A stretch of DNA of 64,000 bases. It comes from an uncultured Solirubrobacteraceae bacterium (GTDB lineage Bacteria > Actinomycetota > Thermoleophilia > Solirubrobacterales > Solirubrobacteraceae). Positions 1-64,000 of this stretch are shown here, in pieces. The DNA is taken from contig CAWCET010000006.1 of the NCBI GenBank assembly GCA_963794635.1, positions 392,469-456,468 of the forward strand, given 5' to 3'. Each line of letters opens with the position of its first letter. Positions within the stretch are counted from its first letter, which is position 1. Both the position numbers and the translations under genes were made by a program. The notes below the pieces were generated by a model. The model did no database searches, was not told the origin of the DNA, and worked only from the letters and a program-made list of their open reading frames with translations.

Positions 1-1
1 A

Positions 2-793
2 GAGCACACGCGCCTGCCGCTGATCGCGAAGATCGAGAAGCCGCAGGCCGTCGAACGCGCCGAGGAGATCATCGGCGCCGCGGACTGCGTGATGGTCGCG
101 CGCGGGGACCTCGGCATCGAGCTGCCGATCGCACAGGTGCCCCTGGTGCAGAAGCGGCTGATCGAGCTCGCCGGCTGGGCCGCGCGGCCCTCGATCACCG
201 CGACCCAGATGCTCGACTCGATGGTCAACTCCTCGCGGCCGACGCGCGCCGAGGTCGCCGACGTCGCGAACGCGATCCTCGACGGGACCGACGCGGTGAT
301 GCTCTCCCAGGAGACCGCGGTCGGCGCCTATCCGGTGGAGGCCGTCGCGATGATGGCCGCCGTCGCCGAGCAGGCCGAGTCGATCGCGCCCTACGAGCGC
401 TGGAACCTGTCCCGCGTGAGGCGGACGTCCTCAGACCCGGCCTACACGATCGCCCACAACCTCTGCGACGCCGCACGCGAGCTCGGCCTCGACGCGCTCG
501 TGATCCCGACGCTCTCGGGCCGCTCGGCCCGGCTCGTCTCGGCGCACCGTCCGACTGTGCCCATCTACGCGCTCTCCCCGGGACGCGAGACGGTCCGCCG
601 CTGCGGGCTGATGTGGGGGGTCCAAGCCGCCTCGATGCCGCGCCACGAGACCACCGAGGCGCTGATCGCAGACGCGGCGCGGCGCGTCGTGGAACTGGGC
701 TGGTGCTCGCGCGGCCAGCGCGTCGGGATCACCGCCGGCCTGCCCTCGGGACGCCCGGGGACGACCAGCCTCTTTCAGATCCAGGTCCTCTAG
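2..793 (+). CDS. pyk: pyruvate kinase, C-terminal ~263 aa (5' end outside window)
   Basis: The frame is open from the window edge (EHTRLPLIAKIEKPQAVERAEEIIGAADCVMVARGDLGIELP...PTRAEVADVANAILDGTDAVMLSQETAVGAYP). These are typical PK barrel motifs followed by the C-terminal domain. TAG at 791-793. Confidence 0.9.
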   Translation, partial: EHTRLPLIAKIEKPQAVERAEEIIGAADCVMVARGDLGIELPIAQVPLVQKRLIELAGWAARPSITATQMLDSMVNSSRPTRAEVADVANAILDGTDAVMLSQETAVGAYPVEAVAMMAAVAEQAESIAPYERWNLSRVRRTSSDPAYTIAHNLCDAARELGLDALVIPTLSGRSARLVSAHRPTVPIYALSPGRETVRRCGLMWGVQAASMPRHETTEALIADAARRVVELGWCSRGQRVGITAGLPSGRPGTTSLFQIQVL

Positions 794-812
794 GGCCCGC
801 CTCCGCGGGCCC
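793..812. terminator. GC hairpin between convergent genes (possible bidirectional terminator)
   Basis: GGGCCCGC-CTCC-GCGGGCCC forms a perfect 8-bp stem with a 4-nt loop. It lies between the pyk stop (793) and the stop of the minus-strand kinase gene (831). No clear U-tract. Confidence 0.45.
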
Positions 813-830
813 GGGAACGCTCGCTTCGGC

Positions 831-1253
831 CTAGCCCTCCCGGGCGAGCTCGAACCACACGGTCGTGCCGCCCTCGCTGTCCACGCCCCACGCGCTGGCC
901 GCTTTCGCGACCAGGTAGAGCCCGTAGCCTTCGCCCAGGCGCTCGGGATCGCGGGGGCGGGGGGTGAAGCCGGCCCCGGCGTCCGTGACCGCGACGCGCA
1001 CCGCACGGTCGGTCACGGTCGCGTCGAGCGAGATCGGAGCGTTCTCGGGGCCGTTGGAATGGCGCACCGCGTTCGAGACGACCTCGGAGACGAGCAGCAC
1101 CACCGTCTGGCCGAACGAACCGTCGACGCCCAGCGCGAGCATCTGCTCGGAGACCGCCGAGCGGGCGATGGCCGGGGCGTGGATGTCGCGCGTCAGATCC
1201 AGCCGCAGCGAGGACCCGGCCCCGCCCGCGCTCCCTGTCTGCTGCTCGCTCAC
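831..1253 (-). CDS. RsbW/SpoIIAB-like anti-sigma factor serine kinase (HATPase_c)
   Basis: 140 aa. N-box-like SEVVSNAVRHS and G1-like DAGAGF are present. The GTG start overlaps the upstream STAS gene stop (GTGA). Confidence 0.75.
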   Translation of the reverse strand: MSEQQTGSAGGAGSSLRLDLTRDIHAPAIARSAVSEQMLALGVDGSFGQTVVLLVSEVVSNAVRHSNGPENAPISLDATVTDRAVRVAVTDAGAGFTPRPRDPERLGEGYGLYLVAKAASAWGVDSEGGTTVWFELAREG

Positions 1254-1585
1254 GCCGGGGGCTCGTCGACGAACGGCAGGTTCTCCTCGGCGCGCGTGAC
1301 CTGGAAGATCGTGAGCACGGCCGCCGCCGGGCGCACCAGCAGGAGCTCGAACTCCTCTTCGCGTGCACGGTCGGCCAGCACGATGAACTGACGCAGCCCG
1401 GAGGAGTCCAGGAACCCGAGCGGCCTGAGGTCGACGACGAGCTGGCGCGCGCCCGCGGCGAGCGCCCTGTCGAGAGCGTCCTGCAGGCGCGGCACCGTGG
1501 CGATGTCGAGCTCGCCGGTCAGGACCAGCCGGGCGCGGTCGCCTTCGGCGTAGGACTCGACCTGCAGTGGGGGCGCGATCGCCAT
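1250..1585 (-). CDS. STAS-domain anti-sigma factor antagonist (RsbV/SpoIIAA-like)
   Basis: 111 aa from ATG 1585 (MAIAPPLQVE...). Contains LTGELDIATVPRL and the phosphorylatable-Ser motif LDSSGL. The longer 272-aa ORF is an artefactual 5' extension into the next gene. Confidence 0.85.
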   Translation of the reverse strand: MAIAPPLQVESYAEGDRARLVLTGELDIATVPRLQDALDRALAAGARQLVVDLRPLGFLDSSGLRQFIVLADRAREEEFELLLVRPAAAVLTIFQVTRAEENLPFVDEPPA

Positions 1586-1587
1586 TG

Positions 1588-3732
1588 CTAGGCCCTCACC
1601 ACCGGCTCGGCCTCGGCCGGAGCGGAAGGTCTCCCCGCCGTCTCGGCCCGGGCCGCCGCACGGGTTTCGCCGGGCACCTCGGCGACCCGCCTCATCGCGA
1701 GCATCGCGGTGTCGTCTGCCTGCGCGCCGACCTGGAAGCGCTCGAGCTCGGCGATCACGCGTTCGCGGATCGCCATCGGGGACGCTCCCCGCAGGGCGCC
1801 GAGCAGCGCTCGCAGACGGTCGGCGCCGTAGCGCTCCTCCTCCGCGCCGACCGTGTCGGTGACCCCGTCGGTGATCGCCACGAGCGACTCCCCCGGTGCC
1901 GGGGTGTAGCTCTCTTCGGGCCACTGCCCGGCTGCGAAGGCGCCGAGCAGCGTGCCGTGGGCGCCGATCTCGCACACCTCCTCGCCCCCGAGCAGCCACG
2001 GGAGCGGGTGGCCGCCCGAGGCGATCGTCACGCACGACCCGCTGATGCGCAGGCACAGCGCGGTGCACACCGACAGCGAGGGCCGCCGCCGCAGCGCGGC
2101 GTTGACCCGTTCGAGCAGGTGCGCCGGGCGCGCGTCGAATTCCGAGGCGGTCCAGGCCGTGTGGCGGACCAGCGACGTGACGGCGGCGGCCCGCACGCCC
2201 TTGCCGGTCACGTCCCCGATCATGACGAGCCAGTCACCGCCGGCCTCCCAGACGTCGTAGAAGTCGCCCCCGACCTCGCCCTCCTGGGCGGCCGGGCGGT
2301 ACATCGCTGCGAGCTCCCAGTCGGGCAGCTCGGGCAGCGCTTCAGGCAGCAGGCTCGCCTGCAGCGTGCGCGCGATGCCGGCGCGTTCTCCGTAGAGCCG
2401 CGCGTTCTCGACGGCCAGCGCCGCGCGCTCGGCGATCTGTTCGGCGAACTCGACGTCGCCCGCGTCGAACGTGCGGCCCGATTCCGAGCTCACGAGCGAG
2501 ATCGTCCCGATCGTCCTGCCCCGGATCTTCATCGGCACGAGCAGCGCGGCGCGCAGCCCGACCTGGCGCAGCAGCTCGAGGTGGCGCTCGTCGACGGCGG
2601 AGGCCCGCACCAGCTCATCGGGGATCTCGTTGTAGAGGACGGGCTCCCCGGTGGCGATCACGCGGCCGATCCCGCGGTCGGGTTGCATGTGCTCCGGTTC
2701 GTATTCGCGCAGCCGCGCCGCGAGCTCGACCCGCGCCGGATCGACGTGGGCGACGGCGACCGGCTCGCGGCGCCCTTCCTCGTCGACCAGGTCCACGCCG
2801 CACCAGTCCGCGAGCGTCGGCACGGCGAGGCCGGCGACGTTCTGCAGCGTCTGTGCGTAGTCCAGGGAGGAGGCGAGCAACGTGGCCGCGCGCGCGAGGA
2901 ACTCGCTGCGCAACTGCAGCCGCTTGCTCACCGTCACGTCCTCGATGATCGTCACCGCCGAGTCGATCGCCCCCTCCTCGTCACGGACGGCGGCTGCCTT
3001 CAGCAGCACCCAGCGCTCATCTCCGGTGGCCTTCTCGACCGTGCGCAGGAGCATCGGCTCGGGCTTCTCGTCGCCGCGCAGCAGGCGCACGGAGGGCAGG
3101 TCCTCCATCCGCACTTCGTGTCCGTCCTCGGTCGAGACCTCGTAGCCGCCCATCAGGGCGCGCGGGTCGGCGGCAGCCAGCTCTGCCACCGAGGACAGGC
3201 CCATCCGTTCCAGGGCCGCGCGATTCGCGTAGATGAGGCGGTCGTCGGGGGCCCGGATCGTGATCGCCTCGACGAGCGAGTCCACGATCGCCTGCAGGCG
3301 CTGCTCGGAACCCTGGAGCGCGTGCTCGAGCTCGGCGAGCAGCTCCTGTCGCTCGCGCTCGCGCGCCCGGCGCTCGGAGATGTCGGTGAGAAAGGCGTGG
3401 AAGGAGTGCGTGCCCTCCTCGTCGAGCGCGGAGACGATCATTTCGACGGGGAACTCGCTGCCGTCGGCCCTCAGCGCGAGCTGCTCGCTGCGCCGGTCGA
3501 GCAGGGGCGTCTCGCCGCCCGCTTTGAAGCGCCGGAAGCCCAGGCGGAGCGCCTCGCGGAAGCGCTCGGGAACGATCAGCTCGATCGCGTTCTGCCCGAC
3601 CGCCTGCTCGCGGGTCCAGCCGAACGTCTCTTCGGCGCGGATGTTCCAGTAGGTGATGCGCCCCTCGTCGTCCATCGAGATGAACGCACTGGCGGCGACG
3701 TTGAGGATCTTGCGAGCCCGGCCGAGATCCAT
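1588..3732 (-). CDS. PAS-PAS-GAF sensor fused to a PP2C/SpoIIE serine phosphatase (RsbU/RsbP-like)
   Basis: PAS-like (GRITYWNIRAEETFGW), a GAF region, and C-terminal SpoIIE motifs GGDFYD, GDVTGKG, GGHP and TDGVTD. I chose the start at ATG 3732 (MDLGRARK) because ATG 3783 would overlap the upstream gene. Confidence 0.85.
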   Translation of the reverse strand: MDLGRARKILNVAASAFISMDDEGRITYWNIRAEETFGWTREQAVGQNAIELIVPERFREALRLGFRRFKAGGETPLLDRRSEQLALRADGSEFPVEMIVSALDEEGTHSFHAFLTDISERRARERERQELLAELEHALQGSEQRLQAIVDSLVEAITIRAPDDRLIYANRAALERMGLSSVAELAAADPRALMGGYEVSTEDGHEVRMEDLPSVRLLRGDEKPEPMLLRTVEKATGDERWVLLKAAAVRDEEGAIDSAVTIIEDVTVSKRLQLRSEFLARAATLLASSLDYAQTLQNVAGLAVPTLADWCGVDLVDEEGRREPVAVAHVDPARVELAARLREYEPEHMQPDRGIGRVIATGEPVLYNEIPDELVRASAVDERHLELLRQVGLRAALLVPMKIRGRTIGTISLVSSESGRTFDAGDVEFAEQIAERAALAVENARLYGERAGIARTLQASLLPEALPELPDWELAAMYRPAAQEGEVGGDFYDVWEAGGDWLVMIGDVTGKGVRAAAVTSLVRHTAWTASEFDARPAHLLERVNAALRRRPSLSVCTALCLRISGSCVTIASGGHPLPWLLGGEEVCEIGAHGTLLGAFAAGQWPEESYTPAPGESLVAITDGVTDTVGAEEERYGADRLRALLGALRGASPMAIRERVIAELERFQVGAQADDTAMLAMRRVAEVPGETRAAARAETAGRPSAPAEAEPVVRA

Positions 3733-3757
3733 GCGGTGATTATCGCGAAGTGCCTGC

Positions 3758-5167
3758 TCAGCCGGCGGTGCCCACGCCCGCACGGCGGTAGAAGTCGGTC
3801 TCCTCGCGACCCAGCTCGGTCACGGGCTCCTCGCCGTACATCCACTCGCGCGCGATGCGATGCCAGTTGGCGCGCGCGCCGAGCTGGGCGAGCACGGCGA
3901 GCGTGAGCATCTCCATGCGCCGGCCGAAGAGGTGCTCGGGCCGCATGTCCTGGTGGCGCATCTCGCGGAAGTGGCTCGAGCGCGGGTCCGAGCTCTCGAT
4001 CATCACCTTGGTCGCGATCTGCGGCGTCAGCTCGACGACGCGATCCGCGGTCGTGTACCACCAGATCGCGTCGCGGATGAACTCCAGCAGCGACTCGGGG
4101 TCGACGCGCTCGGGTTCCGGCAGGAAGCCGGACTCGGCGAGCAGGCGATGGAGCGTCGCGGGGTCTTCCTCGACGACCGCGCGCTGGCATGCCAGCTCGA
4201 GCTCGACGGCGGCGGCGTCCATGCGCTTGAAGAGCCCGAAGTCCAAGAATGCGACGCGGCCGTCCTCGAGCAGCAGGAAGTTGCCGGGGTGGGGATCGCC
4301 GGAGAACTGATGGTGGCGGTAGAGGCAGCCCAGGAAGAAGCGGAACACGATCTCCCCGAGCCGGTCGCGCTCGGCCTGCGTGCCCTGCTTGAGAGTCTCG
4401 AAGCCGACGCCGCTCACATAGTCGGTGACCAGCACCCGCTCCCGCGTGAGCGAGCTGAGGACGTCGGGCACGACGATGAAGGGGTGTCCTGCGTAGATGC
4501 GCGCGAGCGCGCGCTGGTTCTGCGCCTCGAGCTCGTAGTCGAGCTCCTCCTCGATGCGTTCCCGGATCTCTGTCGTGATGGCCTTGACATCGAGACCCGG
4601 CGTCATGCGCTTCAGCAGTCGCATGATCATGTCCAGGTTCTGCATGTCGGCCCGCACGGCACCCGCCACGCCCGGGTACTGGACCTTGACCGCCACCTCG
4701 CGGCCGTCGCTCGCGAGCCGCGCGCGGTAGACCTGGCCGATCGAGGCGGCCGCGACCGGCTCGGGGTCGAACTCGCTGAAGACCTCGTCCAGGTCCTCTT
4801 CGAGGTCCTCCTCGATCACCTTGCGCATCTGCTTGAAGGAGACCGTCGGCGCGGCGTCCCGGAGCTTTGCCAGCTCGGCCTGGAACTCCTCGCGGTGCTC
4901 CTCCGGCACGAGCCCGACGTCCAGGAACGACATCACCTGCCCGAGCTTCATCGCCGCGCCCTTCATCGTCCCGAGCACCGCGACGATCTGCTTCGCGGTC
5001 TCGAGCTGGCGCCGCGACATCGCCTCCACCGCTGCGTCTTCGTCGCGGGCGACGTTGGCCGCTTTCGTGCCGAACTGCTTGACGGCCTCGCTCGCCGCGA
5101 GCGTGGCCACCGTGGCGGTGCGCCGCACGCGCGAGGTCGGGATCTTCTCGTTCTCGTCGCGCGCCAT
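3758..5167 (-). CDS. ABC1/UbiB-family atypical protein kinase (AarF domain)
   Basis: 469 aa. ABC1 signature region KLGQVMSF...F.EFD.EPVAAASIGQVYRA.L..GREVAVKVQYPGV is present, with HPGNFLL and DFG further downstream. Confidence 0.85.
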   Translation of the reverse strand: MARDENEKIPTSRVRRTATVATLAASEAVKQFGTKAANVARDEDAAVEAMSRRQLETAKQIVAVLGTMKGAAMKLGQVMSFLDVGLVPEEHREEFQAELAKLRDAAPTVSFKQMRKVIEEDLEEDLDEVFSEFDPEPVAAASIGQVYRARLASDGREVAVKVQYPGVAGAVRADMQNLDMIMRLLKRMTPGLDVKAITTEIRERIEEELDYELEAQNQRALARIYAGHPFIVVPDVLSSLTRERVLVTDYVSGVGFETLKQGTQAERDRLGEIVFRFFLGCLYRHHQFSGDPHPGNFLLLEDGRVAFLDFGLFKRMDAAAVELELACQRAVVEEDPATLHRLLAESGFLPEPERVDPESLLEFIRDAIWWYTTADRVVELTPQIATKVMIESSDPRSSHFREMRHQDMRPEHLFGRRMEMLTLAVLAQLGARANWHRIAREWMYGEEPVTELGREETDFYRRAGVGTAG

Positions 5168-5211
5168 GCCTCCCCAATCCTAGGAGGCGGGGTCCGGCTC
5201 CGGCCTCGGGC

Positions 5212-5979
5212 TCAGCCGCCTCGCTCGACTTTCGAGCCCGGCACGATGTCGTCGGCGCCGTCTGGCCAGCGGATCCACGCCTTGGTGCCGCCGTCGTAGT
5301 CGGCGCCGAGGAGGATCAGCGTCGCGGGACCGCCGAGCGCCGTGCACGGCTCGGAGCCCTCCGGGTCGAGCCCGCGCCACACGCGGATGAAGGCGTTCTG
5401 GTCCCACTCACGACCCACGCTCGTGTCGTCCGCGTGCCCGGGGTGGATGACGGTGTCGGGCGCCAGCTCCATCAGCGTGCCCATGATCGAGTCGCGAAGA
5501 TCGGCGTAGGTGGTGTGGCCCGGGGCTTTGACGCCGCCGACGGAGTCCTTGAAGAGGGTGTCCCCCGTGAACACCGCCTGCTCCCCCGAGCCGTCGTCGA
5601 CGAGGAACGAGAGCATGCCGCCGGTGTGGCCCGGAGTCCTCAGCGGACGCACGGTGAGCGCGCCGAACTCCTTGGTCTCCCCCGCCTCGATCGTGCCGTA
5701 GGAGGCCCCACCGTCGCCGAGCAGATCGCGCTCCTGTCCGCTGAGGAGCACCTCGAGGCCGGGCCAGCGTTCCTTGAGCTTGTCGACCTCGCACACGTGG
5801 TCGTAGTGGTGGTGGGTGAGCAGCACGTGCGTGGGCTCGAGCCCACGCTGCTCGGCGGCCTCGATCAGCGGCTCGACCGGGCCGCCCGCGTCGATGAAGA
5901 ACGCCGGCCCGCCCTGACCGTCGGCTACCAGGAAGGTGTTCGAGACGAACTGCGGGTTCAGGGAGCGCTCGACGATCAC
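5212..5979 (-). CDS. MBL-fold metallo-hydrolase (glyoxalase II-like)
   Basis: HxHxDH motif (LLTHHHYDHV) and TPGHTGG. GTG start at 5979 with AAGGA 8 nt upstream. The ATG at 6090 would overlap purD. Confidence 0.8.
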   Translation of the reverse strand: MIVERSLNPQFVSNTFLVADGQGGPAFFIDAGGPVEPLIEAAEQRGLEPTHVLLTHHHYDHVCEVDKLKERWPGLEVLLSGQERDLLGDGGASYGTIEAGETKEFGALTVRPLRTPGHTGGMLSFLVDDGSGEQAVFTGDTLFKDSVGGVKAPGHTTYADLRDSIMGTLMELAPDTVIHPGHADDTSVGREWDQNAFIRVWRGLDPEGSEPCTALGGPATLILLGADYDGGTKAWIRWPDGADDIVPGSKVERGG

Positions 5980-6008
5980 GCTGGCAATCCTTGCACGAAG
6001 CCGGGGGC

Positions 6009-7352
6009 TCAGCCGCCCGGAGCCGCGGCGGGGGCGACGAGCCGCGTCAGACCCTCGAGGTAGCCGGTGTCGCCGACATCGCGCCGCCACTCCAGCGTCG
6101 GCACGCGCGCGGCCCAGCCCTGCAGCCGCTCACGCGCCTGCTCGAGCGCGGGTGCCGTCGTCGCGAGCGCGACCGCCCGCGACGTTCCGACGGTGCGGTA
6201 GCTGCCGGCGCCGGCCTCGACCGCCGAGGAGAAGAAGACGCTGCAGCCGTCCGCCTCGATGGCTGCGACGTCGAGTGGGAACTCGTAGGGGCCGCCCGGG
6301 CGCAGCGCATAGTCGGGGGAGACCAGGTAGAGCACCAGCGAGGCCTCCTCGCGCAGCGGCACGTCGGCGGCGCTCAGCGTGCCGTCGCAGATCCGCTGCA
6401 TGACCTCGGTCCACGAGCCGTCGAACAGGCTCATGATGTTCATGCACTCGGGATCGCCGAAACGAGCGTTGAACTCGATCACCTTGACGCCGTCCGCGGT
6501 GGCGAAGAAGCCGGAGTTCATGACGCCGTTGAAACGCCGCCCGCTCGCGCCCAGGCGCTCGATCACCGCGGCCACGATCGAGCACGCCTGCTCGTAGTGG
6601 GCCGGGGTCATGAACGGAAGCGTCCGCGAGGCGAGCGAGAGCGAGCCCATGCCACCGGTGCCCGGCCCCTCGTCCCCGTCGAATCGGTACGGGTAGTCGT
6701 AGGTGGAGGGCGGGAACACGACCGTGCGCCCGTCGCTGACGGCCTGGATCGTGAACTCGGCGCCGTCGACGCGCTCCTCGATCAACACCGCCTCGCCGGC
6801 TCCGCCGCGGTTCAGGAGCTCACCCGCGTACGCGCGCGCCTCGTCGTGGTCGGCGAGGTGCGGGCCCATCACCTTCACGCCCTTGCCCCCTGTCAGCCCG
6901 GCGGGCTTGACCGCGAGCGGGGTGGTGCCGAACGCAGCCATCGCGCGCTGCAGCTCCGCCTCGTCGCGGACGATCTGCAGCTCGGGCACCGCCTCGGGCG
7001 CCACTTCTGCGAGCAGCTCGCGCGCGAACACCTTGTTCCACTCGATCTCCGCGCCCTCCCGCGTCGGTCCGACCGTGCGCGTCCCCTGGGCGAGCAGCGC
7101 ATCCACGATCCCTGCCGCGAGCGGCTCGTCGGAGCTGACCATCGCGATGTCGATCTCGCGCTCGCGGGCGACGGCGGCGACCGTCTCCGGGTCGCAGGCG
7201 TCGCCGACGACATGACCGCCGCCCGATTTCGCGCAGCAACGGACGATCGTCGGGTTCTCGTGCCCCACGACCGCATGGAGCTCCGAGTCCTCGGCCATCG
7301 CGCTCGCCAGCGCGCTCTCGCGGCCGCCGTTGCCGACGATCAGGGTTCGCAC
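6009..7352 (-). CDS. purD: phosphoribosylamine--glycine ligase
   Basis: 447 aa. MRTLIVGNGGRESALA N-terminus, ATP-grasp core and EFNARFGDPE motif. Confidence 0.9.
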   Translation of the reverse strand: MRTLIVGNGGRESALASAMAEDSELHAVVGHENPTIVRCCAKSGGGHVVGDACDPETVAAVAREREIDIAMVSSDEPLAAGIVDALLAQGTRTVGPTREGAEIEWNKVFARELLAEVAPEAVPELQIVRDEAELQRAMAAFGTTPLAVKPAGLTGGKGVKVMGPHLADHDEARAYAGELLNRGGAGEAVLIEERVDGAEFTIQAVSDGRTVVFPPSTYDYPYRFDGDEGPGTGGMGSLSLASRTLPFMTPAHYEQACSIVAAVIERLGASGRRFNGVMNSGFFATADGVKVIEFNARFGDPECMNIMSLFDGSWTEVMQRICDGTLSAADVPLREEASLVLYLVSPDYALRPGGPYEFPLDVAAIEADGCSVFFSSAVEAGAGSYRTVGTSRAVALATTAPALEQARERLQGWAARVPTLEWRRDVGDTGYLEGLTRLVAPAAAPGG

Positions 7353-7429
7353 GGCGTGGAGTCTAGGAGAGGCGGTGGAGACGAAGGCCGGGCGAGCGGC
7401 CCACCCGGCGCGCGCTCTACCCTCACGCG

Positions 7430-8209
7430 ATGGCCGCAGACGATCGGCTCACCGACCACGCGGCGCTGAACCGGCGCGTCTGGGACGCGCAATCCGACGA
7501 CTACCAGGCCCGGCACGGCGGGCAGCTGGAGAAGTCGGGCGGCACCGCCTGGGGCGTGTGGCAGATCCCGGAGTCCGAGCTGCGCGTGCTGGGCGACGTC
7601 GCGGGCCTCGAGGTGCTGGAGCTCGGCTGCGGGGCGGCGCAGTGGTCGATCGCGCTCGCGCTGGAGGGAGCGAGGCCGACCGGCCTCGACAACTCCGCCC
7701 GCCAGCTCGAGCACGCGCGTGAGCTGATGGCGGCCGCGGGCGTCGAGTTCCCCCTCGTCCACGCCAGCGCGGAGTCGACAGGCCTTCAGAGCGAGAGCTT
7801 CGACGTCGTCTTCTGCGACTTCGGCGCGATGACGTTCACCGACCCGCACCTGAGCGTGCCCGAGGCCGCGCGGCTGCTGCGAGCCGGCGGCCTGTTCGCG
7901 TTCTCGGCGCTCACGCCGATCGTCGACCTTGCTTGGCCACCCGGGATCGAGCATCCCGGCGAGACCCTCGCGGTCGACTACTGGGAGGGCATCCGCCGCT
8001 TCGAGGAACCCGGCGAGCCGATCGCCTTCCAGCTTCCCTACGGGGAGTGGATCGCCCTGTTTCGCGGCAGCGGCCTCGACGTCGAGGACCTGATCGAGCT
8101 GCGCCCGCCGGCGGACGCCGAGAGCAGCTACCGCTCCGTCGAGGACCGCGAATGGGCTCGGCGCTGGCCGATGGAGCACATCTGGCGCCTGCGGCGCCGC
8201 GCAGGCTGA
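7430..8209 (+). CDS. class I SAM-dependent methyltransferase
   Basis: 259 aa. Motif I is VLELGCGAAQWS. Methyltransf_11-like layout. Confidence 0.8.
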   Translation: MAADDRLTDHAALNRRVWDAQSDDYQARHGGQLEKSGGTAWGVWQIPESELRVLGDVAGLEVLELGCGAAQWSIALALEGARPTGLDNSARQLEHARELMAAAGVEFPLVHASAESTGLQSESFDVVFCDFGAMTFTDPHLSVPEAARLLRAGGLFAFSALTPIVDLAWPPGIEHPGETLAVDYWEGIRRFEEPGEPIAFQLPYGEWIALFRGSGLDVEDLIELRPPADAESSYRSVEDREWARRWPMEHIWRLRRRAG

Positions 8210-8368
8210 CGGATTCGAGCTGTTCGGCTTCGCGCTGCAGAGCCGAACAACATGCCCGAGACGCAGGATCGCGCGTTGGCGAAACGTCCACCAGCGCCGA
8301 AACCGCTCAGCGCCGTGCTGTCAAGCGGCCGATGGATCACGAGCACCCCCCACCCCCCAAAGGAAAAG

Positions 8369-10066
8369 ATGCACACGGAGCCGATCAGCGACGACGCGAT
8401 GGTGCCGGACCGCCCCCGGGACGAGCCCCCCGAGCTCGACGGGCAGCTCTTCGAGGCGACCGGCGAAGTCCACGCGAACGCGGACTCGCTCGAGCAGACG
8501 TTGCGCTCGCTGCTCGCGGTGTACCCGCAGGCGGCGGTCGGCGCGATGAGCTCCGCCGGCATCTACGTGCCGATGCCCGACTCGGTCGGCCTCGGCGAGC
8601 ATCAGGTCCTCGAAGGGCGCTCCGGCTTGGACCTGATCGGCACCGAGGACCGCGAAGCCGTCCTGGAGAACTGGGACCGCGCGCTGAACTTCGGCGCCAG
8701 CCGCTGCACGATCCACCCCGAAGGCTACGAAGAGGTGATCCTGTACGCGCTCGACCTGCGTGAGCGCCACGGCATCGTGTTCACGCTGCTCGCGTCCTCG
8801 AACCCGCTTGCGGCCGCCGAGCCGGTCGATTCCGAACGGGTGGTCCAGCGCCCGCGCTTCGCGACGATCCACAAGAACGAGCTCAGCTTCCTCGTCCACG
8901 TCGACGAGGCGATCCAGCAGATCCTCGGGTGGGACGCGGAGGAGATGATCGGACACCGCTCACTGGAGTTCGTCCATCCCGACGACCATGCGCTCGCGAT
9001 CGACAACTGGATGCAGATGCTCGCGCGTCCGGGTCCGGCGCGGCGCGTGCGCCAGCGTCTGCAGTCCAAGGACGGCGGCTGGGTCTGGTTCGAGGTCACC
9101 AACCACAACCTGCTGGCCGACCCCAGCCACGAGGTCGTCATCTGCGAGATGGTCGACATCACCGAGGAGATGGCCGCTCACGAGGACCTGCGCGCCCGCG
9201 AGCAGTTGCTCGACCGCCTCGCCGAAACCGTGCCGGTCGGGCTGTTGCAGGTCGACACCGAGATGCAGATCGTCTACACCAACGACCGCCTGCACGAGAT
9301 CCTGGGAGCTCCGCGAGCGGAAACCGCGACGCAGCAGCTCGCCAACGTCGAGGCGGCGGGCCGCGTGCTGATCGAGGAGGCCTTCGCCCGGCTGCTAGGC
9401 GAGGGCGTCGACGCCGAAGTCGAGGTCGCGGTCACCCGCGGGAGCGACGACGGCGTGCGGCACTGCCAGGTCAGCCTGCGCGCGCTGACCCACGAGAGCG
9501 GCGAGGTCAGCGGGGCGATCGCCTGCCTCGTCGATGTGACCGACAGCATCACGATGCGCGAGGAGCTTCGCCGCCGCGCCAGCCACGACGAACTGACCGG
9601 CTGCCTGAACCGCGCGGCCATCACGCGCGCGCTCGAGCAGAGCATCCAGGACGGCGAGCCCGGCGCACAGCGGGCACTGCTGTTCATCGATCTCGACGGC
9701 TTCAAGGAGGTCAACGACGAGCACGGCCACGCCGCCGGGGACGAGCTCCTGCGAGCCGTCGCCGGACACCTGCGCGCCAGCGTGCGCGCGGGCGATCTCG
9801 TCGGCCGCCTCGGCGGCGACGAGTTCCTGGTCCTGTGCCCGGAAATGGACGAGCTGACGGCGCGCCGCCTTGCCGACCGCCTGGCGGTGTCGGCCGCAGC
9901 GGGCGCCGTCGACCACGCCGCCGCGGTCGGGGCGAGCGTCGGAGTGTCCTGGTCGCGCGGCTCGGCGCTCGACGCCGAGACGCTTCTGGCGAGAGCCGAC
10001 CGCGCGATGTACGACGTCAAGCGCGAGCGCTCGAATGGGCGCCGCGAGACGGCCGGCCGCGTTTGA
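8369..10066 (+). CDS. PAS-domain diguanylate cyclase (GGDEF)
   Basis: PAS regions followed by GGDEF: LFIDLDGFKEVNDEHGHAAGDELL and RAGDLVGRLGGDEF (an RxxD I-site 5 aa upstream of GGDEF). ATG 8369 is preceded by AAGGA. The alternative ATG 8252 adds a low-complexity leader. Confidence 0.85.
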   Translation: MHTEPISDDAMVPDRPRDEPPELDGQLFEATGEVHANADSLEQTLRSLLAVYPQAAVGAMSSAGIYVPMPDSVGLGEHQVLEGRSGLDLIGTEDREAVLENWDRALNFGASRCTIHPEGYEEVILYALDLRERHGIVFTLLASSNPLAAAEPVDSERVVQRPRFATIHKNELSFLVHVDEAIQQILGWDAEEMIGHRSLEFVHPDDHALAIDNWMQMLARPGPARRVRQRLQSKDGGWVWFEVTNHNLLADPSHEVVICEMVDITEEMAAHEDLRAREQLLDRLAETVPVGLLQVDTEMQIVYTNDRLHEILGAPRAETATQQLANVEAAGRVLIEEAFARLLGEGVDAEVEVAVTRGSDDGVRHCQVSLRALTHESGEVSGAIACLVDVTDSITMREELRRRASHDELTGCLNRAAITRALEQSIQDGEPGAQRALLFIDLDGFKEVNDEHGHAAGDELLRAVAGHLRASVRAGDLVGRLGGDEFLVLCPEMDELTARRLADRLAVSAAAGAVDHAAAVGASVGVSWSRGSALDAETLLARADRAMYDVKRERSNGRRETAGRV

Positions 10067-10129
10067 GCGGCCGGGGCGAGCCGGCGGTGATCGCGCACGA
10101 CCCGCCGGCCCGCCGAATTTCTCGGAGGG

Positions 10130-10151
10130 GGCGCCGCCTTGCGGCGGCGCC
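10130..10151. terminator. GC hairpin between convergent genes
   Basis: GGCGCCGCC-TTGC-GGCGGCGCC is a perfect 9-bp stem. It lies between the GGDEF stop (10066) and the GNAT stop (10157). Confidence 0.45.
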
Positions 10152-10156
10152 GGCCT

Positions 10157-10627
10157 TCAGGCCTGCTCGCGCTCGAACAGGTAGGCCTTGAAGCCCTGAC
10201 CGATCGCCTCGAACCCGAGGCTGCGGTAGAAGTCGTGAGCGCCCGTGCGCTCGTTGCCCGAGATCAGGTTGACCTTGTAGCAACCGGCCTCTCGGGCGAT
10301 CTCGATCGCCCGCCGCATCAGCGCCGTGCCCGCGCCGCGCCGACGCGCGCTCTCGGCCACCACCACGTTCTCGACGAGCGCCCACGGCTGGGCGTAGTGG
10401 GTGAGGTTGGGGGCGACGAGCACGTCCACGGTCCCGACGAGGTCCCCGTCGAGCTCGGCGACGAGAAGGCTCCGCGCAGGGTCGCCGATGATCTGCTCGA
10501 TCGCCGCGAGCGCGTCGGGCATCGGCTCCGGGAGCGGCTCGTCGAGCGGACCGGAGAGCTGCTCGTACAGTGCCGTCAGCGCGTCCAGGTCGCCGGGCAC
10601 CGCTTCACGAACCCGAACCCCTGCCAT
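10157..10627 (-). CDS. GNAT-family N-acetyltransferase
   Basis: 156 aa from ATG 10627 (MAGVRVREAVPGD). Acetyl-CoA motif A is VAESARRRGAGTALM. Confidence 0.8.
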   Translation of the reverse strand: MAGVRVREAVPGDLDALTALYEQLSGPLDEPLPEPMPDALAAIEQIIGDPARSLLVAELDGDLVGTVDVLVAPNLTHYAQPWALVENVVVAESARRRGAGTALMRRAIEIAREAGCYKVNLISGNERTGAHDFYRSLGFEAIGQGFKAYLFEREQA

Positions 10628-10681
10628 GCGCGGAGCTTCGCAGAGAACGTCCGTCGCGCGCCTCGGCGTAGACTCGCGCCC

Positions 10682-11056
10682 ATGGCCCTCATCCACACCT
10701 GCTACCGGATCACGGACATCGACCGTTCGGTCGCGTTCTACGAAGCGCTCGGCTTCCAGGAGGTCGGCAGGCTGCCGATCCGCGACGAGGCCGTGAACGT
10801 GTTCATGAACCAGCCCGGCGACGGCGACATGCCGCGCCTGGAGCTGACCTACAACTTCGGCGTCGAGGACTACGAGATCGGCACCGGCTACGGGCACATC
10901 GCGATCACGACCGACGACATCCACGGCGCGCTCGAGAAGCTGGCCGCGCAGGGCATCGAGCCCGAGAAGCCGCCCTACTCGGTGCGCGAGGGCGGCTCGC
11001 TGCTGTGCTTCGTGAAAGATCCGGATGGGTATCGAATCGAGATAATCGAGCGGTAG
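10682..11056 (+). CDS. gloA: lactoylglutathione lyase (glyoxalase I, VOC family)
   Basis: 124 aa: MALIHTCYRITDIDRSVAFYEALGF...LELTYN...GYGHIAI..DDI...DPDGYRIEIIER. Confidence 0.85.
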   Translation: MALIHTCYRITDIDRSVAFYEALGFQEVGRLPIRDEAVNVFMNQPGDGDMPRLELTYNFGVEDYEIGTGYGHIAITTDDIHGALEKLAAQGIEPEKPPYSVREGGSLLCFVKDPDGYRIEIIER

Positions 11057-11236
11057 AGGACGGCAAGCTCACGCGCTTCGGGCAGTTCATCGACACGGTC
11101 AAGTTCGCAGAGGTCGTCCCGTCCGCGTGAGCCGCTCTCGAGCGTCCGTCGAGCCCCTGCCCGTGTCACACTGAGGCGTGGCGGAGGAAAGCGAGATGCT
11201 CGTGCTAAGTGCGATCGTGCTCGTCGGCTTCAGCGA

Positions 11237-11683
11237 ATGACCCACCAGGGCGAGACCATCGGCGTCGGAGCGCTGAGCGTGCGCTTCTTGATCGAGGCGG
11301 CGGAGTCGAACGGCACCGCGTCGGTCTTCGAGTGCTTCGTCCCGGCGAATGCCAGGATGCCGGCGCCGCACAGCCACGACGGATTCGAGGAGACGATCTA
11401 CGGGCTCGAAGGTGTCTCGACGTGGACGGTCGACGGAGAGACGGTCGAGATCGGTCCGGGCGAGGCGATCTGCGTAGGGCGGGGACAGATCCACGGCTTT
11501 GACAACCGCGGCGACGCGGATGCGAAGTTCCTCGCGATCGCGACTCCCGCCGTCTTCGGCTCCGCGTACTTCCGTGAGGTCGGCGAGGCGATCGCCGCGG
11601 CGGGGAGTGGCCCGCCGGACCTCGCCGCGATCGGCGAGGTGATGCGTCGCCATGGCCTCACGCCGGCGCCGCCGCCGAGCTGA
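11237..11683 (+). CDS. cupin-domain protein
   Basis: 148 aa. Cupin motifs are PAPHSHDGFEETIYGLEG and GQIHGFDN. Confidence 0.7.
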   Translation: MTHQGETIGVGALSVRFLIEAAESNGTASVFECFVPANARMPAPHSHDGFEETIYGLEGVSTWTVDGETVEIGPGEAICVGRGQIHGFDNRGDADAKFLAIATPAVFGSAYFREVGEAIAAAGSGPPDLAAIGEVMRRHGLTPAPPPS

Positions 11684-11693
11684 TGGACCAGGC

Positions 11694-12101
11694 GTGAGCG
11701 CAGCCCCGCATGCCATCGCCTTCGTCGAGGGCTACCGCCGGACGTGGCAGGCCTGGGACTACGCCGGGTTCGCGGACCTCTTCGCCGACGACGCGGTGTA
11801 TGTGGAGCACCCGGTCGACGAAACCGTTGTCGGGCGCGAGGCGATCCTCGGCTACATCCGCAAGGAGCACGAGGAACAGGGCACGGCGCAGGTAAGGATG
11901 GGGAAGCCGATCGTCGAAGGCGACCGGGTCGCGGGCGAGTTCTGGGCGGCGATGTCCAACCGCGAGGGCGAGCCGCCGGGGACGCTGATGGGGTGCTTCA
12001 TCGCCCGCCTGGATCCTGCCACCGGTCTGTGCACGCACTTCCGCCAGTACTGGCACGAATGCGACGGCTGGCCCGGCCCGTTCGACAGCTGGGGAGACTG
12101 A
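11694..12101 (+). CDS. NTF2/SnoaL-like domain protein
   Basis: The GTG start lies just after the previous stop. Size and pattern are SnoaL-like (F.DDAVYVEHP...G.EAI..Y). Strong GC3. Confidence 0.6.
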   Translation: MSAAPHAIAFVEGYRRTWQAWDYAGFADLFADDAVYVEHPVDETVVGREAILGYIRKEHEEQGTAQVRMGKPIVEGDRVAGEFWAAMSNREGEPPGTLMGCFIARLDPATGLCTHFRQYWHECDGWPGPFDSWGD

Positions 12102-12111
12102 CCTCCGCGGC

Positions 12112-12423
12112 TCAGCCGGCGGTGGGCGCGTGTTCGCGCGCCCACGTGACGATCCCGCCCGATCCCCTGATCACGGACCCGTCGTCCAGCACGAGGATCG
12201 GCACCGAGCGCTGGCCGCTCAGCTCCTCGATCTCGGCCCGGTCCTTCGCGCGCGAGGGAAGCGTCCAGAGCTTCAACGTTCCGCCTTTGACCTTCTTCAG
12301 CTCGTAGGTGTGGCCGGCCTTGTCGAGCGCGACCGCCGCCTTGCCGCAGGGATGCGCGAAATTGTCGAGTGGACCGGGCAGCTCGCCGAAGGCCTTGCCG
12401 TCACCGCACGTGTAGAGGACCAC
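12112..12423 (-). CDS. glutaredoxin/GST-N-like thioredoxin-fold protein
   Basis: 103 aa from GTG 12423: VVLYTCG...HPCGKAAVALDKAGHTYELKKV...RAEIEELSGQRSVPILVLDDGSVI.GS..IV.WA. I recall this pattern from an actinobacterial GST_N_3-type family. Confidence 0.65.
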   Translation of the reverse strand: MVLYTCGDGKAFGELPGPLDNFAHPCGKAAVALDKAGHTYELKKVKGGTLKLWTLPSRAKDRAEIEELSGQRSVPILVLDDGSVIRGSGGIVTWAREHAPTAG

Positions 12424-12483
12424 GCCGGCGATCGTACTCCCCGGGCCCTCCCGAGCGGAGCCCGGCCCGGGTACTCTCTGAGC

Positions 12484-12801
12484 ATGGCGGACGCGAGCAA
12501 GATCGCGAAGAACCTCGAGCGATTCGCGATCGCGATCGCGTCCCACGACCGCGAGAACCCCACGCACACGGCCTACGGCATCGGTCTCGCTCACTTCGAC
12601 ATGGAGCGGCTCGGGTTCGAGGAGGGCGAGCAGGTCCTCCCCGGGATCACGATCCAGTGCGACAGCGGCGTGAGCGGCAACTTCAGGGTGCTGTGCGACG
12701 CCGAGCACGACGAGGGCCTCGTCGAGGCCGAGGAGGAGATCGTCGAGGCTGTCGGCTCGCGGTCGGTCCCGGGCGTCGCGCCGGAGACGCGCGAAATCTG
12801 A
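12484..12801 (+). CDS. hypothetical protein (105 aa)
   Basis: ATG start, high GC3, acidic C-terminus. No motif recognised. Confidence 0.5.
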   Translation: MADASKIAKNLERFAIAIASHDRENPTHTAYGIGLAHFDMERLGFEEGEQVLPGITIQCDSGVSGNFRVLCDAEHDEGLVEAEEEIVEAVGSRSVPGVAPETREI

Positions 12802-12835
12802 GACCCGGCAAGAGTCTTCGCGCCCGCAGATCGGG

Positions 12836-12865
12836 TTGACACCGCCACCGCGCGTTTGGTTAGCT
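12836..12865 (+). promoter_or_regulatory. putative sigma70-type promoter placing the TSS at or next to ATG 12873 (leaderless)
   Basis: TTGACA (12836-12841), 18-nt spacer, TTAGCT (12860-12865), then 7 nt to the ATG. No SD sequence is present. Confidence 0.3.
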
Positions 12866-12872
12866 CACGCCG

Positions 12873-13484
12873 ATGGCAGACGTTGCACTGGGGGTGCAGG
12901 AATCGGGCGGGCGCGAGCAGGCGCCGGCGCGGCCTGATTTCGAAGTCATCCCGCGTAAAGGCCTGATCGCCGTCGGTGTCGTGCTGGTGGCCGTGGTCGC
13001 GGCCATCGCCTCCGACAAACTCTGGCCGATCGCCTTCGTGCATTTCGTCGGCGGCGCCGCCTGGACGATCATCGACCTCTTCCTCGGGTTCGTGCTCGGG
13101 CCGATCCTCGGGAAGCTGTCGGTCCCTGCCAAAGCCGAGCTGACGACCAAGCTGATGCCGAGGATGGCGCTGATCATGCCGACGGTCGTGACGGCGACGC
13201 TTGCGGGCGGCTGGCAGCTCGGGGTGCACCTGGGGACCGTGCAGTCGAACTACTACAACCACGGCTGGGTCGTCGCGAGCTACATCGTCGTCGGCGTGAT
13301 GGCCGTGATCGCGCTGGGACTGCTCGAGCCCGCGAACATCGCGGTGCTCTTCGAGCTCAAGAAGCCACGACCGAACCCGGCTGTGATCGAGAAGCTCATG
13401 AAGAGGTTCATCTACACCGCCGGAGCGACCGGGGCGATGCAGATCGCGACGCTGGTGATCATGACGAAGCTCGCGATCGGCTGA
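12873..13484 (+). CDS. integral membrane protein, unknown function
   Basis: 203 aa with about 5 hydrophobic segments. High GC3. Confidence 0.7.
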   Translation: MADVALGVQESGGREQAPARPDFEVIPRKGLIAVGVVLVAVVAAIASDKLWPIAFVHFVGGAAWTIIDLFLGFVLGPILGKLSVPAKAELTTKLMPRMALIMPTVVTATLAGGWQLGVHLGTVQSNYYNHGWVVASYIVVGVMAVIALGLLEPANIAVLFELKKPRPNPAVIEKLMKRFIYTAGATGAMQIATLVIMTKLAIG

Positions 13485-13891
13485 TGGAGGACGAGCGGCA
13501 GCTCCCGCCGGTCACCGCTCTGGGCATGACCTCGCTGGCGCTCATCGTCGCCGGCGGCATCTACCTCGCCGCTCACCTCCCCAAACATGTCCCCTTGGCG
13601 CCCGCGGCGATTCTGCTCGCTCTCTCCGTGTTGCTGCTGGCCGGCAACCTCTTGGCGCTGTCGCGCGTGCGGGACTTCGCGTGGTCGCGGTTCTTCGAAG
13701 TCGCTCGCTGGGCCCTGCTCGCCTATCTGATCATCGCGGGCATGATCGAGTACGCCTTCCTGCACGACCACGTGGCAGGCGGCCCGCTGATCGTGCTGAC
13801 CCTGTCCCTGATCGTGTTCGCCGTCCACGTCCCGGTCCTGATCGGCTTCACGGTCGCCCGCTTCGCCGACCTGGCCGAAGCCCCGCTCTAG
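13484..13891 (+). CDS. integral membrane protein, unknown function
   Basis: 135 aa with 4 hydrophobic segments. The ATG overlaps the previous stop (TGATG). Confidence 0.65.
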   Translation: MEDERQLPPVTALGMTSLALIVAGGIYLAAHLPKHVPLAPAAILLALSVLLLAGNLLALSRVRDFAWSRFFEVARWALLAYLIIAGMIEYAFLHDHVAGGPLIVLTLSLIVFAVHVPVLIGFTVARFADLAEAPL

Positions 13892-14790
13892 ACCGCGGGC
13901 GGTTCGATGCCCGCCCGAGCGGCGATGATCGCCACGAGGCGCTCGATCGTCGGGTAGGGAAGGCCATGGCGGGCGGCGGCTCGCATCACCGAGCCCGGAA
14001 TAGCGTCCAGCTCGGGGGTCCGGCCGGCCGCGATGTCGCGCTGCATCGAGCTGCCGAGCGTCGCGTGTGCACGCTCGAGCTCCGCGATCGCCGTCGTCGC
14101 GTCGACGTCGGCACCCTCGGCGCGTCCGGCGGCCGCCGCCTCTTCCATCGTCGCGACGAGGTCCCCGCGCAGCTCCGGCGTCGAGCGGATCTCGCCCAGC
14201 AGCTTGTCGTAGGCGCTCGTCGTGCACGCGAGCGCGTTCAGCCTCACGAGCTTGGACCACATCACGTCGGCTTCGGAGTCGAGCACCTTCGACGGCACGC
14301 CGGCGTGCTCGAGGGCGTCTGCGAGCGCGCTCATCGCCCCGGCGGCGGACGGCGCTCCGGCCATGCTGATCAGGAGGAAGGGGCTCGTGTGCACGACCAC
14401 GCCGGCCTCGGGGCGATCGGACTCCACGCGGATCGAACCCGCGAGCACGGTCTCCGAGGCGAAGCGGCGCCTCAGGACCGCGAGGTGGTCCAGGCCGTTG
14501 AGCAGCGGCAGCACCAGCGCCGGCTCGACCTCGATGCGCGCGAGCGCATCCTCCAGGCCCAGGGCCTTGGTCGCGACTAGCAGCACGTCCACGGGCTCGG
14601 TCAGGCTCGTGACGGCGCGCGGGCTCGCCTGCAGCTCGCCGAATTTGACGCTGTTGAGCGCGATGCCGCGCGAGGCGATCACCTCGGCCGTGGAGTCCTG
14701 CGCCACGACGATCACATCGTGGCCGTCGCGCTCGAGCGCGACGGCGAGCAGGCCTCCCACGCCGCCCGGGCCGAGCACAGCGATCTTCAT
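13888..14790 (-). CDS. panE: 2-dehydropantoate 2-reductase (ketopantoate reductase, ApbA/PanE family)
   Basis: 300 aa from ATG 14790: MKIAVLGPGGVGGLLA Rossmann N-terminus and a C-terminal ApbA_C-like region (SSMQRD...G..ELDAI.G). The longer ORF is a 5' extension into the next gene. Confidence 0.8.
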   Translation of the reverse strand: MKIAVLGPGGVGGLLAVALERDGHDVIVVAQDSTAEVIASRGIALNSVKFGELQASPRAVTSLTEPVDVLLVATKALGLEDALARIEVEPALVLPLLNGLDHLAVLRRRFASETVLAGSIRVESDRPEAGVVVHTSPFLLISMAGAPSAAGAMSALADALEHAGVPSKVLDSEADVMWSKLVRLNALACTTSAYDKLLGEIRSTPELRGDLVATMEEAAAAGRAEGADVDATTAIAELERAHATLGSSMQRDIAAGRTPELDAIPGSVMRAAARHGLPYPTIERLVAIIAARAGIEPPAV

Positions 14791-16370
14791 GGCAGCAGCA
14801 CGCCCGGGTTCAGCACGCCCGCGGGGTCGACCGCCGACTTCGCGGCCCGCAGCGCCGCCGCGAAGGGCTCCGGGCGCTGGTGTTCGTAGAACGGGCGGTG
14901 ATCGCGCCCGACCGCGTGATGGTGGGTGATCGTCGCGCCCTGTTCGATCAGGACGTCGGAGACCGCGCGCTTGACGGCCTGCCACTGCTCGATCTCCTCG
15001 CCGCGCCGGCCGGGCGCGAGGATCGTGAAGTAGGGCGCGGGACCGTCGGGGTAGATGTGCGTGAAGCGGCAGTACACGCGCGCGCCGTCGCCGCAGACCT
15101 CGCGCAGCTTCTCCTGTGCGGTGCCGATCACCTGTTCGTGCAGCTGCGGGAAGCGCTCCCAGGTGATCGCCGTCTCGAAGGTCTCGCTGATCACGCCGAG
15201 CGCCACGAGCAGGTCGCGCGCGTAGGGAGCCCCGAGGAACGCGCTGCGCCATGAGCCGACGGCGTCGCCCCCGCCCTCGCGGCGCGGCAGCGCTGAGCCG
15301 CCGTGCTCGGCGCAGATCTCCAGCGCGCGATCCAGCGCTCCGTCGACCGGGTGGTCGGCCGACTCGAAGCCGAGCACGAGTAGCGCGTGGCTGCCGTCGC
15401 CGGCCATCGTCAGCTGTGCCTCGCCGGCATCCAGCAGGCGGCAGTTGGAGGGGTTCAGCCCCGACTGCGAGATCGCCCGCACGCACTCGGCACCGCGCAT
15501 GAAGTCCGGGAAGCGGACCCCGGCCGAGGCGCGATGCTCGGGCCGCGGCTGGACCCGCACCCACGCGCTCGTGATCACTCCGAGGATCCCCTCCGAGCCG
15601 GCCAGCATCCGGTCGGGGCTGGGGCCGGCACCCGAGCCCGGCAGTCGCCGCGACTCCCATGCGCCCACCGGCGTGATCGCCCGCGCGGACTCGAGGAAGT
15701 CCTCGATGTGCGTCCAGACCGTGGCGAAGTGGCCCGCCGCGCGTGTCGCGATCCAGCCGCCCAGCGTGGCCAGCTCAAAGGACTGGGGGAAGTGGCGCAG
15801 GGTGAGCCCGTGCTCGCCGAGCGCCGCCTCGAGCGCCGGGCCGGTCGTGCCCGCCCCGATGCGGGCGGAGCGCGAGACCTCGTCGAGCTCGAGCAGGCCG
15901 TCGAGGGCGGCGAGGTCGATCGAGATCGCGCCGTTCTGGCCCCCGCTCGGTTCCGGCGTAACGCCGCCGACGACCGACGTCCCTCCGCCGTAGGGGATCG
16001 CGGCGACGTTCGCGCCCGAGCACCACTCGAGGAGCCGTTCGACGTCCTGCTCGGAGCGCGGGCGCGCCACGAAATCGGGCGGATGCTCGAACTGGCCGCG
16101 AAAGCCGCGCACCACGTCGACGTAGGACTTGCCGAGGGCGTGGGAGGCGCGCTCGTGAAGGTCGACGGAGCAGATCTCGGCCAGCTGCGCCGGGATCGCG
16201 ACGCGCGGCGCAGCGAGGCTGACGTCCTCGAGCGCGACGGGCTGCTCCGGCTCGCCCAGCTCCATCCGCAGCCGTTCTGAGAGCGCCGGGACCGAGGCCC
16301 ATGCCTGCTCGAGGGTCGGCTGCTGGTCCTCGTGGCCCCATCCCCAGTGCTTGCGCCGGCCGCTGCTCAC
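14787..16370 (-). CDS. FAD-linked oxidase (FAD_binding_4; alkyl-DHAP synthase/glycolate oxidase-like)
   Basis: IPYGGGTSVVGG and PCMH-type FAD-binding layout. Stop overlaps the panE start (ATGA). Start is uncertain; GTG 16370 chosen, TTG 16472 is also possible. Confidence 0.8.
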   Translation of the reverse strand: MSSGRRKHWGWGHEDQQPTLEQAWASVPALSERLRMELGEPEQPVALEDVSLAAPRVAIPAQLAEICSVDLHERASHALGKSYVDVVRGFRGQFEHPPDFVARPRSEQDVERLLEWCSGANVAAIPYGGGTSVVGGVTPEPSGGQNGAISIDLAALDGLLELDEVSRSARIGAGTTGPALEAALGEHGLTLRHFPQSFELATLGGWIATRAAGHFATVWTHIEDFLESARAITPVGAWESRRLPGSGAGPSPDRMLAGSEGILGVITSAWVRVQPRPEHRASAGVRFPDFMRGAECVRAISQSGLNPSNCRLLDAGEAQLTMAGDGSHALLVLGFESADHPVDGALDRALEICAEHGGSALPRREGGGDAVGSWRSAFLGAPYARDLLVALGVISETFETAITWERFPQLHEQVIGTAQEKLREVCGDGARVYCRFTHIYPDGPAPYFTILAPGRRGEEIEQWQAVKRAVSDVLIEQGATITHHHAVGRDHRPFYEHQRPEPFAAALRAAKSAVDPAGVLNPGVLLP

Positions 16371-16395
16371 GGCCGCGAGTCTATGCTCCCGGGCT

Positions 16396-17073
16396 GTGAG
16401 CGAGACGGCCGAGCAGAGCAGCCAGGCGCCCGAGATCCTCGCGCGCGGGCCCTGGGAGCTGGGGCAGGTCAAAGCCCGCTGGCTGACCGAGCACTACGAG
16501 CCCTCGCCGGAGAAGACCGAGGCCGCCGACGAGGCGATCCAGGGCCTGCAGGACCGCGGATCGCCCAGCCACGACGGGCTGGCGGCGCGCCTGGTCGACT
16601 ACACCCAGGACGACGCCGGCATCTCGATCGAGCTTCAGCCGCTGCGGTGGGCGCTGCGGCTCGTCGCGGGCGACGCATCGCTCAGCGTCGCGGCCCTGTG
16701 CGTGACGCGCGCCGCCGACGGGCGCTGGCTCGCGGGGCGCCGCGCGCCGTGGGTCTCCTCCTGGGCGGGGCGCTGGGCGCTGGGCGCCGGCGGGGCCGTG
16801 GACCTCGGCGAGAGCCCGGCCGACACGCTGGTGCGCGAGCTCGAGGAGGAGTGGGCGGTCGCGCCCGAGCGCGTGCAGGGCGAGGCGCTGCTGCGGCTTC
16901 CCCACCAGCTCGTGATGTTCGTGGGCCAGGCATGGCTCGCCGAGGGCACCGACGAGCAGGTCACGCCCGACCACGAGCACGACGCCTTCGCCTGGTGGCC
17001 CGCCTCGATCGAGGACTGGCCGGCAGAGGCCGGGGAGGCGTTGCCGCGGATGGCCCGGTGGCTGTCGATGTGA
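16396..17073 (+). CDS. NUDIX hydrolase
   Basis: Nudix box is GGAVDLGESPADTLVRELEEEWAV (Gx5Ex7REUxEExGU pattern). GTG 16396 chosen to avoid overlap with the divergent gene. Confidence 0.7.
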   Translation: MSETAEQSSQAPEILARGPWELGQVKARWLTEHYEPSPEKTEAADEAIQGLQDRGSPSHDGLAARLVDYTQDDAGISIELQPLRWALRLVAGDASLSVAALCVTRAADGRWLAGRRAPWVSSWAGRWALGAGGAVDLGESPADTLVRELEEEWAVAPERVQGEALLRLPHQLVMFVGQAWLAEGTDEQVTPDHEHDAFAWWPASIEDWPAEAGEALPRMARWLSM

Positions 17074-17396
17074 GCACGCATCGGGCGGGCGTGGGGCCCC
17101 TGACCTTCACCCGGCTGAGGGCGCTGTCGTTCACCCATTCGTGCGTGTACCTGGCACTGCTGCTGTGCGCGTTCGCGCTCGGCGGCCCTCAGCCCGAGAC
17201 GTTCATCCTCGGGCTGAGCCACGGCCTCCTGTGGATCTTCATGTCGCTCGTCTGCCTCGCCGCCGCGCGCATGCGCATCGTCTCCCTTCGCCTGGCGGTC
17301 GCCGTGGCCGTGCTCGGGGGGATCGGCCCGTTCTTCGGCAGCTATGAGTTCATCAGGGAGGGGAAGGCCTCCGAACAGCCCCCCGAGGGCCCCTGA
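17070..17396 (+). CDS. small membrane protein (DUF3817-like)
   Basis: 108 aa with 3 TM segments. The GTG start overlaps the NUDIX stop (GTGA). Confidence 0.6.
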   Translation: MSTHRAGVGPLTFTRLRALSFTHSCVYLALLLCAFALGGPQPETFILGLSHGLLWIFMSLVCLAAARMRIVSLRLAVAVAVLGGIGPFFGSYEFIREGKASEQPPEGP

Positions 17397-17486
17397 GGGC
17401 GCCCACGCGACCCCCCCATCCCATAAAAAATCTCCCATTTTGCAAGCGCTCCGCGCGCTCACTCAGAACGCTAGAGTTGTAAGTCA

Positions 17487-20400
17487 ATGGCCACCGACAC
17501 GACGACCCAGCAGATCGTGGACGTCGTGACCCCCGCGGCGGGAGAGTCGGTCACCGAGGGCACCATCCTCGAATGGCACGCCAAGGTCGGCGAGCAGATC
17601 AAGGTCGACGACACGATCGTCGAGATCTCCACCGACAAGGTCGATGTCGAGCTGCCGGCTCCCGCCTCCGGAACCGTCACGGAGATCCTCGTCGCCGAGG
17701 GCGACACCGTCACCGTCGGGCAGGTGATCGCGCGCATCGCCGTGGGCGATGGCGCCGCCCCGGCCGCCTCCGCGCCCGAGGGCAACGGCAACGGCTCCGC
17801 GCAGGCAGCCACGGCGCCCGCCGGGGGCAACGGCTCCGCATCCGCTCCGCCCGCCGGGGAGGCCCCCGCGCAGGGCACCGGTGTCGTGGACGTCCTCACC
17901 CCCGCCGCGGGCGAGTCCGTCAGCGAGGGCACGATCCTCGAATGGCACGCCAAGGTCGGCGACGAGATCAGGGCCAACGACACGATCGTCGAGATCTCCA
18001 CCGACAAGGTCGACCTCGAGCTGCCCTCCCCCGCGACCGGAACGGTCAGCGAGATCCTTGTAGCCGAGGGCGACACCGTCACCGTCGGGCAGGTCATCGC
18101 GCGCATCGCGCTGGGCGCGGGTGCCGCCCCGGCAGCCTCCGCGCCCGAGAGCGCGAACGGGGCCGACGAGAGCGCGCCGGCCACCCCCGCCCAGGCCCCC
18201 GAGGGGACGAGCGTCTCACCGGTCGCGGCGCGCGCCGCGGCGGCCGAGGGCGTAGACCTGGCGAGCGTCGAGGGCAGCGGTCGCGGAGGGCGCATCACGA
18301 AGTCCGACGTGCTCGGCGCGGCGAGCGGCAACGGCGCCGCTACCGCCGAGCCCTCGGCAGGCGACTCCGAAGCCCAGCCGATGCGGGGCGGGGCGGCCGC
18401 CCTCGCGCGCTACATGGAGCTCTCCCGCTCGATCCCGACTGCGACGAGCTTCAGGACCATGACCGTGACAGCGCTCGACGGCCGCCGCCAGCAGCTCAAG
18501 GCGGGTCCGCGCAAGGTCTCCTTCACCCATCTGATCGCCTACGCCATCGCCCGCGCCGCGGAGCAGATGCAGGTGATGACCAACCACTTCGAGGAGATCG
18601 ACGGCAAGCCGAACCGCATCGTCGACGGCCGCGTGAACCTCGGCCTCGCGGTCGACGTCGAGAAGAAGGACGGCTCGCGCACGCTGATGGTCCCCGTGAT
18701 CACCGACGCCGGCAAGCTCGGGTTCGACGCCTTCCTGGACGCATACGACGCGCTGGTCGAGAAGGCGCGCACGAACACGCTCACCGCGGACGACCTCGTC
18801 GGCGCGAACATCACGCTGACCAACCCCGGCGGGATCGGCACGATCGCGTCGGTCCCGAGGCTGATGACGGGGGCGGGCACGATCGTCGCCACCGGCTCGA
18901 TCGCCTACCCGCCCGGGCTCGCCGGCATCGGCGCGACGATCGGCGCGGAGAAGGTCATGACGATGACCTCGACCTACGACCACCGCGTGATCCAGGGCGC
19001 GGAGTCGGGCCGCTTCCTCGCGCTCGTCGAGGAGCACCTGCAGGGCGAGCACGGCTTCTACGAGGGTGTCTTCGAGGACCTCGGCGTGCAGCTCGGCGCC
19101 GCCCCGGCGCCGCCCGCACCCGCCGCCGCGGCCGCGGCCGCCGCGCAGTCGCCCGCCGCCGCGCCCGGGGGCGAGGAGATGCTCCAGGCCGTGCAGGCCG
19201 CGACCACGCTCGTCGGGCGCGTGCGCAGCCACGGCCACCTCGCCGCGCGCCTGGACCCGCTGGGCTCGGAACCCGAGGGCGAACCCGGCCTCGACCCGGA
19301 AGCGCTGGGTCTGACGCCCGAGCTGCAGGCGCGGATCCCGGCCCACCTCTTCCAGATGTACGTCCCCGGCGCGACGCTCGCCGATGCGCTGCCACACCTG
19401 CGCGAGACCTACTGCGGGACGATCGCGTATGAGATCGAGCACATCGCCTCGCACCGCCAGCGCGTGTGGCTGCGCGAGCACATCGAGTCCGGCTCCTTCC
19501 GCCACGAGCTGACCAACGACGAGCGCCGCGCACTGCTCAAGCGGCTCGTCGAGGTCGACGCCCTCGAGCGCTTCATGCACAAGGCCTACCTCGGCCAGCA
19601 CCAGTTCTCGATCGAGGGACTCGACATGACCGTGCCGATGCTGGACGAGCTGATCCAGCTCTCGGCGGCGCACGGCGGCCAGGAGGTCGTCGTGGGGATG
19701 GCCCACCGCGGCCGGCTGAACGTTCTCGCCCACAACCTCGGCCGCGCCTACGACACGATCTTCGCCGAGTTCGAGGGCGCCTCGACGCTGGAGGTCGTGA
19801 CGACGATCCCGCAGGGCGGCACCGGCGACGTCAAGTACCACCACGGCACGCAGGGCACCTACCAGCTGCCCGACGGGGACACGATCCGGGTGAACCTCGA
19901 GTCGAACCCGAGCCACCTCGAGTTCGTCTCCGCGGTCGTCGAGGGCGCGACCAGGGCCGCACAGACCTCGCGGCGCGGGCCCCACGCCCACCAGGACACG
20001 AACTCGGCGGTGCCGATCGTGATCCACGGCGACGCCTCGTTCCCCGGCCAGGGCGTGGTGCCGGAGACGCTGAACCTGCAGGCGCTCGACGGCTACAAGG
20101 TCGGCGGCACGGTCCACCTGATCATGAACAACCAGGTCGGCTTCACCACCGACCCCGACGACGCGCGCTCGACGCGCTGGGCCTCGGACCTCGCGAAGGG
20201 CTTCGACGTCCCGATCATCCACGTCAACGCCGACGACGTCGCGGCCTGCATCAGCGCCGTGCGGCTCGCCTTCGCCTTCCGTCAGGAGTTCGGCCACGAC
20301 GTCCTGATCGACCTGATCGGCTACCGGCGCTTCGGGCACAACGAGTCCGACGAGCCCGCCTACACCCAGCCCGAGATCTACGCCAAGATCAAGGCCCAGA

Positions 20401-21824
20401 AGCGCGTCGCGGAGATCTGGGGCGAACGGCTCGTGGCTGACGGCGTCGTCACCCAGGAGGAGGTCGAGAAGCAGGCCCAGGAGGTCTGGGACAACCTCAC
20501 GCTCCTGCACCAGCGGCTGAAGTCGAAGATCGCGGAGGTCGCCGAGCACGGTGGCGAGCACTCGACAGGCGAGTACCAGCTGGACCGCTCGCCGAGCCCC
20601 GACGTCGAGACCGCCGTTCCCGCCGCGCGGCTGCACGAGCTGGGCGAGCAGCTCCTGCGCGTTCCGGAGGGCTTCACCGTGCACCCGAAGCTCGTCAAAC
20701 AGCTCGACCGCCGCCGCGAGGCGCTCGCGGCGGGCGCCGGCGAGCACCAGATCGACTGGGCACACGCCGAGGCGCTCGCGTTCGCGTCGCTGCTCACCGA
20801 AGGGACGCCGCTGCGGCTCACCGGCCAGGACACCGAGCGCGGCACGTTCAGCCAGCGCCACATGGTCCTTCACGACGCCAAGACGGGCCAGACCGTCTGC
20901 CCGATCCAGAACCTGCCCGACGCGCTCGCGCCGCTGGAGCTCCACAACAGCCCCCTCTCCGAGCTCGCCTGCATGGGCTTCGAGTACGGCTACAGCCAGG
21001 AGGCACCGGAGACACTCGTGCTCTGGGAGGCCCAGTTCGGCGACTTCGTCAATGGCGCGCAGGTGATCGTCGACCAGTTCATCGTCTCCGGCCTGGCGAA
21101 GTGGGGGCAGACCTCACGGCTGACGCTGCTGCTGCCGCACGGCTACGAGGGCTCGGGCCCCGAGCACAGCTCGGCCCGCCTCGAGCGCTTCCTCGCGCTG
21201 GCCGCCGAGGGAAACATCCGCGTCGCGAGCCCGACGACGCCGGCCCAGTACTTCCACCTGCTCCGCCGCCAGGCCAAGATCGCCAAGCAGCGCCCGCTGA
21301 TCGTGATGACACCGAAGTCGCTGCTGCGCCTGCCGCAGGCGGCGAGCGCGATCACCGAGATGGCCGAGGGCACCCGCTTCGAACCGGTGCTCGCCGAGCC
21401 GGGCATCGACGACGCGCAGGTGACACGGCTCGTGCTCTGCACCGGCAAGATCTACTACGACCTGGTCGGCCACCCGGAGCGCGCGTCGCACACGAGCCTG
21501 GCGGTCGCACGGGTCGAGCTTCTCTACCCCTTCCCCGAAGGCCAGCTCCTGGCGCTGATGGCGCGCTACCCGAACCTCCGCGAGGTCCTCTGGGTCCAGG
21601 AGGAGCCCCGCAACATGGGCAGCCGCGCCTACATGTTCCCGAGGCTGATGCAGATCATGCCTCCGGAGATCCACTTCGGATACGTCGGACGGCCGGAGCG
21701 CGCGAGCCCGGGCGAGGGCTATCCCGCCGCCCACGCGGCCGAACAGAGCCGGATCGTCAGAACCGCCATCGACCTTCGCCAGCCGATCTCGCAGTACCCC
21801 CGCAAGACCCCGGGCGAGCGCTGA
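17487..21824 (+). CDS. kgd: multifunctional 2-oxoglutarate dehydrogenase: 2 lipoyl domains + E3-binding domain + E2o-like acyltransferase domain + E1o (Kgd/OdhA type)
   Basis: 1445 aa. Two ISTDKVD lipoyl-Lys motifs (K51, K174). PSBD-like VSPVAARAAAAEGVDLASVEGSGRGGRITKSDV. E2 catalytic DHRVIQGA at aa 498. E1o ThDP region HGDASFPGQGVV and a SucA-like C-terminus. Confidence 0.9.
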   Translation: MATDTTTQQIVDVVTPAAGESVTEGTILEWHAKVGEQIKVDDTIVEISTDKVDVELPAPASGTVTEILVAEGDTVTVGQVIARIAVGDGAAPAASAPEGNGNGSAQAATAPAGGNGSASAPPAGEAPAQGTGVVDVLTPAAGESVSEGTILEWHAKVGDEIRANDTIVEISTDKVDLELPSPATGTVSEILVAEGDTVTVGQVIARIALGAGAAPAASAPESANGADESAPATPAQAPEGTSVSPVAARAAAAEGVDLASVEGSGRGGRITKSDVLGAASGNGAATAEPSAGDSEAQPMRGGAAALARYMELSRSIPTATSFRTMTVTALDGRRQQLKAGPRKVSFTHLIAYAIARAAEQMQVMTNHFEEIDGKPNRIVDGRVNLGLAVDVEKKDGSRTLMVPVITDAGKLGFDAFLDAYDALVEKARTNTLTADDLVGANITLTNPGGIGTIASVPRLMTGAGTIVATGSIAYPPGLAGIGATIGAEKVMTMTSTYDHRVIQGAESGRFLALVEEHLQGEHGFYEGVFEDLGVQLGAAPAPPAPAAAAAAAAQSPAAAPGGEEMLQAVQAATTLVGRVRSHGHLAARLDPLGSEPEGEPGLDPEALGLTPELQARIPAHLFQMYVPGATLADALPHLRETYCGTIAYEIEHIASHRQRVWLREHIESGSFRHELTNDERRALLKRLVEVDALERFMHKAYLGQHQFSIEGLDMTVPMLDELIQLSAAHGGQEVVVGMAHRGRLNVLAHNLGRAYDTIFAEFEGASTLEVVTTIPQGGTGDVKYHHGTQGTYQLPDGDTIRVNLESNPSHLEFVSAVVEGATRAAQTSRRGPHAHQDTNSAVPIVIHGDASFPGQGVVPETLNLQALDGYKVGGTVHLIMNNQVGFTTDPDDARSTRWASDLAKGFDVPIIHVNADDVAACISAVRLAFAFRQEFGHDVLIDLIGYRRFGHNESDEPAYTQPEIYAKIKAQKRVAEIWGERLVADGVVTQEEVEKQAQEVWDNLTLLHQRLKSKIAEVAEHGGEHSTGEYQLDRSPSPDVETAVPAARLHELGEQLLRVPEGFTVHPKLVKQLDRRREALAAGAGEHQIDWAHAEALAFASLLTEGTPLRLTGQDTERGTFSQRHMVLHDAKTGQTVCPIQNLPDALAPLELHNSPLSELACMGFEYGYSQEAPETLVLWEAQFGDFVNGAQVIVDQFIVSGLAKWGQTSRLTLLLPHGYEGSGPEHSSARLERFLALAAEGNIRVASPTTPAQYFHLLRRQAKIAKQRPLIVMTPKSLLRLPQAASAITEMAEGTRFEPVLAEPGIDDAQVTRLVLCTGKIYYDLVGHPERASHTSLAVARVELLYPFPEGQLLALMARYPNLREVLWVQEEPRNMGSRAYMFPRLMQIMPPEIHFGYVGRPERASPGEGYPAAHAAEQSRIVRTAIDLRQPISQYPRKTPGER
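17514..18149 (+). repeat. tandem duplication (369-nt period) encoding two lipoyl domains plus an Ala/Pro linker
   Basis: aa 10-98 and aa 133-221 are near-identical (IVDVVTPAAGESVTEGTILEWHAKVG... vs VVDVLTPAAGESVSEGTILEWHAKVG...). DNA similarity is visible, e.g. cgagatctccaccgacaaggtcga in both copies. Confidence 0.85.
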
Positions 21825-21895
21825 TGGGGGCCTTCTGGCGCCGCTTCAAGGCGATCATGGCGCAGCGCAAGCGCAAGAAGCGCGCGCGGGGCTGA
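21824..21895 (+). CDS. candidate 23-aa highly basic small ORF coupled to kgd
   Basis: The ATG overlaps the kgd stop (TGATG). Sequence is MGAFWRRFKAIMAQRKRKKRARG, and every codon ends in G/C. No homolog recognised. Confidence 0.3.
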   Translation: MGAFWRRFKAIMAQRKRKKRARG

Positions 21896-21939
21896 GCGCC
21901 CTCAGCTCGGGAGGCTCGTCACCGGGCCGCGGACAGGCG

Positions 21940-22728
21940 CTAGCGCCCTTTCCAGACCGGGTCGCGCTTCTCCTTGAAGGCGCTCGCACCCTCCTTGGCG
22001 TCCTCGGAGGCCATGACCGGCCCGGCGATCTCGCCCTGCTTGCCCCACATCTCCTCGGTGCTCCAGTCCCACTGCTCCTGAAGGATCTTCTTGGCCGCAC
22101 GCAGACCCAGCGGACCGTTCTTGGCCAGCGTCGCGGCCAGCTCCAGAGCGACGTCGACGGCCGTCCCGGGCTCGGCCAGGCGGTTGACGAGGCCCAGCTC
22201 GTGAAAGCGCTCGGCGGGGAACGGGTCGCCGGTCAGCGCCAGCTCCATCACGACGTGGTAGGGCATGCGGCGCGGCAGCCTCAGCAGCGCGCCGCCGGCG
22301 GCGACCAGCGAGCGCTTGACCTCGGGGATGCCGAGTTTCGCCCCCTGCGCGGCGACGATCAGGTCGCAGGCCAGCGCGATCTCCATGCCGCCGGCGACGG
22401 CGAAGCCCTCGATCGCCGCGATCAGCGGCTTCTCGGCCGCGCGCTGCGCGATCCCGGCGAAGCCGCGGTCCCCGTACCAGGGCGACTCGCCCTTCACGAA
22501 CGCACCGAGATCCATGCCGGCGCAGAAGAAGCCCCCGGTGCCGGTCAGCACCCCCACCGACAGCTCGTCGTCGGCGTCCAGCTCGTCGAGCGCCTTGCCC
22601 ACGCCTTCGGCGAGCGCGGCGTTGACCGCGTTGCGGACCTCGGGGCGGTTGAGGGTGATGAGGAGCACGTTGCCGCGCTTCTCGGTGAGGACGGCGGCCT
22701 GCTCGGCGGTCTCTGTGTCTGGGGTCAT
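21940..22728 (-). CDS. enoyl-CoA hydratase/isomerase (crotonase) family
   Basis: 262 aa from ATG 22728: LITLNRPEVRNA, FCAGMDL, GFAVAGGMEIALACDL. Confidence 0.85.
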   Translation of the reverse strand: MTPDTETAEQAAVLTEKRGNVLLITLNRPEVRNAVNAALAEGVGKALDELDADDELSVGVLTGTGGFFCAGMDLGAFVKGESPWYGDRGFAGIAQRAAEKPLIAAIEGFAVAGGMEIALACDLIVAAQGAKLGIPEVKRSLVAAGGALLRLPRRMPYHVVMELALTGDPFPAERFHELGLVNRLAEPGTAVDVALELAATLAKNGPLGLRAAKKILQEQWDWSTEEMWGKQGEIAGPVMASEDAKEGASAFKEKRDPVWKGR

Positions 22729-22864
22729 CGCGGCTCCTTGGATCTCGTTGCCGCGCGGAGCGTACAGACCACGACGTCTCCGGCGCCGGGCGCCCACGGC
22801 GTCAGCGGACCCCAGGTGCCGCGAGCAGGTGCAGCGCGTCGCGCCCGCGCCGCTCGGCGGACCG

Positions 22865-23551
22865 CTAGGCCCCGAACAGCGTCAGCTCGGGCTCGCGTTC
22901 GCCGCGCAGCACGGCGATGTCGACCTCGACGCAGTCGATCCCGCGCGACTCCGCCAGCACAACGGCCTGGGGCTTGATCGCCTGGGCGGCGAGCACGCCG
23001 CGGCAGCTCCCCATCGCCGGGTCCAGGCGGATGCGCTCCAGGTAGCGCGCGAGCTGCTCGACGGCGTCGATCGTTCCGATCCGCTTGATCTCCACCGCGA
23101 TCCACTCGTCCTCGTCGTCGCGGCACATCAGATCGACGGGGCCGATGTCGGTGGGCCACTCCCGCCGCACCAGCCGCAGGCCCTCCCCGCACCAGCCGGG
23201 GGCGTCGGCGAGCAGCTCCTGCAGTTCGCGCTCGACGCCCTCCTTCTCGAGCCCGAGCTCGGTGTCGAGCGCGTGCTCGGCGTCCGAGAGCACCTCTGCG
23301 ACCTCGATCTCGAGGCGGTCCTCACCCTTCAGCCGGCGCACGACGAGGCCGGTGAGCCGGCCGTCCTCGGCACGCTGCTCTTCGAGCACGTTCGGCGGCG
23401 TCATCCAGTTGAGCGGTTTGACGCCGCCGGCGTCGGCCCACACCATGAACGTCCCGTCGGGCCCGACCATCAGCAGCCGCACTGCCTCGGGCAGGACGGT
23501 GGAGAGCCGTCCTGCGTAGGCGACCTGGCAGCGGGCGACGATCAGGCGCAT
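22865..23551 (-). CDS. nucS: endonuclease NucS (EndoMS mismatch endonuclease)
   Basis: 228 aa: MRLIVARCQVAYAGRL...GPVDLMCRDDEDEWIAVEIKR...AVEQLARYLE. Typical NucS. Confidence 0.9.
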   Translation of the reverse strand: MRLIVARCQVAYAGRLSTVLPEAVRLLMVGPDGTFMVWADAGGVKPLNWMTPPNVLEEQRAEDGRLTGLVVRRLKGEDRLEIEVAEVLSDAEHALDTELGLEKEGVERELQELLADAPGWCGEGLRLVRREWPTDIGPVDLMCRDDEDEWIAVEIKRIGTIDAVEQLARYLERIRLDPAMGSCRGVLAAQAIKPQAVVLAESRGIDCVEVDIAVLRGEREPELTLFGA

Positions 23552-23589
23552 CGCGCGAACCTAGCGCGCGGAGCGGACCGCAGCAGGGC

Positions 23590-24048
23590 TCAGCTCGTCG
23601 CCCCGTCGGCGGGCGGCTCCGGCGTCTCCTGCTCCGAGGGCGGAGACGCCGCGGGCGCGGCGTCCGCCGACGTGGCGTCCGCCGGCGGCGCTTGCGCGGG
23701 CGAGATGTCCGCAGGCGCTGAGTCCGCAGGCGCGGTGCTCGCCGTCGCGGTGTCCGCGGGGGCGCTGTTCGTGGCCCCGGCGTCCGCGGGCGCCGTGTCC
23801 GCCGGCGGCACGACGTTCGTCGAAGCGGTGTTCGCAGCTGCCTGCACCGTCGCGGCCGCCGTCTCGGCCGTGGCAGAACCGTTCGAGGAGGCGTGGTGCT
23901 CGCCGTCTTCGCCGTCGGAGATCGACTCGCGGAACTCGCGGATCCCGTTGCCCAGCGCTTTCGCCAGTTCGGGCAGCCGCTTTGGACCCAGCACGAGCAG
24001 CGCGATGGCGCCCAGGAACAGCAGATGAACCGGATTCTCGATCCCCAT
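23590..24048 (-). CDS. tatA: twin-arginine translocase TatA/E with a long Ala/Pro/Asp-rich tail
   Basis: MGIENPVHLLFLGAIALLVLGPKRLPELAKALGNGIREFRESI, followed by a low-complexity tail of about 100 aa. Confidence 0.85.
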   Translation of the reverse strand: MGIENPVHLLFLGAIALLVLGPKRLPELAKALGNGIREFRESISDGEDGEHHASSNGSATAETAAATVQAAANTASTNVVPPADTAPADAGATNSAPADTATASTAPADSAPADISPAQAPPADATSADAAPAASPPSEQETPEPPADGATS

Positions 24049-24117
24049 CCTCAGATCAGGCTACCGCGCCGGGAGGGCGGGCGGGGAGCCCTCCGGACGT
24101 GCCCATACCCTCTGCCC

Positions 24118-24816
24118 GTGGCCTACGAAGCGCCGACGCCACCCCCGATCGCGCAGGGCCGGCGCCCGTACCCGCCGCCCGCGGCGCCCGAGCCGTTCTG
24201 GCCGGCCCAGATCGCGATCCTCGGCGCGATCGCTCTGCAGATCGCGCTGCCCGCGCGGCTCACCGTCGGGCCGTCGTGGCTGATCCCCGGGCTGGAGGGG
24301 GTGCTGCTGGTCGGGATGTTCTTCGCCACCCCGAAGGAGCTCGAGCACGAGCACCCGCGGCGGCGGCGCCTCGCGCTGAGCCTGATCGCGTTCGTGACCG
24401 CCGCCAACATCTACTCGCTCGGAGCGTTGACGCACTTCCTGCTGCACCACAACGTGGGCAACGGCCGCGAGCTGATCATCTCCGGGACGTTGATCTGGCT
24501 GACCAACTGGCTGATCTTCGGCCTCTGGTACTGGGAGCTCGACCGCGGCGGCCCGGGCAAGCGCGCGGCGGCGCACGACACCCCGCCCGACTTCCTGTTC
24601 CCGCAGATGGCCGACGACACGATCGAGCCCCGCGACTGGCGCCCGCGTTTCATCGACTACCTCTACGTCGCGCTCACAAACGCGACGGCCTTCTCGCCGA
24701 CCGACACGATGCCGCTGAGCGCGATGGCAAAGAGCATCATGGGCGTCCAGTCGGTCGTCTCGCTCGTGACGATCGGGCTGATCGTCTCGCGCGCCGTCAA
24801 CATCCTGGCCTCGTAG
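24118..24816 (+). CDS. membrane protein (DUF1345-like)
   Basis: Several TM segments and the motif FLFPQMADD...DYLYVALTNATAFSPTD. GTG 24118 chosen. The in-frame ATG 24025 would overlap the divergent tatA. Confidence 0.6.
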   Translation: MAYEAPTPPPIAQGRRPYPPPAAPEPFWPAQIAILGAIALQIALPARLTVGPSWLIPGLEGVLLVGMFFATPKELEHEHPRRRRLALSLIAFVTAANIYSLGALTHFLLHHNVGNGRELIISGTLIWLTNWLIFGLWYWELDRGGPGKRAAAHDTPPDFLFPQMADDTIEPRDWRPRFIDYLYVALTNATAFSPTDTMPLSAMAKSIMGVQSVVSLVTIGLIVSRAVNILAS

Positions 24817-24819
24817 GGC

Positions 24820-25878
24820 TCAGGCCTGCTGCGAGACCGGGCGCGGCTCGAGCGCGAGAGCCTGTGCGATCAGCGACGCGACCTCGCCGCCGGCGCCGAG
24901 CCTGCTCGCGCGCCGCAGGGCGTCGAGCGCCCCCTCGCGATCCATCAGCTCCAGGCGCAGCCTCCCGAGCCGCTCCCACGCGCCCGCGTCGGCGGGGCCG
25001 CGCTGGGCCGCGCGATCCGCGGCCTCCTCGGCGAGGTCGACCGCGCCCATGTCTTCGTAGATGCGCGCGGCGAAGCGATGCGCCGCCGGGCGCTCTCCGT
25101 CGGCCCGCGCCCAGTCGCGCACGGCTCGCGCTGCCGCGTCGAGCTTGCCCGCCTGCCAGAACGCCAGCGTCATCAGCCGCAGGACGGCGACGTTGCGGGG
25201 TTCGGCGTCGCGCGCGTAGATCAGCCGCTGGGCAGCCAGGTCGTACTCGCCTTCGGCCATCGCGCGCTGCGCGGCGATCAGAAAGCGCTCGACGCGCTCC
25301 TCGGCGGGGTCGGGCTTGGAGAAGTCGACGAATTTGAGGCTTCCGGCGGGCACCGTCCTGATCCCGTGCGCGAATTTCACGCGCGCCCACTGCTGCACCT
25401 CCTCGCCGCTCTCATCGTCGTTGGAGAAGTAGATGCCGGCGACCGTCCCGACCCCCCACTCCGGATAAGAGACGCAGCGGGCATAGCGGTGCACGACCGA
25501 GTGGTCGGGAACGCGCGCCCCGAACGGGTCGTGTTCGGCTTTCTCTTTGGCGGCGGCCCGAGCGCGCTGCTCGGCTTCGTAGGCGCGGCGTCCGGCCTCC
25601 TCGCGCTCGCGGCGCGCCGCCGCGGCGCTTACGCGGACCGCGTTTTTCGAGACCCTGCCGCCGCGCGAGCTTTCGGCGATGCGCTCGAGCTGGTCGGCGG
25701 CCTCGTTGATCGCCTTCAGGTGGCGCTCGTGCTCGAACTGACGCCCCGCCGGAGCCACGTCGGGGTGCCAGCGCTTGGCCATGCGGCGCCTGGCCAGCTG
25801 GACATCGCGCTTGTCGAACGGCGCCTCGAGCTCCAGCAGGAGCAGGTGCTGCTCGATGTCCAGGACCGTCGTGGGCAT
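24820..25878 (-). CDS. J-domain protein with a central DUF3553-like segment and TPR-like C-terminus
   Basis: J-domain HPD motif (RMAKRWHPDVAP...KAINEAADQL). No G/F or Zn-finger region. Helical TPR-like repeats at the C-terminus. Confidence 0.7.
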   Translation of the reverse strand: MPTTVLDIEQHLLLLELEAPFDKRDVQLARRRMAKRWHPDVAPAGRQFEHERHLKAINEAADQLERIAESSRGGRVSKNAVRVSAAAARREREEAGRRAYEAEQRARAAAKEKAEHDPFGARVPDHSVVHRYARCVSYPEWGVGTVAGIYFSNDDESGEEVQQWARVKFAHGIRTVPAGSLKFVDFSKPDPAEERVERFLIAAQRAMAEGEYDLAAQRLIYARDAEPRNVAVLRLMTLAFWQAGKLDAAARAVRDWARADGERPAAHRFAARIYEDMGAVDLAEEAADRAAQRGPADAGAWERLGRLRLELMDREGALDALRRASRLGAGGEVASLIAQALALEPRPVSQQA

Positions 25879-25925
25879 GACCCGACAACGTTAGCGACGA
25901 ACGCGACGTCCTATCCTGCGTGCCG

Positions 25926-27573
<1,648 letters not shown>

Positions 27574-27581
<8 letters not shown>

Positions 27582-28443
27582 GCCCGCGGAGGCCGGCGAG
27601 GCCGGCGAGACCGCCGCCCGCCCGTTCGAGCGCGACACCGCGGTCTCTCTGGTCGAGCACGACGGTGTCGGGGCGCGCTTGGAGGCGACGGTGGCCGACG
27701 GCTGGCGCGCGGGGCGCGGGCCGCACGGCGGCTACCTGGCGGCGATGCTGTTGCGCGCCCTGATCGAGACCGCTGCGGACGAACAGCGCGCGCCGCGCTC
27801 GCTGACGATCCACTACGCGCGCGCGCCGGAGCCCGGGCCGGTGGCGATCCGCACGGTGATCGAGCGCGCGGGGCGCTCGCTGAGCACGCTCTCAGCGCGG
27901 ATGGAGCAGGACGGGCGGCTGATGGCACTGGCGCTCGCGGCCTTCTCCGTGCCCTGGGAGGCGCCCGAGATCAACGACCTGCCGATGCCCGACGTGGAGG
28001 GCCCGGACGTGGAACGCAGGCCCGGAACGGCCGTGCAGTTCGGCGCGCCGCCCTTCACCGAGAATCTCGTCATGCAGCCGCGCTTCCAGGGGCGGCCGCT
28101 GACCGGGGAGCGCCGGCCGATGGAGCTCGGCGCGTGGGTCGGGCTCGCCGAGGAGCGCCCGATCGACGCGCTCTCGGTCGCCTTCTTCACCGACGCCCTG
28201 ATCCCGACCCCGTTCATGGCGACCGGCGCCCCCGCCGCGGCGCCGACGATCGACCTGACGATCCACTTCCGCCAGGCGCTCCCCCGCCCCCAGGACCGCG
28301 CTCCGAAGCAGCTCTGCTACGCGCAGATGTCCTCGAAGCTGCTCCAGGAAGGGTTCTTCGAGGAGGACGGCGTCGTCTGGGCGCCCGACGGGACGGTGCT
28401 CGCGCAGTCGCGCCAGCTCGCGCTGCTGATGCCCGTCGGTTAG
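27574..28443 (+). CDS. acyl-CoA thioesterase (TesB-like double hotdog)
   Basis: 289 aa from a GTG that overlaps the ettA end by 8 nt: [14 protein letters not shown]...SLTIHY....IDLTIHF. Confidence 0.7.
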
Positions 28444-28453
28444 GGTCCAGCGC

Positions 28454-28837
28454 ATGGCTGACTACACCGCGAAGCGCATAGATGACATGCAGGCGACTCA
28501 TGGGGGCGGCTTCGTCTTGGCGCGAGCCGAGCTCGGGGTGACGGCGTTCGGGATGCAGGTGATCCAGATGCCGCCCGGGTTCGACGGCTATCCCGACCAC
28601 GACCACGCCGAAAGCGGCCAGGAAGAGGTCTTCGCCGTTCTCTCCGGGTCGGGGTGGATGGAGATGGACGGCGAGCGCGTGGAGATGGACGGCGGCACGC
28701 TGATCCGCGTCGGGCCGGACACCAAACGCAAGGTGCTCGCCGGTCCCGAAGGGATCCGGATGCTGATCGTCGGCTGCGCGCCGGGCGAGCCCTACAAGAT
28801 CGCCGAAGGCACCGAACTCGAAGCGATCGAGGGCTAG
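28454..28837 (+). CDS. cupin-domain protein
   Basis: 127 aa with a DHDHAESGQEEVFAVLSG cupin motif. Confidence 0.7.
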   Translation: MADYTAKRIDDMQATHGGGFVLARAELGVTAFGMQVIQMPPGFDGYPDHDHAESGQEEVFAVLSGSGWMEMDGERVEMDGGTLIRVGPDTKRKVLAGPEGIRMLIVGCAPGEPYKIAEGTELEAIEG

Positions 28838-28844
28838 CGGGGCG

Positions 28845-29962
28845 TCAGCGCGGGAAGCTCGTGCGCGCGGTGAGCCGCGCCGCGAAGCCCGCGAGGAGCC
28901 GCACAGCCGCGTCGATGTCGGCGAGGTCGACCAGTTCGACCGGCGAGTGCATGTAGCGAACCGGAACGCTGACCAGGCCGGTCGCGACGCCGCCACGGCT
29001 GAGGTGGACGGCGTCCGCGTCGGTGCCCGTCGCGCGCCCGGAGGCCTCGACGGTGAACGGGATCTTCTCGGCCTCCGCGGTGTCGTGCAGCAGCTCGAAC
29101 ACGGCGGGGTTCAAAAACGAGCCGCGGCCGATCGTCGCGCCCGAGCCGAGCGAGTGCGAGCCCTCGGACTTCACGTCGATGCCCGGCGCGTCGGTCGCGT
29201 GGGTGACGTCCAGCACGATCGCGACATCGGGCTCGAGCGAGAAGGCGCTCGTCCGCGAGCCCCCGAAGGTCGTCTCCTCCTGCGCAGCGGCGACGGCGAC
29301 GACCTCCCAGGCGCTGCCGCCCTTCTCGGCGACCCGCCGGGCGGCCTCGAGCGCGACGTAGGAGCCGATGCGGTTGTCCAGCGCGCGTGAGGCGAGCCGC
29401 CCGTTCGGCAGCTCGACGGGATCGGCGTCGATCACGGCGACGTCGCCGACTCGCACCATCTCGCGCGCCTGCTCCCCGTCCTTCGCACCGATGTCGATGT
29501 GCAGCTCGCGCAGCTCGGCGACCTTTTTGCGCTCCTCGCCGCGCAGCAGGTGGATCGGCTTCTTTCCGACGACCCCTTTGATCGGCCCGCCGCGGGTCTC
29601 GAGCACGACGCGCTGGCCGATCAGGATCTGCGGGTCCCAGCCGCCGACTTCGCCGAACCACAGGAAGCCGTCGTCGTCGATGTGGGTGACGATCAGCCCG
29701 ATCTCGTCGATGTGGCCCATGAAGACGAGCCGCGGGGCCCGGCCGCGCGTGCCTTTGCGGGCGCCGACGCGTGCGAGCGGCGTTCCCACCGCGTCGGTCG
29801 AGCCCTCCGCGAAGGGCTTCGCATAATCGAGCCAGGCGGACGCCGCCGCCTGCTCGTAGCCGGACGGGCCGGGGGTCGTGAGCAGGCTGCGCAGCAGCTC
29901 GGGCACGGCCGGCCCGGCGGCGCGCCGGCTTGTCCGGCGGGCGGGTTTCCTCGGCGCGGGGC

Positions 29963-29966
<4 letters not shown>
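28845..29966 (-). CDS. M42-family metallopeptidase (glutamyl aminopeptidase/endoglucanase-like)
   Basis: [39 protein letters not shown]... Typical M42 order. The start overlaps the acnA stop (ATGA). Confidence 0.85.
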
Positions 29967-32815
<2,849 letters not shown>

Positions 32816-32945
32816 CTCGACTCCCGAAGCTCGCCGTTGACCCAAACGGCTCGCAGTCTCGCAGAGTCACGTCGAGAAGCCGGTGCCAGACGGCGCTCGC
32901 GGCGCCGGATCGCCTGCCCGGACGGGAGCGGACGCGGGTCGCGGC

Positions 32946-33980
32946 TCAGCTCGGCGCGCCGGCCGCGCGGGTGACGCGTCCCTTGCCCTGGCGCTTGGAG
33001 CGCAGGAGCGCCGCGTCGCAGGCGGCGAGGAGCTCGTCGGTGCTCATCGGCGGCTGCCATTGGGCCACGCCGATCGAAGCCGACACGCCTTCGCCGCCGG
33101 CATAAGACGGGAGCCCGCGCAGACTGTCGAGGGCCCTGTTGGCCGCGGCGGCGGCGCTCTCCAGGGCGGCGTTCGGCAGGATCACGACGAACTCGTCGCC
33201 GCCGTAACGCGCGACGCGGTCGAAGGCGCGGAACTCGCCCACCAGCGCGCGCACCACCTCGCGCAACATCGCGTCGCCGGCGGGGTGGCCGTGCCAGTCG
33301 TTGACGAGCTTGAAGTCATCGAGGTCGATCAACAGGCACGAGAGCGGGCCGCCGGTGCGCATCGCGCGGCCGATCTCCTCATCCAGGCGGCGGCGCATCG
33401 CGCGGTGGTTCATGCAGCCGGTGACGGCGTCCGTGCCGGCCTCCGAGCGCGCCCTCACGAGGGCGAGCGCCGTAGCGCCCTGCTCGACCAGCGTGCGGGC
33501 GAGGTCCACCGCACCGGGCTCGTAGATCGCCGCGACGCGGCGCACGAGGAGCACGACCGCGTCGACCTCGGCACGCTCGACGATCGGCAGCAGCAGCACG
33601 CAGCTCATCTCGCCGGTCGCGGTGAGCCGCGGGACGCTGGCGGCGAATTCCTCCGCGTCGGCGGCGAGGAAGCTCCGGCGCGTGCGGGCGACCCAGCTGA
33701 CGCCGGGAGGGCGCTCCGCGCGAGAAGCGAGGTAGCTGACCCGGCCCTCCGCCTCGAACAGGTAGACGTCCACGAGGTCGTCGCTCGCGCCGTTCCGGGC
33801 GAGGTGGTGGATGTGCACCTCCTCGGCGCCGGGCGTCTCCAGCAGCTCGCGGGCGAGCGCGCGGAAGATCGCGTCCGGGTCCGTGACGCCGTCGGCGAGC
33901 GCCGTCAGCCGCCGTATCCCCGCCAGGACCCGCTCCACACCCCCGGACGCCGAGGTATCCGTACCTGAAACGACATCCAT
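32946..33980 (-). CDS. GAF-domain diguanylate cyclase (GGDEF)
   Basis: N-terminal GAF-like region. LLIDLDDFKLVNDWHGHPAGDAML and RAFDRVARYGGDEF (RxxD I-site plus intact GGDEF). Confidence 0.85.
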   Translation of the reverse strand: MDVVSGTDTSASGGVERVLAGIRRLTALADGVTDPDAIFRALARELLETPGAEEVHIHHLARNGASDDLVDVYLFEAEGRVSYLASRAERPPGVSWVARTRRSFLAADAEEFAASVPRLTATGEMSCVLLLPIVERAEVDAVVLLVRRVAAIYEPGAVDLARTLVEQGATALALVRARSEAGTDAVTGCMNHRAMRRRLDEEIGRAMRTGGPLSCLLIDLDDFKLVNDWHGHPAGDAMLREVVRALVGEFRAFDRVARYGGDEFVVILPNAALESAAAAANRALDSLRGLPSYAGGEGVSASIGVAQWQPPMSTDELLAACDAALLRSKRQGKGRVTRAAGAPS

Positions 33981-34138
33981 ACCCCCAATTTACGCCATCG
34001 GCGGGCGGCTGTGACAAAGGCGTGCGCGGCCCGTCACATTCCTACTCGAATCTACGCAGGAGTCGCCAAAACGACGGGCGGACACCGACCGTGACCGGCT
34101 GGCCGCCCGGGCAGGTGCGGCGCAGAGGACGGGCGAAA

Positions 34139-34166
34139 GGGGGCGCGGGCTCCGGCCCGCGCCCCC
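34139..34166 (-). terminator. intrinsic terminator-like hairpin downstream of the large secreted-protein gene
   Basis: GGGGGCGCGGGC-TCCG-GCCCGCGCCCCC is a perfect 12-bp stem 6 nt after the stop. It is followed on the minus strand by TTTCGCC. Confidence 0.6.
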
Positions 34167-34172
34167 GCTCGC

Positions 34173-37100
34173 TCAGTGGAAGCTGACCTTGGTGGTCGCG
34201 ACGGAGTGCTTGCCCTTCTTGGGCACGAACCCGACGCGGACATGTACGGTCAGCGGCTTTTTGCCCTGACCCGAGCTGGTCAGCGGCACCTTCAGCGTGA
34301 CGTTCTGGAACGCCTTCTTGGCTTTCTTCGTCGTGGTGCGCAGGTAGATGCCGCTCACGCTGACGCGACCCGCCGCCGGCACCCGAGCCGTGATGTAGAC
34401 CAGGTTGCCCACCACCTTGCGGCCCACGATCTCAACAGGGCACCCGGCCACGTTGATGATCGTGTTCTGTTTGAACGTCTTGCCGTTCTGCGCGGTCATC
34501 GTGGTCGGCATGACCAGCGATTTGGCGCAGATGTTCCCGTAGGCCGCCAGCGCGCTGTGCGAGCCGATCGGCAGTTCGACGCGGACGCTCGATACCGGGA
34601 CATCCGGCGTCGAGGCGAACGTCGTGGTGGTGATGCTGTTTTTGATGTTGGTGTTGCCGACCAGGATCACCCTGAGGTGGTTCGGGTCTTCGACGACCAG
34701 ATCGAGGTCCGGGAACGCGGCGTTCGCGTGCGAGACCAGGATCGCCGGGCCGCGCAGCGGCTGGGGCAGCGTCGGGGTTTTCACCACGGCACCGCCGACG
34801 AACGAGCCGCTCGGGCAGCGCAGCGGGTTGACGTTGAACACCTGTTCGGTGCAGGCTTTCTGCAGCGTCGTCAGCCTCGAGGGCAGCGAGCGCGGCAGCT
34901 GGACCTTGACGGACTTGATGTTCGCCTGACCCGCGGCCTGCGTCACTTCGGTGACCAGCATCGCCCCGTTCGAGCGCGAGGTCCTCGCGTTCGAGTTCGC
35001 TTTGAACTTCGGCGCGAACTTCAGGGCGCTGCAGTTGGCCACCTGGAACGGCGATTCCGCGATGCTGCTGGCGGTCGCCCCGCCCGGTTCGAGCGTCGAG
35101 AACCCGCCGACCGTCGACACGGTTTTGAACGCGCCGCAGTTGGTCGGGTTGATCATGAACCCAGGCTTGTTGACCGCGATGCTGATGTTTTTGATGCGCA
35201 GCGGCACGCCGTCGCGGATCCTCGGCAGCGTGCTTTCCACGATCACCTGCGAGGTGTACGGGTCGACCGTGATCCCTGCGCGGGTCACGACCGTGCCGAA
35301 GTTGAAGGGCCCGGCGATCGCCGGAACCTTGATCGACAGGCCGTACGGCGAGCCGTTGTAGGGACCGGTCAGGTAGACCGGGCCGCTGAACGAGAACGGC
35401 TGGCTGCCGGAGCCCGCGAGCACCGTCGCCGTGCCGATCTGGCTCGTCGTCGGGCAGGCGGCCGATTCGCTCGACGCAGCCGGTTCCTGGCAGCGTTCGG
35501 CGAGCGAGATCTTGCCGACGAGACCCGGCGGCAGCTCTGTCTTGACCGAGCTGACGTACTGTTCGCCGTCGTTGCGGGCGAGGTTGAACGTGAAGTTCGT
35601 GCTCGCACCGCCGTTGCCGTTGCTGAGCTGCGTCGACTGGCCCGGTTTGAAGGGCGGGCCGGGGTTGCAGCCGGTGATCGGCTGGCCGAACGCGTCGGCT
35701 TTCAGCGTGCCCGGCGCCGCGGTCGATTCGAACACGGCCACGCCTTTCGCTTCACCGCAGATCAGCGGGTTGGCGATCGGCGCGAGGACGTTGCGGTTGA
35801 AGCTGATCGCGAGGTTCGTGAACGGCTGTTCGGGCGGGCTGCTGAACGTCGTCGTCACCTGCCCGGTCGCCAGGTCGGGGCTGACGTGCGCCACGAGGCG
35901 CACGGACACGCCGTACTTGGGCGAGTTCGCGACCACGTACATCGTGAACGGCGGGGCCGTGATGGGCCCGCCCTGGGGCTCACCCAGGTAGGCGGCTCCC
36001 GTCAGCGAGCCGTCCGGAAGCGTCGGGACGTTCAAAGTCACGGTGCCGATCTGCGACGCGGCCGGGCACCCGACACCGAACGCTTCGGTGAATTTTTCGG
36101 TGCCTTCGATTTCGTTCGCTTCGCTCGGTTTGCAGCCCGTGAGGCCGTTCGCGGCCGACGGGTTGAGCGTCATGCCGGCCGGCAACACGAATTTCGCCTG
36201 TTTGACCTGCGAGACGTCGTTCGCTTTCGGGTTGTGTTCGATCGAGGCTTCGGCCGTGAATTCGTTCGGCGAGTCCGTCGTCGTCGTCGACGGGTGGAAG
36301 CCGAAGTTGATCGGGAATTCGAGCAGGTTGCAGCCCGTCAGGCCGATCGGGGTCGTGAACGACGACCGGGTCGAGCCGACCGTGCCGGCTTCCGGACCCG
36401 CCAGGGCCGGGCCTTCGAGCGTCAGGTTCGTCGTGAGGTGACCCGGGCAGCTCGTGGCGTTCGTGATGAAGGCGCCGTTGCCGCTCTGGCCGTAGAACGT
36501 CAGTCGCGAGCGCAGCAGCGGCGGCGACGCGGCCGCTTCGATTTCGAAGTAGTCGTGGTAGTCGGCTTCGCCGGTGCCTTTGGCTTCTTTGCCCCATTCG
36601 ACGTTGCCTTTGATCAGCGTGTGCGAGTAGTACTGGCCTTCGATGAGCGCTTTTTCCGTCGCTTTTTTGGCGGCTTCTTTTTCCGGTTTGCCGCCGGGGA
36701 ACTCCGATTCCGGCAGCGGTTCGTTTTTGAAGTGTTCCGTCAGCTCCGCTTCGGTGAGGAATTTCGGGAGTTTGACGGCGACGCCGTACAGCGCGGCGAG
36801 GTGCGGGCCGCCGGGGCGCATGGTTTCGCTTTCGCTCGCTTCGAGGTCGTAGACGAGGCCTTCGACCGGAACATCACCGAAGCCTTCGGCTTTTTCGACG
36901 TTCCCGGTGTAGATGGTGGCCTGCTGAAGGCCGATTTCGCTTTCTTCGCATGCCGCGTCAGGAGCCGCATAGAGGCCGGCCGACGCCAGCGGCGATGCTC
37001 CCGCCCCGCCTTCGTAGTCCGTCATCGAGCAGCGTTCGACCGCGAAGGGGTTGGTCGCGAGCCCCGGCGCGACATCCGTGCGGATGTGCGTCGTCGCCGC

Positions 37101-37421
37101 AGCCGGGATCTTGTCGGGGTAGTTGGTGCCGGGGATGCTCGCGACCAAGAAGTCGGTCACGCCGTAGGGCACGCGCCCGCCGGCCTGGGTGAAGCCTTCT
37201 TCTTCGGCTTCTTTGACCGTGATTTTCGCCTTCGGCTCTTCGAAGTCGAAGTGGAACGGCCCGGAGTTCGTCGCGACCGTTTCCTCGCCACATTCTTCTT
37301 CTGTGCAGTTCGTGGCGACGAACTTTTCGATCCCGATCGCCTGCGCTGCGCTTGGCAGCAGAACGGCGAGCGCGAGCCCGCAGACAAGCATCAACAACCA
37401 CACCCGTGCACGCGACCTCAT
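34173..37421 (-). CDS. 1082-aa secreted protein of repeated Cys-framed modules, unknown family
   Basis: ATG 37421 is preceded by GAGGAGGAGG. Signal peptide is MRSRARVWLLMLVCGLALAVLLPSAAQA. The internal repeated motif CP(A/T)xSQIGT occurs twice and NPxxC(G) recurs. The ORF-track start at 37604 is a 5' extension. Confidence 0.85.
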   Translation of the reverse strand: MRSRARVWLLMLVCGLALAVLLPSAAQAIGIEKFVATNCTEEECGEETVATNSGPFHFDFEEPKAKITVKEAEEEGFTQAGGRVPYGVTDFLVASIPGTNYPDKIPAAATTHIRTDVAPGLATNPFAVERCSMTDYEGGAGASPLASAGLYAAPDAACEESEIGLQQATIYTGNVEKAEGFGDVPVEGLVYDLEASESETMRPGGPHLAALYGVAVKLPKFLTEAELTEHFKNEPLPESEFPGGKPEKEAAKKATEKALIEGQYYSHTLIKGNVEWGKEAKGTGEADYHDYFEIEAAASPPLLRSRLTFYGQSGNGAFITNATSCPGHLTTNLTLEGPALAGPEAGTVGSTRSSFTTPIGLTGCNLLEFPINFGFHPSTTTTDSPNEFTAEASIEHNPKANDVSQVKQAKFVLPAGMTLNPSAANGLTGCKPSEANEIEGTEKFTEAFGVGCPAASQIGTVTLNVPTLPDGSLTGAAYLGEPQGGPITAPPFTMYVVANSPKYGVSVRLVAHVSPDLATGQVTTTFSSPPEQPFTNLAISFNRNVLAPIANPLICGEAKGVAVFESTAAPGTLKADAFGQPITGCNPGPPFKPGQSTQLSNGNGGASTNFTFNLARNDGEQYVSSVKTELPPGLVGKISLAERCQEPAASSESAACPTTSQIGTATVLAGSGSQPFSFSGPVYLTGPYNGSPYGLSIKVPAIAGPFNFGTVVTRAGITVDPYTSQVIVESTLPRIRDGVPLRIKNISIAVNKPGFMINPTNCGAFKTVSTVGGFSTLEPGGATASSIAESPFQVANCSALKFAPKFKANSNARTSRSNGAMLVTEVTQAAGQANIKSVKVQLPRSLPSRLTTLQKACTEQVFNVNPLRCPSGSFVGGAVVKTPTLPQPLRGPAILVSHANAAFPDLDLVVEDPNHLRVILVGNTNIKNSITTTTFASTPDVPVSSVRVELPIGSHSALAAYGNICAKSLVMPTTMTAQNGKTFKQNTIINVAGCPVEIVGRKVVGNLVYITARVPAAGRVSVSGIYLRTTTKKAKKAFQNVTLKVPLTSSGQGKKPLTVHVRVGFVPKKGKHSVATTKVSFH

Positions 37422-37469
37422 GCCAACCTCCTCCTCAAACGGACAGACATCCTCTACCCCTATGGAATC

Positions 37470-37493
37470 CCAAAATCCCGCAAAAGTTGCGGG
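37470..37493 (-). terminator. terminator-like hairpin between the GT39 gene and the large secreted-protein gene
   Basis: Minus strand reads CCCGCA-ACTTT-TGCGGG followed by ATTTTGGGATT. The stem is short (6 bp), so this is tentative. It could also be a leader structure. Confidence 0.35.
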
Positions 37494-37647
37494 CCTAGAC
37501 GGCCGTATTAGACGAACGCCGGGATTGTCCTTCCGTGGGCCCGGCGCCCCTCGGCGCATCCAGGCTTCTTTGAGGACGCTATTCGGATCCTCGGACACCA
37601 CCATACATGCCGGGCGGTCCGGAAACGCCGGGTTACGCGAATGTCGG

Positions 37648-39861
37648 TTAGGAGGTTGCGGCTTCGATCGCCGCGGCCTGGCCCTGGCAGTCGTAGAGCG
37701 TGCCCGCGGAGGAGCTCGAGGAGGAGGATTCCGACCCGCCGACGGTGACGCGCGTGCACGCTTTCGCGACCGCCGCGAAGGCCTTGCGAGAGCCTTCGCG
37801 CCCGTCGCCGGCGCGCCCGCCGGGGCCGCGCGCCGAGCCGGTGGAGCCCGAGCCGAACAGCGTCTGTCCGGTCCCGCCGGTGCCCGAGGAGCCCGTCGTG
37901 CCTGAGGAGCCAGAGCCGAACAGAGCCTGCCCGCCGGTGCTCGCTCCCGAGGATTCTTCGTCGAGCACCCAGCGGATCTTGCCGTCGCGGACCTCCTGGG
38001 CCAGCCAGCTCACCGAGACGCTGCTCTCGCGTCCGGAGAACCCGCCGATCCCGGCCACGTCGGCGGCGTCGGAGATGATCGAGCCGGCGGCGCTCGACTG
38101 GCTGGAGACGGCGATCGTGCCGCCCCCGTGGGCCTTGACGTAGGCGAGGACCTCGGAGCTGATCGAGTTCCCGAACGCCCCGCCGCCCGGCGCTCCGCCG
38201 CTGCGCGCGGTCCCCGACCGGGAACCGGAGCCCGCACCTCCGGGTGCGAAGCCGCCCGCGCCGGAGAACCCGCCGGGAGGGCCGAAGCCCGCGCCGGCCG
38301 TGCCTCCCGGGGGAGCGAAGGAGCCCGACCCGGCGCCGCCGCCCGGCCCGCCGCCCGCGCCGGGGCGCGCAGCGCCGCCGGGGCCGCCGAAGCCCGAGGT
38401 CGCGACGATCGAGGGGCCGCCTTCGGGGAAGCTCCCTGTCTCCGAGCGCCCGAGCGTCTGAACGGACCAGATCGCGGGGGCGACCATCAGCACGGCGCCT
38501 GCGAGCACCGCCGCGGCCAGGCGCCACGAGCGGCGCCCGGCGAACGCGAGCACGGCGGCGGCGAGGAGGGCGAGGGCGATCAGCACGGGCACGAGCCAGC
38601 GCAGCTGACCCGGGTAGTCGCCGAGCACCGCGAGCTCGGTGGCGACACCGGCCGCGATCGCGAGCGGAGCGAGGATGCGCCCGTGCTCGCGCCCGGAGGC
38701 GAAGTGCGCGACCCCGGCCCCCACCAGCGCGGCGGCGAACGGGGCGAGCAGGGAGACGTAGTAGGGGTGGAAGATGCCGCTCGCGAAGCTGAACAGCACG
38801 GCGGTGGTGACGAAGGCGCCCCCGACCGCGAGCAGCCAGCCGGTGCGCGCGTCGGTGCGGCGCAGGCGGCTCGCGAGGAGCAGGGCCAGCGCGCTGAGCG
38901 CCGCGAAGCCGAGCAGCCAGCCCCCCTGGCCTCCGAGCGCGGAGTTCAAGAGGCGCAGCGGCCCGGTCGTACCGCCGAACTGGGTGCCGCCCCCGAGGCC
39001 GCCCGGCCCACCGGCCTGGCCGTCGACCCGCCCGACGCCGTTGTATTCGAAGATCAGCGAGAGCACACGGTTGTCGCTCGTGCCGGAGATCCAGGGCCGC
39101 TGCGAGGCGGGGGTGAGTTCGACCAGCAGCGGCCACGCGCCGCCGACGATCGTCATCGCGGCGCCGCCGGCGAGCAGCTGTCCCATCGCGCGCAGCCGCG
39201 AGCGCCCGCCCGGCGCGCACCACAGCCATGCGAGCGCGATCCCGGGCACCACGACGAGGGCGACGAGCATCTTGGTCTCGAAGCCGAGGCCGACGCAGAT
39301 GCCGGCGAGGACGAGCCATCGCGTGCGGCCGTCCTCGAGCCCGCGGACGGTGAACCAGAGCGCCGCGACCGAGCAGAGCACGAGCAGCGCGTCGGGGTTG
39401 TTGTAACGGAAGATCGCGACCGTGATCGGGGTCAGCGCCAGGGCGAGGCCGGCGACCGCGCCGCCCAGGCGCCCGAAGCGGCGCCGGACGAGGTCGTAGG
39501 TGAGCCCGACCGCGGCGACGCCCATCAGCGCCTGCGGCACGAGCATCGCCAGCGGGTGGTAGCCGAAGACGCGCACCGAGAGCGCCTGCACCCACAGGGA
39601 CAGCGGCGGCTTGTCGACGGTCATGACGCCGCTCGGGTCCAGCGAGGCGAACAGGAAGTTGTGCCAGCTCGTGCTCATCGAGCGCACGGCGGCGCTGTAG
39701 TAGTCGTTCGCCCACCCGTTGCGGCTGAGCGCCCAGAGGTTCAGGACGGCGGCGAGCGCGAGCAGGCCGAGCAGCTCGGGGCGGGGGGCGCGCAGGGCGA
39801 TGCGGCGCGTGCGCTCGGAGGGCAGGCCGGTGAGGGGTGCGGTGGCGGAGGGAGAGCTCAT
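37648..39861 (-). CDS. GT39-family (ArnT/PMT_2-like) membrane glycosyltransferase with a Gly/Ser-rich C-terminal extracytoplasmic region
   Basis: 737 aa, multi-TM N-terminal half with the motif VMTVDKPPLSLWVQAL. The C-terminal ~250 aa are Gly/Ser-rich with a folded segment (VLAYVKAHGGGTIAVSSQSSAAG...IRWVL). Confidence 0.85.
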   Translation of the reverse strand: MSSPSATAPLTGLPSERTRRIALRAPRPELLGLLALAAVLNLWALSRNGWANDYYSAAVRSMSTSWHNFLFASLDPSGVMTVDKPPLSLWVQALSVRVFGYHPLAMLVPQALMGVAAVGLTYDLVRRRFGRLGGAVAGLALALTPITVAIFRYNNPDALLVLCSVAALWFTVRGLEDGRTRWLVLAGICVGLGFETKMLVALVVVPGIALAWLWCAPGGRSRLRAMGQLLAGGAAMTIVGGAWPLLVELTPASQRPWISGTSDNRVLSLIFEYNGVGRVDGQAGGPGGLGGGTQFGGTTGPLRLLNSALGGQGGWLLGFAALSALALLLASRLRRTDARTGWLLAVGGAFVTTAVLFSFASGIFHPYYVSLLAPFAAALVGAGVAHFASGREHGRILAPLAIAAGVATELAVLGDYPGQLRWLVPVLIALALLAAAVLAFAGRRSWRLAAAVLAGAVLMVAPAIWSVQTLGRSETGSFPEGGPSIVATSGFGGPGGAARPGAGGGPGGGAGSGSFAPPGGTAGAGFGPPGGFSGAGGFAPGGAGSGSRSGTARSGGAPGGGAFGNSISSEVLAYVKAHGGGTIAVSSQSSAAGSIISDAADVAGIGGFSGRESSVSVSWLAQEVRDGKIRWVLDEESSGASTGGQALFGSGSSGTTGSSGTGGTGQTLFGSGSTGSARGPGGRAGDGREGSRKAFAAVAKACTRVTVGGSESSSSSSSAGTLYDCQGQAAAIEAATS

Positions 39862-39992
39862 GGCCGTGCAGATTGGCGGCCGGGGGTGTGAGGCGTATTG
39901 GCCGAACCTCAGAGCTTCCTGAGAGGGGGAGGAGAACGGATCCCGCGGGGCTCAGGAGCCCTTGGCACCCGTGGGGCGTCTGCGCGGCAGAC

Positions 39993-40727
39993 TCAGTCGA
40001 TCAGGCGCCGCCCGAGCTGAGAGATGGCAAGGCGCCACATCAGCAAGGCAAAGCCGATCAGCACCGCGGCGTGGCCGAGGTCGGCCGGGCCGAGTTCCCC
40101 GAAGCAGGCGTTGCGTATCAATTGCACGCAGTGGTAGAGCGGGTTGATGTAGGCGACCTGACGGACGCCCTCCGGCAGCTTTTCGACCGGGAAGAAGGTG
40201 CCGGCGACGAGGAACATCGGCGTGAGCACGGCGCTGGTGACGTAGTTGAAGTTGTCGATCGTCTTCGCGACCGCGGCGATCGCGACGCCGAACGAGCAGA
40301 AGCCGAAGCCGGTCACGAAGCCGATCAGCGGTACGAGCAGCATCCCCCACGCGGGTTCCAACCCGAAGAAGAAGCCGACGATCAGCGGCGCGACGCCGTA
40401 GACGCCGGCCCGGATCGAGACCCACAGCACCTCGGCGGTGATCAGCTCTTCGACGTCGACCGGGGCCGCCAGCATCGCGTCGTATGTGCGCTGGAACTGC
40501 CAGCGCACGAACGTGTTGAACATGCCCGGGAACGCAGAGGAGAACAGCACCGCAGTCGCGACGACACCGGTCGACACGTAAGCCACGTAGCTGACGCCCG
40601 CGATCTGCGGAATGAAGGCGCGGATGCCCAGCCCGAACGCGAGCAGGTAGATCGTCGGCTGCACGATCGAGGAGAAGGTCGTCGCCTTCCAGTAGCGGCC
40701 GAAGATCGAGATGTCGCGGCTCATCAC
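39993..40727 (-). CDS. ABC-2-type transporter permease (NodJ/DrrB-like)
   Basis: 244 aa with 6 TM segments. N-terminal FGRYWKATTFSSIVQPTIYLLAFGLG is typical of ABC-2 permeases. The start is uncertain (see findings). Confidence 0.8.
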   Translation of the reverse strand: MMSRDISIFGRYWKATTFSSIVQPTIYLLAFGLGIRAFIPQIAGVSYVAYVSTGVVATAVLFSSAFPGMFNTFVRWQFQRTYDAMLAAPVDVEELITAEVLWVSIRAGVYGVAPLIVGFFFGLEPAWGMLLVPLIGFVTGFGFCSFGVAIAAVAKTIDNFNYVTSAVLTPMFLVAGTFFPVEKLPEGVRQVAYINPLYHCVQLIRNACFGELGPADLGHAAVLIGFALLMWRLAISQLGRRLID

Positions 40728-40808
40728 GCCCGTAGAGCGCCGCCGGTTCCAGGCGCCCCACGCGCACGCGCACCGTCTCGATCCGGGGTGGTGCGACGTC
40801 TGCGGTGC

Positions 40809-41726
40809 TCATTCGATCTCCTCTCCGGTCAGCGCGACGAAGGCGTCTTCGAGGTTCGCGGGGCGCAGCACGCCCTCGGGCGCGTCGCCGTCGAGCGTCT
40901 CGGCGCGCAGGATCGCGACCGCCGGGCCGCTGCGACGGCTCTCCCAGCCGCGCTCGGAGGCGAGCGAGCTGACCTCGGCCAGGCGCGCGGGCGGACCATA
41001 GACTTCCAGGACGCGCTCGCCCGCGTGCCCGGCCACGAGCTCGGCGGGCGTCCCTTCGGCGATCACCTTCCCCGCCGACATCACGGCCACCGTGTCCGCG
41101 AGGCGCTCGGCCTCCTCGATGTAGTGGGTGCTCATCAGCACGGTCACGCCCTCCGCGCGCAGGCCGTCGATCAGCGACCACAGCTCCTGGCGGATCTGCG
41201 GGTCAAGCCCGACGGTCGGCTCGTCGAGCAGGACCAGGCGCGGGCGGTGGATCAGCCCGCGGGCGACGAGCAGGCGCCGGCGCATCCCGCCCGAGAGCTC
41301 GCGCACGATCGTGTCGGCGCGGGGGCGCAGGTTGGCGATGTGCAGGGCGCGTTCGACCGCGTCCTCGCGTTCGGCGCGCGGCACTCGATAGAGGCGGGCG
41401 AAGACGAGGAGGATCTGCCGGCAGGTGAGCTCGACGTCGAGGTTGTCGAGCTGCGGCACGACACCCATCTCCAGGCGCGCCTGCTTGGACTGACGCGGCA
41501 GCGTGTAGCCGAGCACCTCGATCGTGCCCTCGTCGGCCAGCGCCTGCGCGGTCAGCATCCGCATCGTGGTCGACTTCCCGGCGCCGTTCGGGCCCAGGAG
41601 CCCGAAGCAGACACCCGTCGGCACCTCGAGCTCGAGGCCGTCCACCGCGGCTATCTCGCCGAAGCGCTTGTGGACGCCGCGCAGCGAGATCGCGCTCTGC
41701 CGATGCTCTTGCACCCCGTCGGTCAC
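40809..41726 (-). CDS. ABC transporter ATP-binding protein (DrrA/NodI-like)
   Basis: Walker A GPNGAGKST, signature LSGGMRRRL, Walker B LVLLDEPT. GTG 41726 chosen (VTDGVQEH...ISLRGVHKRFG). Confidence 0.85.
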   Translation of the reverse strand: MTDGVQEHRQSAISLRGVHKRFGEIAAVDGLELEVPTGVCFGLLGPNGAGKSTTMRMLTAQALADEGTIEVLGYTLPRQSKQARLEMGVVPQLDNLDVELTCRQILLVFARLYRVPRAEREDAVERALHIANLRPRADTIVRELSGGMRRRLLVARGLIHRPRLVLLDEPTVGLDPQIRQELWSLIDGLRAEGVTVLMSTHYIEEAERLADTVAVMSAGKVIAEGTPAELVAGHAGERVLEVYGPPARLAEVSSLASERGWESRRSGPAVAILRAETLDGDAPEGVLRPANLEDAFVALTGEEIE

Positions 41727-41880
41727 GACGGAGACTCTAGGCGCCCGCCGCGGCGCTCCCGAGCCGGGCTGGTGCTTCTGTCCGAGCGCGCCTGCGAAAT
41801 CTCCGACGGCGGTCCATGTCTCGATCGGCCCCGCGCGGGCAGGCTTCGGATCCGTCCCGAGCAACGAACGGAGCGAAGCG

Positions 41881-42690
41881 ATGCCGGCCCGAGCCCCTCA
41901 GATCGTCGCCCTGGGCGGCGGCGGCTTCTCGATGGAGCGAGAAGGTTCGCTGCTCGACGACTACATCCTGTCGTTGCTGGAGGCCCCCCGGCCCCGTGTC
42001 TGCTTCCTGCCGACCGCCTCCGGCGACGCCGACCACTACGTCGTGCGCTTCTACCGGCGCTTCTCGGAGTCCTGCGAGGCGAGCCACGTCTCGCTGTTCC
42101 GCCGCGACCAGGGCACCGGCGGCGTCGAGGACGATCTCGCCGCCCACCTGCTCTCGCAGGACCTGATCTACGTCGGCGGTGGCAACATGGTGAGCATGCT
42201 CGGCGCCTGGCGGGCACACGGCCTGGACTCGATCCTGCGGCGCGCATGGCGGCGGGGCATCGTCGTGTGCGGCCCCTCGGCGGGCTCGCTGTGCTGGTTC
42301 GAGCAGGCGCTCAGCGCCTTCCACGGCGCGCCGCGCCCGGTCCGCGGGCTCGGCCTGCTGCCGTACTCCAACTGCGTGCACTACGACGCGGAGCCCGCGC
42401 GCCGGGAGGAGTACCACCGCGCCGTCGCGGACGGCATGAAGGCTGGCTTCGCGGTCGAGGACGGTGTCGGCCTGCACTTCCGGGGCACGTGCCTGGAGCG
42501 CGTCGTCAGCTCGCGGCCCGACGGCCGTGCGTTCCTGGTCGAGCGTCGCGGCGCGCGCGTGCGCGAGGCCGCGCTGGAGGTCGAGTACTTGGGTGCCGCC
42601 GGGCGCCCGGCTGGGGCGGTGCGCCGTGCGCGCGCCTCGGCCGGGCCCCGTCGCGCGCGGGGAGCGCGCGAGAGCCGGGTCGCAGCATGA
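41881..42690 (+). CDS. S51-family peptidase (peptidase E/cyanophycinase-like), copy 1
   Basis: 269 aa: FLPTASGD, YVGGGNM, nucleophile elbow GPSAGSLCWF, His in NCVHYD. Confidence 0.75.
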   Translation: MPARAPQIVALGGGGFSMEREGSLLDDYILSLLEAPRPRVCFLPTASGDADHYVVRFYRRFSESCEASHVSLFRRDQGTGGVEDDLAAHLLSQDLIYVGGGNMVSMLGAWRAHGLDSILRRAWRRGIVVCGPSAGSLCWFEQALSAFHGAPRPVRGLGLLPYSNCVHYDAEPARREEYHRAVADGMKAGFAVEDGVGLHFRGTCLERVVSSRPDGRAFLVERRGARVREAALEVEYLGAAGRPAGAVRRARASAGPRRARGARESRVAA

Positions 42691-43526
42691 GCGCACCCGG
42701 CGCGGGACCTGCCCAGCCGGTCGCGCCCGAGGAGCGCACGATCTTCGCGATGGGCGGCGGCGGCTTCACGATGGAGCCGGCCAATCCGCTTCTCGACGAC
42801 TTCGTGCTCTCGCTGGCGCGCGAGCGCGAACCGCGGATCCTGTTCCTGCCCACCGCCTCCGGCGACACGACGCCGCAGATCAATGCGTTCAAAGCGCGCT
42901 TCCACGGGCGCACGTGCGTACCCGAGCACCTCTCCCTGTTCCGGCTGCGCGAGACCAAGCGCCCCCTGCGCGAGCTCGTGCACGAACAGGACATCCTCTA
43001 CGTCGGCGGCGGCTCGATGCGCAACCTGCTTGCGATCTGGCGCGCCCACGAGCTCGACACGCTGCTGATCGAGGCGTGGGAACGGGGCACGGTGCTCGCC
43101 GGCCTGAGCGCGGGCGCGATGTGCTGGTTCCAGTGGGGCATCACGCGCTCCAGCGGCCCGCCCGAGCCGCTCGAGGGCCTCGGGCTGCTCGAAGGCTCGC
43201 TGAGCGTGCATGCCGACGGCGAACCCGAGCGCCTGCCGGTATGGCTCTCGCACCTGCGCGACGGCTCGCTGCCGGGCGGCTGGGCGCTCGACGACGGCGT
43301 CGGCCTGCTCTTCCACGGCCGCAAGATGGACCGCATCGTGACCTCGCGCCCCGGCACCGAAGCGCTGCGGGTGGACGCGATCGCCGGCGAGCTCGTGCGC
43401 CGGCGGATCCAGCCGGAGCTGCTCGGCAGCCGCGTCAGCGACCCGCTCGGCGGCTACGACGAGGCGGTCGAGGAGCTGCGCCGAGTGCACCGGCTGCGCC
43501 GCGGGACGGGCGGTCGCCGGGCCTGA
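42687..43526 (+). CDS. S51-family peptidase, copy 2 (tandem paralog)
   Basis: 279 aa. The ATG overlaps the copy-1 stop (ATGA). FLPTASGD, YVGGGSM, GLSAGAMCWF, SVHAD. Confidence 0.75.
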   Translation: MSAPGAGPAQPVAPEERTIFAMGGGGFTMEPANPLLDDFVLSLAREREPRILFLPTASGDTTPQINAFKARFHGRTCVPEHLSLFRLRETKRPLRELVHEQDILYVGGGSMRNLLAIWRAHELDTLLIEAWERGTVLAGLSAGAMCWFQWGITRSSGPPEPLEGLGLLEGSLSVHADGEPERLPVWLSHLRDGSLPGGWALDDGVGLLFHGRKMDRIVTSRPGTEALRVDAIAGELVRRRIQPELLGSRVSDPLGGYDEAVEELRRVHRLRRGTGGRRA

Positions 43527-43567
43527 ATATCGCGTCTCGTCCGCGCCGGCGCGGGTATGGTGCTGGC

Positions 43568-44485
43568 ATGCCCGCACCGCCCTCCGGCGAGCAGTTCGAG
43601 ATCGTCCACGGCGAGCAGCGTGCGAGCATCGTCGAGGTCGGCGGCGGGATCCGCTCTTACCGGCATGGTGAGCGCGACGTGCTCGAGCCCTACCCGCTCG
43701 AGAGCATGTGCGACGGCGCCCACGGCGCAGTGCTGATGCCTTGGCCGAACCGGCTGGCGGACGGCAGCTACGAGTTCGGCGGACAGCAGCACCAGCTGCC
43801 GCTGAGCGAGCCGGATAAGCACAACGCGATCCACGGCCTGCTCAGGTGGCTCCCCTGGCGCGCAGTCGAGCGCGAGCCCGACCGCGTCGTGGTCGCGGCC
43901 CGGATCCACCCGCGCCCCGGCTATCCGTTCGACCTCGAGGTCTCGGTGGAGTACGCGCTCGGCGACACAGGACTCACGGTCACGCAGAGCGCCCGCAACG
44001 TCGGCGCCGCGCCCTGCCCCTACGGCTCGGGCCAGCACCCCTATCTCTCCCCCGGCGGCGGGACCCTGGACGCATGCCGGCTCGAGCTGCCGGCCGAGAT
44101 CGTGATCCTGACCGACCCCGAGCGCCAGCTCCCCTGCGGGCGCGCCGAGGTGGACGGCGGCCCGCTGGACTTCCGCGCCGCTCGCGAGCTCGGGGCGAGC
44201 GAGATCGACTCCCCGTTCACCGGCCTCAGCCGCGACTGGCAGGGCCGCGCGACCGCGCGCCTCCAAGCCCCGGACGGCACGTCCGTCGAGCTGTGGGTCG
44301 ACGGCGGCTACGAGGTGCTGGAGGTGTTCACGGGCGACACGCTCGCGCCGGAGCGCCGCCGCACCGGCCTCGGGCTCGAGCCGATGACCTGCCCGCCCGA
44401 CGCGTTCCGCAGCGGCGAGGGTCTGATCCGCCTCGAGCCCGGCGAGAGCACGGCGGCGACGTGGGGCGTCCGTCTCGGCGGCTGA
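43568..44485 (+). CDS. aldose 1-epimerase family protein (galactose mutarotase-like)
   Basis: 305 aa: PWPNRL.DG.Y.F.G....LP..E....NAIHGL, GQHPY. Confidence 0.8.
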   Translation: MPAPPSGEQFEIVHGEQRASIVEVGGGIRSYRHGERDVLEPYPLESMCDGAHGAVLMPWPNRLADGSYEFGGQQHQLPLSEPDKHNAIHGLLRWLPWRAVEREPDRVVVAARIHPRPGYPFDLEVSVEYALGDTGLTVTQSARNVGAAPCPYGSGQHPYLSPGGGTLDACRLELPAEIVILTDPERQLPCGRAEVDGGPLDFRAARELGASEIDSPFTGLSRDWQGRATARLQAPDGTSVELWVDGGYEVLEVFTGDTLAPERRRTGLGLEPMTCPPDAFRSGEGLIRLEPGESTAATWGVRLGG

Positions 44486-44511
44486 GCTCCCCGGCGTGGT
44501 AGAAGTCGGGC

Positions 44512-45042
44512 GTGACCGCGGAGCCCGATCAGCAGCTGCGTGCACGCCGTGAGGCGGTGGTGCGCGAGCACATGGAGTCGGAGAACGTGCACGACTTCGA
44601 CACCACGATCGGCACCTTCTCGCACCCGCGCTACGAGATCATCCCCACCGGCGACGTCTACGACGGCGAGACCCAGGTGCGGGCGTACTTCACCGAGACC
44701 CGCCGCGCGTTCCCCGACCAGCGCAACGAGCTGGTCTCGCTGCGCCACGCCGATGACGCGGTGATCGTCGAGTTCGATCTTCTCGGTACACACCTCGGCC
44801 CGCTCCGCTCGCTGCCGCCGACGGGGCGCTCCTTCCGCGCGCGCATGACCGCCTTCTTCATCTTCGACGGCGATCGCATCGTGTGCGAGCGCGTCTACTT
44901 CGACCAGATGACGCTCCTGCGCCAGCTCGGCGTCGCCCACGACCCCACCTCCCTCGCCGGGCGCGTGACGACCGCGCTCAGCCACCCGCTCACGATCGGG
45001 AGGGCGTTCGCGCGCGAGGCCAGCGGCGGGCGCGTCGGCTGA
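44512..45042 (+). CDS. SnoaL-like ester cyclase (NTF2 superfamily)
   Basis: 176 aa with a GTG start. REHMESENVHDFD...TG..F....TAFF.F.GDRIVCERVYFD. Confidence 0.7.
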   Translation: MTAEPDQQLRARREAVVREHMESENVHDFDTTIGTFSHPRYEIIPTGDVYDGETQVRAYFTETRRAFPDQRNELVSLRHADDAVIVEFDLLGTHLGPLRSLPPTGRSFRARMTAFFIFDGDRIVCERVYFDQMTLLRQLGVAHDPTSLAGRVTTALSHPLTIGRAFAREASGGRVG

Positions 45043-45145
45043 CCCCGATCCGCCGAGAAATCGGCGATCGCCTACAGGTGCGCCTCGGATGGGCCGAAAG
45101 TGCGCCGTAACGCCTGTCCCCCCGCCAACGACAAGGATGCCGTTG

Positions 45146-45328
45146 ATGCAACCCCCCGAACTGACGATCAAGCAGACGCCGACCGGCTACTGGACGGTCC
45201 ACCGCGGAAGCGTCGAGCTGGCGAGCGCCATGACGCGCTCCGCGGCCGAACGCGAGCGTGAGCTGCTGCGCCGTCTGAACGCCAGCACCGAACGTCGCGC
45301 CGGCACCCGGGCCACCGTCGAGGCCTGA
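45146..45328 (+). CDS. hypothetical small protein (60 aa)
   Basis: AAGGA lies 8 nt upstream of ATG 45146. High GC3. No motif recognised. ATG 45137 is an alternative start. Confidence 0.4.
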   Translation: MQPPELTIKQTPTGYWTVHRGSVELASAMTRSAAERERELLRRLNASTERRAGTRATVEA

Positions 45329-45614
45329 GCCGCCGCGCCGGCGGACCGGCGCAGTCCCGAAGGCCCCACAGCTCCCTCGCCGCGCGGCGGACTCCGCGCG
45401 GCCTCGCGGCGCCCCGCGCGCGTGACACGCCCACCCCGCGCCGCGCGACGCGGCCCCGCCCGCGCGCGCCGCTGCGCCACGGCAAGCCCCCCAATCCAAA
45501 AAGACCCGCCCGGGTGGGCGTCCAACAGCCGTCCAACTTGCGGCGCGTTGCTGTTCAGGGGCGCGCCCGTCGTCCGAAAGGTACGACACAGGTTGCCCGA
45601 AAAGGGCAGCCGAG

Positions 45615-46064
45615 ATGCCCCGAAAGAACGACATGAGCCACCACGAGAGCAACGGACACCACAAGGCCTGCGACCCGCACGGATCGAGGACGCGCCCCGA
45701 GCGCCATCTCGACCGTCACGGCGTCGTGATCGAGATGAACACGCTCTCGCGCCTGCGCGTCCAGCACGAGGACCGGCCCCTGCGCTGCGTCTCCTCCGGC
45801 TACATGTCGGGCGGCTGCTCCTGCAGCGCCGTCGTCCCCGCCGCCGTCGTCCAGGCGGTGTGGGCGCGCGAGCTGGCGCGCACGGCGACCCCCGGGGGCT
45901 GCTTCTTCCGCTTCGCCTGGCGCGGCGAGCAATGGCTGGCCTTCGGGCTGGCCAACGGTCACATCAGGGGCGTCTACTGCCCCACCCACCGCGCCGAGCG
46001 CGATGCCCGCACCGCCGGCCGCGAGGCCCGTCACCCCGAGCGGCCGGCGCGGGCAGCCGCCTGA
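45615..46064 (+). CDS. hypothetical His/Cys-containing protein (149 aa)
   Basis: Very strong GC3 bias across the ORF. N-terminal His-rich stretch (MSHHESNGHHKACDPHG) and a CSC motif. No family recognised. Confidence 0.55.
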   Translation: MPRKNDMSHHESNGHHKACDPHGSRTRPERHLDRHGVVIEMNTLSRLRVQHEDRPLRCVSSGYMSGGCSCSAVVPAAVVQAVWARELARTATPGGCFFRFAWRGEQWLAFGLANGHIRGVYCPTHRAERDARTAGREARHPERPARAAA

Positions 46065-46171
46065 GTGTCAGCTGTCGGGCGCTCGCGCGTCCGGCAGCTC
46101 GACGCCAGGCGGGGACTGCACCCTCGAGGAACTCTGCTCCCGGGCATCGCAGGCGTCTGCGCCGCGCCGCC

Positions 46172-47917
46172 TCATGGGACCTTGACCCCCGGCGTCGCAG
46201 GCACCTGAACCGTCACGCCGGGAACGGTCACGCTCGGCACCGTCACCGCCCCGACGCTGACCTGCGGCGTCGTCACGGACGGCGTGCTGAGCGGCGGGAC
46301 CTTCGTCGCCGGCACTTCCACCGAGGGCACTTCGACGGCCGGCACTTTCACCGGCGGCGCTTTCACGGGCGGCACGCCCGGCGGCAGGGGCACCTCGACC
46401 GCGGGCCCTTCGGTTTTTCCTTCCGCGACCGGCGGCGTGCTCTGGCCGCCACCGCCTGAGGAAACCGGCGTGGAGCCCGTCTGGCTCGCGGGCGGGCTCG
46501 TACCGGTCGCCCCCGGTGTGGTGGTGCCCGCGCCCGGCGCGCTCGCGCCGGGGCGCCCGCTGCCCTCACGGCGCACCGGCACCGTGCCTGCGCGTTGCGG
46601 CGGCGTCGCCAGGCCGCCCGGTGACGAAGCCCCGCCGGCACCCTGCAGCCCTCCGGGGAAGCCCGGCTGCAACGCGGACGATCCGGGCGCGGCGGCCTTC
46701 GGGTTCTTTTCATAGCGCGCGTCCGGGGTCAGCGCCAGCACCCCTGCGGCCCCGACGGCCGGCAGTATGCCCGCGAGCGACGCGCCCCCGAGCAGGCCGC
46801 CCGGAAGCAGCTGGAACGCCGCGGCGACCCGAGCCGAGAGCGCACCCGCGAGCGAGACCCCGGCGATCGAGCGCCGAGCCGAGTAGCTGCGCCGGAACGC
46901 GTCCACCGCCCCTGCGTCGAGCAGCCTGCCGCGCTCCGCTTCGAGCACCGCCAGCGCCTCGCGCTGACTGCGCGCGCGCCGGTACGGGCGGTGAGAGGTG
47001 ATCGCGTCGAACGTGTCCGCGACGGCGATGATGCTCGCGCCGAGCGGTATCCCGGACCCGCTCAGCCCGTCGGGATAGCCGCTTCCGTCGATGCGCTCGT
47101 GATGGTGGCGGACGATCGTCACCAGCTGGAGGTCGTGGACCGGCGCGAGCATGTCGGCGCCGTCGGCGGCGTGGCGCTTGACGATCTCGAACTCCTCGTC
47201 CTCGAGCGGGCCCTGCTTGTGCAGTATCTCCGTCGGCGTGTAGACCTTGCCGACGTCGTGCACGAGCGCCGCCGTGCGGATCTCGGCGATCTGGGCCGGG
47301 GTCAGCCTCATCTCGCGGGCGATCCGTTCCGCGTGCCGCGCGACGCGCCGGCAGTGCCCGTAGGTGTAGGGGTTGCGGATCTCGAGCAGGTGCGCGAGGC
47401 CTTCGAGCAGCTCGACCCGCACCGCCCCGTCCTCGCCGATCGCGTCGCGGTACGTCGCGCCGACCTGCTTGAGCCGGTGCTCGGCCCACAGCCGGCGGGC
47501 GAAGCCCCAGAGCATCAACTCGCCGTAGGCGACACCCCGCGCGCCGTGGACCCGCGTCCACGCCCAGGACTCCGAGACGGCGAGCGCCAGCGAGAGGACG
47601 GCTGCGAGGCCGACCGCGGCCACCGTCGCGGCCACCCCGTGTGGAGGAACGAGCGCGTCCGCCGCCAGCGCGGGAACGACCGTGACGCTGAGCGTCACGA
47701 GCACCGCCGGCGGCAGATAGCGGATGAAGCTGCCCGGAAGCTCGTGCCACGGGACCCGGTCGCGGGCGGGCTTGCGTCTCCGCGCCTCCGCCTGCGCCGG
47801 GCCCCGGGTACGGGATCTGCCGTGTCGCGGGCCGGGCGTCGAGCGCCGGCCTAGTGCCGGCCGTCGCTCATGACGCTCGTCCTCACGCCGCAGGAGGGGT
47901 TGCGACGGGGTCGACAT
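46172..47917 (-). CDS. membrane-anchored HD-GYP c-di-GMP phosphodiesterase with a Pro/Val/Thr-rich C-terminal tail
   Basis: LVHDVGK (HD) and HHHERIDGSGYPDGL (HHExxDGxGYP). Hydrophobic segments lie both before and after the catalytic domain. The last ~76 aa are V-x-V-P-x type repeats. Confidence 0.85.
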   Translation of the reverse strand: MSTPSQPLLRREDERHERRPALGRRSTPGPRHGRSRTRGPAQAEARRRKPARDRVPWHELPGSFIRYLPPAVLVTLSVTVVPALAADALVPPHGVAATVAAVGLAAVLSLALAVSESWAWTRVHGARGVAYGELMLWGFARRLWAEHRLKQVGATYRDAIGEDGAVRVELLEGLAHLLEIRNPYTYGHCRRVARHAERIAREMRLTPAQIAEIRTAALVHDVGKVYTPTEILHKQGPLEDEEFEIVKRHAADGADMLAPVHDLQLVTIVRHHHERIDGSGYPDGLSGSGIPLGASIIAVADTFDAITSHRPYRRARSQREALAVLEAERGRLLDAGAVDAFRRSYSARRSIAGVSLAGALSARVAAAFQLLPGGLLGGASLAGILPAVGAAGVLALTPDARYEKNPKAAAPGSSALQPGFPGGLQGAGGASSPGGLATPPQRAGTVPVRREGSGRPGASAPGAGTTTPGATGTSPPASQTGSTPVSSGGGGQSTPPVAEGKTEGPAVEVPLPPGVPPVKAPPVKVPAVEVPSVEVPATKVPPLSTPSVTTPQVSVGAVTVPSVTVPGVTVQVPATPGVKVP

Positions 47918-47974
47918 GGCTCATCGATGCTACGGCCCGACATGAGCCCCGTGGCCTCGGGCCGGACGTATGTA

Positions 47975-48919
47975 CTAAGCCGGCCCGTAGCCGATCAGAA
48001 CGAGGCTCTCGAGCGCCCCGTCAACGCCGCGCTCGGCGGCCGTCACCTGCTGGCGGGCTGAGTCGTAGGCCGAGACGGCTTCCGATTCGGACGCTCCCGC
48101 CAATTCGCCGTAGGCCTTGCTCGCCGCGCTCAGCGACTGCGAGAGCTGGACCTGGGCGGCCGCTGCGGGAGCCGGCGCTTCGAGCGTGGAGATCGTCGCC
48201 GCCGCGTGCTGGTAGCGGGCCGCGAGCGAGCGCGCCGGCGCGACCACCGACGCGGGCGACGCGCTCTCGGCGAGCTGCTTGCGCGCAGCCACGCGCGCGG
48301 CGTCGAGCGCCGAGACGGCCGGCGCGAGCACGCCCGCGTAGGTGGCGGAAGGCGTCAGGGTCATCGCGGCGGCTCCGGTCAGCGTGACGTTGGCGACGAT
48401 CCGCTCGCATTCCTGTCCCGCCTTCGTGAATCGCTGCGGCTCGAAGCACGCGAGCAGGCGCGTCCCGGAGGCGGACGGGATCGCGTAGAGGTCGAGGACG
48501 CCTGCATAGCCGGGCAGGCTGATGTCGCTGTAGCGGTAGGCCTGGGTCGAGACCAGCGAGACGACTTCGGCGTGCGGCGTCGCGCTCAGACGTTCGAGGA
48601 AGCTCGCCGGAAGCGGCGACGCGCCGCCCGAGGGCAGCATCCCGCTCAGCAGGCCCGAGGAGCTCTGGCCGTGCGGGGAGAGGGTGACCGCTTCGTTCAG
48701 AGCGAGCCCCGGGATCGACTTCGGCGTGCTGGAGTGCTGCCAGGAGACGGGGTATTCGAGCACGAGGCCGGCGGTGTTCTCGACCTGCGCCGGGCCGGCG
48801 GCCGCGCCCTGACCCGAGGAGGGCGCGACGCGATGGCTGCCGATGAGGTACCCGAACACGGCCGCCGCCAGCAGCGCGGCCACGATCAGCGGGTGCACCA
48901 CGCGTGCCGGGGCGTCCAC
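47975..48919 (-). CDS. N-terminally membrane-anchored protein, unknown function (314 aa)
   Basis: Single TM (HPLIVAALLAAAVFGYLIG) followed by a ~280-aa soluble region. It lies 3 nt downstream of the preceding gene. Confidence 0.65.
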   Translation of the reverse strand: MDAPARVVHPLIVAALLAAAVFGYLIGSHRVAPSSGQGAAAGPAQVENTAGLVLEYPVSWQHSSTPKSIPGLALNEAVTLSPHGQSSSGLLSGMLPSGGASPLPASFLERLSATPHAEVVSLVSTQAYRYSDISLPGYAGVLDLYAIPSASGTRLLACFEPQRFTKAGQECERIVANVTLTGAAAMTLTPSATYAGVLAPAVSALDAARVAARKQLAESASPASVVAPARSLAARYQHAAATISTLEAPAPAAAAQVQLSQSLSAASKAYGELAGASESEAVSAYDSARQQVTAAERGVDGALESLVLIGYGPA

Positions 48920-48922
48920 GCG

Positions 48923-49420
48923 TCAGCCCGAGCTTTCGAACGAGGTCCCGGAGCCCGAACCAGAGCCGCCGGAGGAATGGGGAGCCGGGGACGGGCTGGG
49001 CGCAGGAGCCGTCGGTTTGCTGACTTCCGGCGCAGGCGTGACCGGGGTCACCGTCGGGGTGGGCGCGGGCGTCGAGACGGCCGGCGTCGTCGGCGTGACC
49101 GTCGGCGTGACCGTCGGGGTCACCGCCGGCTGGGAGCTCTTGGCGGGCACGCTCGGTTTGGGCGCCGGCGGCGCCGGGCGCACGACGGCGAGCTTGATCG
49201 CGGGTGCCGCGACAAGCGCTGCCGGAACCGGGGTGGAAACGGCGGGCAGGCGCGGCGGGGTGCGTTCCACCACCGCTTCGCCCGAGCGGCGGATGTGGCC
49301 GACGCCGAACGCGGCGGCGAAGACGGCGGCGATCGCGGCGCACCAGATCGCGACCCGCCGCGGCTCGAATCGGCGTCCGACGGGGCGGGTCCTGCGTCGC
49401 TCGAGGGGGTGCGTGCTCAT
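48923..49420 (-). CDS. membrane-anchored Pro/Thr-rich protein (165 aa)
   Basis: The ATG at 49420 overlaps the upstream stop (ATGA). TM is VAIWCAAIAAVFAAAFGVG, followed by TPTVTPTVTPTTPAVSTPAPTPTVTPVTP. Confidence 0.6.
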   Translation of the reverse strand: MSTHPLERRRTRPVGRRFEPRRVAIWCAAIAAVFAAAFGVGHIRRSGEAVVERTPPRLPAVSTPVPAALVAAPAIKLAVVRPAPPAPKPSVPAKSSQPAVTPTVTPTVTPTTPAVSTPAPTPTVTPVTPAPEVSKPTAPAPSPSPAPHSSGGSGSGSGTSFESSG

Positions 49421-50790
49421 GAGGAGGGGCAGACGATCGGGGCTTCTCCCGTGCTCAGGCAGTTGTCGGTCCTTCTGGGGAGCTTGCCACGCCGCGGCAC
49501 GAAGCGCGTCAACTTGCCGATCTGGCCCGCTTTGGTGACGCGGATTTCCAGCACGGCCCCCGCCGCGAGCGAGTGCGCGAAGCGCGGGAACGAGAGCAGC
49601 GCGGTGCCGGGAGTGTCCGACTGCTTGGTGGCCGTGGCGACGCGGCTCTGCGAGGTCGTGCGCACGCCCGTGCCGCGGATCCGCACGGTCACCCGCGCCG
49701 AGATCGGAGCGGAGACCGTCACGAGCGTGAGCTTGACGCCGCCGGGGGTCTCCCGCCCGGCGATTCTGACGATCGGGAACGGTTCCATCAGCGTCGCAGC
49801 CTGATGGTGGACCACGATCGTCTGCGTGGAGGTCGCCGAGCGGCCGGCCGCGTCGGTGACCTGGAGCCGGACGACGTGGGCGCCCGGCGTCGAGAAGGTC
49901 GTCGTCGTCGTCGCGTGGCCGGTGTGGAACGGTTCGGTCGCGGTCAGCCCCCAGGCAAAGGTCGTGATCGGCGAGTTCGCGTCGGTGGCGCTCGAGACGA
50001 GCGTGACGGTTTCGCCGACGCGGGGCTGTTCGGGGAACCACGTGAAGGAGGCCGACGGCGGTGGCGGCGGCGGCTGGGCCAGCACCGTGATCGCGACCGG
50101 GCCGCTGGTGCCGACGTTGCCGGCCGCGTCGCTCTGCTGGGCCTGAAGGGTGTAGCTGCCGGGCGCGAGCCCGGCGAGCGCGCCGGACCAGGAGCCTCCG
50201 GCGGCGGCCATTTCGACGGACTCGATCGGTGCGGCTGCGAGCTCGGCGCCCGCGAAGACGTCGACGAGGACGCTTTCACGGTCGCCCGGCGCCGTGCCCG
50301 CGGCGCCGCTGACGGGAATCGCGCCCGTGTAGTACCTCGCGCCGGGGGAGGGGGAGGAGATGGAGGGGGACGGAGCCGTGGTGTCGACCGTGAACGTGAC
50401 GGGCGAGCTCTTGCTCGCTTCCTGTTCTTCGACGTTCTCTTCCGCGACGATCGTGTAGACGCCGGCCGTGAGCGGCTTTTCGAGCGCCGCGTCCCAGTCG
50501 GTGCAGGTTTCCGAGCCGAGGGCCGCTCGGTCGACGACAGGACCTTCAGCTGCGGTCCCTTCGTAGACCCTCACCGTCACTTCGCACCACCCGCTGGCGT
50601 CTGGTTCGAGCGCACCGACGATCGCCGGGTCCGTTTCATGGACGTATGAGCCCGTGGTCGGGCTCACGATCCGCAGGGTCGGCGCGGCTGCCGAGGCGCT
50701 TCCCGCGCTCAGAGCCAGCATGCAGCTCGCCGCGGCGGCGATCCCTGCCAGCCGTCCGAGCACGGGCGCTGTCGATCTGATCAGGCGCAC
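49417..50790 (-). CDS. secreted protein: 2 Ig-like repeats + PKD domain + unassigned C-terminal module
   Basis: The GTG start overlaps the upstream stop by 10 nt. Signal peptide ends ...LSAGSASAAAP. PKD-like segment is FTWFPEQPRVGETVTLVSSATD...VRLQVTDAAGRS. The C-terminal 120 aa are shared with the upstream gene. Confidence 0.8.
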   Translation of the reverse strand: MRLIRSTAPVLGRLAGIAAAASCMLALSAGSASAAAPTLRIVSPTTGSYVHETDPAIVGALEPDASGWCEVTVRVYEGTAAEGPVVDRAALGSETCTDWDAALEKPLTAGVYTIVAEENVEEQEASKSSPVTFTVDTTAPSPSISSPSPGARYYTGAIPVSGAAGTAPGDRESVLVDVFAGAELAAAPIESVEMAAAGGSWSGALAGLAPGSYTLQAQQSDAAGNVGTSGPVAITVLAQPPPPPPSASFTWFPEQPRVGETVTLVSSATDANSPITTFAWGLTATEPFHTGHATTTTTFSTPGAHVVRLQVTDAAGRSATSTQTIVVHHQAATLMEPFPIVRIAGRETPGGVKLTLVTVSAPISARVTVRIRGTGVRTTSQSRVATATKQSDTPGTALLSFPRFAHSLAAGAVLEIRVTKAGQIGKLTRFVPRRGKLPRRTDNCLSTGEAPIVCPSS

Positions 50791-53700
50791 GGGATCGGTT
50801 TCGGTTCGGTCGAGCTGACGCAGGCATCCGAGCGGAGCGGGAGCCTGCCCTTGCGAACTGCAAAGCGCGTGTACTTGCCGATCCTCCCCGCCTCGGTGAT
50901 CCTGATTTCAAGCGCCACCCCCGCCGGCAGAGCGCGCTGGAGTCTCGGGAACGTGAGCACGGGCAGGCCCGTGGACTTGCCCTTCGGCCGGACGACGGCA
51001 CGCGAGAGGGTGCGTACCGGGCAGCCCGTGCCCTTGCAGACGACCGTGACGTTCGCCCCGGCGGGCGCTTCGACGCTCAGCACCTTCAGATGCAGGCGAC
51101 CACCCGAGCGCGTCGTGAGGATGCGCACCGTGGGGAAGGGATGCATCAACGGGAAGCTGACCGGGATCTGCTGCAGGGAGACGCCCGAACGGCCCGTCCC
51201 GTCGGTGACTCGCAGCTGAACCGGGTGGTTTCCGGGAGTGGTGAAGGTGATCGTGCGACGCTGGGCACCGGGCGTGAAGCCCGTGCCCATGAGGTTCCAC
51301 GCGTAGCTGGCGATCGGGCTCGTCGCGTCGCTCGAAGTGGAGACCAGCGTTACGAGTTCACCGGTGCGAGGGTGTGACGGGAACCAGCTGAAGCCGACGG
51401 TCGGCCCTCCCGCGGGCGAGGAATCCGTCACGTCGGTGAAGGAGTGCGCGCTCGTGCCCACGTTGCCGGCTTCATCGCTCTGGGAGACGAGCACCGTGTA
51501 CTGGCCGGGCACGAGCCCGCCGAGGGTGGCCGACCACTCGCCGCCGGCGGCGAGGACGGTGACCGTCTGCGCGGCAGTGCCTGCAGCGGATCCGCCCGCG
51601 AACAGCTGCACCGTCACGGCGTTCAGATCGTGGGCGGCCGTTCCCGAGGTCCCGTGGAAGGAGACCGTTGAGCCGCTGACGGTCGCGCCCTGGGCGGGCG
51701 CCTGAACGGACACGATCGGCGCCACGGTGTCGATGGTGAAGTCCTGCGGGGCCGTTGCGCCCGTCGAGCCGCCCAGGGTCTTCTGCCAAGCGACGGCCTC
51801 GTATTCGCCGTCGGCCAACGGCTGCGTGAGCGTGGCCGACCAATCGCCCCCTGCCGCGGACACGGCTTCAGGTTCTCTGGGTTCGGCCTTGCATTCGGCC
51901 GTCGGGAGCTTGCAGATGGCCACGTGAACCGGCGTCGTTTCGCTCGCGGTCCCGGTGAAGGTCGGCGTCGAGGTGTCCAGCTGTGCTTTGACCAGGGCCA
52001 GCGTGACGCTCGGCGCCAGCGGATCGACGATGAATTCGAACTTCGCGACACCTGCTTCATTGCCGAGCGAGCTCGCCTGGGTGGCCGTCGCCGTATAGCT
52101 CGCTTTGGTCGACGGAAGCGTCAGCTTCCCGGCGGGGATGGACCACGCGCCGCCGCTCACCGGAACTGTTTCTTTGAAGACTTCTTTCCCTCCGGGCAGC
52201 TTCACGACGAACGTCACCGGCCCGGTGTCGCTCGCTGTGCCGCTGAAGGACGGTTTCGTTTCTTTGGAAGGCGTCGCGATCGGCGTGATCGTCACCGTCG
52301 GCGGCAGCGTGTCGAGGACGTAGGGCGATTCCGCCCGGCCTTCCGGGTTGCCGGGGATGCTGCTCTGCTCGGTCGCGAGGATGGTGTAGGTGTGTTCTCC
52401 GGCCGGGAGCTCGGGCGAGACGGAGCCCGTTTCCCATTTCGTGCCGCTGGGGGTCGCTTCGGCCACCGCGACCTGGTGGCCTCCTTCGAGCACCTGCACG
52501 ACGACCCGCTTCGTGTCGCTCGTCGTCCCCGAGAACCTGGGCGAGCGTTCGTTCGAGGGCGACCTGAACGGTTTGAGCGTGAGCGCGGGCGCCGCCGTGT
52601 CCACGACGAAGTGGACTTCTCCGCTGCGACCCGTGCCGTTGCCGAACCCGCCCGTCTGTTCGGCGACCGCCGTGTAGCTGCCGTCGCCGAGCGCCGGGCT
52701 CGTCGCACCGGAGCTCCACGACGCCCCGGTACCGCTCGCGTGAGCTTCGGCCACCAGCGCCCCCGCGGCGTTGCCGCCCGCGTAAACGTGCACCGTGACC
52801 GGCGTGCTTTCGCTCGCGAACCCGCTGAAGGACGGGGCGGCGTCGTTGCTCGGGGTCGCGATCGCCGCCATCGAGACGCTCGGCGGGGACGTTTCGACCG
52901 TGAAGTGGATCGCGCCGCTGACGCCCGGCCCGTTCCCGAAGCCGCTTTCCTGTTCGGCCACCGCCGTGTAGCTGCCGTTCGCCAGCGCGGGCGAAGCGGG
53001 TCCGGAATTCCACGACCCCCCCGTACCGGATGCCTGCGCTTCCGCCACTGGGCTTCCGCCCGCAGAGCCGCCGTCGTAGATGCGGACCACCACCGTCGAG
53101 CCTTCGCTCGCGCTGCCGCTGAACGACGGCGTGCGGTCGTCGGTCGGGGAGGAGATGCCGTTGAGCGAGACGCTCGGCTTGGACGCGTGCACCTCGAAGG
53201 TCGTCGGCTCGCTGAAGCCCGCTTCGTTGCCGATCGAGCTCCTCTGTTCGGCGATCGCCGTGTAGGTCCCGTCGCCCAGCGGCCCCACCGAGGACGAGGA
53301 CCACGCGCCGCCGCTCGGGTTCGCCGAGACCTCCGCCGCGAGCGAACCTCCCGGCGAGGACCCTCTGAACACGTAGACGGTCACAGGTTCGCTCGGGTCG
53401 CTCGCGGTCCCGCTGAAGGACGGCGTCGAGTCGTTCGTCGGCGACGGGATCCCGTTCAGGCTCACTTCCGGGCTGCGCGTCTCGACCGTGAAGCCGACCG
53501 GTCCCGCATGCGCGGTTTCGCCGGTGAGCGTTTCGGTCTGTTCGGCTTCGACGCTGTAGCTCGCTTCCCCGAGCTCGGAGGGCAGCTGCAGCGACCAGCC
53601 GCCACCGCCGTTGGGTGTCGTCTGCGCGCTTTCGTAGAAGGAGCCGTTCCTGAAGACCGTGACGGTCACGGCGTCTTCGGTGTCGCTGGAGAAGCCCGAG

Positions 53701-53843
53701 AAGACCGGGTGCGTGTCGCCGGTCACTTCGCCGGAGCTCGGCGATTCGATCGAGACGAACGGCGCCGCCAGGGCAGGAGCAACCGACGTGGCAAATGCCA
53801 CGGCCGTCAGAAGCAGCCCCGCAAGCAGGGCGCGTTCGATCAT
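50781..53843 (-). CDS. secreted protein: 8 tandem Ig-like repeats + PKD domain + unassigned C-terminal module (1020 aa)
   Basis: ATG 53843 is preceded by AGGAGA. Signal peptide is MIERALLAGLLLTAVAFATSVAPALAAP. Repeats carry the motif P.FSG.ASD...V.V......G..WS.......L.DG.Y...A.Q....GN. Confidence 0.85.
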   Translation of the reverse strand: MIERALLAGLLLTAVAFATSVAPALAAPFVSIESPSSGEVTGDTHPVFSGFSSDTEDAVTVTVFRNGSFYESAQTTPNGGGGWSLQLPSELGEASYSVEAEQTETLTGETAHAGPVGFTVETRSPEVSLNGIPSPTNDSTPSFSGTASDPSEPVTVYVFRGSSPGGSLAAEVSANPSGGAWSSSSVGPLGDGTYTAIAEQRSSIGNEAGFSEPTTFEVHASKPSVSLNGISSPTDDRTPSFSGSASEGSTVVVRIYDGGSAGGSPVAEAQASGTGGSWNSGPASPALANGSYTAVAEQESGFGNGPGVSGAIHFTVETSPPSVSMAAIATPSNDAAPSFSGFASESTPVTVHVYAGGNAAGALVAEAHASGTGASWSSGATSPALGDGSYTAVAEQTGGFGNGTGRSGEVHFVVDTAAPALTLKPFRSPSNERSPRFSGTTSDTKRVVVQVLEGGHQVAVAEATPSGTKWETGSVSPELPAGEHTYTILATEQSSIPGNPEGRAESPYVLDTLPPTVTITPIATPSKETKPSFSGTASDTGPVTFVVKLPGGKEVFKETVPVSGGAWSIPAGKLTLPSTKASYTATATQASSLGNEAGVAKFEFIVDPLAPSVTLALVKAQLDTSTPTFTGTASETTPVHVAICKLPTAECKAEPREPEAVSAAGGDWSATLTQPLADGEYEAVAWQKTLGGSTGATAPQDFTIDTVAPIVSVQAPAQGATVSGSTVSFHGTSGTAAHDLNAVTVQLFAGGSAAGTAAQTVTVLAAGGEWSATLGGLVPGQYTVLVSQSDEAGNVGTSAHSFTDVTDSSPAGGPTVGFSWFPSHPRTGELVTLVSTSSDATSPIASYAWNLMGTGFTPGAQRRTITFTTPGNHPVQLRVTDGTGRSGVSLQQIPVSFPLMHPFPTVRILTTRSGGRLHLKVLSVEAPAGANVTVVCKGTGCPVRTLSRAVVRPKGKSTGLPVLTFPRLQRALPAGVALEIRITEAGRIGKYTRFAVRKGRLPLRSDACVSSTEPKPIPCA
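51426..53762 (-). repeat. eight tandem ~95-100-aa Ig-like coding repeats
   Basis: Repeat boundaries, read from the translation in ORF numbering, are about aa 62, 156, 255, 353, 451, 547, 642 and 741-840. Copies 2-4 are the most similar to each other. Confidence 0.8.
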
Positions 53844-53970
53844 TCTCCTAGGCCTCAAGGGAGACCCGCCATTGTTTGATCTGTCTCCAAGCCGGGTCCC
53901 CCGGCTGGCTCCGACACCCCTCCAGGTGCCCCTTGGAGCCTCCATTGCGGAATCTGTTCCGCTGGGTCAA

Positions 53971-53999
53971 ATCATAAGCGCGAAACGCGTCTACCGCAA
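53971..53999 (-). promoter_or_regulatory. putative sigma70-type promoter for the Ig-repeat operon
   Basis: Minus strand reads TTGCGG (53999-53994), 17-nt spacer, TATGAT (53976-53971). This would give a leader of about 120 nt. Confidence 0.35.
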
Positions 54000-54087
54000 A
54001 GGGATTAGCGCACGTTGCGGGCCTGTTTGGCACGTTTGGGCAGGTTCGGCGTAGAGTCAGCGGCAGGCAACCCCAGAGGGAGGATCC

Positions 54088-54548
54088 ATGTTGCGCTTCG
54101 TTCCCTTGTCAAAGCTGCTTCGAGCGGCGTCGGGTTGGCGCCTGTCTGCACTCTGCGCGGCCACCTGCGCCGCCGCCCTCAGCCCAGCGGCGCAGGCGCG
54201 AACCGCGGACCACACGCCGCCTGAATTCGCCGGCCTGGCTTCGGCCACGACGTGCATCCCGGGCCCGTCGGCCCGGGGATCGCGACCAGCTACCACCTGA
54301 GCTGGGAAGCGGCCAGCGACAACCACACCAAGCCGAAGCGGATCGTCTACGCGATCTACCAGGCGACCCGGCCCGGCGGCGAGGACTTCTCACAGCCGAC
54401 CTACATCTCCAAGCACGGCGCGACGAGCTTCGAAACGCCGAAGCTGCCTTCGAGCGAGAGCTGGTTCTTCGTGGTGAGGGCCCGCGACCGCGCCGGCAAC
54501 GAAGACTCGAACACCGTCGAGCGCGAAGGCGTGAACCTCTGCGTCTGA
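54088..54548 (+). pseudogene. signal-peptide FN3-like protein split by an apparent -1 frame change (or sequence error)
   Basis: ATG 54088 has a strong SD (GGGAGGA) and a signal peptide (…ALCAATCAAALSPAAQA). That frame stops at 54300. The domain continues in the -1 frame from ~54264 (…SYHLSWEAASD…FVVRARDRAGNED…), around the cccgggcccg run. Confidence 0.55.
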
Positions 54549-54639
54549 GCGAGGTGCGCCAAGGGCGGCGGCGTCGCCCCTGGCGTTGAGGTCCGAAACC
54601 CGCCGGCGAACGGGGTGGACCCGGGGTAGGCTCGGCGCG

Positions 54640-55137
54640 ATGAACGCGAAGGAGACAGTGCGTGCGCTCTACGCGGCCTACGCCACGCGAGACGCAGATC
54701 GCATCAAGGCGATCCTGCATCCCGATGCGATCTGGGTGGCTCCGGCGGGGAACGCCACGCAGGTCGCTCTCGGGCTCGGAGACCCTGACGATGCCGGACC
54801 GCCGCAGGGCCTCAACGACCTGGACCGGGACGCGATCGCGACGTTCATGGCCCATGACTACCCGAGGTTCTTCTCCGACGTGACATTCGAGCCTCGGTCG
54901 ATGGTCGCCGAGGGTGACCTGGTGCTGACCGAGCACAGGATGTCGGCGACGCTCCCCAACGGACGGCCCTACGTCAACGACTACTGCTTCGCCTATGAGG
55001 TCGCCGACGGACAGGTCACGGCGATCCGCGAGTACATGGACACGCGGGGCGGCTGGCTGCAGGTGTTCGGCGGCGAGAGGTCGGAGATCCTGCTGGAGGG
55101 CACGAAGCCCGGCTCTGAGGAGGCTCGGCGGGCTTAG
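54640..55137 (+). CDS. SnoaL/ketosteroid-isomerase-like (NTF2) protein
   Basis: 165 aa: MNAKETVRALYAAYATRDADRIKAILHPD..W......Y.F.YEV.DG.VT.IREYMD. Confidence 0.7.
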   Translation: MNAKETVRALYAAYATRDADRIKAILHPDAIWVAPAGNATQVALGLGDPDDAGPPQGLNDLDRDAIATFMAHDYPRFFSDVTFEPRSMVAEGDLVLTEHRMSATLPNGRPYVNDYCFAYEVADGQVTAIREYMDTRGGWLQVFGGERSEILLEGTKPGSEEARRA

Positions 55138-55910
55138 CCCTCAGCTCGAGGGGTCGCGATGCCGGCCTGTTCCAGGTTGGAGCGGTGCGGACCCGAGAGC
55201 CATCCGGCGCCCGGCCCCAGGCGCGCGTCGGCCGGCTCCTCCCCGCGGCGCAGCGCGTCGATGTAGGCGCGATCGGCAGCCACGCGTGCCGCCACCTCTG
55301 GGCCCTCGGCGACGGAGCCGTGGCCGGGCACCACCACGTCGGCCTGCTCGGCGAGCTCTCCCAGCCGGTCGAGCGCCGCCTCGTAGGCGCCCACCTGATC
55401 CGGGCGGCGCGAGTCCAGCAGCGGGATCAGGACATCGGAGAGCATGTCGCCGGCCAGCAGCACGCGACGGTCAGAGAGCAGGACCGCCGCGTGGCCGACG
55501 GCGTGCGCCTCGTGCTCGATGATCTCGCCCGGCACCGGTCCCCCGGCAGCGGGCAGCGGGGTGACGAGGGCGACCAGCTCGAGCGGGACGCCCGATGCGC
55601 TGTCCGCCGCCATCGCCCGGGCGCGCTCACGGGCCTCGCCCGCGACCCGGGCGCACGCGGCGGTCGCGTAGCGCGGGACTTCGCCGAACCGCTCGTGCCA
55701 GAGGAGGTGGTCCCAGTGCGGGTGGGTCGAGAAGCCGGCGACGACCGGGATGCCGAGCTGATCGAGGTCATCCGCGAGCTGCTCCAGCTCGGAACCGTGG
55801 ATGCCGGGATCGACCACGACGAGCCCGTCGTCCCCCCGCACCACGATGGAGTTGGTCCAGACCCACTCGCTCTGCCGGATCCAGACCCCGTCGGCGACCT
55901 GCGTCAGCAT
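55134..55910 (-). CDS. MBL-fold metallo-hydrolase
   Basis: 258 aa: STHPHWDHLLW (HxHxDH) and VVPGHG. Convergent 4-nt overlap with the previous gene. Confidence 0.8.
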   Translation of the reverse strand: MLTQVADGVWIRQSEWVWTNSIVVRGDDGLVVVDPGIHGSELEQLADDLDQLGIPVVAGFSTHPHWDHLLWHERFGEVPRYATAACARVAGEARERARAMAADSASGVPLELVALVTPLPAAGGPVPGEIIEHEAHAVGHAAVLLSDRRVLLAGDMLSDVLIPLLDSRRPDQVGAYEAALDRLGELAEQADVVVPGHGSVAEGPEVAARVAADRAYIDALRRGEEPADARLGPGAGWLSGPHRSNLEQAGIATPRAEG

Positions 55911-56015
55911 CGGCCTACTGTGTCAGCTGGCCCCGGGTAACACGGGAAAGCCCGTGCTCACGGCGCAGGGCGGCCCGGCCGAGCGCCGCGCGGCTTCAGC
56001 GAGCTGCCTGAGACG

Positions 56016-56056
56016 CAAAAGCCCAGGAACGCCCACGAGACGGGCGTTCCTGGGCT
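56016..56056 (-). terminator. rho-independent terminator downstream of tRNA-Ser
   Basis: Minus strand has a 14-15-bp perfect stem (GCCCAGGAACGCCC / GGGCGTTCCTGGGC) with a 7-nt loop, followed by CTTTTG. Confidence 0.7.
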
Positions 56057-56062
56057 CTACAG

Positions 56063-56152
56063 CGGAGGGGGGGAGATTCGAACTCCCGGTACGCCAATCA
56101 GACGCACAACGGTTTTCGAGACCGCCGCATTCAACCGCTCTGCCACCCCTCC
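56063..56152 (-). tRNA. tRNA-Ser (anticodon CGA), class II with a long variable arm
   Basis: GGAGGGGTGGCAGAGCGGTTGAATGC...GGTCTCGAAAACC...GGGAGTTCGAATCTCCCCCCCTCCG. The 7-bp acceptor stem pairs, the T-loop is TTCGAAT, and the anticodon loop is CT-CGA-AA. No encoded CCA. Confidence 0.9.
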
Positions 56153-56238
56153 GGGTGGATGCCCGACAAGGCTAGATGATCCAGTCGCCGGCGCGAAGGA
56201 CCGCCCGGCGCACCGCGGCCTCGCTGCCCCGCACGCCT

Positions 56239-56704
56239 CTAGCGGCGCGCGGCGAAGAACGCGCTCAGCAGACGCGCCGCACTCCTCGCCCAGGAGCCCT
56301 CCGGCGACATCAGGGCGGTGGTTCAGGCGCGGCTCGCCGAGCACGTCGAGAACGCTGCCGCACGCGCCCGCCTTCGGATCGCGCGCGCCGTAGACGACGC
56401 GCGGCAGCCGCGCGAGCACCAGCGCACCCGCGCACATCGCGCACGGCTCGAGCGTCACGTAGAGGACCGCGTCGAGGACGCGCCAGCTGCCGTCGTGGAG
56501 CGCGGCCTCGCGCAGCGCCAGCACCTCGGCGTGTGCGGTGGGATCCTGTCGCAACTCGCGCTCGTTGTGCCCGGTGGCGATGACCTCCCCGTCGCGCACG
56601 ATCACCGCGCCGATCGGCACGTCGTCGTGTTCAAGAGCAAGCGCGGCCTCGCGCAGGGCGAGGCGCATGAAGTAGTCCTCGCGTGGGAAGAAGTGGTCGG
56701 TCAT
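56239..56704 (-). CDS. tadA: tRNA adenosine(34) deaminase TadA, with an apparent 1-nt frame disruption near the 3' end
   Basis: HAEVLALREA and TLEPCAMCAGAL zinc motifs. After ...GGLLGEECGA the listed frame runs on through the tRNA to 56057. The +1 frame instead gives LLSAFFAARR-TAG (stop 56239-56241), which matches the canonical TadA C-terminus. Confidence 0.8.
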
Positions 56705-56755
56705 CGTCGCGCCCGGCCCGAAGACACAGCCGGAACATCATCATTATCGGAAACA

Positions 56756-58162
56756 ATGCCCACCGCGCCCGCTCTCTCGTCCAATCCCCCCCGCCCCGCC
56801 GGGCCCCGCGTCAGCCGGGCGCGGACGGCGGCCGTGGCCGTGTGCCTGGCGCTCGGCGCGGCGCTGGCTCTGCACGCGCCCTCCAGGGCTGAGGCCGCCG
56901 GCTACGCCCCGGGCCGCATCGTCGTTCGCTTCGGCACGCGCGAACGCGCGGTTGCGGCAAGCGCCGGCGCAGCCGCGGCGAAGCCCGCGCCCGAACGGAC
57001 CGTCGTGCTGCGCCTGCGACGCGGCGAAGACATCCACCGCGCGCTGGGCCGCATGCGCCGGCGGCGCGACGTGCTGTGGGCGGTTCCGGACTTCCAGGCC
57101 CACACCTCCGGCACGTTCATCCCGAACGACGAGGGCAACGGCACGACGCCCGGCGGCTGGCAGGAACTGCAGTGGAACCTCGTCGGGCCGTTCGGGATCG
57201 AGGCGCCGGAAGCCTGGTCGAACCTGATCGCCGACGGCCGGCCCGGCGGGACCGGCGTGACCGTCGCCGTGCTGGACACGGGCGTCGCCTACGCCAACCG
57301 CGGCCGCTTCCGCCGCTCGCCGGACTTCGGACAGTTCCAGTTCGTGAAGGGCTACGACTTCGTCGATCACGACCCCTATCCGAACGACAGCAACGGCCAC
57401 GGGACCTTCGTGGCGAGCGTGATCGCCGAGGAGACGAACAACGGCTACGGGCTCGCCGGCGTCGCATACGGCGCGAAGATCATGCCCGTGCGGGTGCTCG
57501 ACACCCAGGGCGAAGGCGAAGCCTCGACGATCGCGCAGGGCGTGCGCTTCGCCGTCGACCACGGCGCGCAGGTGATCAACCTCAGCCTCGAGTTCTCCCC
57601 GGGCGTGACCGCGGCCGACATCCCCGAGCTGATCGAAGCGCTGCGCTATGCCCACCGGCACAACGTGCTCGTGGTCGCGGCGGCCGGCAACGAGGGCCAC
57701 GCGGCGATCGCCTACCCCGCGCGCGCGCCCGACGTCGTCTCGGTCGGGGCCACCACCGAGCGCGGCTGCCTCGCCGCCTACTCGAACGATGGCTCGGGGC
57801 TGACGCTCGTCGCGCCCGGCGGGGGCCCCGACGCCGATCTGCCCGGCGACCCGAACTGCAACCCGGAAGCGCCCGGGCGCGACATCTTCCAGGTCACCTT
57901 CACGGGGGGGTCCGTGTCGCGCTTTGGGATCCCCGGCGGCTACGAAGGCACCTCGATGGCGACGCCCCACGTCGCGGCGGTCGCCGCGCTCGTGATCGCC
58001 AGCGGCGTGCTGGGCAAGCATCCGACGCCGGCCCAGATCACCGCGCGTCTGCAGGCCACGGCCCGCAAGCTCGGCGGCGGCGGGGACGAACGGCTCTACG
58101 GCGCCGGCCTGCTCGACGCCGCCGCCGCGACTGCGCCGGGCGGTCCCGGCGCGGTGGGCTAA
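56756..58162 (+). CDS. secreted S8 (subtilisin-like) serine peptidase with an N-terminal propeptide
   Basis: Signal peptide. Catalytic triad contexts are VAVLDTGV (D), HGTFVASVIA (H) and GTSMATPHVAA (S). Confidence 0.85.
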   Translation: MPTAPALSSNPPRPAGPRVSRARTAAVAVCLALGAALALHAPSRAEAAGYAPGRIVVRFGTRERAVAASAGAAAAKPAPERTVVLRLRRGEDIHRALGRMRRRRDVLWAVPDFQAHTSGTFIPNDEGNGTTPGGWQELQWNLVGPFGIEAPEAWSNLIADGRPGGTGVTVAVLDTGVAYANRGRFRRSPDFGQFQFVKGYDFVDHDPYPNDSNGHGTFVASVIAEETNNGYGLAGVAYGAKIMPVRVLDTQGEGEASTIAQGVRFAVDHGAQVINLSLEFSPGVTAADIPELIEALRYAHRHNVLVVAAAGNEGHAAIAYPARAPDVVSVGATTERGCLAAYSNDGSGLTLVAPGGGPDADLPGDPNCNPEAPGRDIFQVTFTGGSVSRFGIPGGYEGTSMATPHVAAVAALVIASGVLGKHPTPAQITARLQATARKLGGGGDERLYGAGLLDAAAATAPGGPGAVG

Positions 58163-58178
58163 AGCGAACCGGCTCCCG

Positions 58179-59414
58179 ATGCCGATCACCACCGGGATGA
58201 GCCCGGACGTGGCCGAGCAGTGCGATTTCGCCGTCGTCGGCGGCGGCATCCTCGGCCTCGCGGTCGCGAGGGAGCTGACCGCACGGCGGCCGGGGGCGTC
58301 GGTCTGCGTGCTGGAGCGCGAGACCGAGCTGGGCACGCACCAGACCGGGCACAACTCCGGCGTCATCCACGCCGGCGTCTACTACGTCCCCGGATCGCTC
58401 AAGGCACAGCTCTGCGTGGCGGGCGCGCGCGAGATGTACGAGTACTGCGAACGCAAGGGCATCGCGAGCGAGCGTTGCGGCAAGGTGATCGTCGCGACCG
58501 ACCGCTCCGAGCTGGAGCGGCTCGACGAGCTCGAGCGGCGCGGGCGCGCCAACGGCGTTCCCGGGCTGCGCCGGATCGACGCCGACGGCATCGCCGAGCT
58601 GGAGCCGCACGCGCGCGGGATCGACGGTCTGCACTCGCCCGCGACCGGCATCGCCGACTTCGCGGCGGTGGCCCAGGCCTACGCGCAGGACGTGCGGGAG
58701 GCGGGCGGCACGATCGCGACCGGCTGCGAGGTCCTGGGCGTCGCCGTGAACGGGCGCTCGCTGCGCCTCACCCATTCGCGCGGGGCGACCGAGGCGCGCA
58801 ACGCGATCTTCTGCGCCGGCGCGTGGGCGGACCGGCTCGCCGTCTCAGCCGGCGCCGACCCCGATCCCCGCATCGTGCCCTTCCGCGGCGCCTACCTGCG
58901 CCTGCGTCCCGACCGGCGCGAGCTGGTCCGCTCGCTGATCTACCCGGTCCCGGACCCCGCGCTCCCGTTCCTGGGCGTCCACCTGACCAAGCACATCGAC
59001 GGCGAGGTGCTCGTCGGGCCGACCGCGCTGATGGCGCCGTCCCGCGACGCCTACAAGCTCTCGCGCGTGCGGCGGCGTGACGTCATCGACACCCTCGCCT
59101 GGCCGGGCACGTGGCGGATGCTGGCCCAGTGGTGGCGGACAGGCGTCACCGAACTGCGCTACGCGGCGCTGCGCTCGGCGTTCGTGCGAGCGGCGGCGCG
59201 GTACGTCCCCGAGCTGCAGGCAGCCGACGTCGAACCCTCGTTCGCGGGAGTACGCGCGCAGGCGCTCGCCCGCGACGGCAAGCTCGTCGACGACTTCGTC
59301 TTCTCGCACACCGAGCGCGCGCTGCACGTCCGCAACGCCCCGTCACCGGCGGCGACCTCCTCGCTCGCGATCGCCCGTTACGTCGCGGACGAGGCAGAGC
59401 GCTCGTTCCGCTAG
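58179..59414 (+). CDS. lhgO: L-2-hydroxyglutarate oxidase (FAD-dependent)
   Basis: 411 aa: DFAVVGGGILGLAVAREL, HQTGHNSGVIHAGVYY, VPFRGAY, and a C-terminal NAPSPAATSSL. Confidence 0.8.
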   Translation: MPITTGMSPDVAEQCDFAVVGGGILGLAVARELTARRPGASVCVLERETELGTHQTGHNSGVIHAGVYYVPGSLKAQLCVAGAREMYEYCERKGIASERCGKVIVATDRSELERLDELERRGRANGVPGLRRIDADGIAELEPHARGIDGLHSPATGIADFAAVAQAYAQDVREAGGTIATGCEVLGVAVNGRSLRLTHSRGATEARNAIFCAGAWADRLAVSAGADPDPRIVPFRGAYLRLRPDRRELVRSLIYPVPDPALPFLGVHLTKHIDGEVLVGPTALMAPSRDAYKLSRVRRRDVIDTLAWPGTWRMLAQWWRTGVTELRYAALRSAFVRAAARYVPELQAADVEPSFAGVRAQALARDGKLVDDFVFSHTERALHVRNAPSPAATSSLAIARYVADEAERSFR

Positions 59415-60328
59415 GAAGCCGCTGAGGCGGCGATCAGCCGCGCGACCGCATCCTTCACGCCCTCGCGCGAGCCCGGGAAGCGCGGCTCCCAGCCCAGCTC
59501 GCCCTTGATGCGTGCGTTCGACGAACGCGCGGAGCGCACGACCGCGTCGACCGCGTTGCGACCCGCGACGAGGCGCGCCACCGGCGCCGGGATGCGCCGC
59601 GGGCGCCCCACGCCCAGCTCGGAGGCCGTCAGCGCCATGAAGTCGTAGTAGGTGATCGGCTCGTCGTCGGCGACGTGGTAGACGCGCCCGTCCGCGGCCT
59701 CGTCGCCGGCCGCGAGCAGGATCGCCGCCGCCACGTCCTCGACGTGCACCACGTCCCAGAGGTTCGCGCCGCTGCCGATCACCGCGAAGCGCCCCGGCTG
59801 ACGCAGGCGCGGCACGAGCTCCTCGCCGTACCAGCCGCCGGGGCCGTAGACGTGCGAGGGGCGGATCACGACAGCGGGCAGCCCGCTCTCCAGCACCATG
59901 CGCTCGCCCTCCTGCTTGGAGCGCCCGTACGGCGTCTCGACCGGAAGCGGGGCGTCCTCCGTCAGCAGCCCGCCGTGCGCGTCGCCGGTGACGACCGTCG
60001 AGGAGAAGACGAACCGTGGCCGCTCCGCCAGCGCCAGGCAGGCATCGAGCAGCCGTCGCGTCCCCGCGACGTTCACCTCGGCGACCTTCGCGGGATCGCG
60101 CTGCGAGGCGATCTCCGCGGCCAGGTGCACCACGCAGTCCGGTCGCGCCTGCGCGAGCGCGGCATCCAGCCCGCCGCCGGGACCGAGGTCTCCCGTCACC
60201 GCCGTCGTCCCGGGAGGCTCCGAGCCGGGGCGCCGCACGAGCGCCGTGACGTCGTCCCCGCGCTCGGTCGCGCGCCGGCACACGAAGCCGCCGATGAACC
60301 CGCTCGCGCCTGTGACGAGGACCCGCAT
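59411..60328 (-). CDS. NAD-dependent epimerase/dehydratase (SDR)
   Basis: MRVLVTGASGFIGG Rossmann motif and the catalytic YxxxK context YGRSK. Confidence 0.8.
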   Translation of the reverse strand: MRVLVTGASGFIGGFVCRRATERGDDVTALVRRPGSEPPGTTAVTGDLGPGGGLDAALAQARPDCVVHLAAEIASQRDPAKVAEVNVAGTRRLLDACLALAERPRFVFSSTVVTGDAHGGLLTEDAPLPVETPYGRSKQEGERMVLESGLPAVVIRPSHVYGPGGWYGEELVPRLRQPGRFAVIGSGANLWDVVHVEDVAAAILLAAGDEAADGRVYHVADDEPITYYDFMALTASELGVGRPRRIPAPVARLVAGRNAVDAVVRSARSSNARIKGELGWEPRFPGSREGVKDAVARLIAASAAS

Positions 60329-60338
60329 CCGCGCGAGC

Positions 60339-60974
60339 CTACATCTCGAACGCGGTGCGCCCGCCGCAGGCGACGAGGTCCTCGAGCAGGGCGCGCCCGT
60401 CCCCGATGACCGGCCCGCCGTGTGCGAGCAGGAGAGAGTCGAAGTCGCGCTCCTCCAGCAGCCTCGCGCACGAGGCGAGCAGCCCGCGACGGGTCTGCTC
60501 GGGATCGTCCATCAGCCTGGCGGGCACGAAACCCAACGGGCCACCGGAGCCGGGCTCGCCGCCCCGCACGACGCCGTCGGCCAGCACCAGAGCACGCTGC
60601 TCGGGCAGCGCCAGCGCCGTGTCGTCCGGGCAGATCGCGTCCATCTCGGCAGCCACGACCCCACCCGGCAGATGCGCTCCGATCTCGAAGCCCTCGACCT
60701 CGACGCCGCTGCCGGCGAACTCGTGCAGGCCCGCGCTGTTGCAGTGGACGGTGCACCCGAATCGCTCCACGAACCGGGCCGACTCGCGCAGGTGATGCCG
60801 GTTGGAGAGGAGGATCGCGCTCGGCGGCCGCTCGTCGAAGGCCTCGATCCCCTCGCCCGGCACCAGCGGGTCGAAGAGCACGCCCGCCTCGTGCATCCAG
60901 TAGGAGGAGACGACGATCCCGAGCTTCGGGTGCTCGGCCGTCCAGTGAGCCACGCCGGGAAGAACCTCCTCCAT
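60339..60974 (-). CDS. hypothetical protein, possibly a degenerate MBL-fold
   Basis: 211 aa. LLSNRHHLRES resembles a degenerate HxHxDH region. Assignment is tentative. Confidence 0.5.
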   Translation of the reverse strand: MEEVLPGVAHWTAEHPKLGIVVSSYWMHEAGVLFDPLVPGEGIEAFDERPPSAILLSNRHHLRESARFVERFGCTVHCNSAGLHEFAGSGVEVEGFEIGAHLPGGVVAAEMDAICPDDTALALPEQRALVLADGVVRGGEPGSGGPLGFVPARLMDDPEQTRRGLLASCARLLEERDFDSLLLAHGGPVIGDGRALLEDLVACGGRTAFEM

Positions 60975-60983
60975 GGCGCGAGC

Positions 60984-62183
60984 CTACCCCGGCGCGGCGG
61001 CTATGACGCCCGCGAGCTCGGCACGGAAGCGCTCTGCCGAAAAGCCCGCGGCGTTCTCGCGGATCGCGCGCTCGTCGAGCGCCATCGCCTCGAAGCGCCC
61101 GATCGCCGCCGCCAGGCCCGCAGCGTCCTGCTCGCCGAACAGCGCCCCGGTGACGCCGTCCTCGACGGTCTCGAGCGCCCCGCCGACGCCGTAGGCGATC
61201 ACGGGCGCACCCGCCGCCTGGGCCTCGACCGGCACGATCCCGAAATCCTCCTCGCCCGGGAACAGCAGCGCGCGGGCGCCCGCCAGGAGCGCATCGCGCT
61301 CGGAGTCGGGCACCTTGCCCAGGAACTCGATGCCCGGCGCGCCGCCCGCCTGCGCGCGCACGGCTTCGAGCGCGCGGCCGTCGCCCGCCACCTTCAGGCG
61401 CGCTCCCCGGGCCGCGCACGCGGCGACCGCGAGATCGACGCGCTTGTACGGGACCACGCGCCCGAAGGCAAGGTAGAAGTCCTCGGGCCGCCGCGCGATG
61501 CCGAGGTAGTGCCCGACGTCGACCGGTGGGTGCACGACGTGCGCGACACGGCCGTAGTAGCGGCGGATGCGCTCCGCCACGTGCGCGGAGTTGGCGACGA
61601 AGACATCGACACCTGCCGCGCCGGCGAGGTCCTGGGCGCGCAGGCGCGCGAGCAGCGGCGGGAGCAGCCGGCGCACTCCCCGCGGCACGGCCTCGCCCGC
61701 CAGGAACCCCTCCTCCCAGGCGTAGCGCATCGGTGTGTGGCAGTAGCAGACGTGCAGCGCGCCGGGCGGCTTTCGCACGTTCTTCGCGCAGGCGTGGCTG
61801 CTGGAGAGCACGAGGTCGAAACCGGAGAGGTCGAACGAGCGGAAGGCCCGGTTCATCAGCGGCAGCAGCTTCGGGTAGTGCTTGCGAGCCCCGGGCAGGC
61901 GGTTCAGGAACGAGGCGTGGACCGGCCGCGAGGTGATCAGCTCGGGCCACGGCTCCGGGTCGTAGATCGAGGTGAAGAGCTCCGCGTCAGGGAACATCTC
62001 GAGCAGCTCGCTTACGACCTGCTCGGAGCCGCCGGGGATCGTGAGCCAGTCGTGCACGACCGCGACGCGCGGGAAGCGCTGGCGCAGCTCCTCCAGCAGA
62101 GGTGCCGGCGCCGAGTGGCCTGCTGGCTGCACCACCCCGAGACTACAAGGCGAGCCGCGGGCGCCCGGAGCGTCAGCCATCAT
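60984..62183 (-). CDS. GT4-family glycosyltransferase (GT-B fold)
   Basis: RVAVVHDWLTIPGGSEQV N-terminus and a C-terminal EDFGIVPVEAQAAGAPVIA (E-x7-E). Start uncertain: ATG 62183/62180, or GTG 62135. Confidence 0.75.
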   Translation of the reverse strand: MMADAPGARGSPCSLGVVQPAGHSAPAPLLEELRQRFPRVAVVHDWLTIPGGSEQVVSELLEMFPDAELFTSIYDPEPWPELITSRPVHASFLNRLPGARKHYPKLLPLMNRAFRSFDLSGFDLVLSSSHACAKNVRKPPGALHVCYCHTPMRYAWEEGFLAGEAVPRGVRRLLPPLLARLRAQDLAGAAGVDVFVANSAHVAERIRRYYGRVAHVVHPPVDVGHYLGIARRPEDFYLAFGRVVPYKRVDLAVAACAARGARLKVAGDGRALEAVRAQAGGAPGIEFLGKVPDSERDALLAGARALLFPGEEDFGIVPVEAQAAGAPVIAYGVGGALETVEDGVTGALFGEQDAAGLAAAIGRFEAMALDERAIRENAAGFSAERFRAELAGVIAAAPG

Positions 62184-63375
62184 GCGGCCGATGGAGCTGG
62201 GAGCCACCCTGCAGGGGCGGGACATCGTCTGCGTCGGCTTCGCCGACTGGGACACCGAGCTGTGGACCAACCAGCACCACCTGATGGCGCGGCTCGCGGC
62301 GGGGAACCGCGTTCTGTTCGTCGAGTCCCTGGGGCTGCGCCGGCCGCAGCTGGCCGGCCGCGACCTGCGCCGCATCCTCCGGCGGCTGCGCACGGGCCTG
62401 CAGGGACCCCGCCGGCGCGACGGACTCGACGTCCTCTCGCCGCTGGTGCTGCCCCTGCACGGCAACCGGGCGGCCGAGGCCCTGAACCGGCGGCTGCTCC
62501 CCGCACTCGTGTCCCGCGCCGCCCGCCGGCTCGGGATGCGCGAACCGTGGCTGTGGTCCTACGTGCCCCAGGCGGAGCTGCTGCTCGACGCGCTCGAGCC
62601 CTCGCTCGTCGTCTACCACTGCGTCGATGACATCTCCGCCCACGAGCGCATCGACACGGCGAGCTTCCGCGCCGCGGAGGCGCGTTTCGCGGGCCGCGCC
62701 GACCTCGTCCTCGCCAGCGCCCCGGAGCTGGTGCGCCGCATGCGCGAGCTCTCCGAGAACGTGCTGGAAGCCCCGAACGTCGCCGACACAGAGCTGTTCG
62801 CGCAGGCGCTCGACCCCGCCCTGGCGCCCGACCCGGCGATCGCCGCGCTGCCCGCTCCGCGAATCGTCTTCACCGGCGCGATCTCGGCGGTCAAGCTGGA
62901 CATCCCCCTGCTCCTCGCCCTCGCCCGCGCCCGTCCCGACTGGACGCTGGCGCTCGTCGGGCCGGTCGGGCTCGGCGACCCGACCACGGACGTCTCGGCG
63001 CTCGCAGCCGAGCCCAACGTGCACCTGCTCGGGCCGCGCCGCTACGAGGAGCTCCCGGCGGTCCTTCGCGGCGCCGACGCGGGACTGATCCCCTACGTTC
63101 GCAGCGAGCTGACCGACAGCATCTTCCCGATGAAGGTCTATGAGTACCTCGCGGCCGGGCTACCGGTGGTCGCGACCCCGCTCCCGGCGCTCGCGGGGGT
63201 CGAGCAGGTCTCGCGCGAGCCCGATGCCGGCTCCTTCCAGGCGGCGCTCGAACGCGAGCTGGCCGAGGACACTCCTGCGCGCCGCGCAGAGCGCTCGGCG
63301 CAGGCGGCCTCGCACTCGTGGGACGAGCGCCTGCGGGAGATCGCGGGCGCGATCGAGGCGCTGACGCCCCGATGA
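62182..63375 (+). CDS. glycosyltransferase (GT-B, TuaH-like)
   Basis: IVCVGFADWDTELWTNQHHLM and a C-terminal FPMKVYEYLAAGLPVVAT. The start overlaps that of the divergent GT4 gene. ATG 62191 is an alternative. Confidence 0.75.
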   Translation: MRPMELGATLQGRDIVCVGFADWDTELWTNQHHLMARLAAGNRVLFVESLGLRRPQLAGRDLRRILRRLRTGLQGPRRRDGLDVLSPLVLPLHGNRAAEALNRRLLPALVSRAARRLGMREPWLWSYVPQAELLLDALEPSLVVYHCVDDISAHERIDTASFRAAEARFAGRADLVLASAPELVRRMRELSENVLEAPNVADTELFAQALDPALAPDPAIAALPAPRIVFTGAISAVKLDIPLLLALARARPDWTLALVGPVGLGDPTTDVSALAAEPNVHLLGPRRYEELPAVLRGADAGLIPYVRSELTDSIFPMKVYEYLAAGLPVVATPLPALAGVEQVSREPDAGSFQAALERELAEDTPARRAERSAQAASHSWDERLREIAGAIEALTPR

Positions 63376-64000
63376 GCGACCTGCTCGTCAGCACCCACAC
63401 GCCGGTCCTGCGCTCGGGCCAGACGATGCGGACCTACGGGATCGCGCGCGCGCTCGCCGCGGGCGGCGGGGGGCTGACGTTGCTCTACGCGCGTTTCGAG
63501 GGCGACGAACCAGACCAGGCCTTCCGTTCGATCCCCGGGATCGAGTTGCACGAGGTGCTGGCCTCGCGCGGCGCCCGCCGGGCGCTCGGCTACGCGGCCG
63601 CGCGGGCGTCCGGAACGCCGGCAGGGTTCGCACGCGGCATCTCCCCCGAGCTCGCCTCGGCGGCCGCAACCCTCGCCTCGGCCCCCGGACGCGGCCGCGT
63701 GATCGCAGACGGTCCGATCGCGGCCGCCGCGCTGCGCGGGCTCTCCCGCCGGCGCCCTGTCGTCTACAACGCCCACAACCTCGAGTCCGGCTTCCGCGGC
63801 GAGCTCTCCGGCGCGGAGGGTTCGGTACGCGCGCTCAAGCGATTCGAGCGAGGCCTCCTGCGGCGCGCGAGCGAGTCCTGGATGGTCAGCGAGGCCGAGG
63901 TCGCCGCCGCCGCGGAGCTGTGCCCGCAGGCGCGGCTGCGCTACGTGCCCAACGTCGTCGACGTGGCGGCGATCGCGCCCGTCCTGCCATCCTCGGAGCC
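63372..64000 (+). CDS. glycosyltransferase, N-terminal part (3' end outside window)
   Basis: The ATG overlaps the previous stop (ATGA). My own translation reads MSDLLVSTHTPVLRSGQTMRTYGIARALAAGGGGLTLLYARF...VVYNAHNLES...ESWMVSEAE. This looks like a GT4-type N-domain, and the frame is open to the window end. Confidence 0.7.
   Translation, partial: MSDLLVSTHTPVLRSGQTMRTYGIARALAAGGGGLTLLYARFEGDEPDQAFRSIPGIELHEVLASRGARRALGYAAARASGTPAGFARGISPELASAAATLASAPGRGRVIADGPIAAAALRGLSRRRPVVYNAHNLESGFRGELSGAEGSVRALKRFERGLLRRASESWMVSEAEVAAAAELCPQARLRYVPNVVDVAAIAPVLPSSE

Follow-up and report, generated by a model that had tools for sequence, protein, structure and literature searches.

A predicted four-cysteine beta-sandwich unit repeated fourfold in a probable surface protein of Solirubrobacterales

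Several described systems resemble parts of the protein reported here. MSCRAMM-type adhesins, such as Cna of Staphylococcus aureus and Cnm of Streptococcus mutans with their DEv-IgG N2 domains, carry isopeptide bonds and are anchored through LPXTG and sortase. Ig-like repeat surface proteins of the Big, PKD and TIG types are exported chains of multiple beta sandwiches. Lactobacillus S-layer proteins are held to the wall non-covalently, binding teichoic acids via a basic region, and bacterial S-layer proteins in general usually have few or no cysteines. Most of what is known of Solirubrobacterales, an abundant group of soil Actinomycetota, comes from metagenome-assembled genomes, and to our knowledge their cell surface is essentially undescribed. 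We analyzed a gene at 34173-37421 on the minus strand of a 64,000-nucleotide stretch of DNA (the window) from an uncultured Solirubrobacteraceae bacterium, which an initial annotation had taken to encode a large secreted protein built from Cys-framed modules.

Translation of 34173-37421 gives the 1082-residue protein as first quoted, with a mass of ~110 kDa. The Shine-Dalgarno site GAGGAGGAGG lies at 37427..37436 (minus strand), 5 nt 5' of the ATG at 37421, in agreement with the initial annotation, and its GGAGG core is invariant in an alignment of upstream regions from 10 orthologues. A longer ORF starting from an ATG at 37604 is also present. Sequence comparison nevertheless supports 37421 as the start, because the homologues share an MRxxARVW start and both the Shine-Dalgarno site and the ATG are conserved in the 10 orthologous upstream regions. 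The DNA further upstream is not conserved across these regions; its columns diverge, save for four motifs that are invariant or nearly so and may belong to the promoter or the 5'-UTR: GGAAGGAC (37534-37527), CGTCTAATAC (37514-37505), CCGCAACTTT (37492-37483) and GGGGTAGAGG (37460-37451), all on the minus strand. A riboswitch was sought in the 5' region, for instance one for c-di-GMP given the GGDEF neighbor, with no Rfam match, and a sigma-70 consensus scan gave no promoter match upstream of the gene.

Residues 1-28 (MRSRARVWLLMLVCGLALAVLLPSAAQA; 37338..37421, minus strand) form a Sec-type signal peptide with a predicted cleavage site at its end. This is the sole hydrophobic segment of the protein, and its residues 3-20 are modeled by AlphaFold as a low-confidence helix. 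Past the stop codon, at 34133..34172 (minus strand), a terminator hairpin with a perfect 12-bp GC stem (34166-34139) within an extended stem is followed by UUU and folds with -39.8 kcal/mol (z = -2.1), although the terminator score of the program that scans for sigma-70 sites and terminators does not rise above shuffled controls. Both the signal peptide and the gene's own terminator, as first claimed, are borne out.

The gene also displays an extreme preference for GAA and AAA codons in a high-GC host, a trait common to other envelope proteins. GAA for Glu is favored in the family and in other envelope genes (87% vs 15% in neighboring genes), and two Big_13/PKD proteins of the same window (49417-53945) share this signature. 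High expression is one candidate cause of the bias, and the sequence analyzed carries neither a ribosomal nor an EF-Tu gene for comparison. A literature search on GAA bias in secreted proteins returned nothing relevant.

The mature protein begins with a short cap (residues 29-59; 37245..37337), a beta hairpin in the model, whose Cys39 and Cys44 are retained or lost jointly in 197 of 200 homologues. Four consecutive units follow on the minus strand: U1 (residues 60-364; 36330..37244; Cys 131, 158, 325 and 364), U2 (residues 365-585; 35667..36329; Cys 430, 452, 555 and 585), U3 (residues 586-797; 35031..35666; Cys 644, 656, 762 and 797) and U4 (residues 798-994; 34440..35030; Cys 857, 869, 965 and 994). 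All four were delimited by hhalign and in-register alignment, for U2-U4 together with the translation itself. They are pairwise 14-24% identical, and the four cysteines of each align in register. Self-BLASTP of the 1082-residue protein detects no internal repeat, and the repeats were revealed by profile-profile comparison alone, with hhalign run between slices of a 50-homologue alignment. Residues 395-560 match 825-970 at E 3.2e-11 and 612-770 at 6.6e-10, residues 612-770 match 825-970 at 1.6e-6, and the segment 100-230 of U1 matches 612-770 at 2.4e-6. Linker 346-382 also aligns with linker 779-815 (E 3.7e-6).

The initial annotation had counted three repeats (residues ~406-556, ~623-763 and ~835-965) and a weaker N-terminal copy. 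The internal duplication itself is backed by both hhalign (E 3e-11 to 2e-6) and the in-register alignment, but U1 is a full unit and brings the count to four, and the extents first given are too short for a unit of about 200-300 residues. The landmarks read FVLPAGMTLNP, CPAASQIGTVTL (residues 452-463, nt 36033-36068) and NPLICG in U2, ELPPGLVG, CPTTSQIGTATV (residues 656-667, nt 35421-35456) and NPTNCG in U3, and QLPRSLPSRLTTLQKAC and CPSGSFVGGAVV in U4; the coordinates originally reported for the U2 and U3 central motifs are correct. U1 bears the family motif TQAGG(H/R)P and a poorly conserved helical insert (220-262).

Cysteines at fixed places had also been noted, and 15 of the 16 unit cysteines are invariant or nearly so in a diverse 25-sequence alignment with a mean column identity of 34%. 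The sixteenth is C158, for which a nearly invariant cysteine at C156, two columns off, stands in. The protein carries 18 conserved mature cysteines; the count of mature cysteines is even in 185 of 199 homologues, with cysteines present or absent pairwise and apparent single losses reflecting alignment shifts. Within the units, the diverse alignment holds no invariant Lys. Mean identity to the query in that alignment rises along the chain, from 0.19-0.25 in U1, the least conserved unit, through 0.32 in U2 and 0.43 in U3 to 0.50 in U4, the most conserved, so that conservation climbs from the putative tip toward the base.

Database searches offer no name for this family. For the 1082-residue protein, Pfam returns no family at E<=10, NCBIfam and PHROGs return noise only, and PDB sequence searches with the single protein and with two profiles find nothing below E 0.6. 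There are no relevant matches to Cna_B, Collagen_bind, SpaA or SdrG-type domains in Pfam and NCBIfam, and the profile of the unit has no significant match to known Ig-like repeat families (Big_1-13, PKD, TIG, fn3, DUF11, He_PIG). No Pfam family recurs among 25 diverse members; He_PIG appears in two of them at E 0.005. We also considered a divergent DUF11 domain marked by the 'LPxGL' landmark and rejected it, as hhalign of the U3 profile against the DUF11 segment of a relative gives a probability of 1%. The initial placement of the module outside known families agrees with these searches, by which the four-Cys beta-sandwich unit appears to be previously undescribed and its family without a database name.

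The AlphaFold models are almost all-beta, with pLDDT about 82. Modeled alone (residues 583-800), U3 adopts 12 strands with pLDDT 81.6 and pTM 0.77. At E<=1e-3, Foldseek of this module finds nothing in the PDB or in BFVD, a viral structure library. The nearest folds, all weak (E > 1e-3), are Cna/Cnm N2 collagen-binding domains, BslA, fimbrial adhesins and pilins, with SpaD, AspA and Sgo0707 among the named neighbors; these reach Foldseek probabilities of 0.9-1.0 but TM scores of 0.3-0.6, and all of them are sandwiches. The entry 4bhu (BslA) has probability 1.00, TMt 0.58-0.62 and TMq 0.35-0.38 at 6-9% identity and E >1e-2. Because the model is all-beta and its weak neighbors are all sandwiches, we would place the unit, as modeled, in the Ig-like sandwich architecture as a family of its own. 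Of the 'uncharacterised fold family' first suggested, the unnamed family therefore stands while the novelty of the fold seems overstated.

Downstream of U4, residues 995-1082 (34176..34439, minus strand) comprise a basic C-terminal domain and tail of pI 11.3, with seven strands in the AlphaFold model. Segment pI values rise from the N- to the C-terminus as 4.4, 4.65, 5.0, 8.7, 9.6 and 11.3. The same polarity, overlooked in the initial annotation, holds family-wide: in 249 homologues the last 100 residues have a median pI of 11.9 (98% above 9) and the body one of 5.2, and some relatives stop directly past the last cysteine with a pure Lys/Arg run. That annotation had noted a basic tail with neither LPXTG nor a C-terminal transmembrane segment, and sequence, hydrophobicity and pI all agree with it; the single LPXTG regex match in the last 60 residues of 269 family proteins is a chance one. 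The polarity suggests how the protein might be retained on the cell. Known wall-binding modules (SLH, LysM, GW, LPXTG) are missing from the protein, and the proposed anchoring would therefore depend on charge alone.

The family counts 7136 cluster representatives. All 80 retrieved genome loci come from Solirubrobacterales-type MAGs, a picture skewed to close relatives, as retrieval used the alignment A1 because the diverse A2 was too divergent. Genomes hold one core copy plus paralogues, with paralogues or tandem copies in several genomes. A search seeded with the repeat of a divergent giant gave 13 matches, one of them a named Solirubrobacteraceae and two in surroundings that are mobile-element-rich or unannotated. 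The architecture of relatives varies in a modular fashion. Their N-terminal tips carry added TIG, Ig/DUF11, NHL-propeller or fn3 domains, and in giant relatives of 3420-7161 residues 7-15 copies of the U2+U3 pair precede one U4 and the tail. U4 and the extremely basic C-terminus form the constant part.

These features can be best explained, in our slightly favored reading, by a stalk or an adhesin scaffold on the cell surface that is attached to the wall non-covalently. The multi-domain surface or secreted protein of the initial annotation holds overall, on the confirmed repeats and the absence of an HMM or structure match. Export by Sec would deliver the chain to the cell surface of this Gram-positive bacterium, where the four homologous beta-sandwich units, about 200-300 residues each, would form a row outside the membrane. 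Each unit is probably braced by two disulfides, of which one would join nearby cysteines at the CPxxSxIG loop and the other would close the hairpin that links the unit to the next one. The predicted pairs are 131-158, 325-364, 430-452, 555-585, 644-656, 762-797, 857-869 and 965-994, along with 39-44. The basic C-terminal domain is probably held to anionic wall polymers by charge, with no covalent link, so that the acidic rod would project outward with U1 as its exposed distal tip. In the wider family, U4 and the tail would serve as a constant base and U2+U3 as a repeatable extender lengthening the stalk, with the variable tip presumably being the ligand-facing end. We infer an adhesive or display function as well.

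The genomic neighborhood brings in the main rival, an envelope protein that would form an S-layer or some other lattice or sheath, bound to the wall by its basic C-terminus and glycosylated by the products of neighboring genes. Directly upstream of the gene lie a PMT_2/YkcB_C (GT-C) glycosyltransferase and an ABC_tran/ABC2_membrane exporter pair, both of which recur at related loci (PMT-like cluster in 41 of 69), and a GGDEF gene and an aconitase gene adjoin in 55 and 51 of the 69 loci, respectively. This copy is a syntenic core gene with orthologues across the order, a placement more in keeping with a structural envelope protein than with an accessory adhesin of the usual kind. The size, the acidic body with a basic end, the strong conserved Shine-Dalgarno site, the conserved upstream region and the gene's own terminator would suit an S-layer as well. 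However, synteny may merely mirror the shared ancestry of close genomes, and paralogues are placed in unrelated housekeeping contexts. Clustering of neighbors across 83 loci yields housekeeping genes, to which the orthologous locus adds the PMT-like glycosyltransferase, the ABC-2 exporter and a two-component system, and no sortase, chaperone or dedicated secretion partner. Against a lattice also stand the 18 conserved cysteines and the variable tips and length-variable stalks of the relatives, which suit fibrils better. Pfam finds no SLH or other S-layer domain at E<=10, and our literature search returned no relevant report of an S-layer or surface protein in Solirubrobacterales. We consider an S-layer role unlikely.

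Whole-chain Foldseek bears on a further alternative, in which the protein would be secreted in soluble form and act by binding or as an enzyme, perhaps as an alpha-2-macroglobulin-like protease trap or as a hydrolase with its active site in U1. The top whole-chain matches are indeed alpha-2-macroglobulin and complement chains at E about 2e-7, and a block of U1 (H267/E275/W276/D287/H289/D290) is invariant in orthologues. Yet TM for these matches is about 0.1, with rmsd >40 A, and we rejected them, along with those to transglutaminase, as generic strings of beta sandwiches. The His/Asp cluster is not conserved in the wider family, no catalytic Pfam domain is present, no thioester motif is conserved (the family consensus is NPLxCGTPxG), and the universal polycationic tail would be left without a role, so that a soluble protein appears quite improbable. 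A subunit of a covalently polymerized fiber, either a sortase-type pilus or a fiber of intermolecular disulfides, has in its favor a weak fold likeness to the SpaD pilin and Cna-type domains, but the missing LPXTG, C-terminal hydrophobic segment, invariant unit Lys and neighboring sortase gene, together with an even cysteine count and pairing within units, make it very improbable.

Returning to the stalk, defining the family would give a name to a large block of 'hypothetical proteins', with thousands of cluster representatives and members of up to 7161 residues, and would single it out as a possible main surface structure of Solirubrobacterales. The proposed stalk would be a compact case of adjustable length, with disulfides and a charge-based anchor doing the work that sortase and isopeptide bonds do elsewhere. 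Modular beta-sandwich surface proteins are familiar objects, and the advance therefore lies in a new family and a new variant, not in a new principle. A broader claim seems decidedly unlikely to us, namely that this is the principal Solirubrobacterales coat protein (as a fibrillar layer or S-layer) built from the four-Cys unit, with a purely polycationic new anchor and with the GAA/AAA preference marking a secretome-specific translational program.

Compared with the described systems, the protein shares with alpha-2-macroglobulin and complement C3-C5, which are chains of MG domains, the long strings of beta sandwiches, but it has no A2M Pfam match and no thioester domain or motif (CxEQ), reading CGEAK at 555-559 where the family consensus is CGTPxG. 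BslA, the Ig-like sandwich protein of the Bacillus subtilis biofilm surface, gives the module its highest Foldseek probability and target-normalized TM, yet consists of just one small domain, some 130 residues long, which covers only part of the unit. Lactobacillus S-layer proteins have no sequence relation to ours; they are alike in the acidic or neutral body, the strongly basic terminal region and the missing covalent anchor signal, and differ in that our protein is Cys-rich and modular, with putative binding to wall polymers.

MSCRAMM-type adhesins are alike in the signal peptide and, as proposed here, in tandem elongated beta sandwiches projecting a distal region from the wall. They also supply the best Foldseek neighbors of the module, 7lgr (E 2.8e-3, probability 0.99) and 1amx (probability 0.95), at E 3e-3 or higher and TM 0.3-0.4. 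Our protein differs from them in that it lacks LPXTG/sortase anchoring and Pfam matches to Collagen_bind or Cna_B, in its larger unit of about 200 residues and 12 strands, and in its probable stabilization by disulfides instead of isopeptide bonds. With the Ig-like repeat surface proteins it shares the exported chain of many beta-sandwich domains, and in relatives of the protein described here TIG, Ig or fn3 domains are fused onto the same scaffold; its units are set apart by matching none of those Pfam families at E<=10 and by a fixed four-Cys framework.

The open reading frame at 34173-37421 (-), in a window of ~72% G+C, translates to the 1082 aa described in the initial annotation, and all of the signals claimed for it are present. 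A Shine-Dalgarno site (GAGGAGGAGG, 37436-37427 (-)) lies 5 nt ahead of the ATG at 37421, a signal peptide opens the protein, and a perfect 12-bp GC hairpin followed by UUU lies 3' of the stop codon. A longer alternative frame starts at an ATG at 37604; homologue N-termini coincide with the 37421 start, at MRxxARVW, and ten orthologous loci keep the Shine-Dalgarno site and this ATG, with divergent, indel-bearing DNA further upstream. The gene looks monocistronic, and the 226 nt upstream of it are non-coding. At 37451-37534 (-), the blocks GGAAGGAC, CGTCTAATAC, CCGCAACTTT and GGGGTAGAGG are invariant across 10 orthologous loci. This region has neither an Rfam match nor a sigma-70 consensus; its GGGTA is similar to the -10 element known from SigB/SigF-type promoters.

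A BLASTP self-comparison detects no internal repeats. Slices cut from an alignment of 50 homologues and compared by hhalign do match one another: 395-560 with 825-970 (E 3.2e-11) and with 612-770 (E 6.6e-10), 612-770 with 825-970 (E 1.6e-6) and with 100-230 (E 2.4e-6), and the linker 346-382 with the linker 779-815 (E 3.7e-6), while non-overlapping control slices give E >1e-3. The internal duplication proposed earlier is thus upheld, but its count of three copies plus a weak one gives way to four units in register, as seen when the units of 14 diverse homologues are aligned with MAFFT: U1 (residues 60-364), U2 (365-585), U3 (586-797) and U4 (798-994). Their pairwise identity is 14-24%. Each unit runs from (F/L)xxP at its start through a strand ending LPxG(L/M) to Cys-a and to Cys-b in CPxxSx(I/V)G, then through GxxYL and NPxxCys-c to a hairpin of ~30-40 residues and G-Cys-d. 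Only U1 carries an additional, poorly conserved helical insert (220-262).

The fixed positions of the cysteines, also pointed out earlier, are borne out by their invariance, joint presence or absence and even counts. In a 25-sequence alignment with a mean column identity of 34%, 15 of the 16 unit cysteines are invariant or nearly so, and the place of the sixteenth, C158, is taken by a nearly invariant Cys two columns off, listed at C156. Because of spacing and co-occurrence, we propose a-b pairs at 131-158, 430-452, 644-656 and 857-869, c-d pairs at 325-364, 555-585, 762-797 and 965-994, and a further putative pair, 39-44, in the N-terminal cap. Among 200 homologues of ~1000 aa, each proposed pair is kept or lost jointly; the mature Cys count is even in 185 of 199, and rare apparent single losses are alignment shifts of one or two columns.

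The family is large and lineage-restricted, and worth naming and testing. A word-indexed search returned more than 1084 homologues, all 'hypothetical' and none with a precomputed Pfam domain, with named sources that are Solirubrobacterales or Solirubrobacteraceae MAGs. Searched exhaustively with a profile, 1.84 billion cluster representatives yielded 7136 matches at E<=1e-3, 2743 of them at E<=1e-30. At least 592 loci were confirmed in GTDB species genomes; of the best 80 of these, 79 are titled Solirubrobacterales/Solirubrobacteraceae and one 'Actinobacteria bacterium'. The closest among the loci listed (L075) is 87% identical. Several assemblies hold two family loci, and where more than one family ORF was called at a locus (11 loci), a second full-length copy lies directly downstream in seven, the remainder having the appearance of a single gene split by ORF calling. 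One divergent 783-aa member (L084, ERZ25039478:contig_5518, gene 8001-10352) sits amid integrase, transposase and Fic genes, which suggests that mobile elements may carry some members.

Architecture varies in a modular manner. Relatives of 1300-1700 aa retain the cassette of U1-U4 and tail and add N-terminal domains: five TIG, Ig/DUF11, an NHL/SGL beta-propeller or fn3-like domains. In giants of 3420, 6729 and 7161 aa, the U2+U3 pair (profile positions ~330-755) is present 7 to 15 times, and the C-terminus consists of a single U4 and the basic tail. In the diverse alignment, conservation to the window's protein is lowest at the tip and climbs towards the base (U1 0.19-0.25, U2 0.32, U3 0.43, U4 0.50).

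Charge is polarized too: from the N- to the C-terminus, segment pI values are 4.4, 4.65, 5.0, 8.7, 9.6 and 11.3. Across 249 homologues, median pI is 11.9 for the last 100 residues (>9 in 98%) and 5.2 for the remainder; in some members, a run of nothing but Lys/Arg closes the chain right past Cys-d of U4. The earlier description of a basic tail with neither LPXTG nor C-terminal TM holds: the signal peptide is the sole hydrophobic segment, and a regex for LPXTG signals gave one chance match in 269 family proteins. Elsewhere in the window, adjacent genes encode two exported Big_13/PKD multi-Ig proteins (457 aa, 49417-50790 (-); 1054 aa, 50781-53945 (-)) with a similar basic, two-Cys motif at their ends (...GRIGKYTRFAVRKGRLPLRSDACVSSTEPKPIPCA and ...GQIGKLTRFVPRRGKLPRRTDNCLSTGEAPIVCPSS), possibly a further type of C-terminal signal for anchoring or sorting.

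Codon usage sets these genes apart as well. The 1082-aa protein uses GAA for 59/66 Glu and AAA for 32/55 Lys, all other synonymous families being genome-typical. GAA is far rarer in cytoplasmic genes of the window, such as aconitase (4/78) and the 2-oxoglutarate dehydrogenase fusion (11/112), a 1449-aa protein (17475-21824 (+)) with lipoyl, E3-binding, E2 acyltransferase and E1 domains that resembles the actinobacterial OdhA/KGD-type fusion. GAA accounts for 46/57 Glu codons in the longer Big_13/PKD gene, 19/23 in the shorter, 16/33 in a subtilase gene (56318-58162 (+)) and 9/19 in the PMT-like glycosyltransferase gene. Over 69 loci, family members encode 87% of Glu as GAA vs 15% for neighbours, with a more than two-fold ratio in 68. 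Secreted and membrane protein genes strongly favour GAA and partly AAA, and cytoplasmic genes GAG and AAG. In 521 non-family ORFs from related loci, the pooled GAA fraction is 0.10 with no hydrophobic segment, 0.27 with one and 0.34 with at least four, and some of the highest fractions belong to MlaD/Mce proteins. The bias thus follows extracytoplasmic placement and does not amount to a general AT shift.

We lean, at slightly better than even confidence, toward an exported, disulfide-stapled rod with non-covalent wall attachment, serving as a length-adjustable stalk or adhesin scaffold. Variable tips, a repeatable U2+U3 extender and a constant base of U4 and tail are as expected of such a scaffold. 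The protein would be exported by Sec, and oxidative folding would yield a four-unit rod stapled by the predicted disulfides; Actinobacteria possess MdbA-type extracytoplasmic thiol-disulfide oxidoreductases. Attachment to anionic wall polymers would then be non-covalent, through the polycationic C-terminal domain, with the acidic rod and U1 tip probably pointing outward, where they may bind a ligand.

Upstream of the gene lie a PMT_2/YkcB_C GT-C glycosyltransferase (37648-39861 (-), directly adjacent), an ABC2_membrane gene (39993-40727 (-)) and an ABC_tran gene (40809-41864 (-)); downstream are a GAF-GGDEF gene (32946-33980) and aconitase (29963-32845). Related contigs show identical gene order, sometimes with a two-component system inserted ahead of the family gene, and of the 69 loci with a called member, 55 have the GGDEF neighbour, 51 have aconitase and 41 the PMT-like gene. 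This makes the window's copy a core gene that has been inherited vertically. Paralogues also have conserved surroundings, but of a housekeeping type (acyl-CoA dehydrogenase, MlaD/Mce, AIR-synthase-like and oxidoreductase genes); one kind of paralogue adjoins genes for a sigma factor, an anti-sigma kinase and a SpoIIE phosphatase. Among the neighbours of family loci, we found neither a sortase nor a chaperone-usher or dedicated secretion gene. Speculatively, the ABC exporter and glycosyltransferase may add glycans to the protein, or may export a wall polymer to which its tail binds. This core synteny, the adjacent glycosylation-type genes, the strong ribosome-binding site and the protein's size would also suit an S-layer or coat protein, which we consider unlikely, as 18 conserved cysteines and the fibril-like modularity of relatives fit it poorly.

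The full-length AlphaFold2 model, built on the 50-homologue alignment, is nearly all beta (pLDDT 81.8, pTM 0.67). Whole-chain Foldseek against PDB retrieves only long beta-sandwich chains (alpha-2-macroglobulin, complement, transglutaminase, integrins, adhesins) at TM ~0.1 and rmsd 17-67 A, macroglobulin and complement exceeding 40 A. These macroglobulin-like matches, generic only, and an orthologue-specific His/Asp/Glu cluster in U1 hint at a soluble binding protein or enzyme, an improbable reading that leaves the universal basic tail unexplained. A covalently polymerised pilus, with no sorting signal, sortase or conserved Lys, is scarcely credible.

The wall-attached rod remains our preferred reading, and its units can be compared with known structures. 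The protein has no Pfam family at E<=10, one noise match in NCBIfam and only noise in PHROGs; PDB sequence searches with the protein, a U3 profile and a whole-family profile gave nothing better than E 0.6, and 25 diverse members share no recurrent Pfam family. Kinship of the unit with DUF11, prompted by the LPxGL landmark, failed a specific test. A separate model of residues 583-800 (12 strands, pLDDT 81.6, pTM 0.77) has no Foldseek match in PDB or BFVD at E<=1e-3. At weaker E-values, its nearest neighbours are the collagen-binding N2 domains of Cnm (7lgr; E 2.8e-3, probability 0.99, TM 0.32/0.42) and Cna (1amx; probability 0.95), BslA (4bhu; probability 1.0, TMt 0.58-0.62) and, more weakly, fimbrial adhesins, SpaD pilin, AspA, Sgo0707, cohesins and p53-type sandwiches. 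Hence, the unit is best regarded as a new sequence family whose predicted architecture is an elongated, adhesin-type Ig-like sandwich, and not as a demonstrably new fold. Of the 'uncharacterised fold family' in the initial annotation, the family stands and the predicted fold probably falls into the Ig-like class; its 'multi-domain surface or secreted protein' is supported and refined by four units, a putative polycationic anchor and stalk-like modularity. The family is new, the kind of protein is familiar, and no new principle is involved.

Follow-up and report, generated by a model that had tools for sequence, protein, structure and literature searches.

A predicted cell-envelope cassette of soil Solirubrobacteraceae encoding secreted Ig-like proteins and two membrane partners

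Among the described systems closest to the locus analysed here are the Lap system of Pseudomonas (LapA, LapD, LapG and LapEBC) and the sortase-dependent adhesins and pili of the LPXTG type. In the Lap system, a large adhesin made of Big_13/Ca_tandemer-type Ig-like repeats is encoded alongside membrane proteins and is linked genetically to c-di-GMP turnover, features that recur in a gene cassette located in a 64-kb window (the whole stretch of DNA that was analysed) from an uncultured Solirubrobacteraceae bacterium. Unlike the Lap system, the cassette belongs to a monoderm host, and type I secretion genes, a LapG-type cysteine protease and a LapD-type GGDEF-EAL receptor were not found in its five genes or their conserved neighbours. 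The c-di-GMP component of the cassette is instead an HD-GYP enzyme, optional and probably separately transcribed, and retention, if any, would be through a C-terminal module rather than the N-terminal plug of the Lap system. With the sortase systems, the cassette shares secreted Ig-like arrays in a Gram-positive lineage, a C-terminal element that is conserved and a wall-spanning segment rich in Pro, which here resides on a separate protein (g3). It differs from them in having no LPXTG motif and no C-terminal hydrophobic and charged tail; a sortase domain was not found in the cassette, its syntenic neighbours or the large window ORFs scanned, and anchoring, if it occurs, would rely on non-covalent attachment to dedicated membrane proteins.

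Solirubrobacterales are Actinomycetota that abound in soil, and their cell-surface biology has hardly been described. As judged from sequence comparison, the cassette is a real, conserved, chromosomal and lineage-specific cell-envelope unit of soil Solirubrobacteraceae (Actinomycetota, class Thermoleophilia), and its function is predicted. The five minus-strand ORFs described in an earlier note on this DNA are all present, as read from the sequence and the ORF list:

50781-53843, minus strand: g1
49417-50790, minus strand: g2
48923-49420, minus strand: g3
47975-48919, minus strand: g4
46172-47917, minus strand: g5

The junctions that the note had claimed are exact on direct reading of the sequence, with a 10-nt overlap between g1 and g2, an ATGA overlap between g2 and g3, a 3-nt gap between g3 and g4, and a 57-nt gap between g4 and g5. 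The domain content also agrees: eight Big_13 repeats and PKD in g1, Big_13 and PKD in g2, HD_5 in g5, and g3 and g4 without a Pfam or NCBIfam match. The claimed absence of sortase, LPXTG, usher and secretion ATPase was borne out for the g1–g4 unit, and, as to the note's remark that it did not recognise the combination as a described system, no description of g1–g4 was found in Pfam, NCBIfam, Rfam, PDB or the literature searched.

The core of the cassette consists of g3 (165 aa), g4 (314 aa) and either one or two secreted proteins of the Big_13/PKD type; this set recurs, with identical overlaps, in more than 60 Solirubrobacterales loci, and the flanks are unrelated in two of these. The gene arrangement is not due to chance, as the same overlaps are found in related loci. 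The locus scan used a narrower g4 alignment, the 34-sequence alignment being too divergent. Searching outwards from g4, a gene for a protein with the C-terminal module shared by g1 and g2 (C-module) and a g3-like gene lie directly upstream in all 16 genome loci, and also in L002 and L003. Searching from the C-module, the g3 tail motif and g4 lie directly downstream in 44 of 57 informative metagenome loci; g3 and g4 are absent from 13 of the 57, including the entire 'QQxPAGAR' subfamily, which means that the module can function where no g3/g4 pair adjoins it. In the loci compared, g3 and g4 are never separated from an adhesin gene. Mining of gene neighbourhoods for the five-gene arrangement, as the earlier note had proposed, thus recovers a recurrent three- or four-gene core, to which the HD-GYP gene is an optional addition.

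Every locus found belongs to one order, and most have common flanks, with an S8 peptidase, TadA and tRNA-Ser on one side and SnoaL, an aldose epimerase and S51 peptidases on the other; vertical synteny thus explains some of the conservation. It is very unlikely that synteny accounts for the whole, with the genes being neighbours through vertical inheritance of a segment in one family and the two paralogous adhesins constituting the only functional unit. Such an account would fit the flanking housekeeping genes, which keep the same order in nearly all loci, and the homologues, which all derive from Solirubrobacterales. However, the 4-nt and 2–3-nt junctions are maintained in related loci at 40–50% protein identity, the g1(g2)-g3-g4 block is kept in L002 and L003 despite different flanks, and gains and losses of g5 are clean and fall between g4 and the convergently oriented gene downstream, whereas g3 and g4 stay with the adhesin gene. 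In L002, the N-terminal array is exchanged for I-set/Ig_3 domains, and the PKD and C-module are kept.

Upstream of g1 lie a candidate promoter and a leader RNA, elements absent from the earlier description of the locus:

53994..53999, minus strand: putative -35 hexamer TTGCGG, conserved in 12 aligned loci and 17 nt upstream of the -10 hexamer; conservation starts here
53971..53976, minus strand: putative -10 hexamer TATGAT (TATCAT in relatives), with TAT[CG]AT invariant in the 12 loci
53844..53966, minus strand: structured 5′ leader RNA of approximately 125 nt, from folding, a covariance model and compensatory changes

The two hexamers suggest, at the level of consensus, a putative cassette promoter; a strict promoter scan gave no match. 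The leader is predicted to form five helices. One hairpin, GGCACCUGGAGGGGUGYC, is almost invariant, another lies directly against the Shine-Dalgarno sequence, and a GGAGAC stretch is invariant. Its minimum free energy is -59.3 kcal/mol, compared with -46.5 ± 3.4 for shuffled sequences (z = -3.7; 0 of 200 shuffles as stable). The covariance model detects a single copy per locus, immediately upstream of g1, in 14 loci, with 93–94% of the alignment cells paired as against 34–53% when the partners are slid, and compensatory changes are present in seven pairs, which was reached by none of 500 shuffles. No match was detected in Rfam 15 at the gathering score or at E ≤ 1, and at E ≤ 10 there were only chance matches to animal miRNA/lncRNA models; the leader is a conserved element new to Rfam. 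It is found both with and without the HD-GYP gene (L001, L015 and L105). None of the Rfam c-di-GMP riboswitch classes, including c-di-GMP-I and c-di-GMP-II, was found in the window. Three further candidates were rejected: a leader-peptide uORF (ATG-GCG-GGT-CTC-CCT-TGA), which is lost in L006, L007 and L016; a helix P4 (GGAGAC/GUCUCC), the 3′ strand of which is missing in L001, L015 and L018 and which was replaced by the hairpin beside the Shine-Dalgarno sequence; and weak leader-like matches in L072 and L095, which were gone under the improved model.

The g1 product is a secreted acidic protein of 1020 aa, composed of a signal peptide, eight Big_13 Ig-like repeats, a PKD domain and a basic C-module. 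Its orthologues range from approximately 1020 to approximately 1950 aa, with the length differences reflecting variation in repeat number. The start at 53843 is backed by an AGGAGA Shine-Dalgarno sequence; a longer ORF of 1054 aa from 53945 was rejected, its ATG not being conserved and relatives carrying 1-nt indels and in-frame stops. The g2 product (457 aa) has a signal peptide, two Big_13-like units, a PKD domain and the C-module, and is missing from the single-adhesin loci L002, L012, L019, L020 and L104. Both proteins have hydrophobic N-termini ending in AxA and a PKD match above the cut-off, and Pfam profiles of Big_13 score 183.6 bits across eight stretches of g1 and 45.9 bits in g2. 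The last 360 residues of the two are 45% identical, and an unassigned C-terminal part of approximately 125 aa falls within this stretch, in keeping with the earlier view of g2 as a paralogue of g1 with a common C-terminal domain. No LPXTG-like motif was found in either protein, and both end in a soluble ...C(x10)C loop.

50784..51155, minus strand: C-module of g1, from an AF2 model and profile search; β-sandwich, pI 11.5, with a terminal Cys...Cys loop
49420-49800, minus strand: C-module of g2, paralogous to that of g1

The AF2 model of the C-module is all-β (pLDDT 88), and the modules have a pI of 11.5–11.8 as against 4.4–4.5 for the remainder of g1 and g2. A word-index search for homologues gave only 8 fragments, whereas an exhaustive profile search of cluster representatives gave at least 3,140 protein clusters. 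Among the 150 matches listed, of the 3,140 clusters, all but two have the module at the extreme C-terminus, as is usual for domains that serve in anchoring or sorting. No fold match to the PDB was detected at E ≤ 1e-3 and no Pfam match better than E 0.005, that one being to an unrelated DUF. A match of the g2 module to DUF6420 (17 bits against a cut-off of 25), not seen in 60 family members, was treated as noise.

The g3 product is a bitopic membrane protein with an Arg-rich cytoplasmic N-terminus and one TM segment, followed by a conserved juxtamembrane segment, a Pro/Thr-rich stalk (24% Pro) and a C-terminal GTSF(E/D)SSG motif. The stalk is variable, both ends of the protein are conserved, and the C-terminal motif lies directly upstream of g4 in dozens of loci. 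The g4 product is likewise bitopic, with an N-terminal TM segment, a β domain carrying an extracytoplasmic Cys pair that is invariant in the alignment, and a four-helix bundle; that each of the two has a single TM segment agrees with the earlier note. The g4 AF2 model has a pLDDT of 86. Residues ~44–180 of the model have a PsbP/Mog1-like fold, with Foldseek matches to PsbP (E 1e-4, TM-score by target 0.45–0.53), CyanoP (E 1.6e-3), Apa (E 1.2e-3) and BT_1490 (E 7e-5). Residues ~190–311 show a weak profile match to chemoreceptor ligand-binding domains among PDB sequences (E 0.06–0.08) and, in Foldseek, a match to PcaY_PP (E 0.18) alongside numerous generic helical bundles. The ectodomain has a pI of 5.4. 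The protein has no Pfam match even at E ≤ 10, and its 68 homologues are all unnamed, with only Solirubrobacteraceae MAGs as organism labels. The folds seen in g4 are, in addition, characteristic of sensor domains.

The reading that we favour, tentatively and at somewhat less than an even chance, is a sortase-independent surface display of the Ig arrays on a membrane platform formed by g3 and g4. It is favoured because of the charge complementarity between the basic C-modules and both the remainder of g1 and g2 and the g4 ectodomain; the anatomy of g3, with its conserved ends and variable stalk; the invariant Cys pair of g4 and its PsbP/Mog1-like fold, which the mycobacterial envelope protein Apa also has; the near-constant position of the C-module at the extreme C-terminus; and the co-occurrence of g3, g4 and the C-module in a unit that has conserved junctions and survives different flanks and, in L002, the exchange of the N-terminal array. 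The leader RNA and the three HD-GYP gene types found beside g4 in three clades count in its favour as well. The conserved putative promoter and the leader of approximately 125 nt drive a translationally coupled g1-g2-g3-g4 unit; in the proposed mechanism, the leader RNA would set translation or mRNA stability. The g1 and g2 products are acidic Ig-like arrays exported by the Sec route, with a constant end, PKD followed by the strongly basic β-sandwich, and g3 and g4, both membrane-anchored with extracytoplasmic parts, would form the docking platform. The stalk of g3 would span the wall and present the conserved acidic F(E/D)SSG end, whereas the acidic PsbP-like and four-helix-bundle ectodomain of g4 would be placed at the membrane; g3, g4 or both would hold the basic C-module, so that the arrays are displayed on the cell surface. 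The HD-GYP enzyme, transcribed at least partly alone, would, where present, link local c-di-GMP turnover to the surface structure.

Against the platform reading stand the part played by vertical synteny, the C-module loci without g3 and g4, the sensor-like folds of g4 and the absence of the HD-GYP gene in about half of the loci. The basic domain could, moreover, bind anionic wall polymers directly. In a fuller version of this explanation, which we regard as unlikely but worth weight, the C-module itself binds anionic wall polymers or membrane lipids, as GW, CWB2 and SLH domains do in function, and g3 and g4 act in export, in folding/assembly chaperoning or in the organisation of an S-layer-like coat. 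The high pI of the module and its occurrence in proteins without an adjacent g3/g4 pair are consistent with this, as is the fold match of g4: PsbP/Mog1-fold proteins (PsbP and the mycobacterial LpqN/Apa group) are often assembly or adaptor factors. The long structured g1 leader, with its 5′-proximal hairpin and Shine-Dalgarno-like elements, is reminiscent of the stabilised mRNAs of abundant surface proteins, a resemblance that may point the same way. However, the Pfam and PDB comparisons revealed no similarity of the C-module to any known wall-binding domain, and direct binding would not account for the close pairing of g3 with g4 or for the conservation of the g3 C-terminal peptide.

The g5 product is a membrane protein of 581 aa with two TM segments separated by a minimal loop, an HD-GYP domain, one more hydrophobic segment and a tail rich in Pro and Val that closes with VTVPSVTVPxVTV repeats. 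It matches PF13487 HD_5 with 135.3 bits (cut-off 27.2) and PF01966 HD with 77.4 bits, and it carries the motifs GHCRRVARH, HDVGK and HHHERIDGSGYPDGL, in which the core residues do not vary among orthologues; g5 is thus predicted to be an HD-GYP c-di-GMP phosphodiesterase. The gene is present in 11 of 16 genome loci and in approximately 11 of 25 metagenome loci, and is accessory, a frequent but optional neighbour of the core. It has been lost repeatedly, and other clades have different HD-GYP genes in its place. No further HD-GYP was found in the window and the genome-derived loci screened (~0.4 Mb). The TM–HD-GYP–Pro/Val-tail build defines a multi-paralogue family of Solirubrobacteraceae that also occurs in unrelated contexts, and the idea that the tail is a cassette-specific adaptation was rejected, the same tail being found in unlinked paralogues. 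The spacer before g5 contains one promoter-like element:

47927..47932, minus strand: -10-like TAGCAT in the g4–g5 spacer, 9 nt before the g5 ATG and kept in 11 of 12 spacers

A TAG(A/T)ACA(A/T)ACGTCC block at the g4 stop codon is also kept in 11 of 12 spacers, and the g5 start has no Shine-Dalgarno sequence. TAGCAT may represent a separate, near-leaderless promoter of g5. A hairpin or terminator in the spacer was rejected, as RNAalifold gave no consensus and single folds were no better than shuffles (z -2.1 to +0.6).

These observations modify the earlier view of the locus. The conserved TAGCAT is a putative internal promoter, of the kind that the earlier note had named as speaking against its operon. 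Of the proposed operon, the recurrent and translationally coupled g1–g4 part holds, but not the inclusion of the HD-GYP gene, with its own -10-like element and its absence from about half of the loci. The same two features weaken the proposed tie to c-di-GMP hydrolysis; a looser functional tie remains likely, because three different HD-GYP gene types adjoin g4 in three clades. Of the idea of a self-contained surface assembly, the recurrence together of the genes for the secreted Ig-like proteins and the two bitopic membrane proteins is supported, and the HD-GYP enzyme falls outside this core.

A different role for g3 and g4 would be that of an envelope sensor, in which g4, itself without an output domain, and g3 signal the state of a ligand, the wall or the adhesin to the HD-GYP enzyme by contacts within the membrane, with g1 and g2 as regulated cargo rather than docked clients. 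We consider this quite improbable. The helical half of g4 does resemble chemoreceptor four-helix-bundle ligand-binding domains in both the profile (E 0.06) and Foldseek (PcaY_PP) comparisons, g5 is itself nearly devoid of an ectodomain, and HD-GYP genes of three architectures recur beside g4. However, the chemoreceptor resemblance is below significance, g3 and g4 have no c-di-GMP enzyme beside them in roughly half of the loci, their translational coupling is to the adhesin genes rather than to g5, and g5 paralogues of the same build are found in unrelated contexts. Returning to the display platform, its most extended form, an undescribed Thermoleophilia anchoring system in which the C-module docks Ig arrays on a g3/g4 receptor and a new leader RNA class and an often co-located c-di-GMP phosphodiesterase control the whole, is a doubtful proposition, well short of even.

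Three unannotated protein families (the C-module, g3 and g4) and one RNA element absent from curated libraries are conserved here and linked firmly at the genetic level. Should C-module proteins indeed be anchored by g3 and g4, the cassette would represent a new sortase-free form of protein display in a Gram-positive cell, and thousands of soil-metagenome proteins now labelled 'hypothetical' would gain a role. The leader RNA is a ready starting point in the search for a new regulator or ligand, and the recurring HD-GYP neighbours are a rare entry point to c-di-GMP signalling in Thermoleophilia.

Further described systems resemble single components of the cassette. The CTD of Type IX secretion in Bacteroidota is, like the C-module, a small β-sandwich at the very C-terminus of many secreted proteins, often after PKD/Ig domains; the C-module, in contrast, is strongly basic with a terminal disulfide loop, belongs to an Actinomycetota host without the outer-membrane Por machinery, and matches neither the Por secretion-tail profile in sequence nor the CTD in fold (Pfam and PDB). 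The c-di-GMP-I/II riboswitches and other cis-regulatory leaders before adhesin genes share with the cassette leader a structured, conserved 5′ position directly upstream of a surface-protein operon with c-di-GMP enzymes in the neighbourhood. The cassette leader, however, has no Rfam match, occurs also in loci without an HD-GYP gene, and is most conserved in a hairpin and GGA-containing single strands rather than in multi-helix junctions. RpfG-type phosphodiesterases and g5 have in common the full HD and HHExxDGxGYP signature, whereas g5 has no receiver domain but two TM segments at the N-terminus, one more hydrophobic segment and a long Pro/Val tail with VTVPS repeats. Finally, g4 differs from the PsbP/Mog1-fold envelope proteins (PsbP, CyanoP, M. 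tuberculosis Apa and BT_1490) in being TM-anchored, fused to a four-helix bundle and in no Pfam family of the clan, with modest TM-scores (0.3–0.5); its β domain nevertheless matches their fold with a Foldseek probability of 1.0, and M. tuberculosis Apa is, like g4, an actinobacterial extracytoplasmic protein.

The anatomy of the cassette was read from the sequence of the window (G+C content of approximately 72%) and from Pfam and NCBIfam searches. It comprises a leader RNA, a core of four genes (g1–g4) and an optional fifth gene (g5):

53844–53966, minus strand: leader, a structured 5′ RNA between the putative cassette promoter and the g1 start
50781–53843, minus strand: g1, secreted Ig-like protein
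49417–50790, minus strand: g2, secreted Ig-like protein
48923–49420, minus strand: g3, membrane protein of 165 aa
47975–48919, minus strand: g4, membrane protein of 314 aa
46172–47917, minus strand: g5, membrane HD-GYP protein

The five open reading frames lie where the earlier note had placed them, with the junctions that it described: two overlaps (10 nt; ATGA), then gaps of 3 nt and 57 nt. Its domain assignments were borne out, with eight Big_13 stretches and PKD in g1, Big_13 and PKD in g2, and an HD_5/HD match with an intact HHExxDGxGYP motif in g5. Also as described there, g1 and g2 are paralogues (45% identity across the last 360 residues, including the unassigned C-terminal part of approximately 125 aa, here termed the C-module), g3 and g4 each possess a single transmembrane (TM) segment, and no LPXTG-like motif is present. 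Neither g3 nor g4 has a match in Pfam or NCBIfam. In g5, the HD-GYP domain is flanked by two TM segments on its N-terminal side and by a single hydrophobic segment on its C-terminal side. Among the five genes, only g1 carries a good Shine-Dalgarno sequence (AGGAGA).

A g4 search returned 68 homologues (35–91% identity), among which the organism labels present all name metagenome-assembled genomes (MAGs) of the Solirubrobacteraceae, a family in the class Thermoleophilia of the Actinomycetota; none of the 68 bears a functional name. A scan of species-representative genomes yielded 16 loci, all from Solirubrobacteraceae or Solirubrobacterales MAGs. The comparison used tblastn with all five window proteins as queries, together with gene calling in the neighbourhoods of single homologues. 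In every case, a small g3-like gene comes before g4 and itself follows one or two genes for large proteins that have PKD and the C-module at their C-terminal end. The coupling of g1–g4 extends to details, the ATGA overlap and a 2–3-nt g3/g4 gap being retained even at 40–50% protein identity. Five of the related loci (L002, L012, L019, L020 and L104) have a single adhesin, and in L002 I-set/Ig_3 domains make up the N-terminal array, with PKD and the C-module still present. Frameshifts or fused frames in cassette genes of L005, L010, L013, L016 and L019, among them a g1–g2 fusion in L010 and a split g4 in L013 and L016, most likely reflect errors in long-read assembly and not pseudogenes.

Synteny alone is a rival explanation for this co-occurrence. 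Most loci share flanking genes (S8 peptidase, TadA and tRNA-Ser to one side; SnoaL, aldose epimerase and a pair of S51 peptidases to the other), and vertical synteny therefore accounts for part of the conservation. The block is nevertheless intact in L002 and L003 despite different surroundings. In an independent test, a metagenome scan that took the C-module as its starting point gave 80 loci, 57 of them informative. The earlier note had suggested such a search to see whether the five-gene arrangement recurs; the adhesin–g3–g4 part does so, with the g3 tail motif and g4 directly downstream of the C-module gene in 44 of the 57, and the HD-GYP gene proved optional. The other 13 lack both; among them are a separate ‘QQxPAGAR’ subfamily and a small number of decayed copies. 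Here as throughout, the evidence is computational and covers one bacterial order.

The C-module profile matched 3,140 cluster representatives (clusters at 50% identity), 1,364 of them at E ≤ 1e-10. With two exceptions among the 150 matches listed, the C-module lies at the extreme C terminus; in a sample of 60 proteins, its companions are Big_13 (54/60) and PKD_4 (48/60). The AF2 model (pLDDT 88) is an eight-strand β-sandwich, for which the PDB gave no fold match at E ≤ 1e-3 and no sequence match. The C-module is very basic (pI 11.5–11.8), whereas g1 and g2 are otherwise acidic (pI 4.4–4.5), as is the g4 ectodomain (pI 5.4). The g4 model (pLDDT 86) comprises a TM helix, a β-domain (residues 44–180) and a four-helix bundle (residues 192–311). 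The β-domain groups with PsbP, CyanoP, Mycobacterium tuberculosis Apa and BT_1490 in Foldseek, and two cysteines, invariant in the alignment, are consistent with an extracytoplasmic location. The g3 protein has a conserved Arg-rich N terminus, one TM segment, a conserved juxtamembrane segment (ERTPPRLPAV.TPVPAAL..AP.I), a variable Pro/Thr-rich spacer and a conserved C-terminal GTSF(E/D)SSG motif, which was found again in dozens of loci.

We propose that g3 and g4 make up a platform spanning membrane and wall, on which the basic C-module would be held, and that the Ig arrays would thereby be displayed without a sortase. Two rival readings bear on the same proteins. The C-module, with its very basic charge, may instead bind the wall directly, in which case g3 and g4 would act as assembly factors. 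Alternatively, g3 and g4 may have a sensor role: the helical half of g4 weakly resembles chemoreceptor four-helix-bundle sensor domains. The platform is the reading preferred here.

Upstream of g1, the earlier note had overlooked a conserved putative promoter and a leader, in DNA whose conservation exceeds that of the coding regions. Twelve loci have in common TTGCGG, a 17-nt spacer, TAT(G/C)AT and then a leader of approximately 125 nt. The folding energy of the window copy is −59.3 kcal/mol, against −46.5 ± 3.4 for shuffled sequences (z = −3.7; 0/200 as stable). A covariance model found exactly one copy per locus in 14 loci, each abutting the g1 start, including three without an HD-GYP gene (L001, L015 and L105), and none in the single-adhesin loci or L003. 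For the five-helix structure, 93–94% of cells are paired, against 34–53% with slid partners, and compensatory changes occur in seven pairs, a number equalled by 0/500 shuffles; because four of the five helices were used in fitting the alignment, these counts are biased towards the structure, and the fifth helix lies outside the model. Invariance is greatest in a GGCACCUGGAGGGGUGYC hairpin, a single-stranded GGAGAC and a hairpin beside the Shine-Dalgarno sequence; the leader carries the GGCACCUGGAGGGGUG hairpin. No match was found in Rfam. The leader would govern expression, and its pattern is at least as compatible with an element that binds a protein or the ribosome and acts on translation or stability as with a metabolite riboswitch.

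The HD-GYP gene lies 3′ of g4 in 11 of the 16 genome loci. Among 25 informative metagenome loci, an HD-GYP-like gene is found within 800 nt of g4 in eight, and one gene farther in three more. On the g4 tree the window-type gene is confined to the clade of the window and is patchy there (present in L017 and L018; absent from the sisters L001, L019, L012, L020 and L015), which implies repeated loss. The same place is occupied in a second clade by a 231-aa HD-GYP with a convergent GGDEF-HD-GYP sensor, and in another by a multi-TM HD-GYP of 439 aa. No further HD-GYP gene was present in the window and genome-derived loci screened (approximately 0.4 Mb), and recurrence beside g4 is therefore unlikely to be chance. 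A g5 orthologue at 50% identity retains the cassette location; paralogues at approximately 45% identity share its length, its TM pattern and the VTVPS-repeat tail and are found in unrelated contexts. The g4–g5 spacer (55–57 nt) has two conserved blocks:

TAG(A/T)ACA(A/T)ACGTCC, at the g4 stop codon
TAGCAT (fits TANNNT), 9 nt 5′ of the g5 ATG

A candidate spacer hairpin was no more stable than shuffled sequence. The five-gene operon of the earlier note is in need of revision, as g5 is missing from 5 of the 16 genome loci and, given TAGCAT and a spacer with no Shine-Dalgarno sequence, probably has its own promoter. We therefore regard g5 as accessory rather than as an obligate part of the operon. 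Where present, it may couple local c-di-GMP turnover to the surface structure.

The g5 tail (46172–46700; relatives P0276, P0327 and P0264) is typical of a large paralogous family of Solirubrobacteraceae membrane HD-GYP proteins (approximately 540–590 aa), all of which terminate in disordered Pro-rich sequence and short (V/I)(S/T)(T/V)PS-type repeats, for example VTVPSVTVPSVTV; this tail is better conserved than the preceding linker. A small open reading frame convergent with g5 (45615–46064, plus strand) has no Pfam match; opposite-strand genes of 124–137 aa after g4/g5 in L001, L101, L105 and L106 share its position, which does not imply homology, and HD-GYP presence or absence falls exactly between g4 and this small gene. 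In L104, which has no HD-GYP gene, its position holds a different phosphodiesterase (11435–13117), of the Phosphodiest (PF01663) nucleotide pyrophosphatase/phosphodiesterase family. The chromosomal region has more c-di-GMP signalling genes, with a PAS-PAS-GGDEF diguanylate cyclase (8210–10066, plus strand) and a PAS-GAF-SpoIIE phosphatase (1588–3819, minus strand) approximately 36–44 kb from the cassette.

A PMT_2/YkcB-type protein O-mannosyltransferase-like gene (37648–39861, minus strand) is syntenic 6–8 kb downstream of the cassette, also in L001 (17961–20204) and L101 (from 15655). In Actinobacteria, such enzymes glycosylate sequence like the Thr/Pro-rich stalk of g3 and the g5 tail. It adjoins a large open reading frame (34173–37604, minus strand) in the window's sole stretch of lower GC (65–67%, against approximately 72%), with no Pfam match even at E 0.1. 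An internal Met precedes a clear signal peptide (MRSRARVWLLMLVCGLALAVLLPSAAQA), and from that Met the product is an orphan secreted protein of approximately 1083 aa. On the upstream side, the loci carry tRNA-Ser(CGA):

Window, 56062–56152, minus strand: upstream of the cassette and co-oriented
L001, 3040–3129
L009, 2996–3088
L011, 2418–2507
L008, 4171–4264

The tRNA lies 50–100 nt from the leader start in L001, L009 and L011, approximately 670 nt in L008 and approximately 2.1 kb in the window, and the interval between tRNA and promoter thus resembles an insertion hot spot. The long TadA frame of the window (56057–56704) runs through the tRNA without a stop codon. Divergent from g1, a 98-aa open reading frame without a signal peptide (54252–54548, plus strand) resembles a lone Ig/FN3-type domain (weak Big_13 match, E 0.21), and is kept in L005, L007, L008 and L016 (tblastx 190–208 bits) and absent from L001, L009 and L011.

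No published description of the cassette was found in the literature searched, and we class it among adhesin loci with control by a second messenger and RNA. It is alike in concept to Lap-type c-di-GMP-linked adhesin systems, but is without their defining features; with sortase systems and type IX secretion systems it shares a constant C-terminal element, but not the features that define either. If confirmed, the anchoring mechanism would be categorically new.
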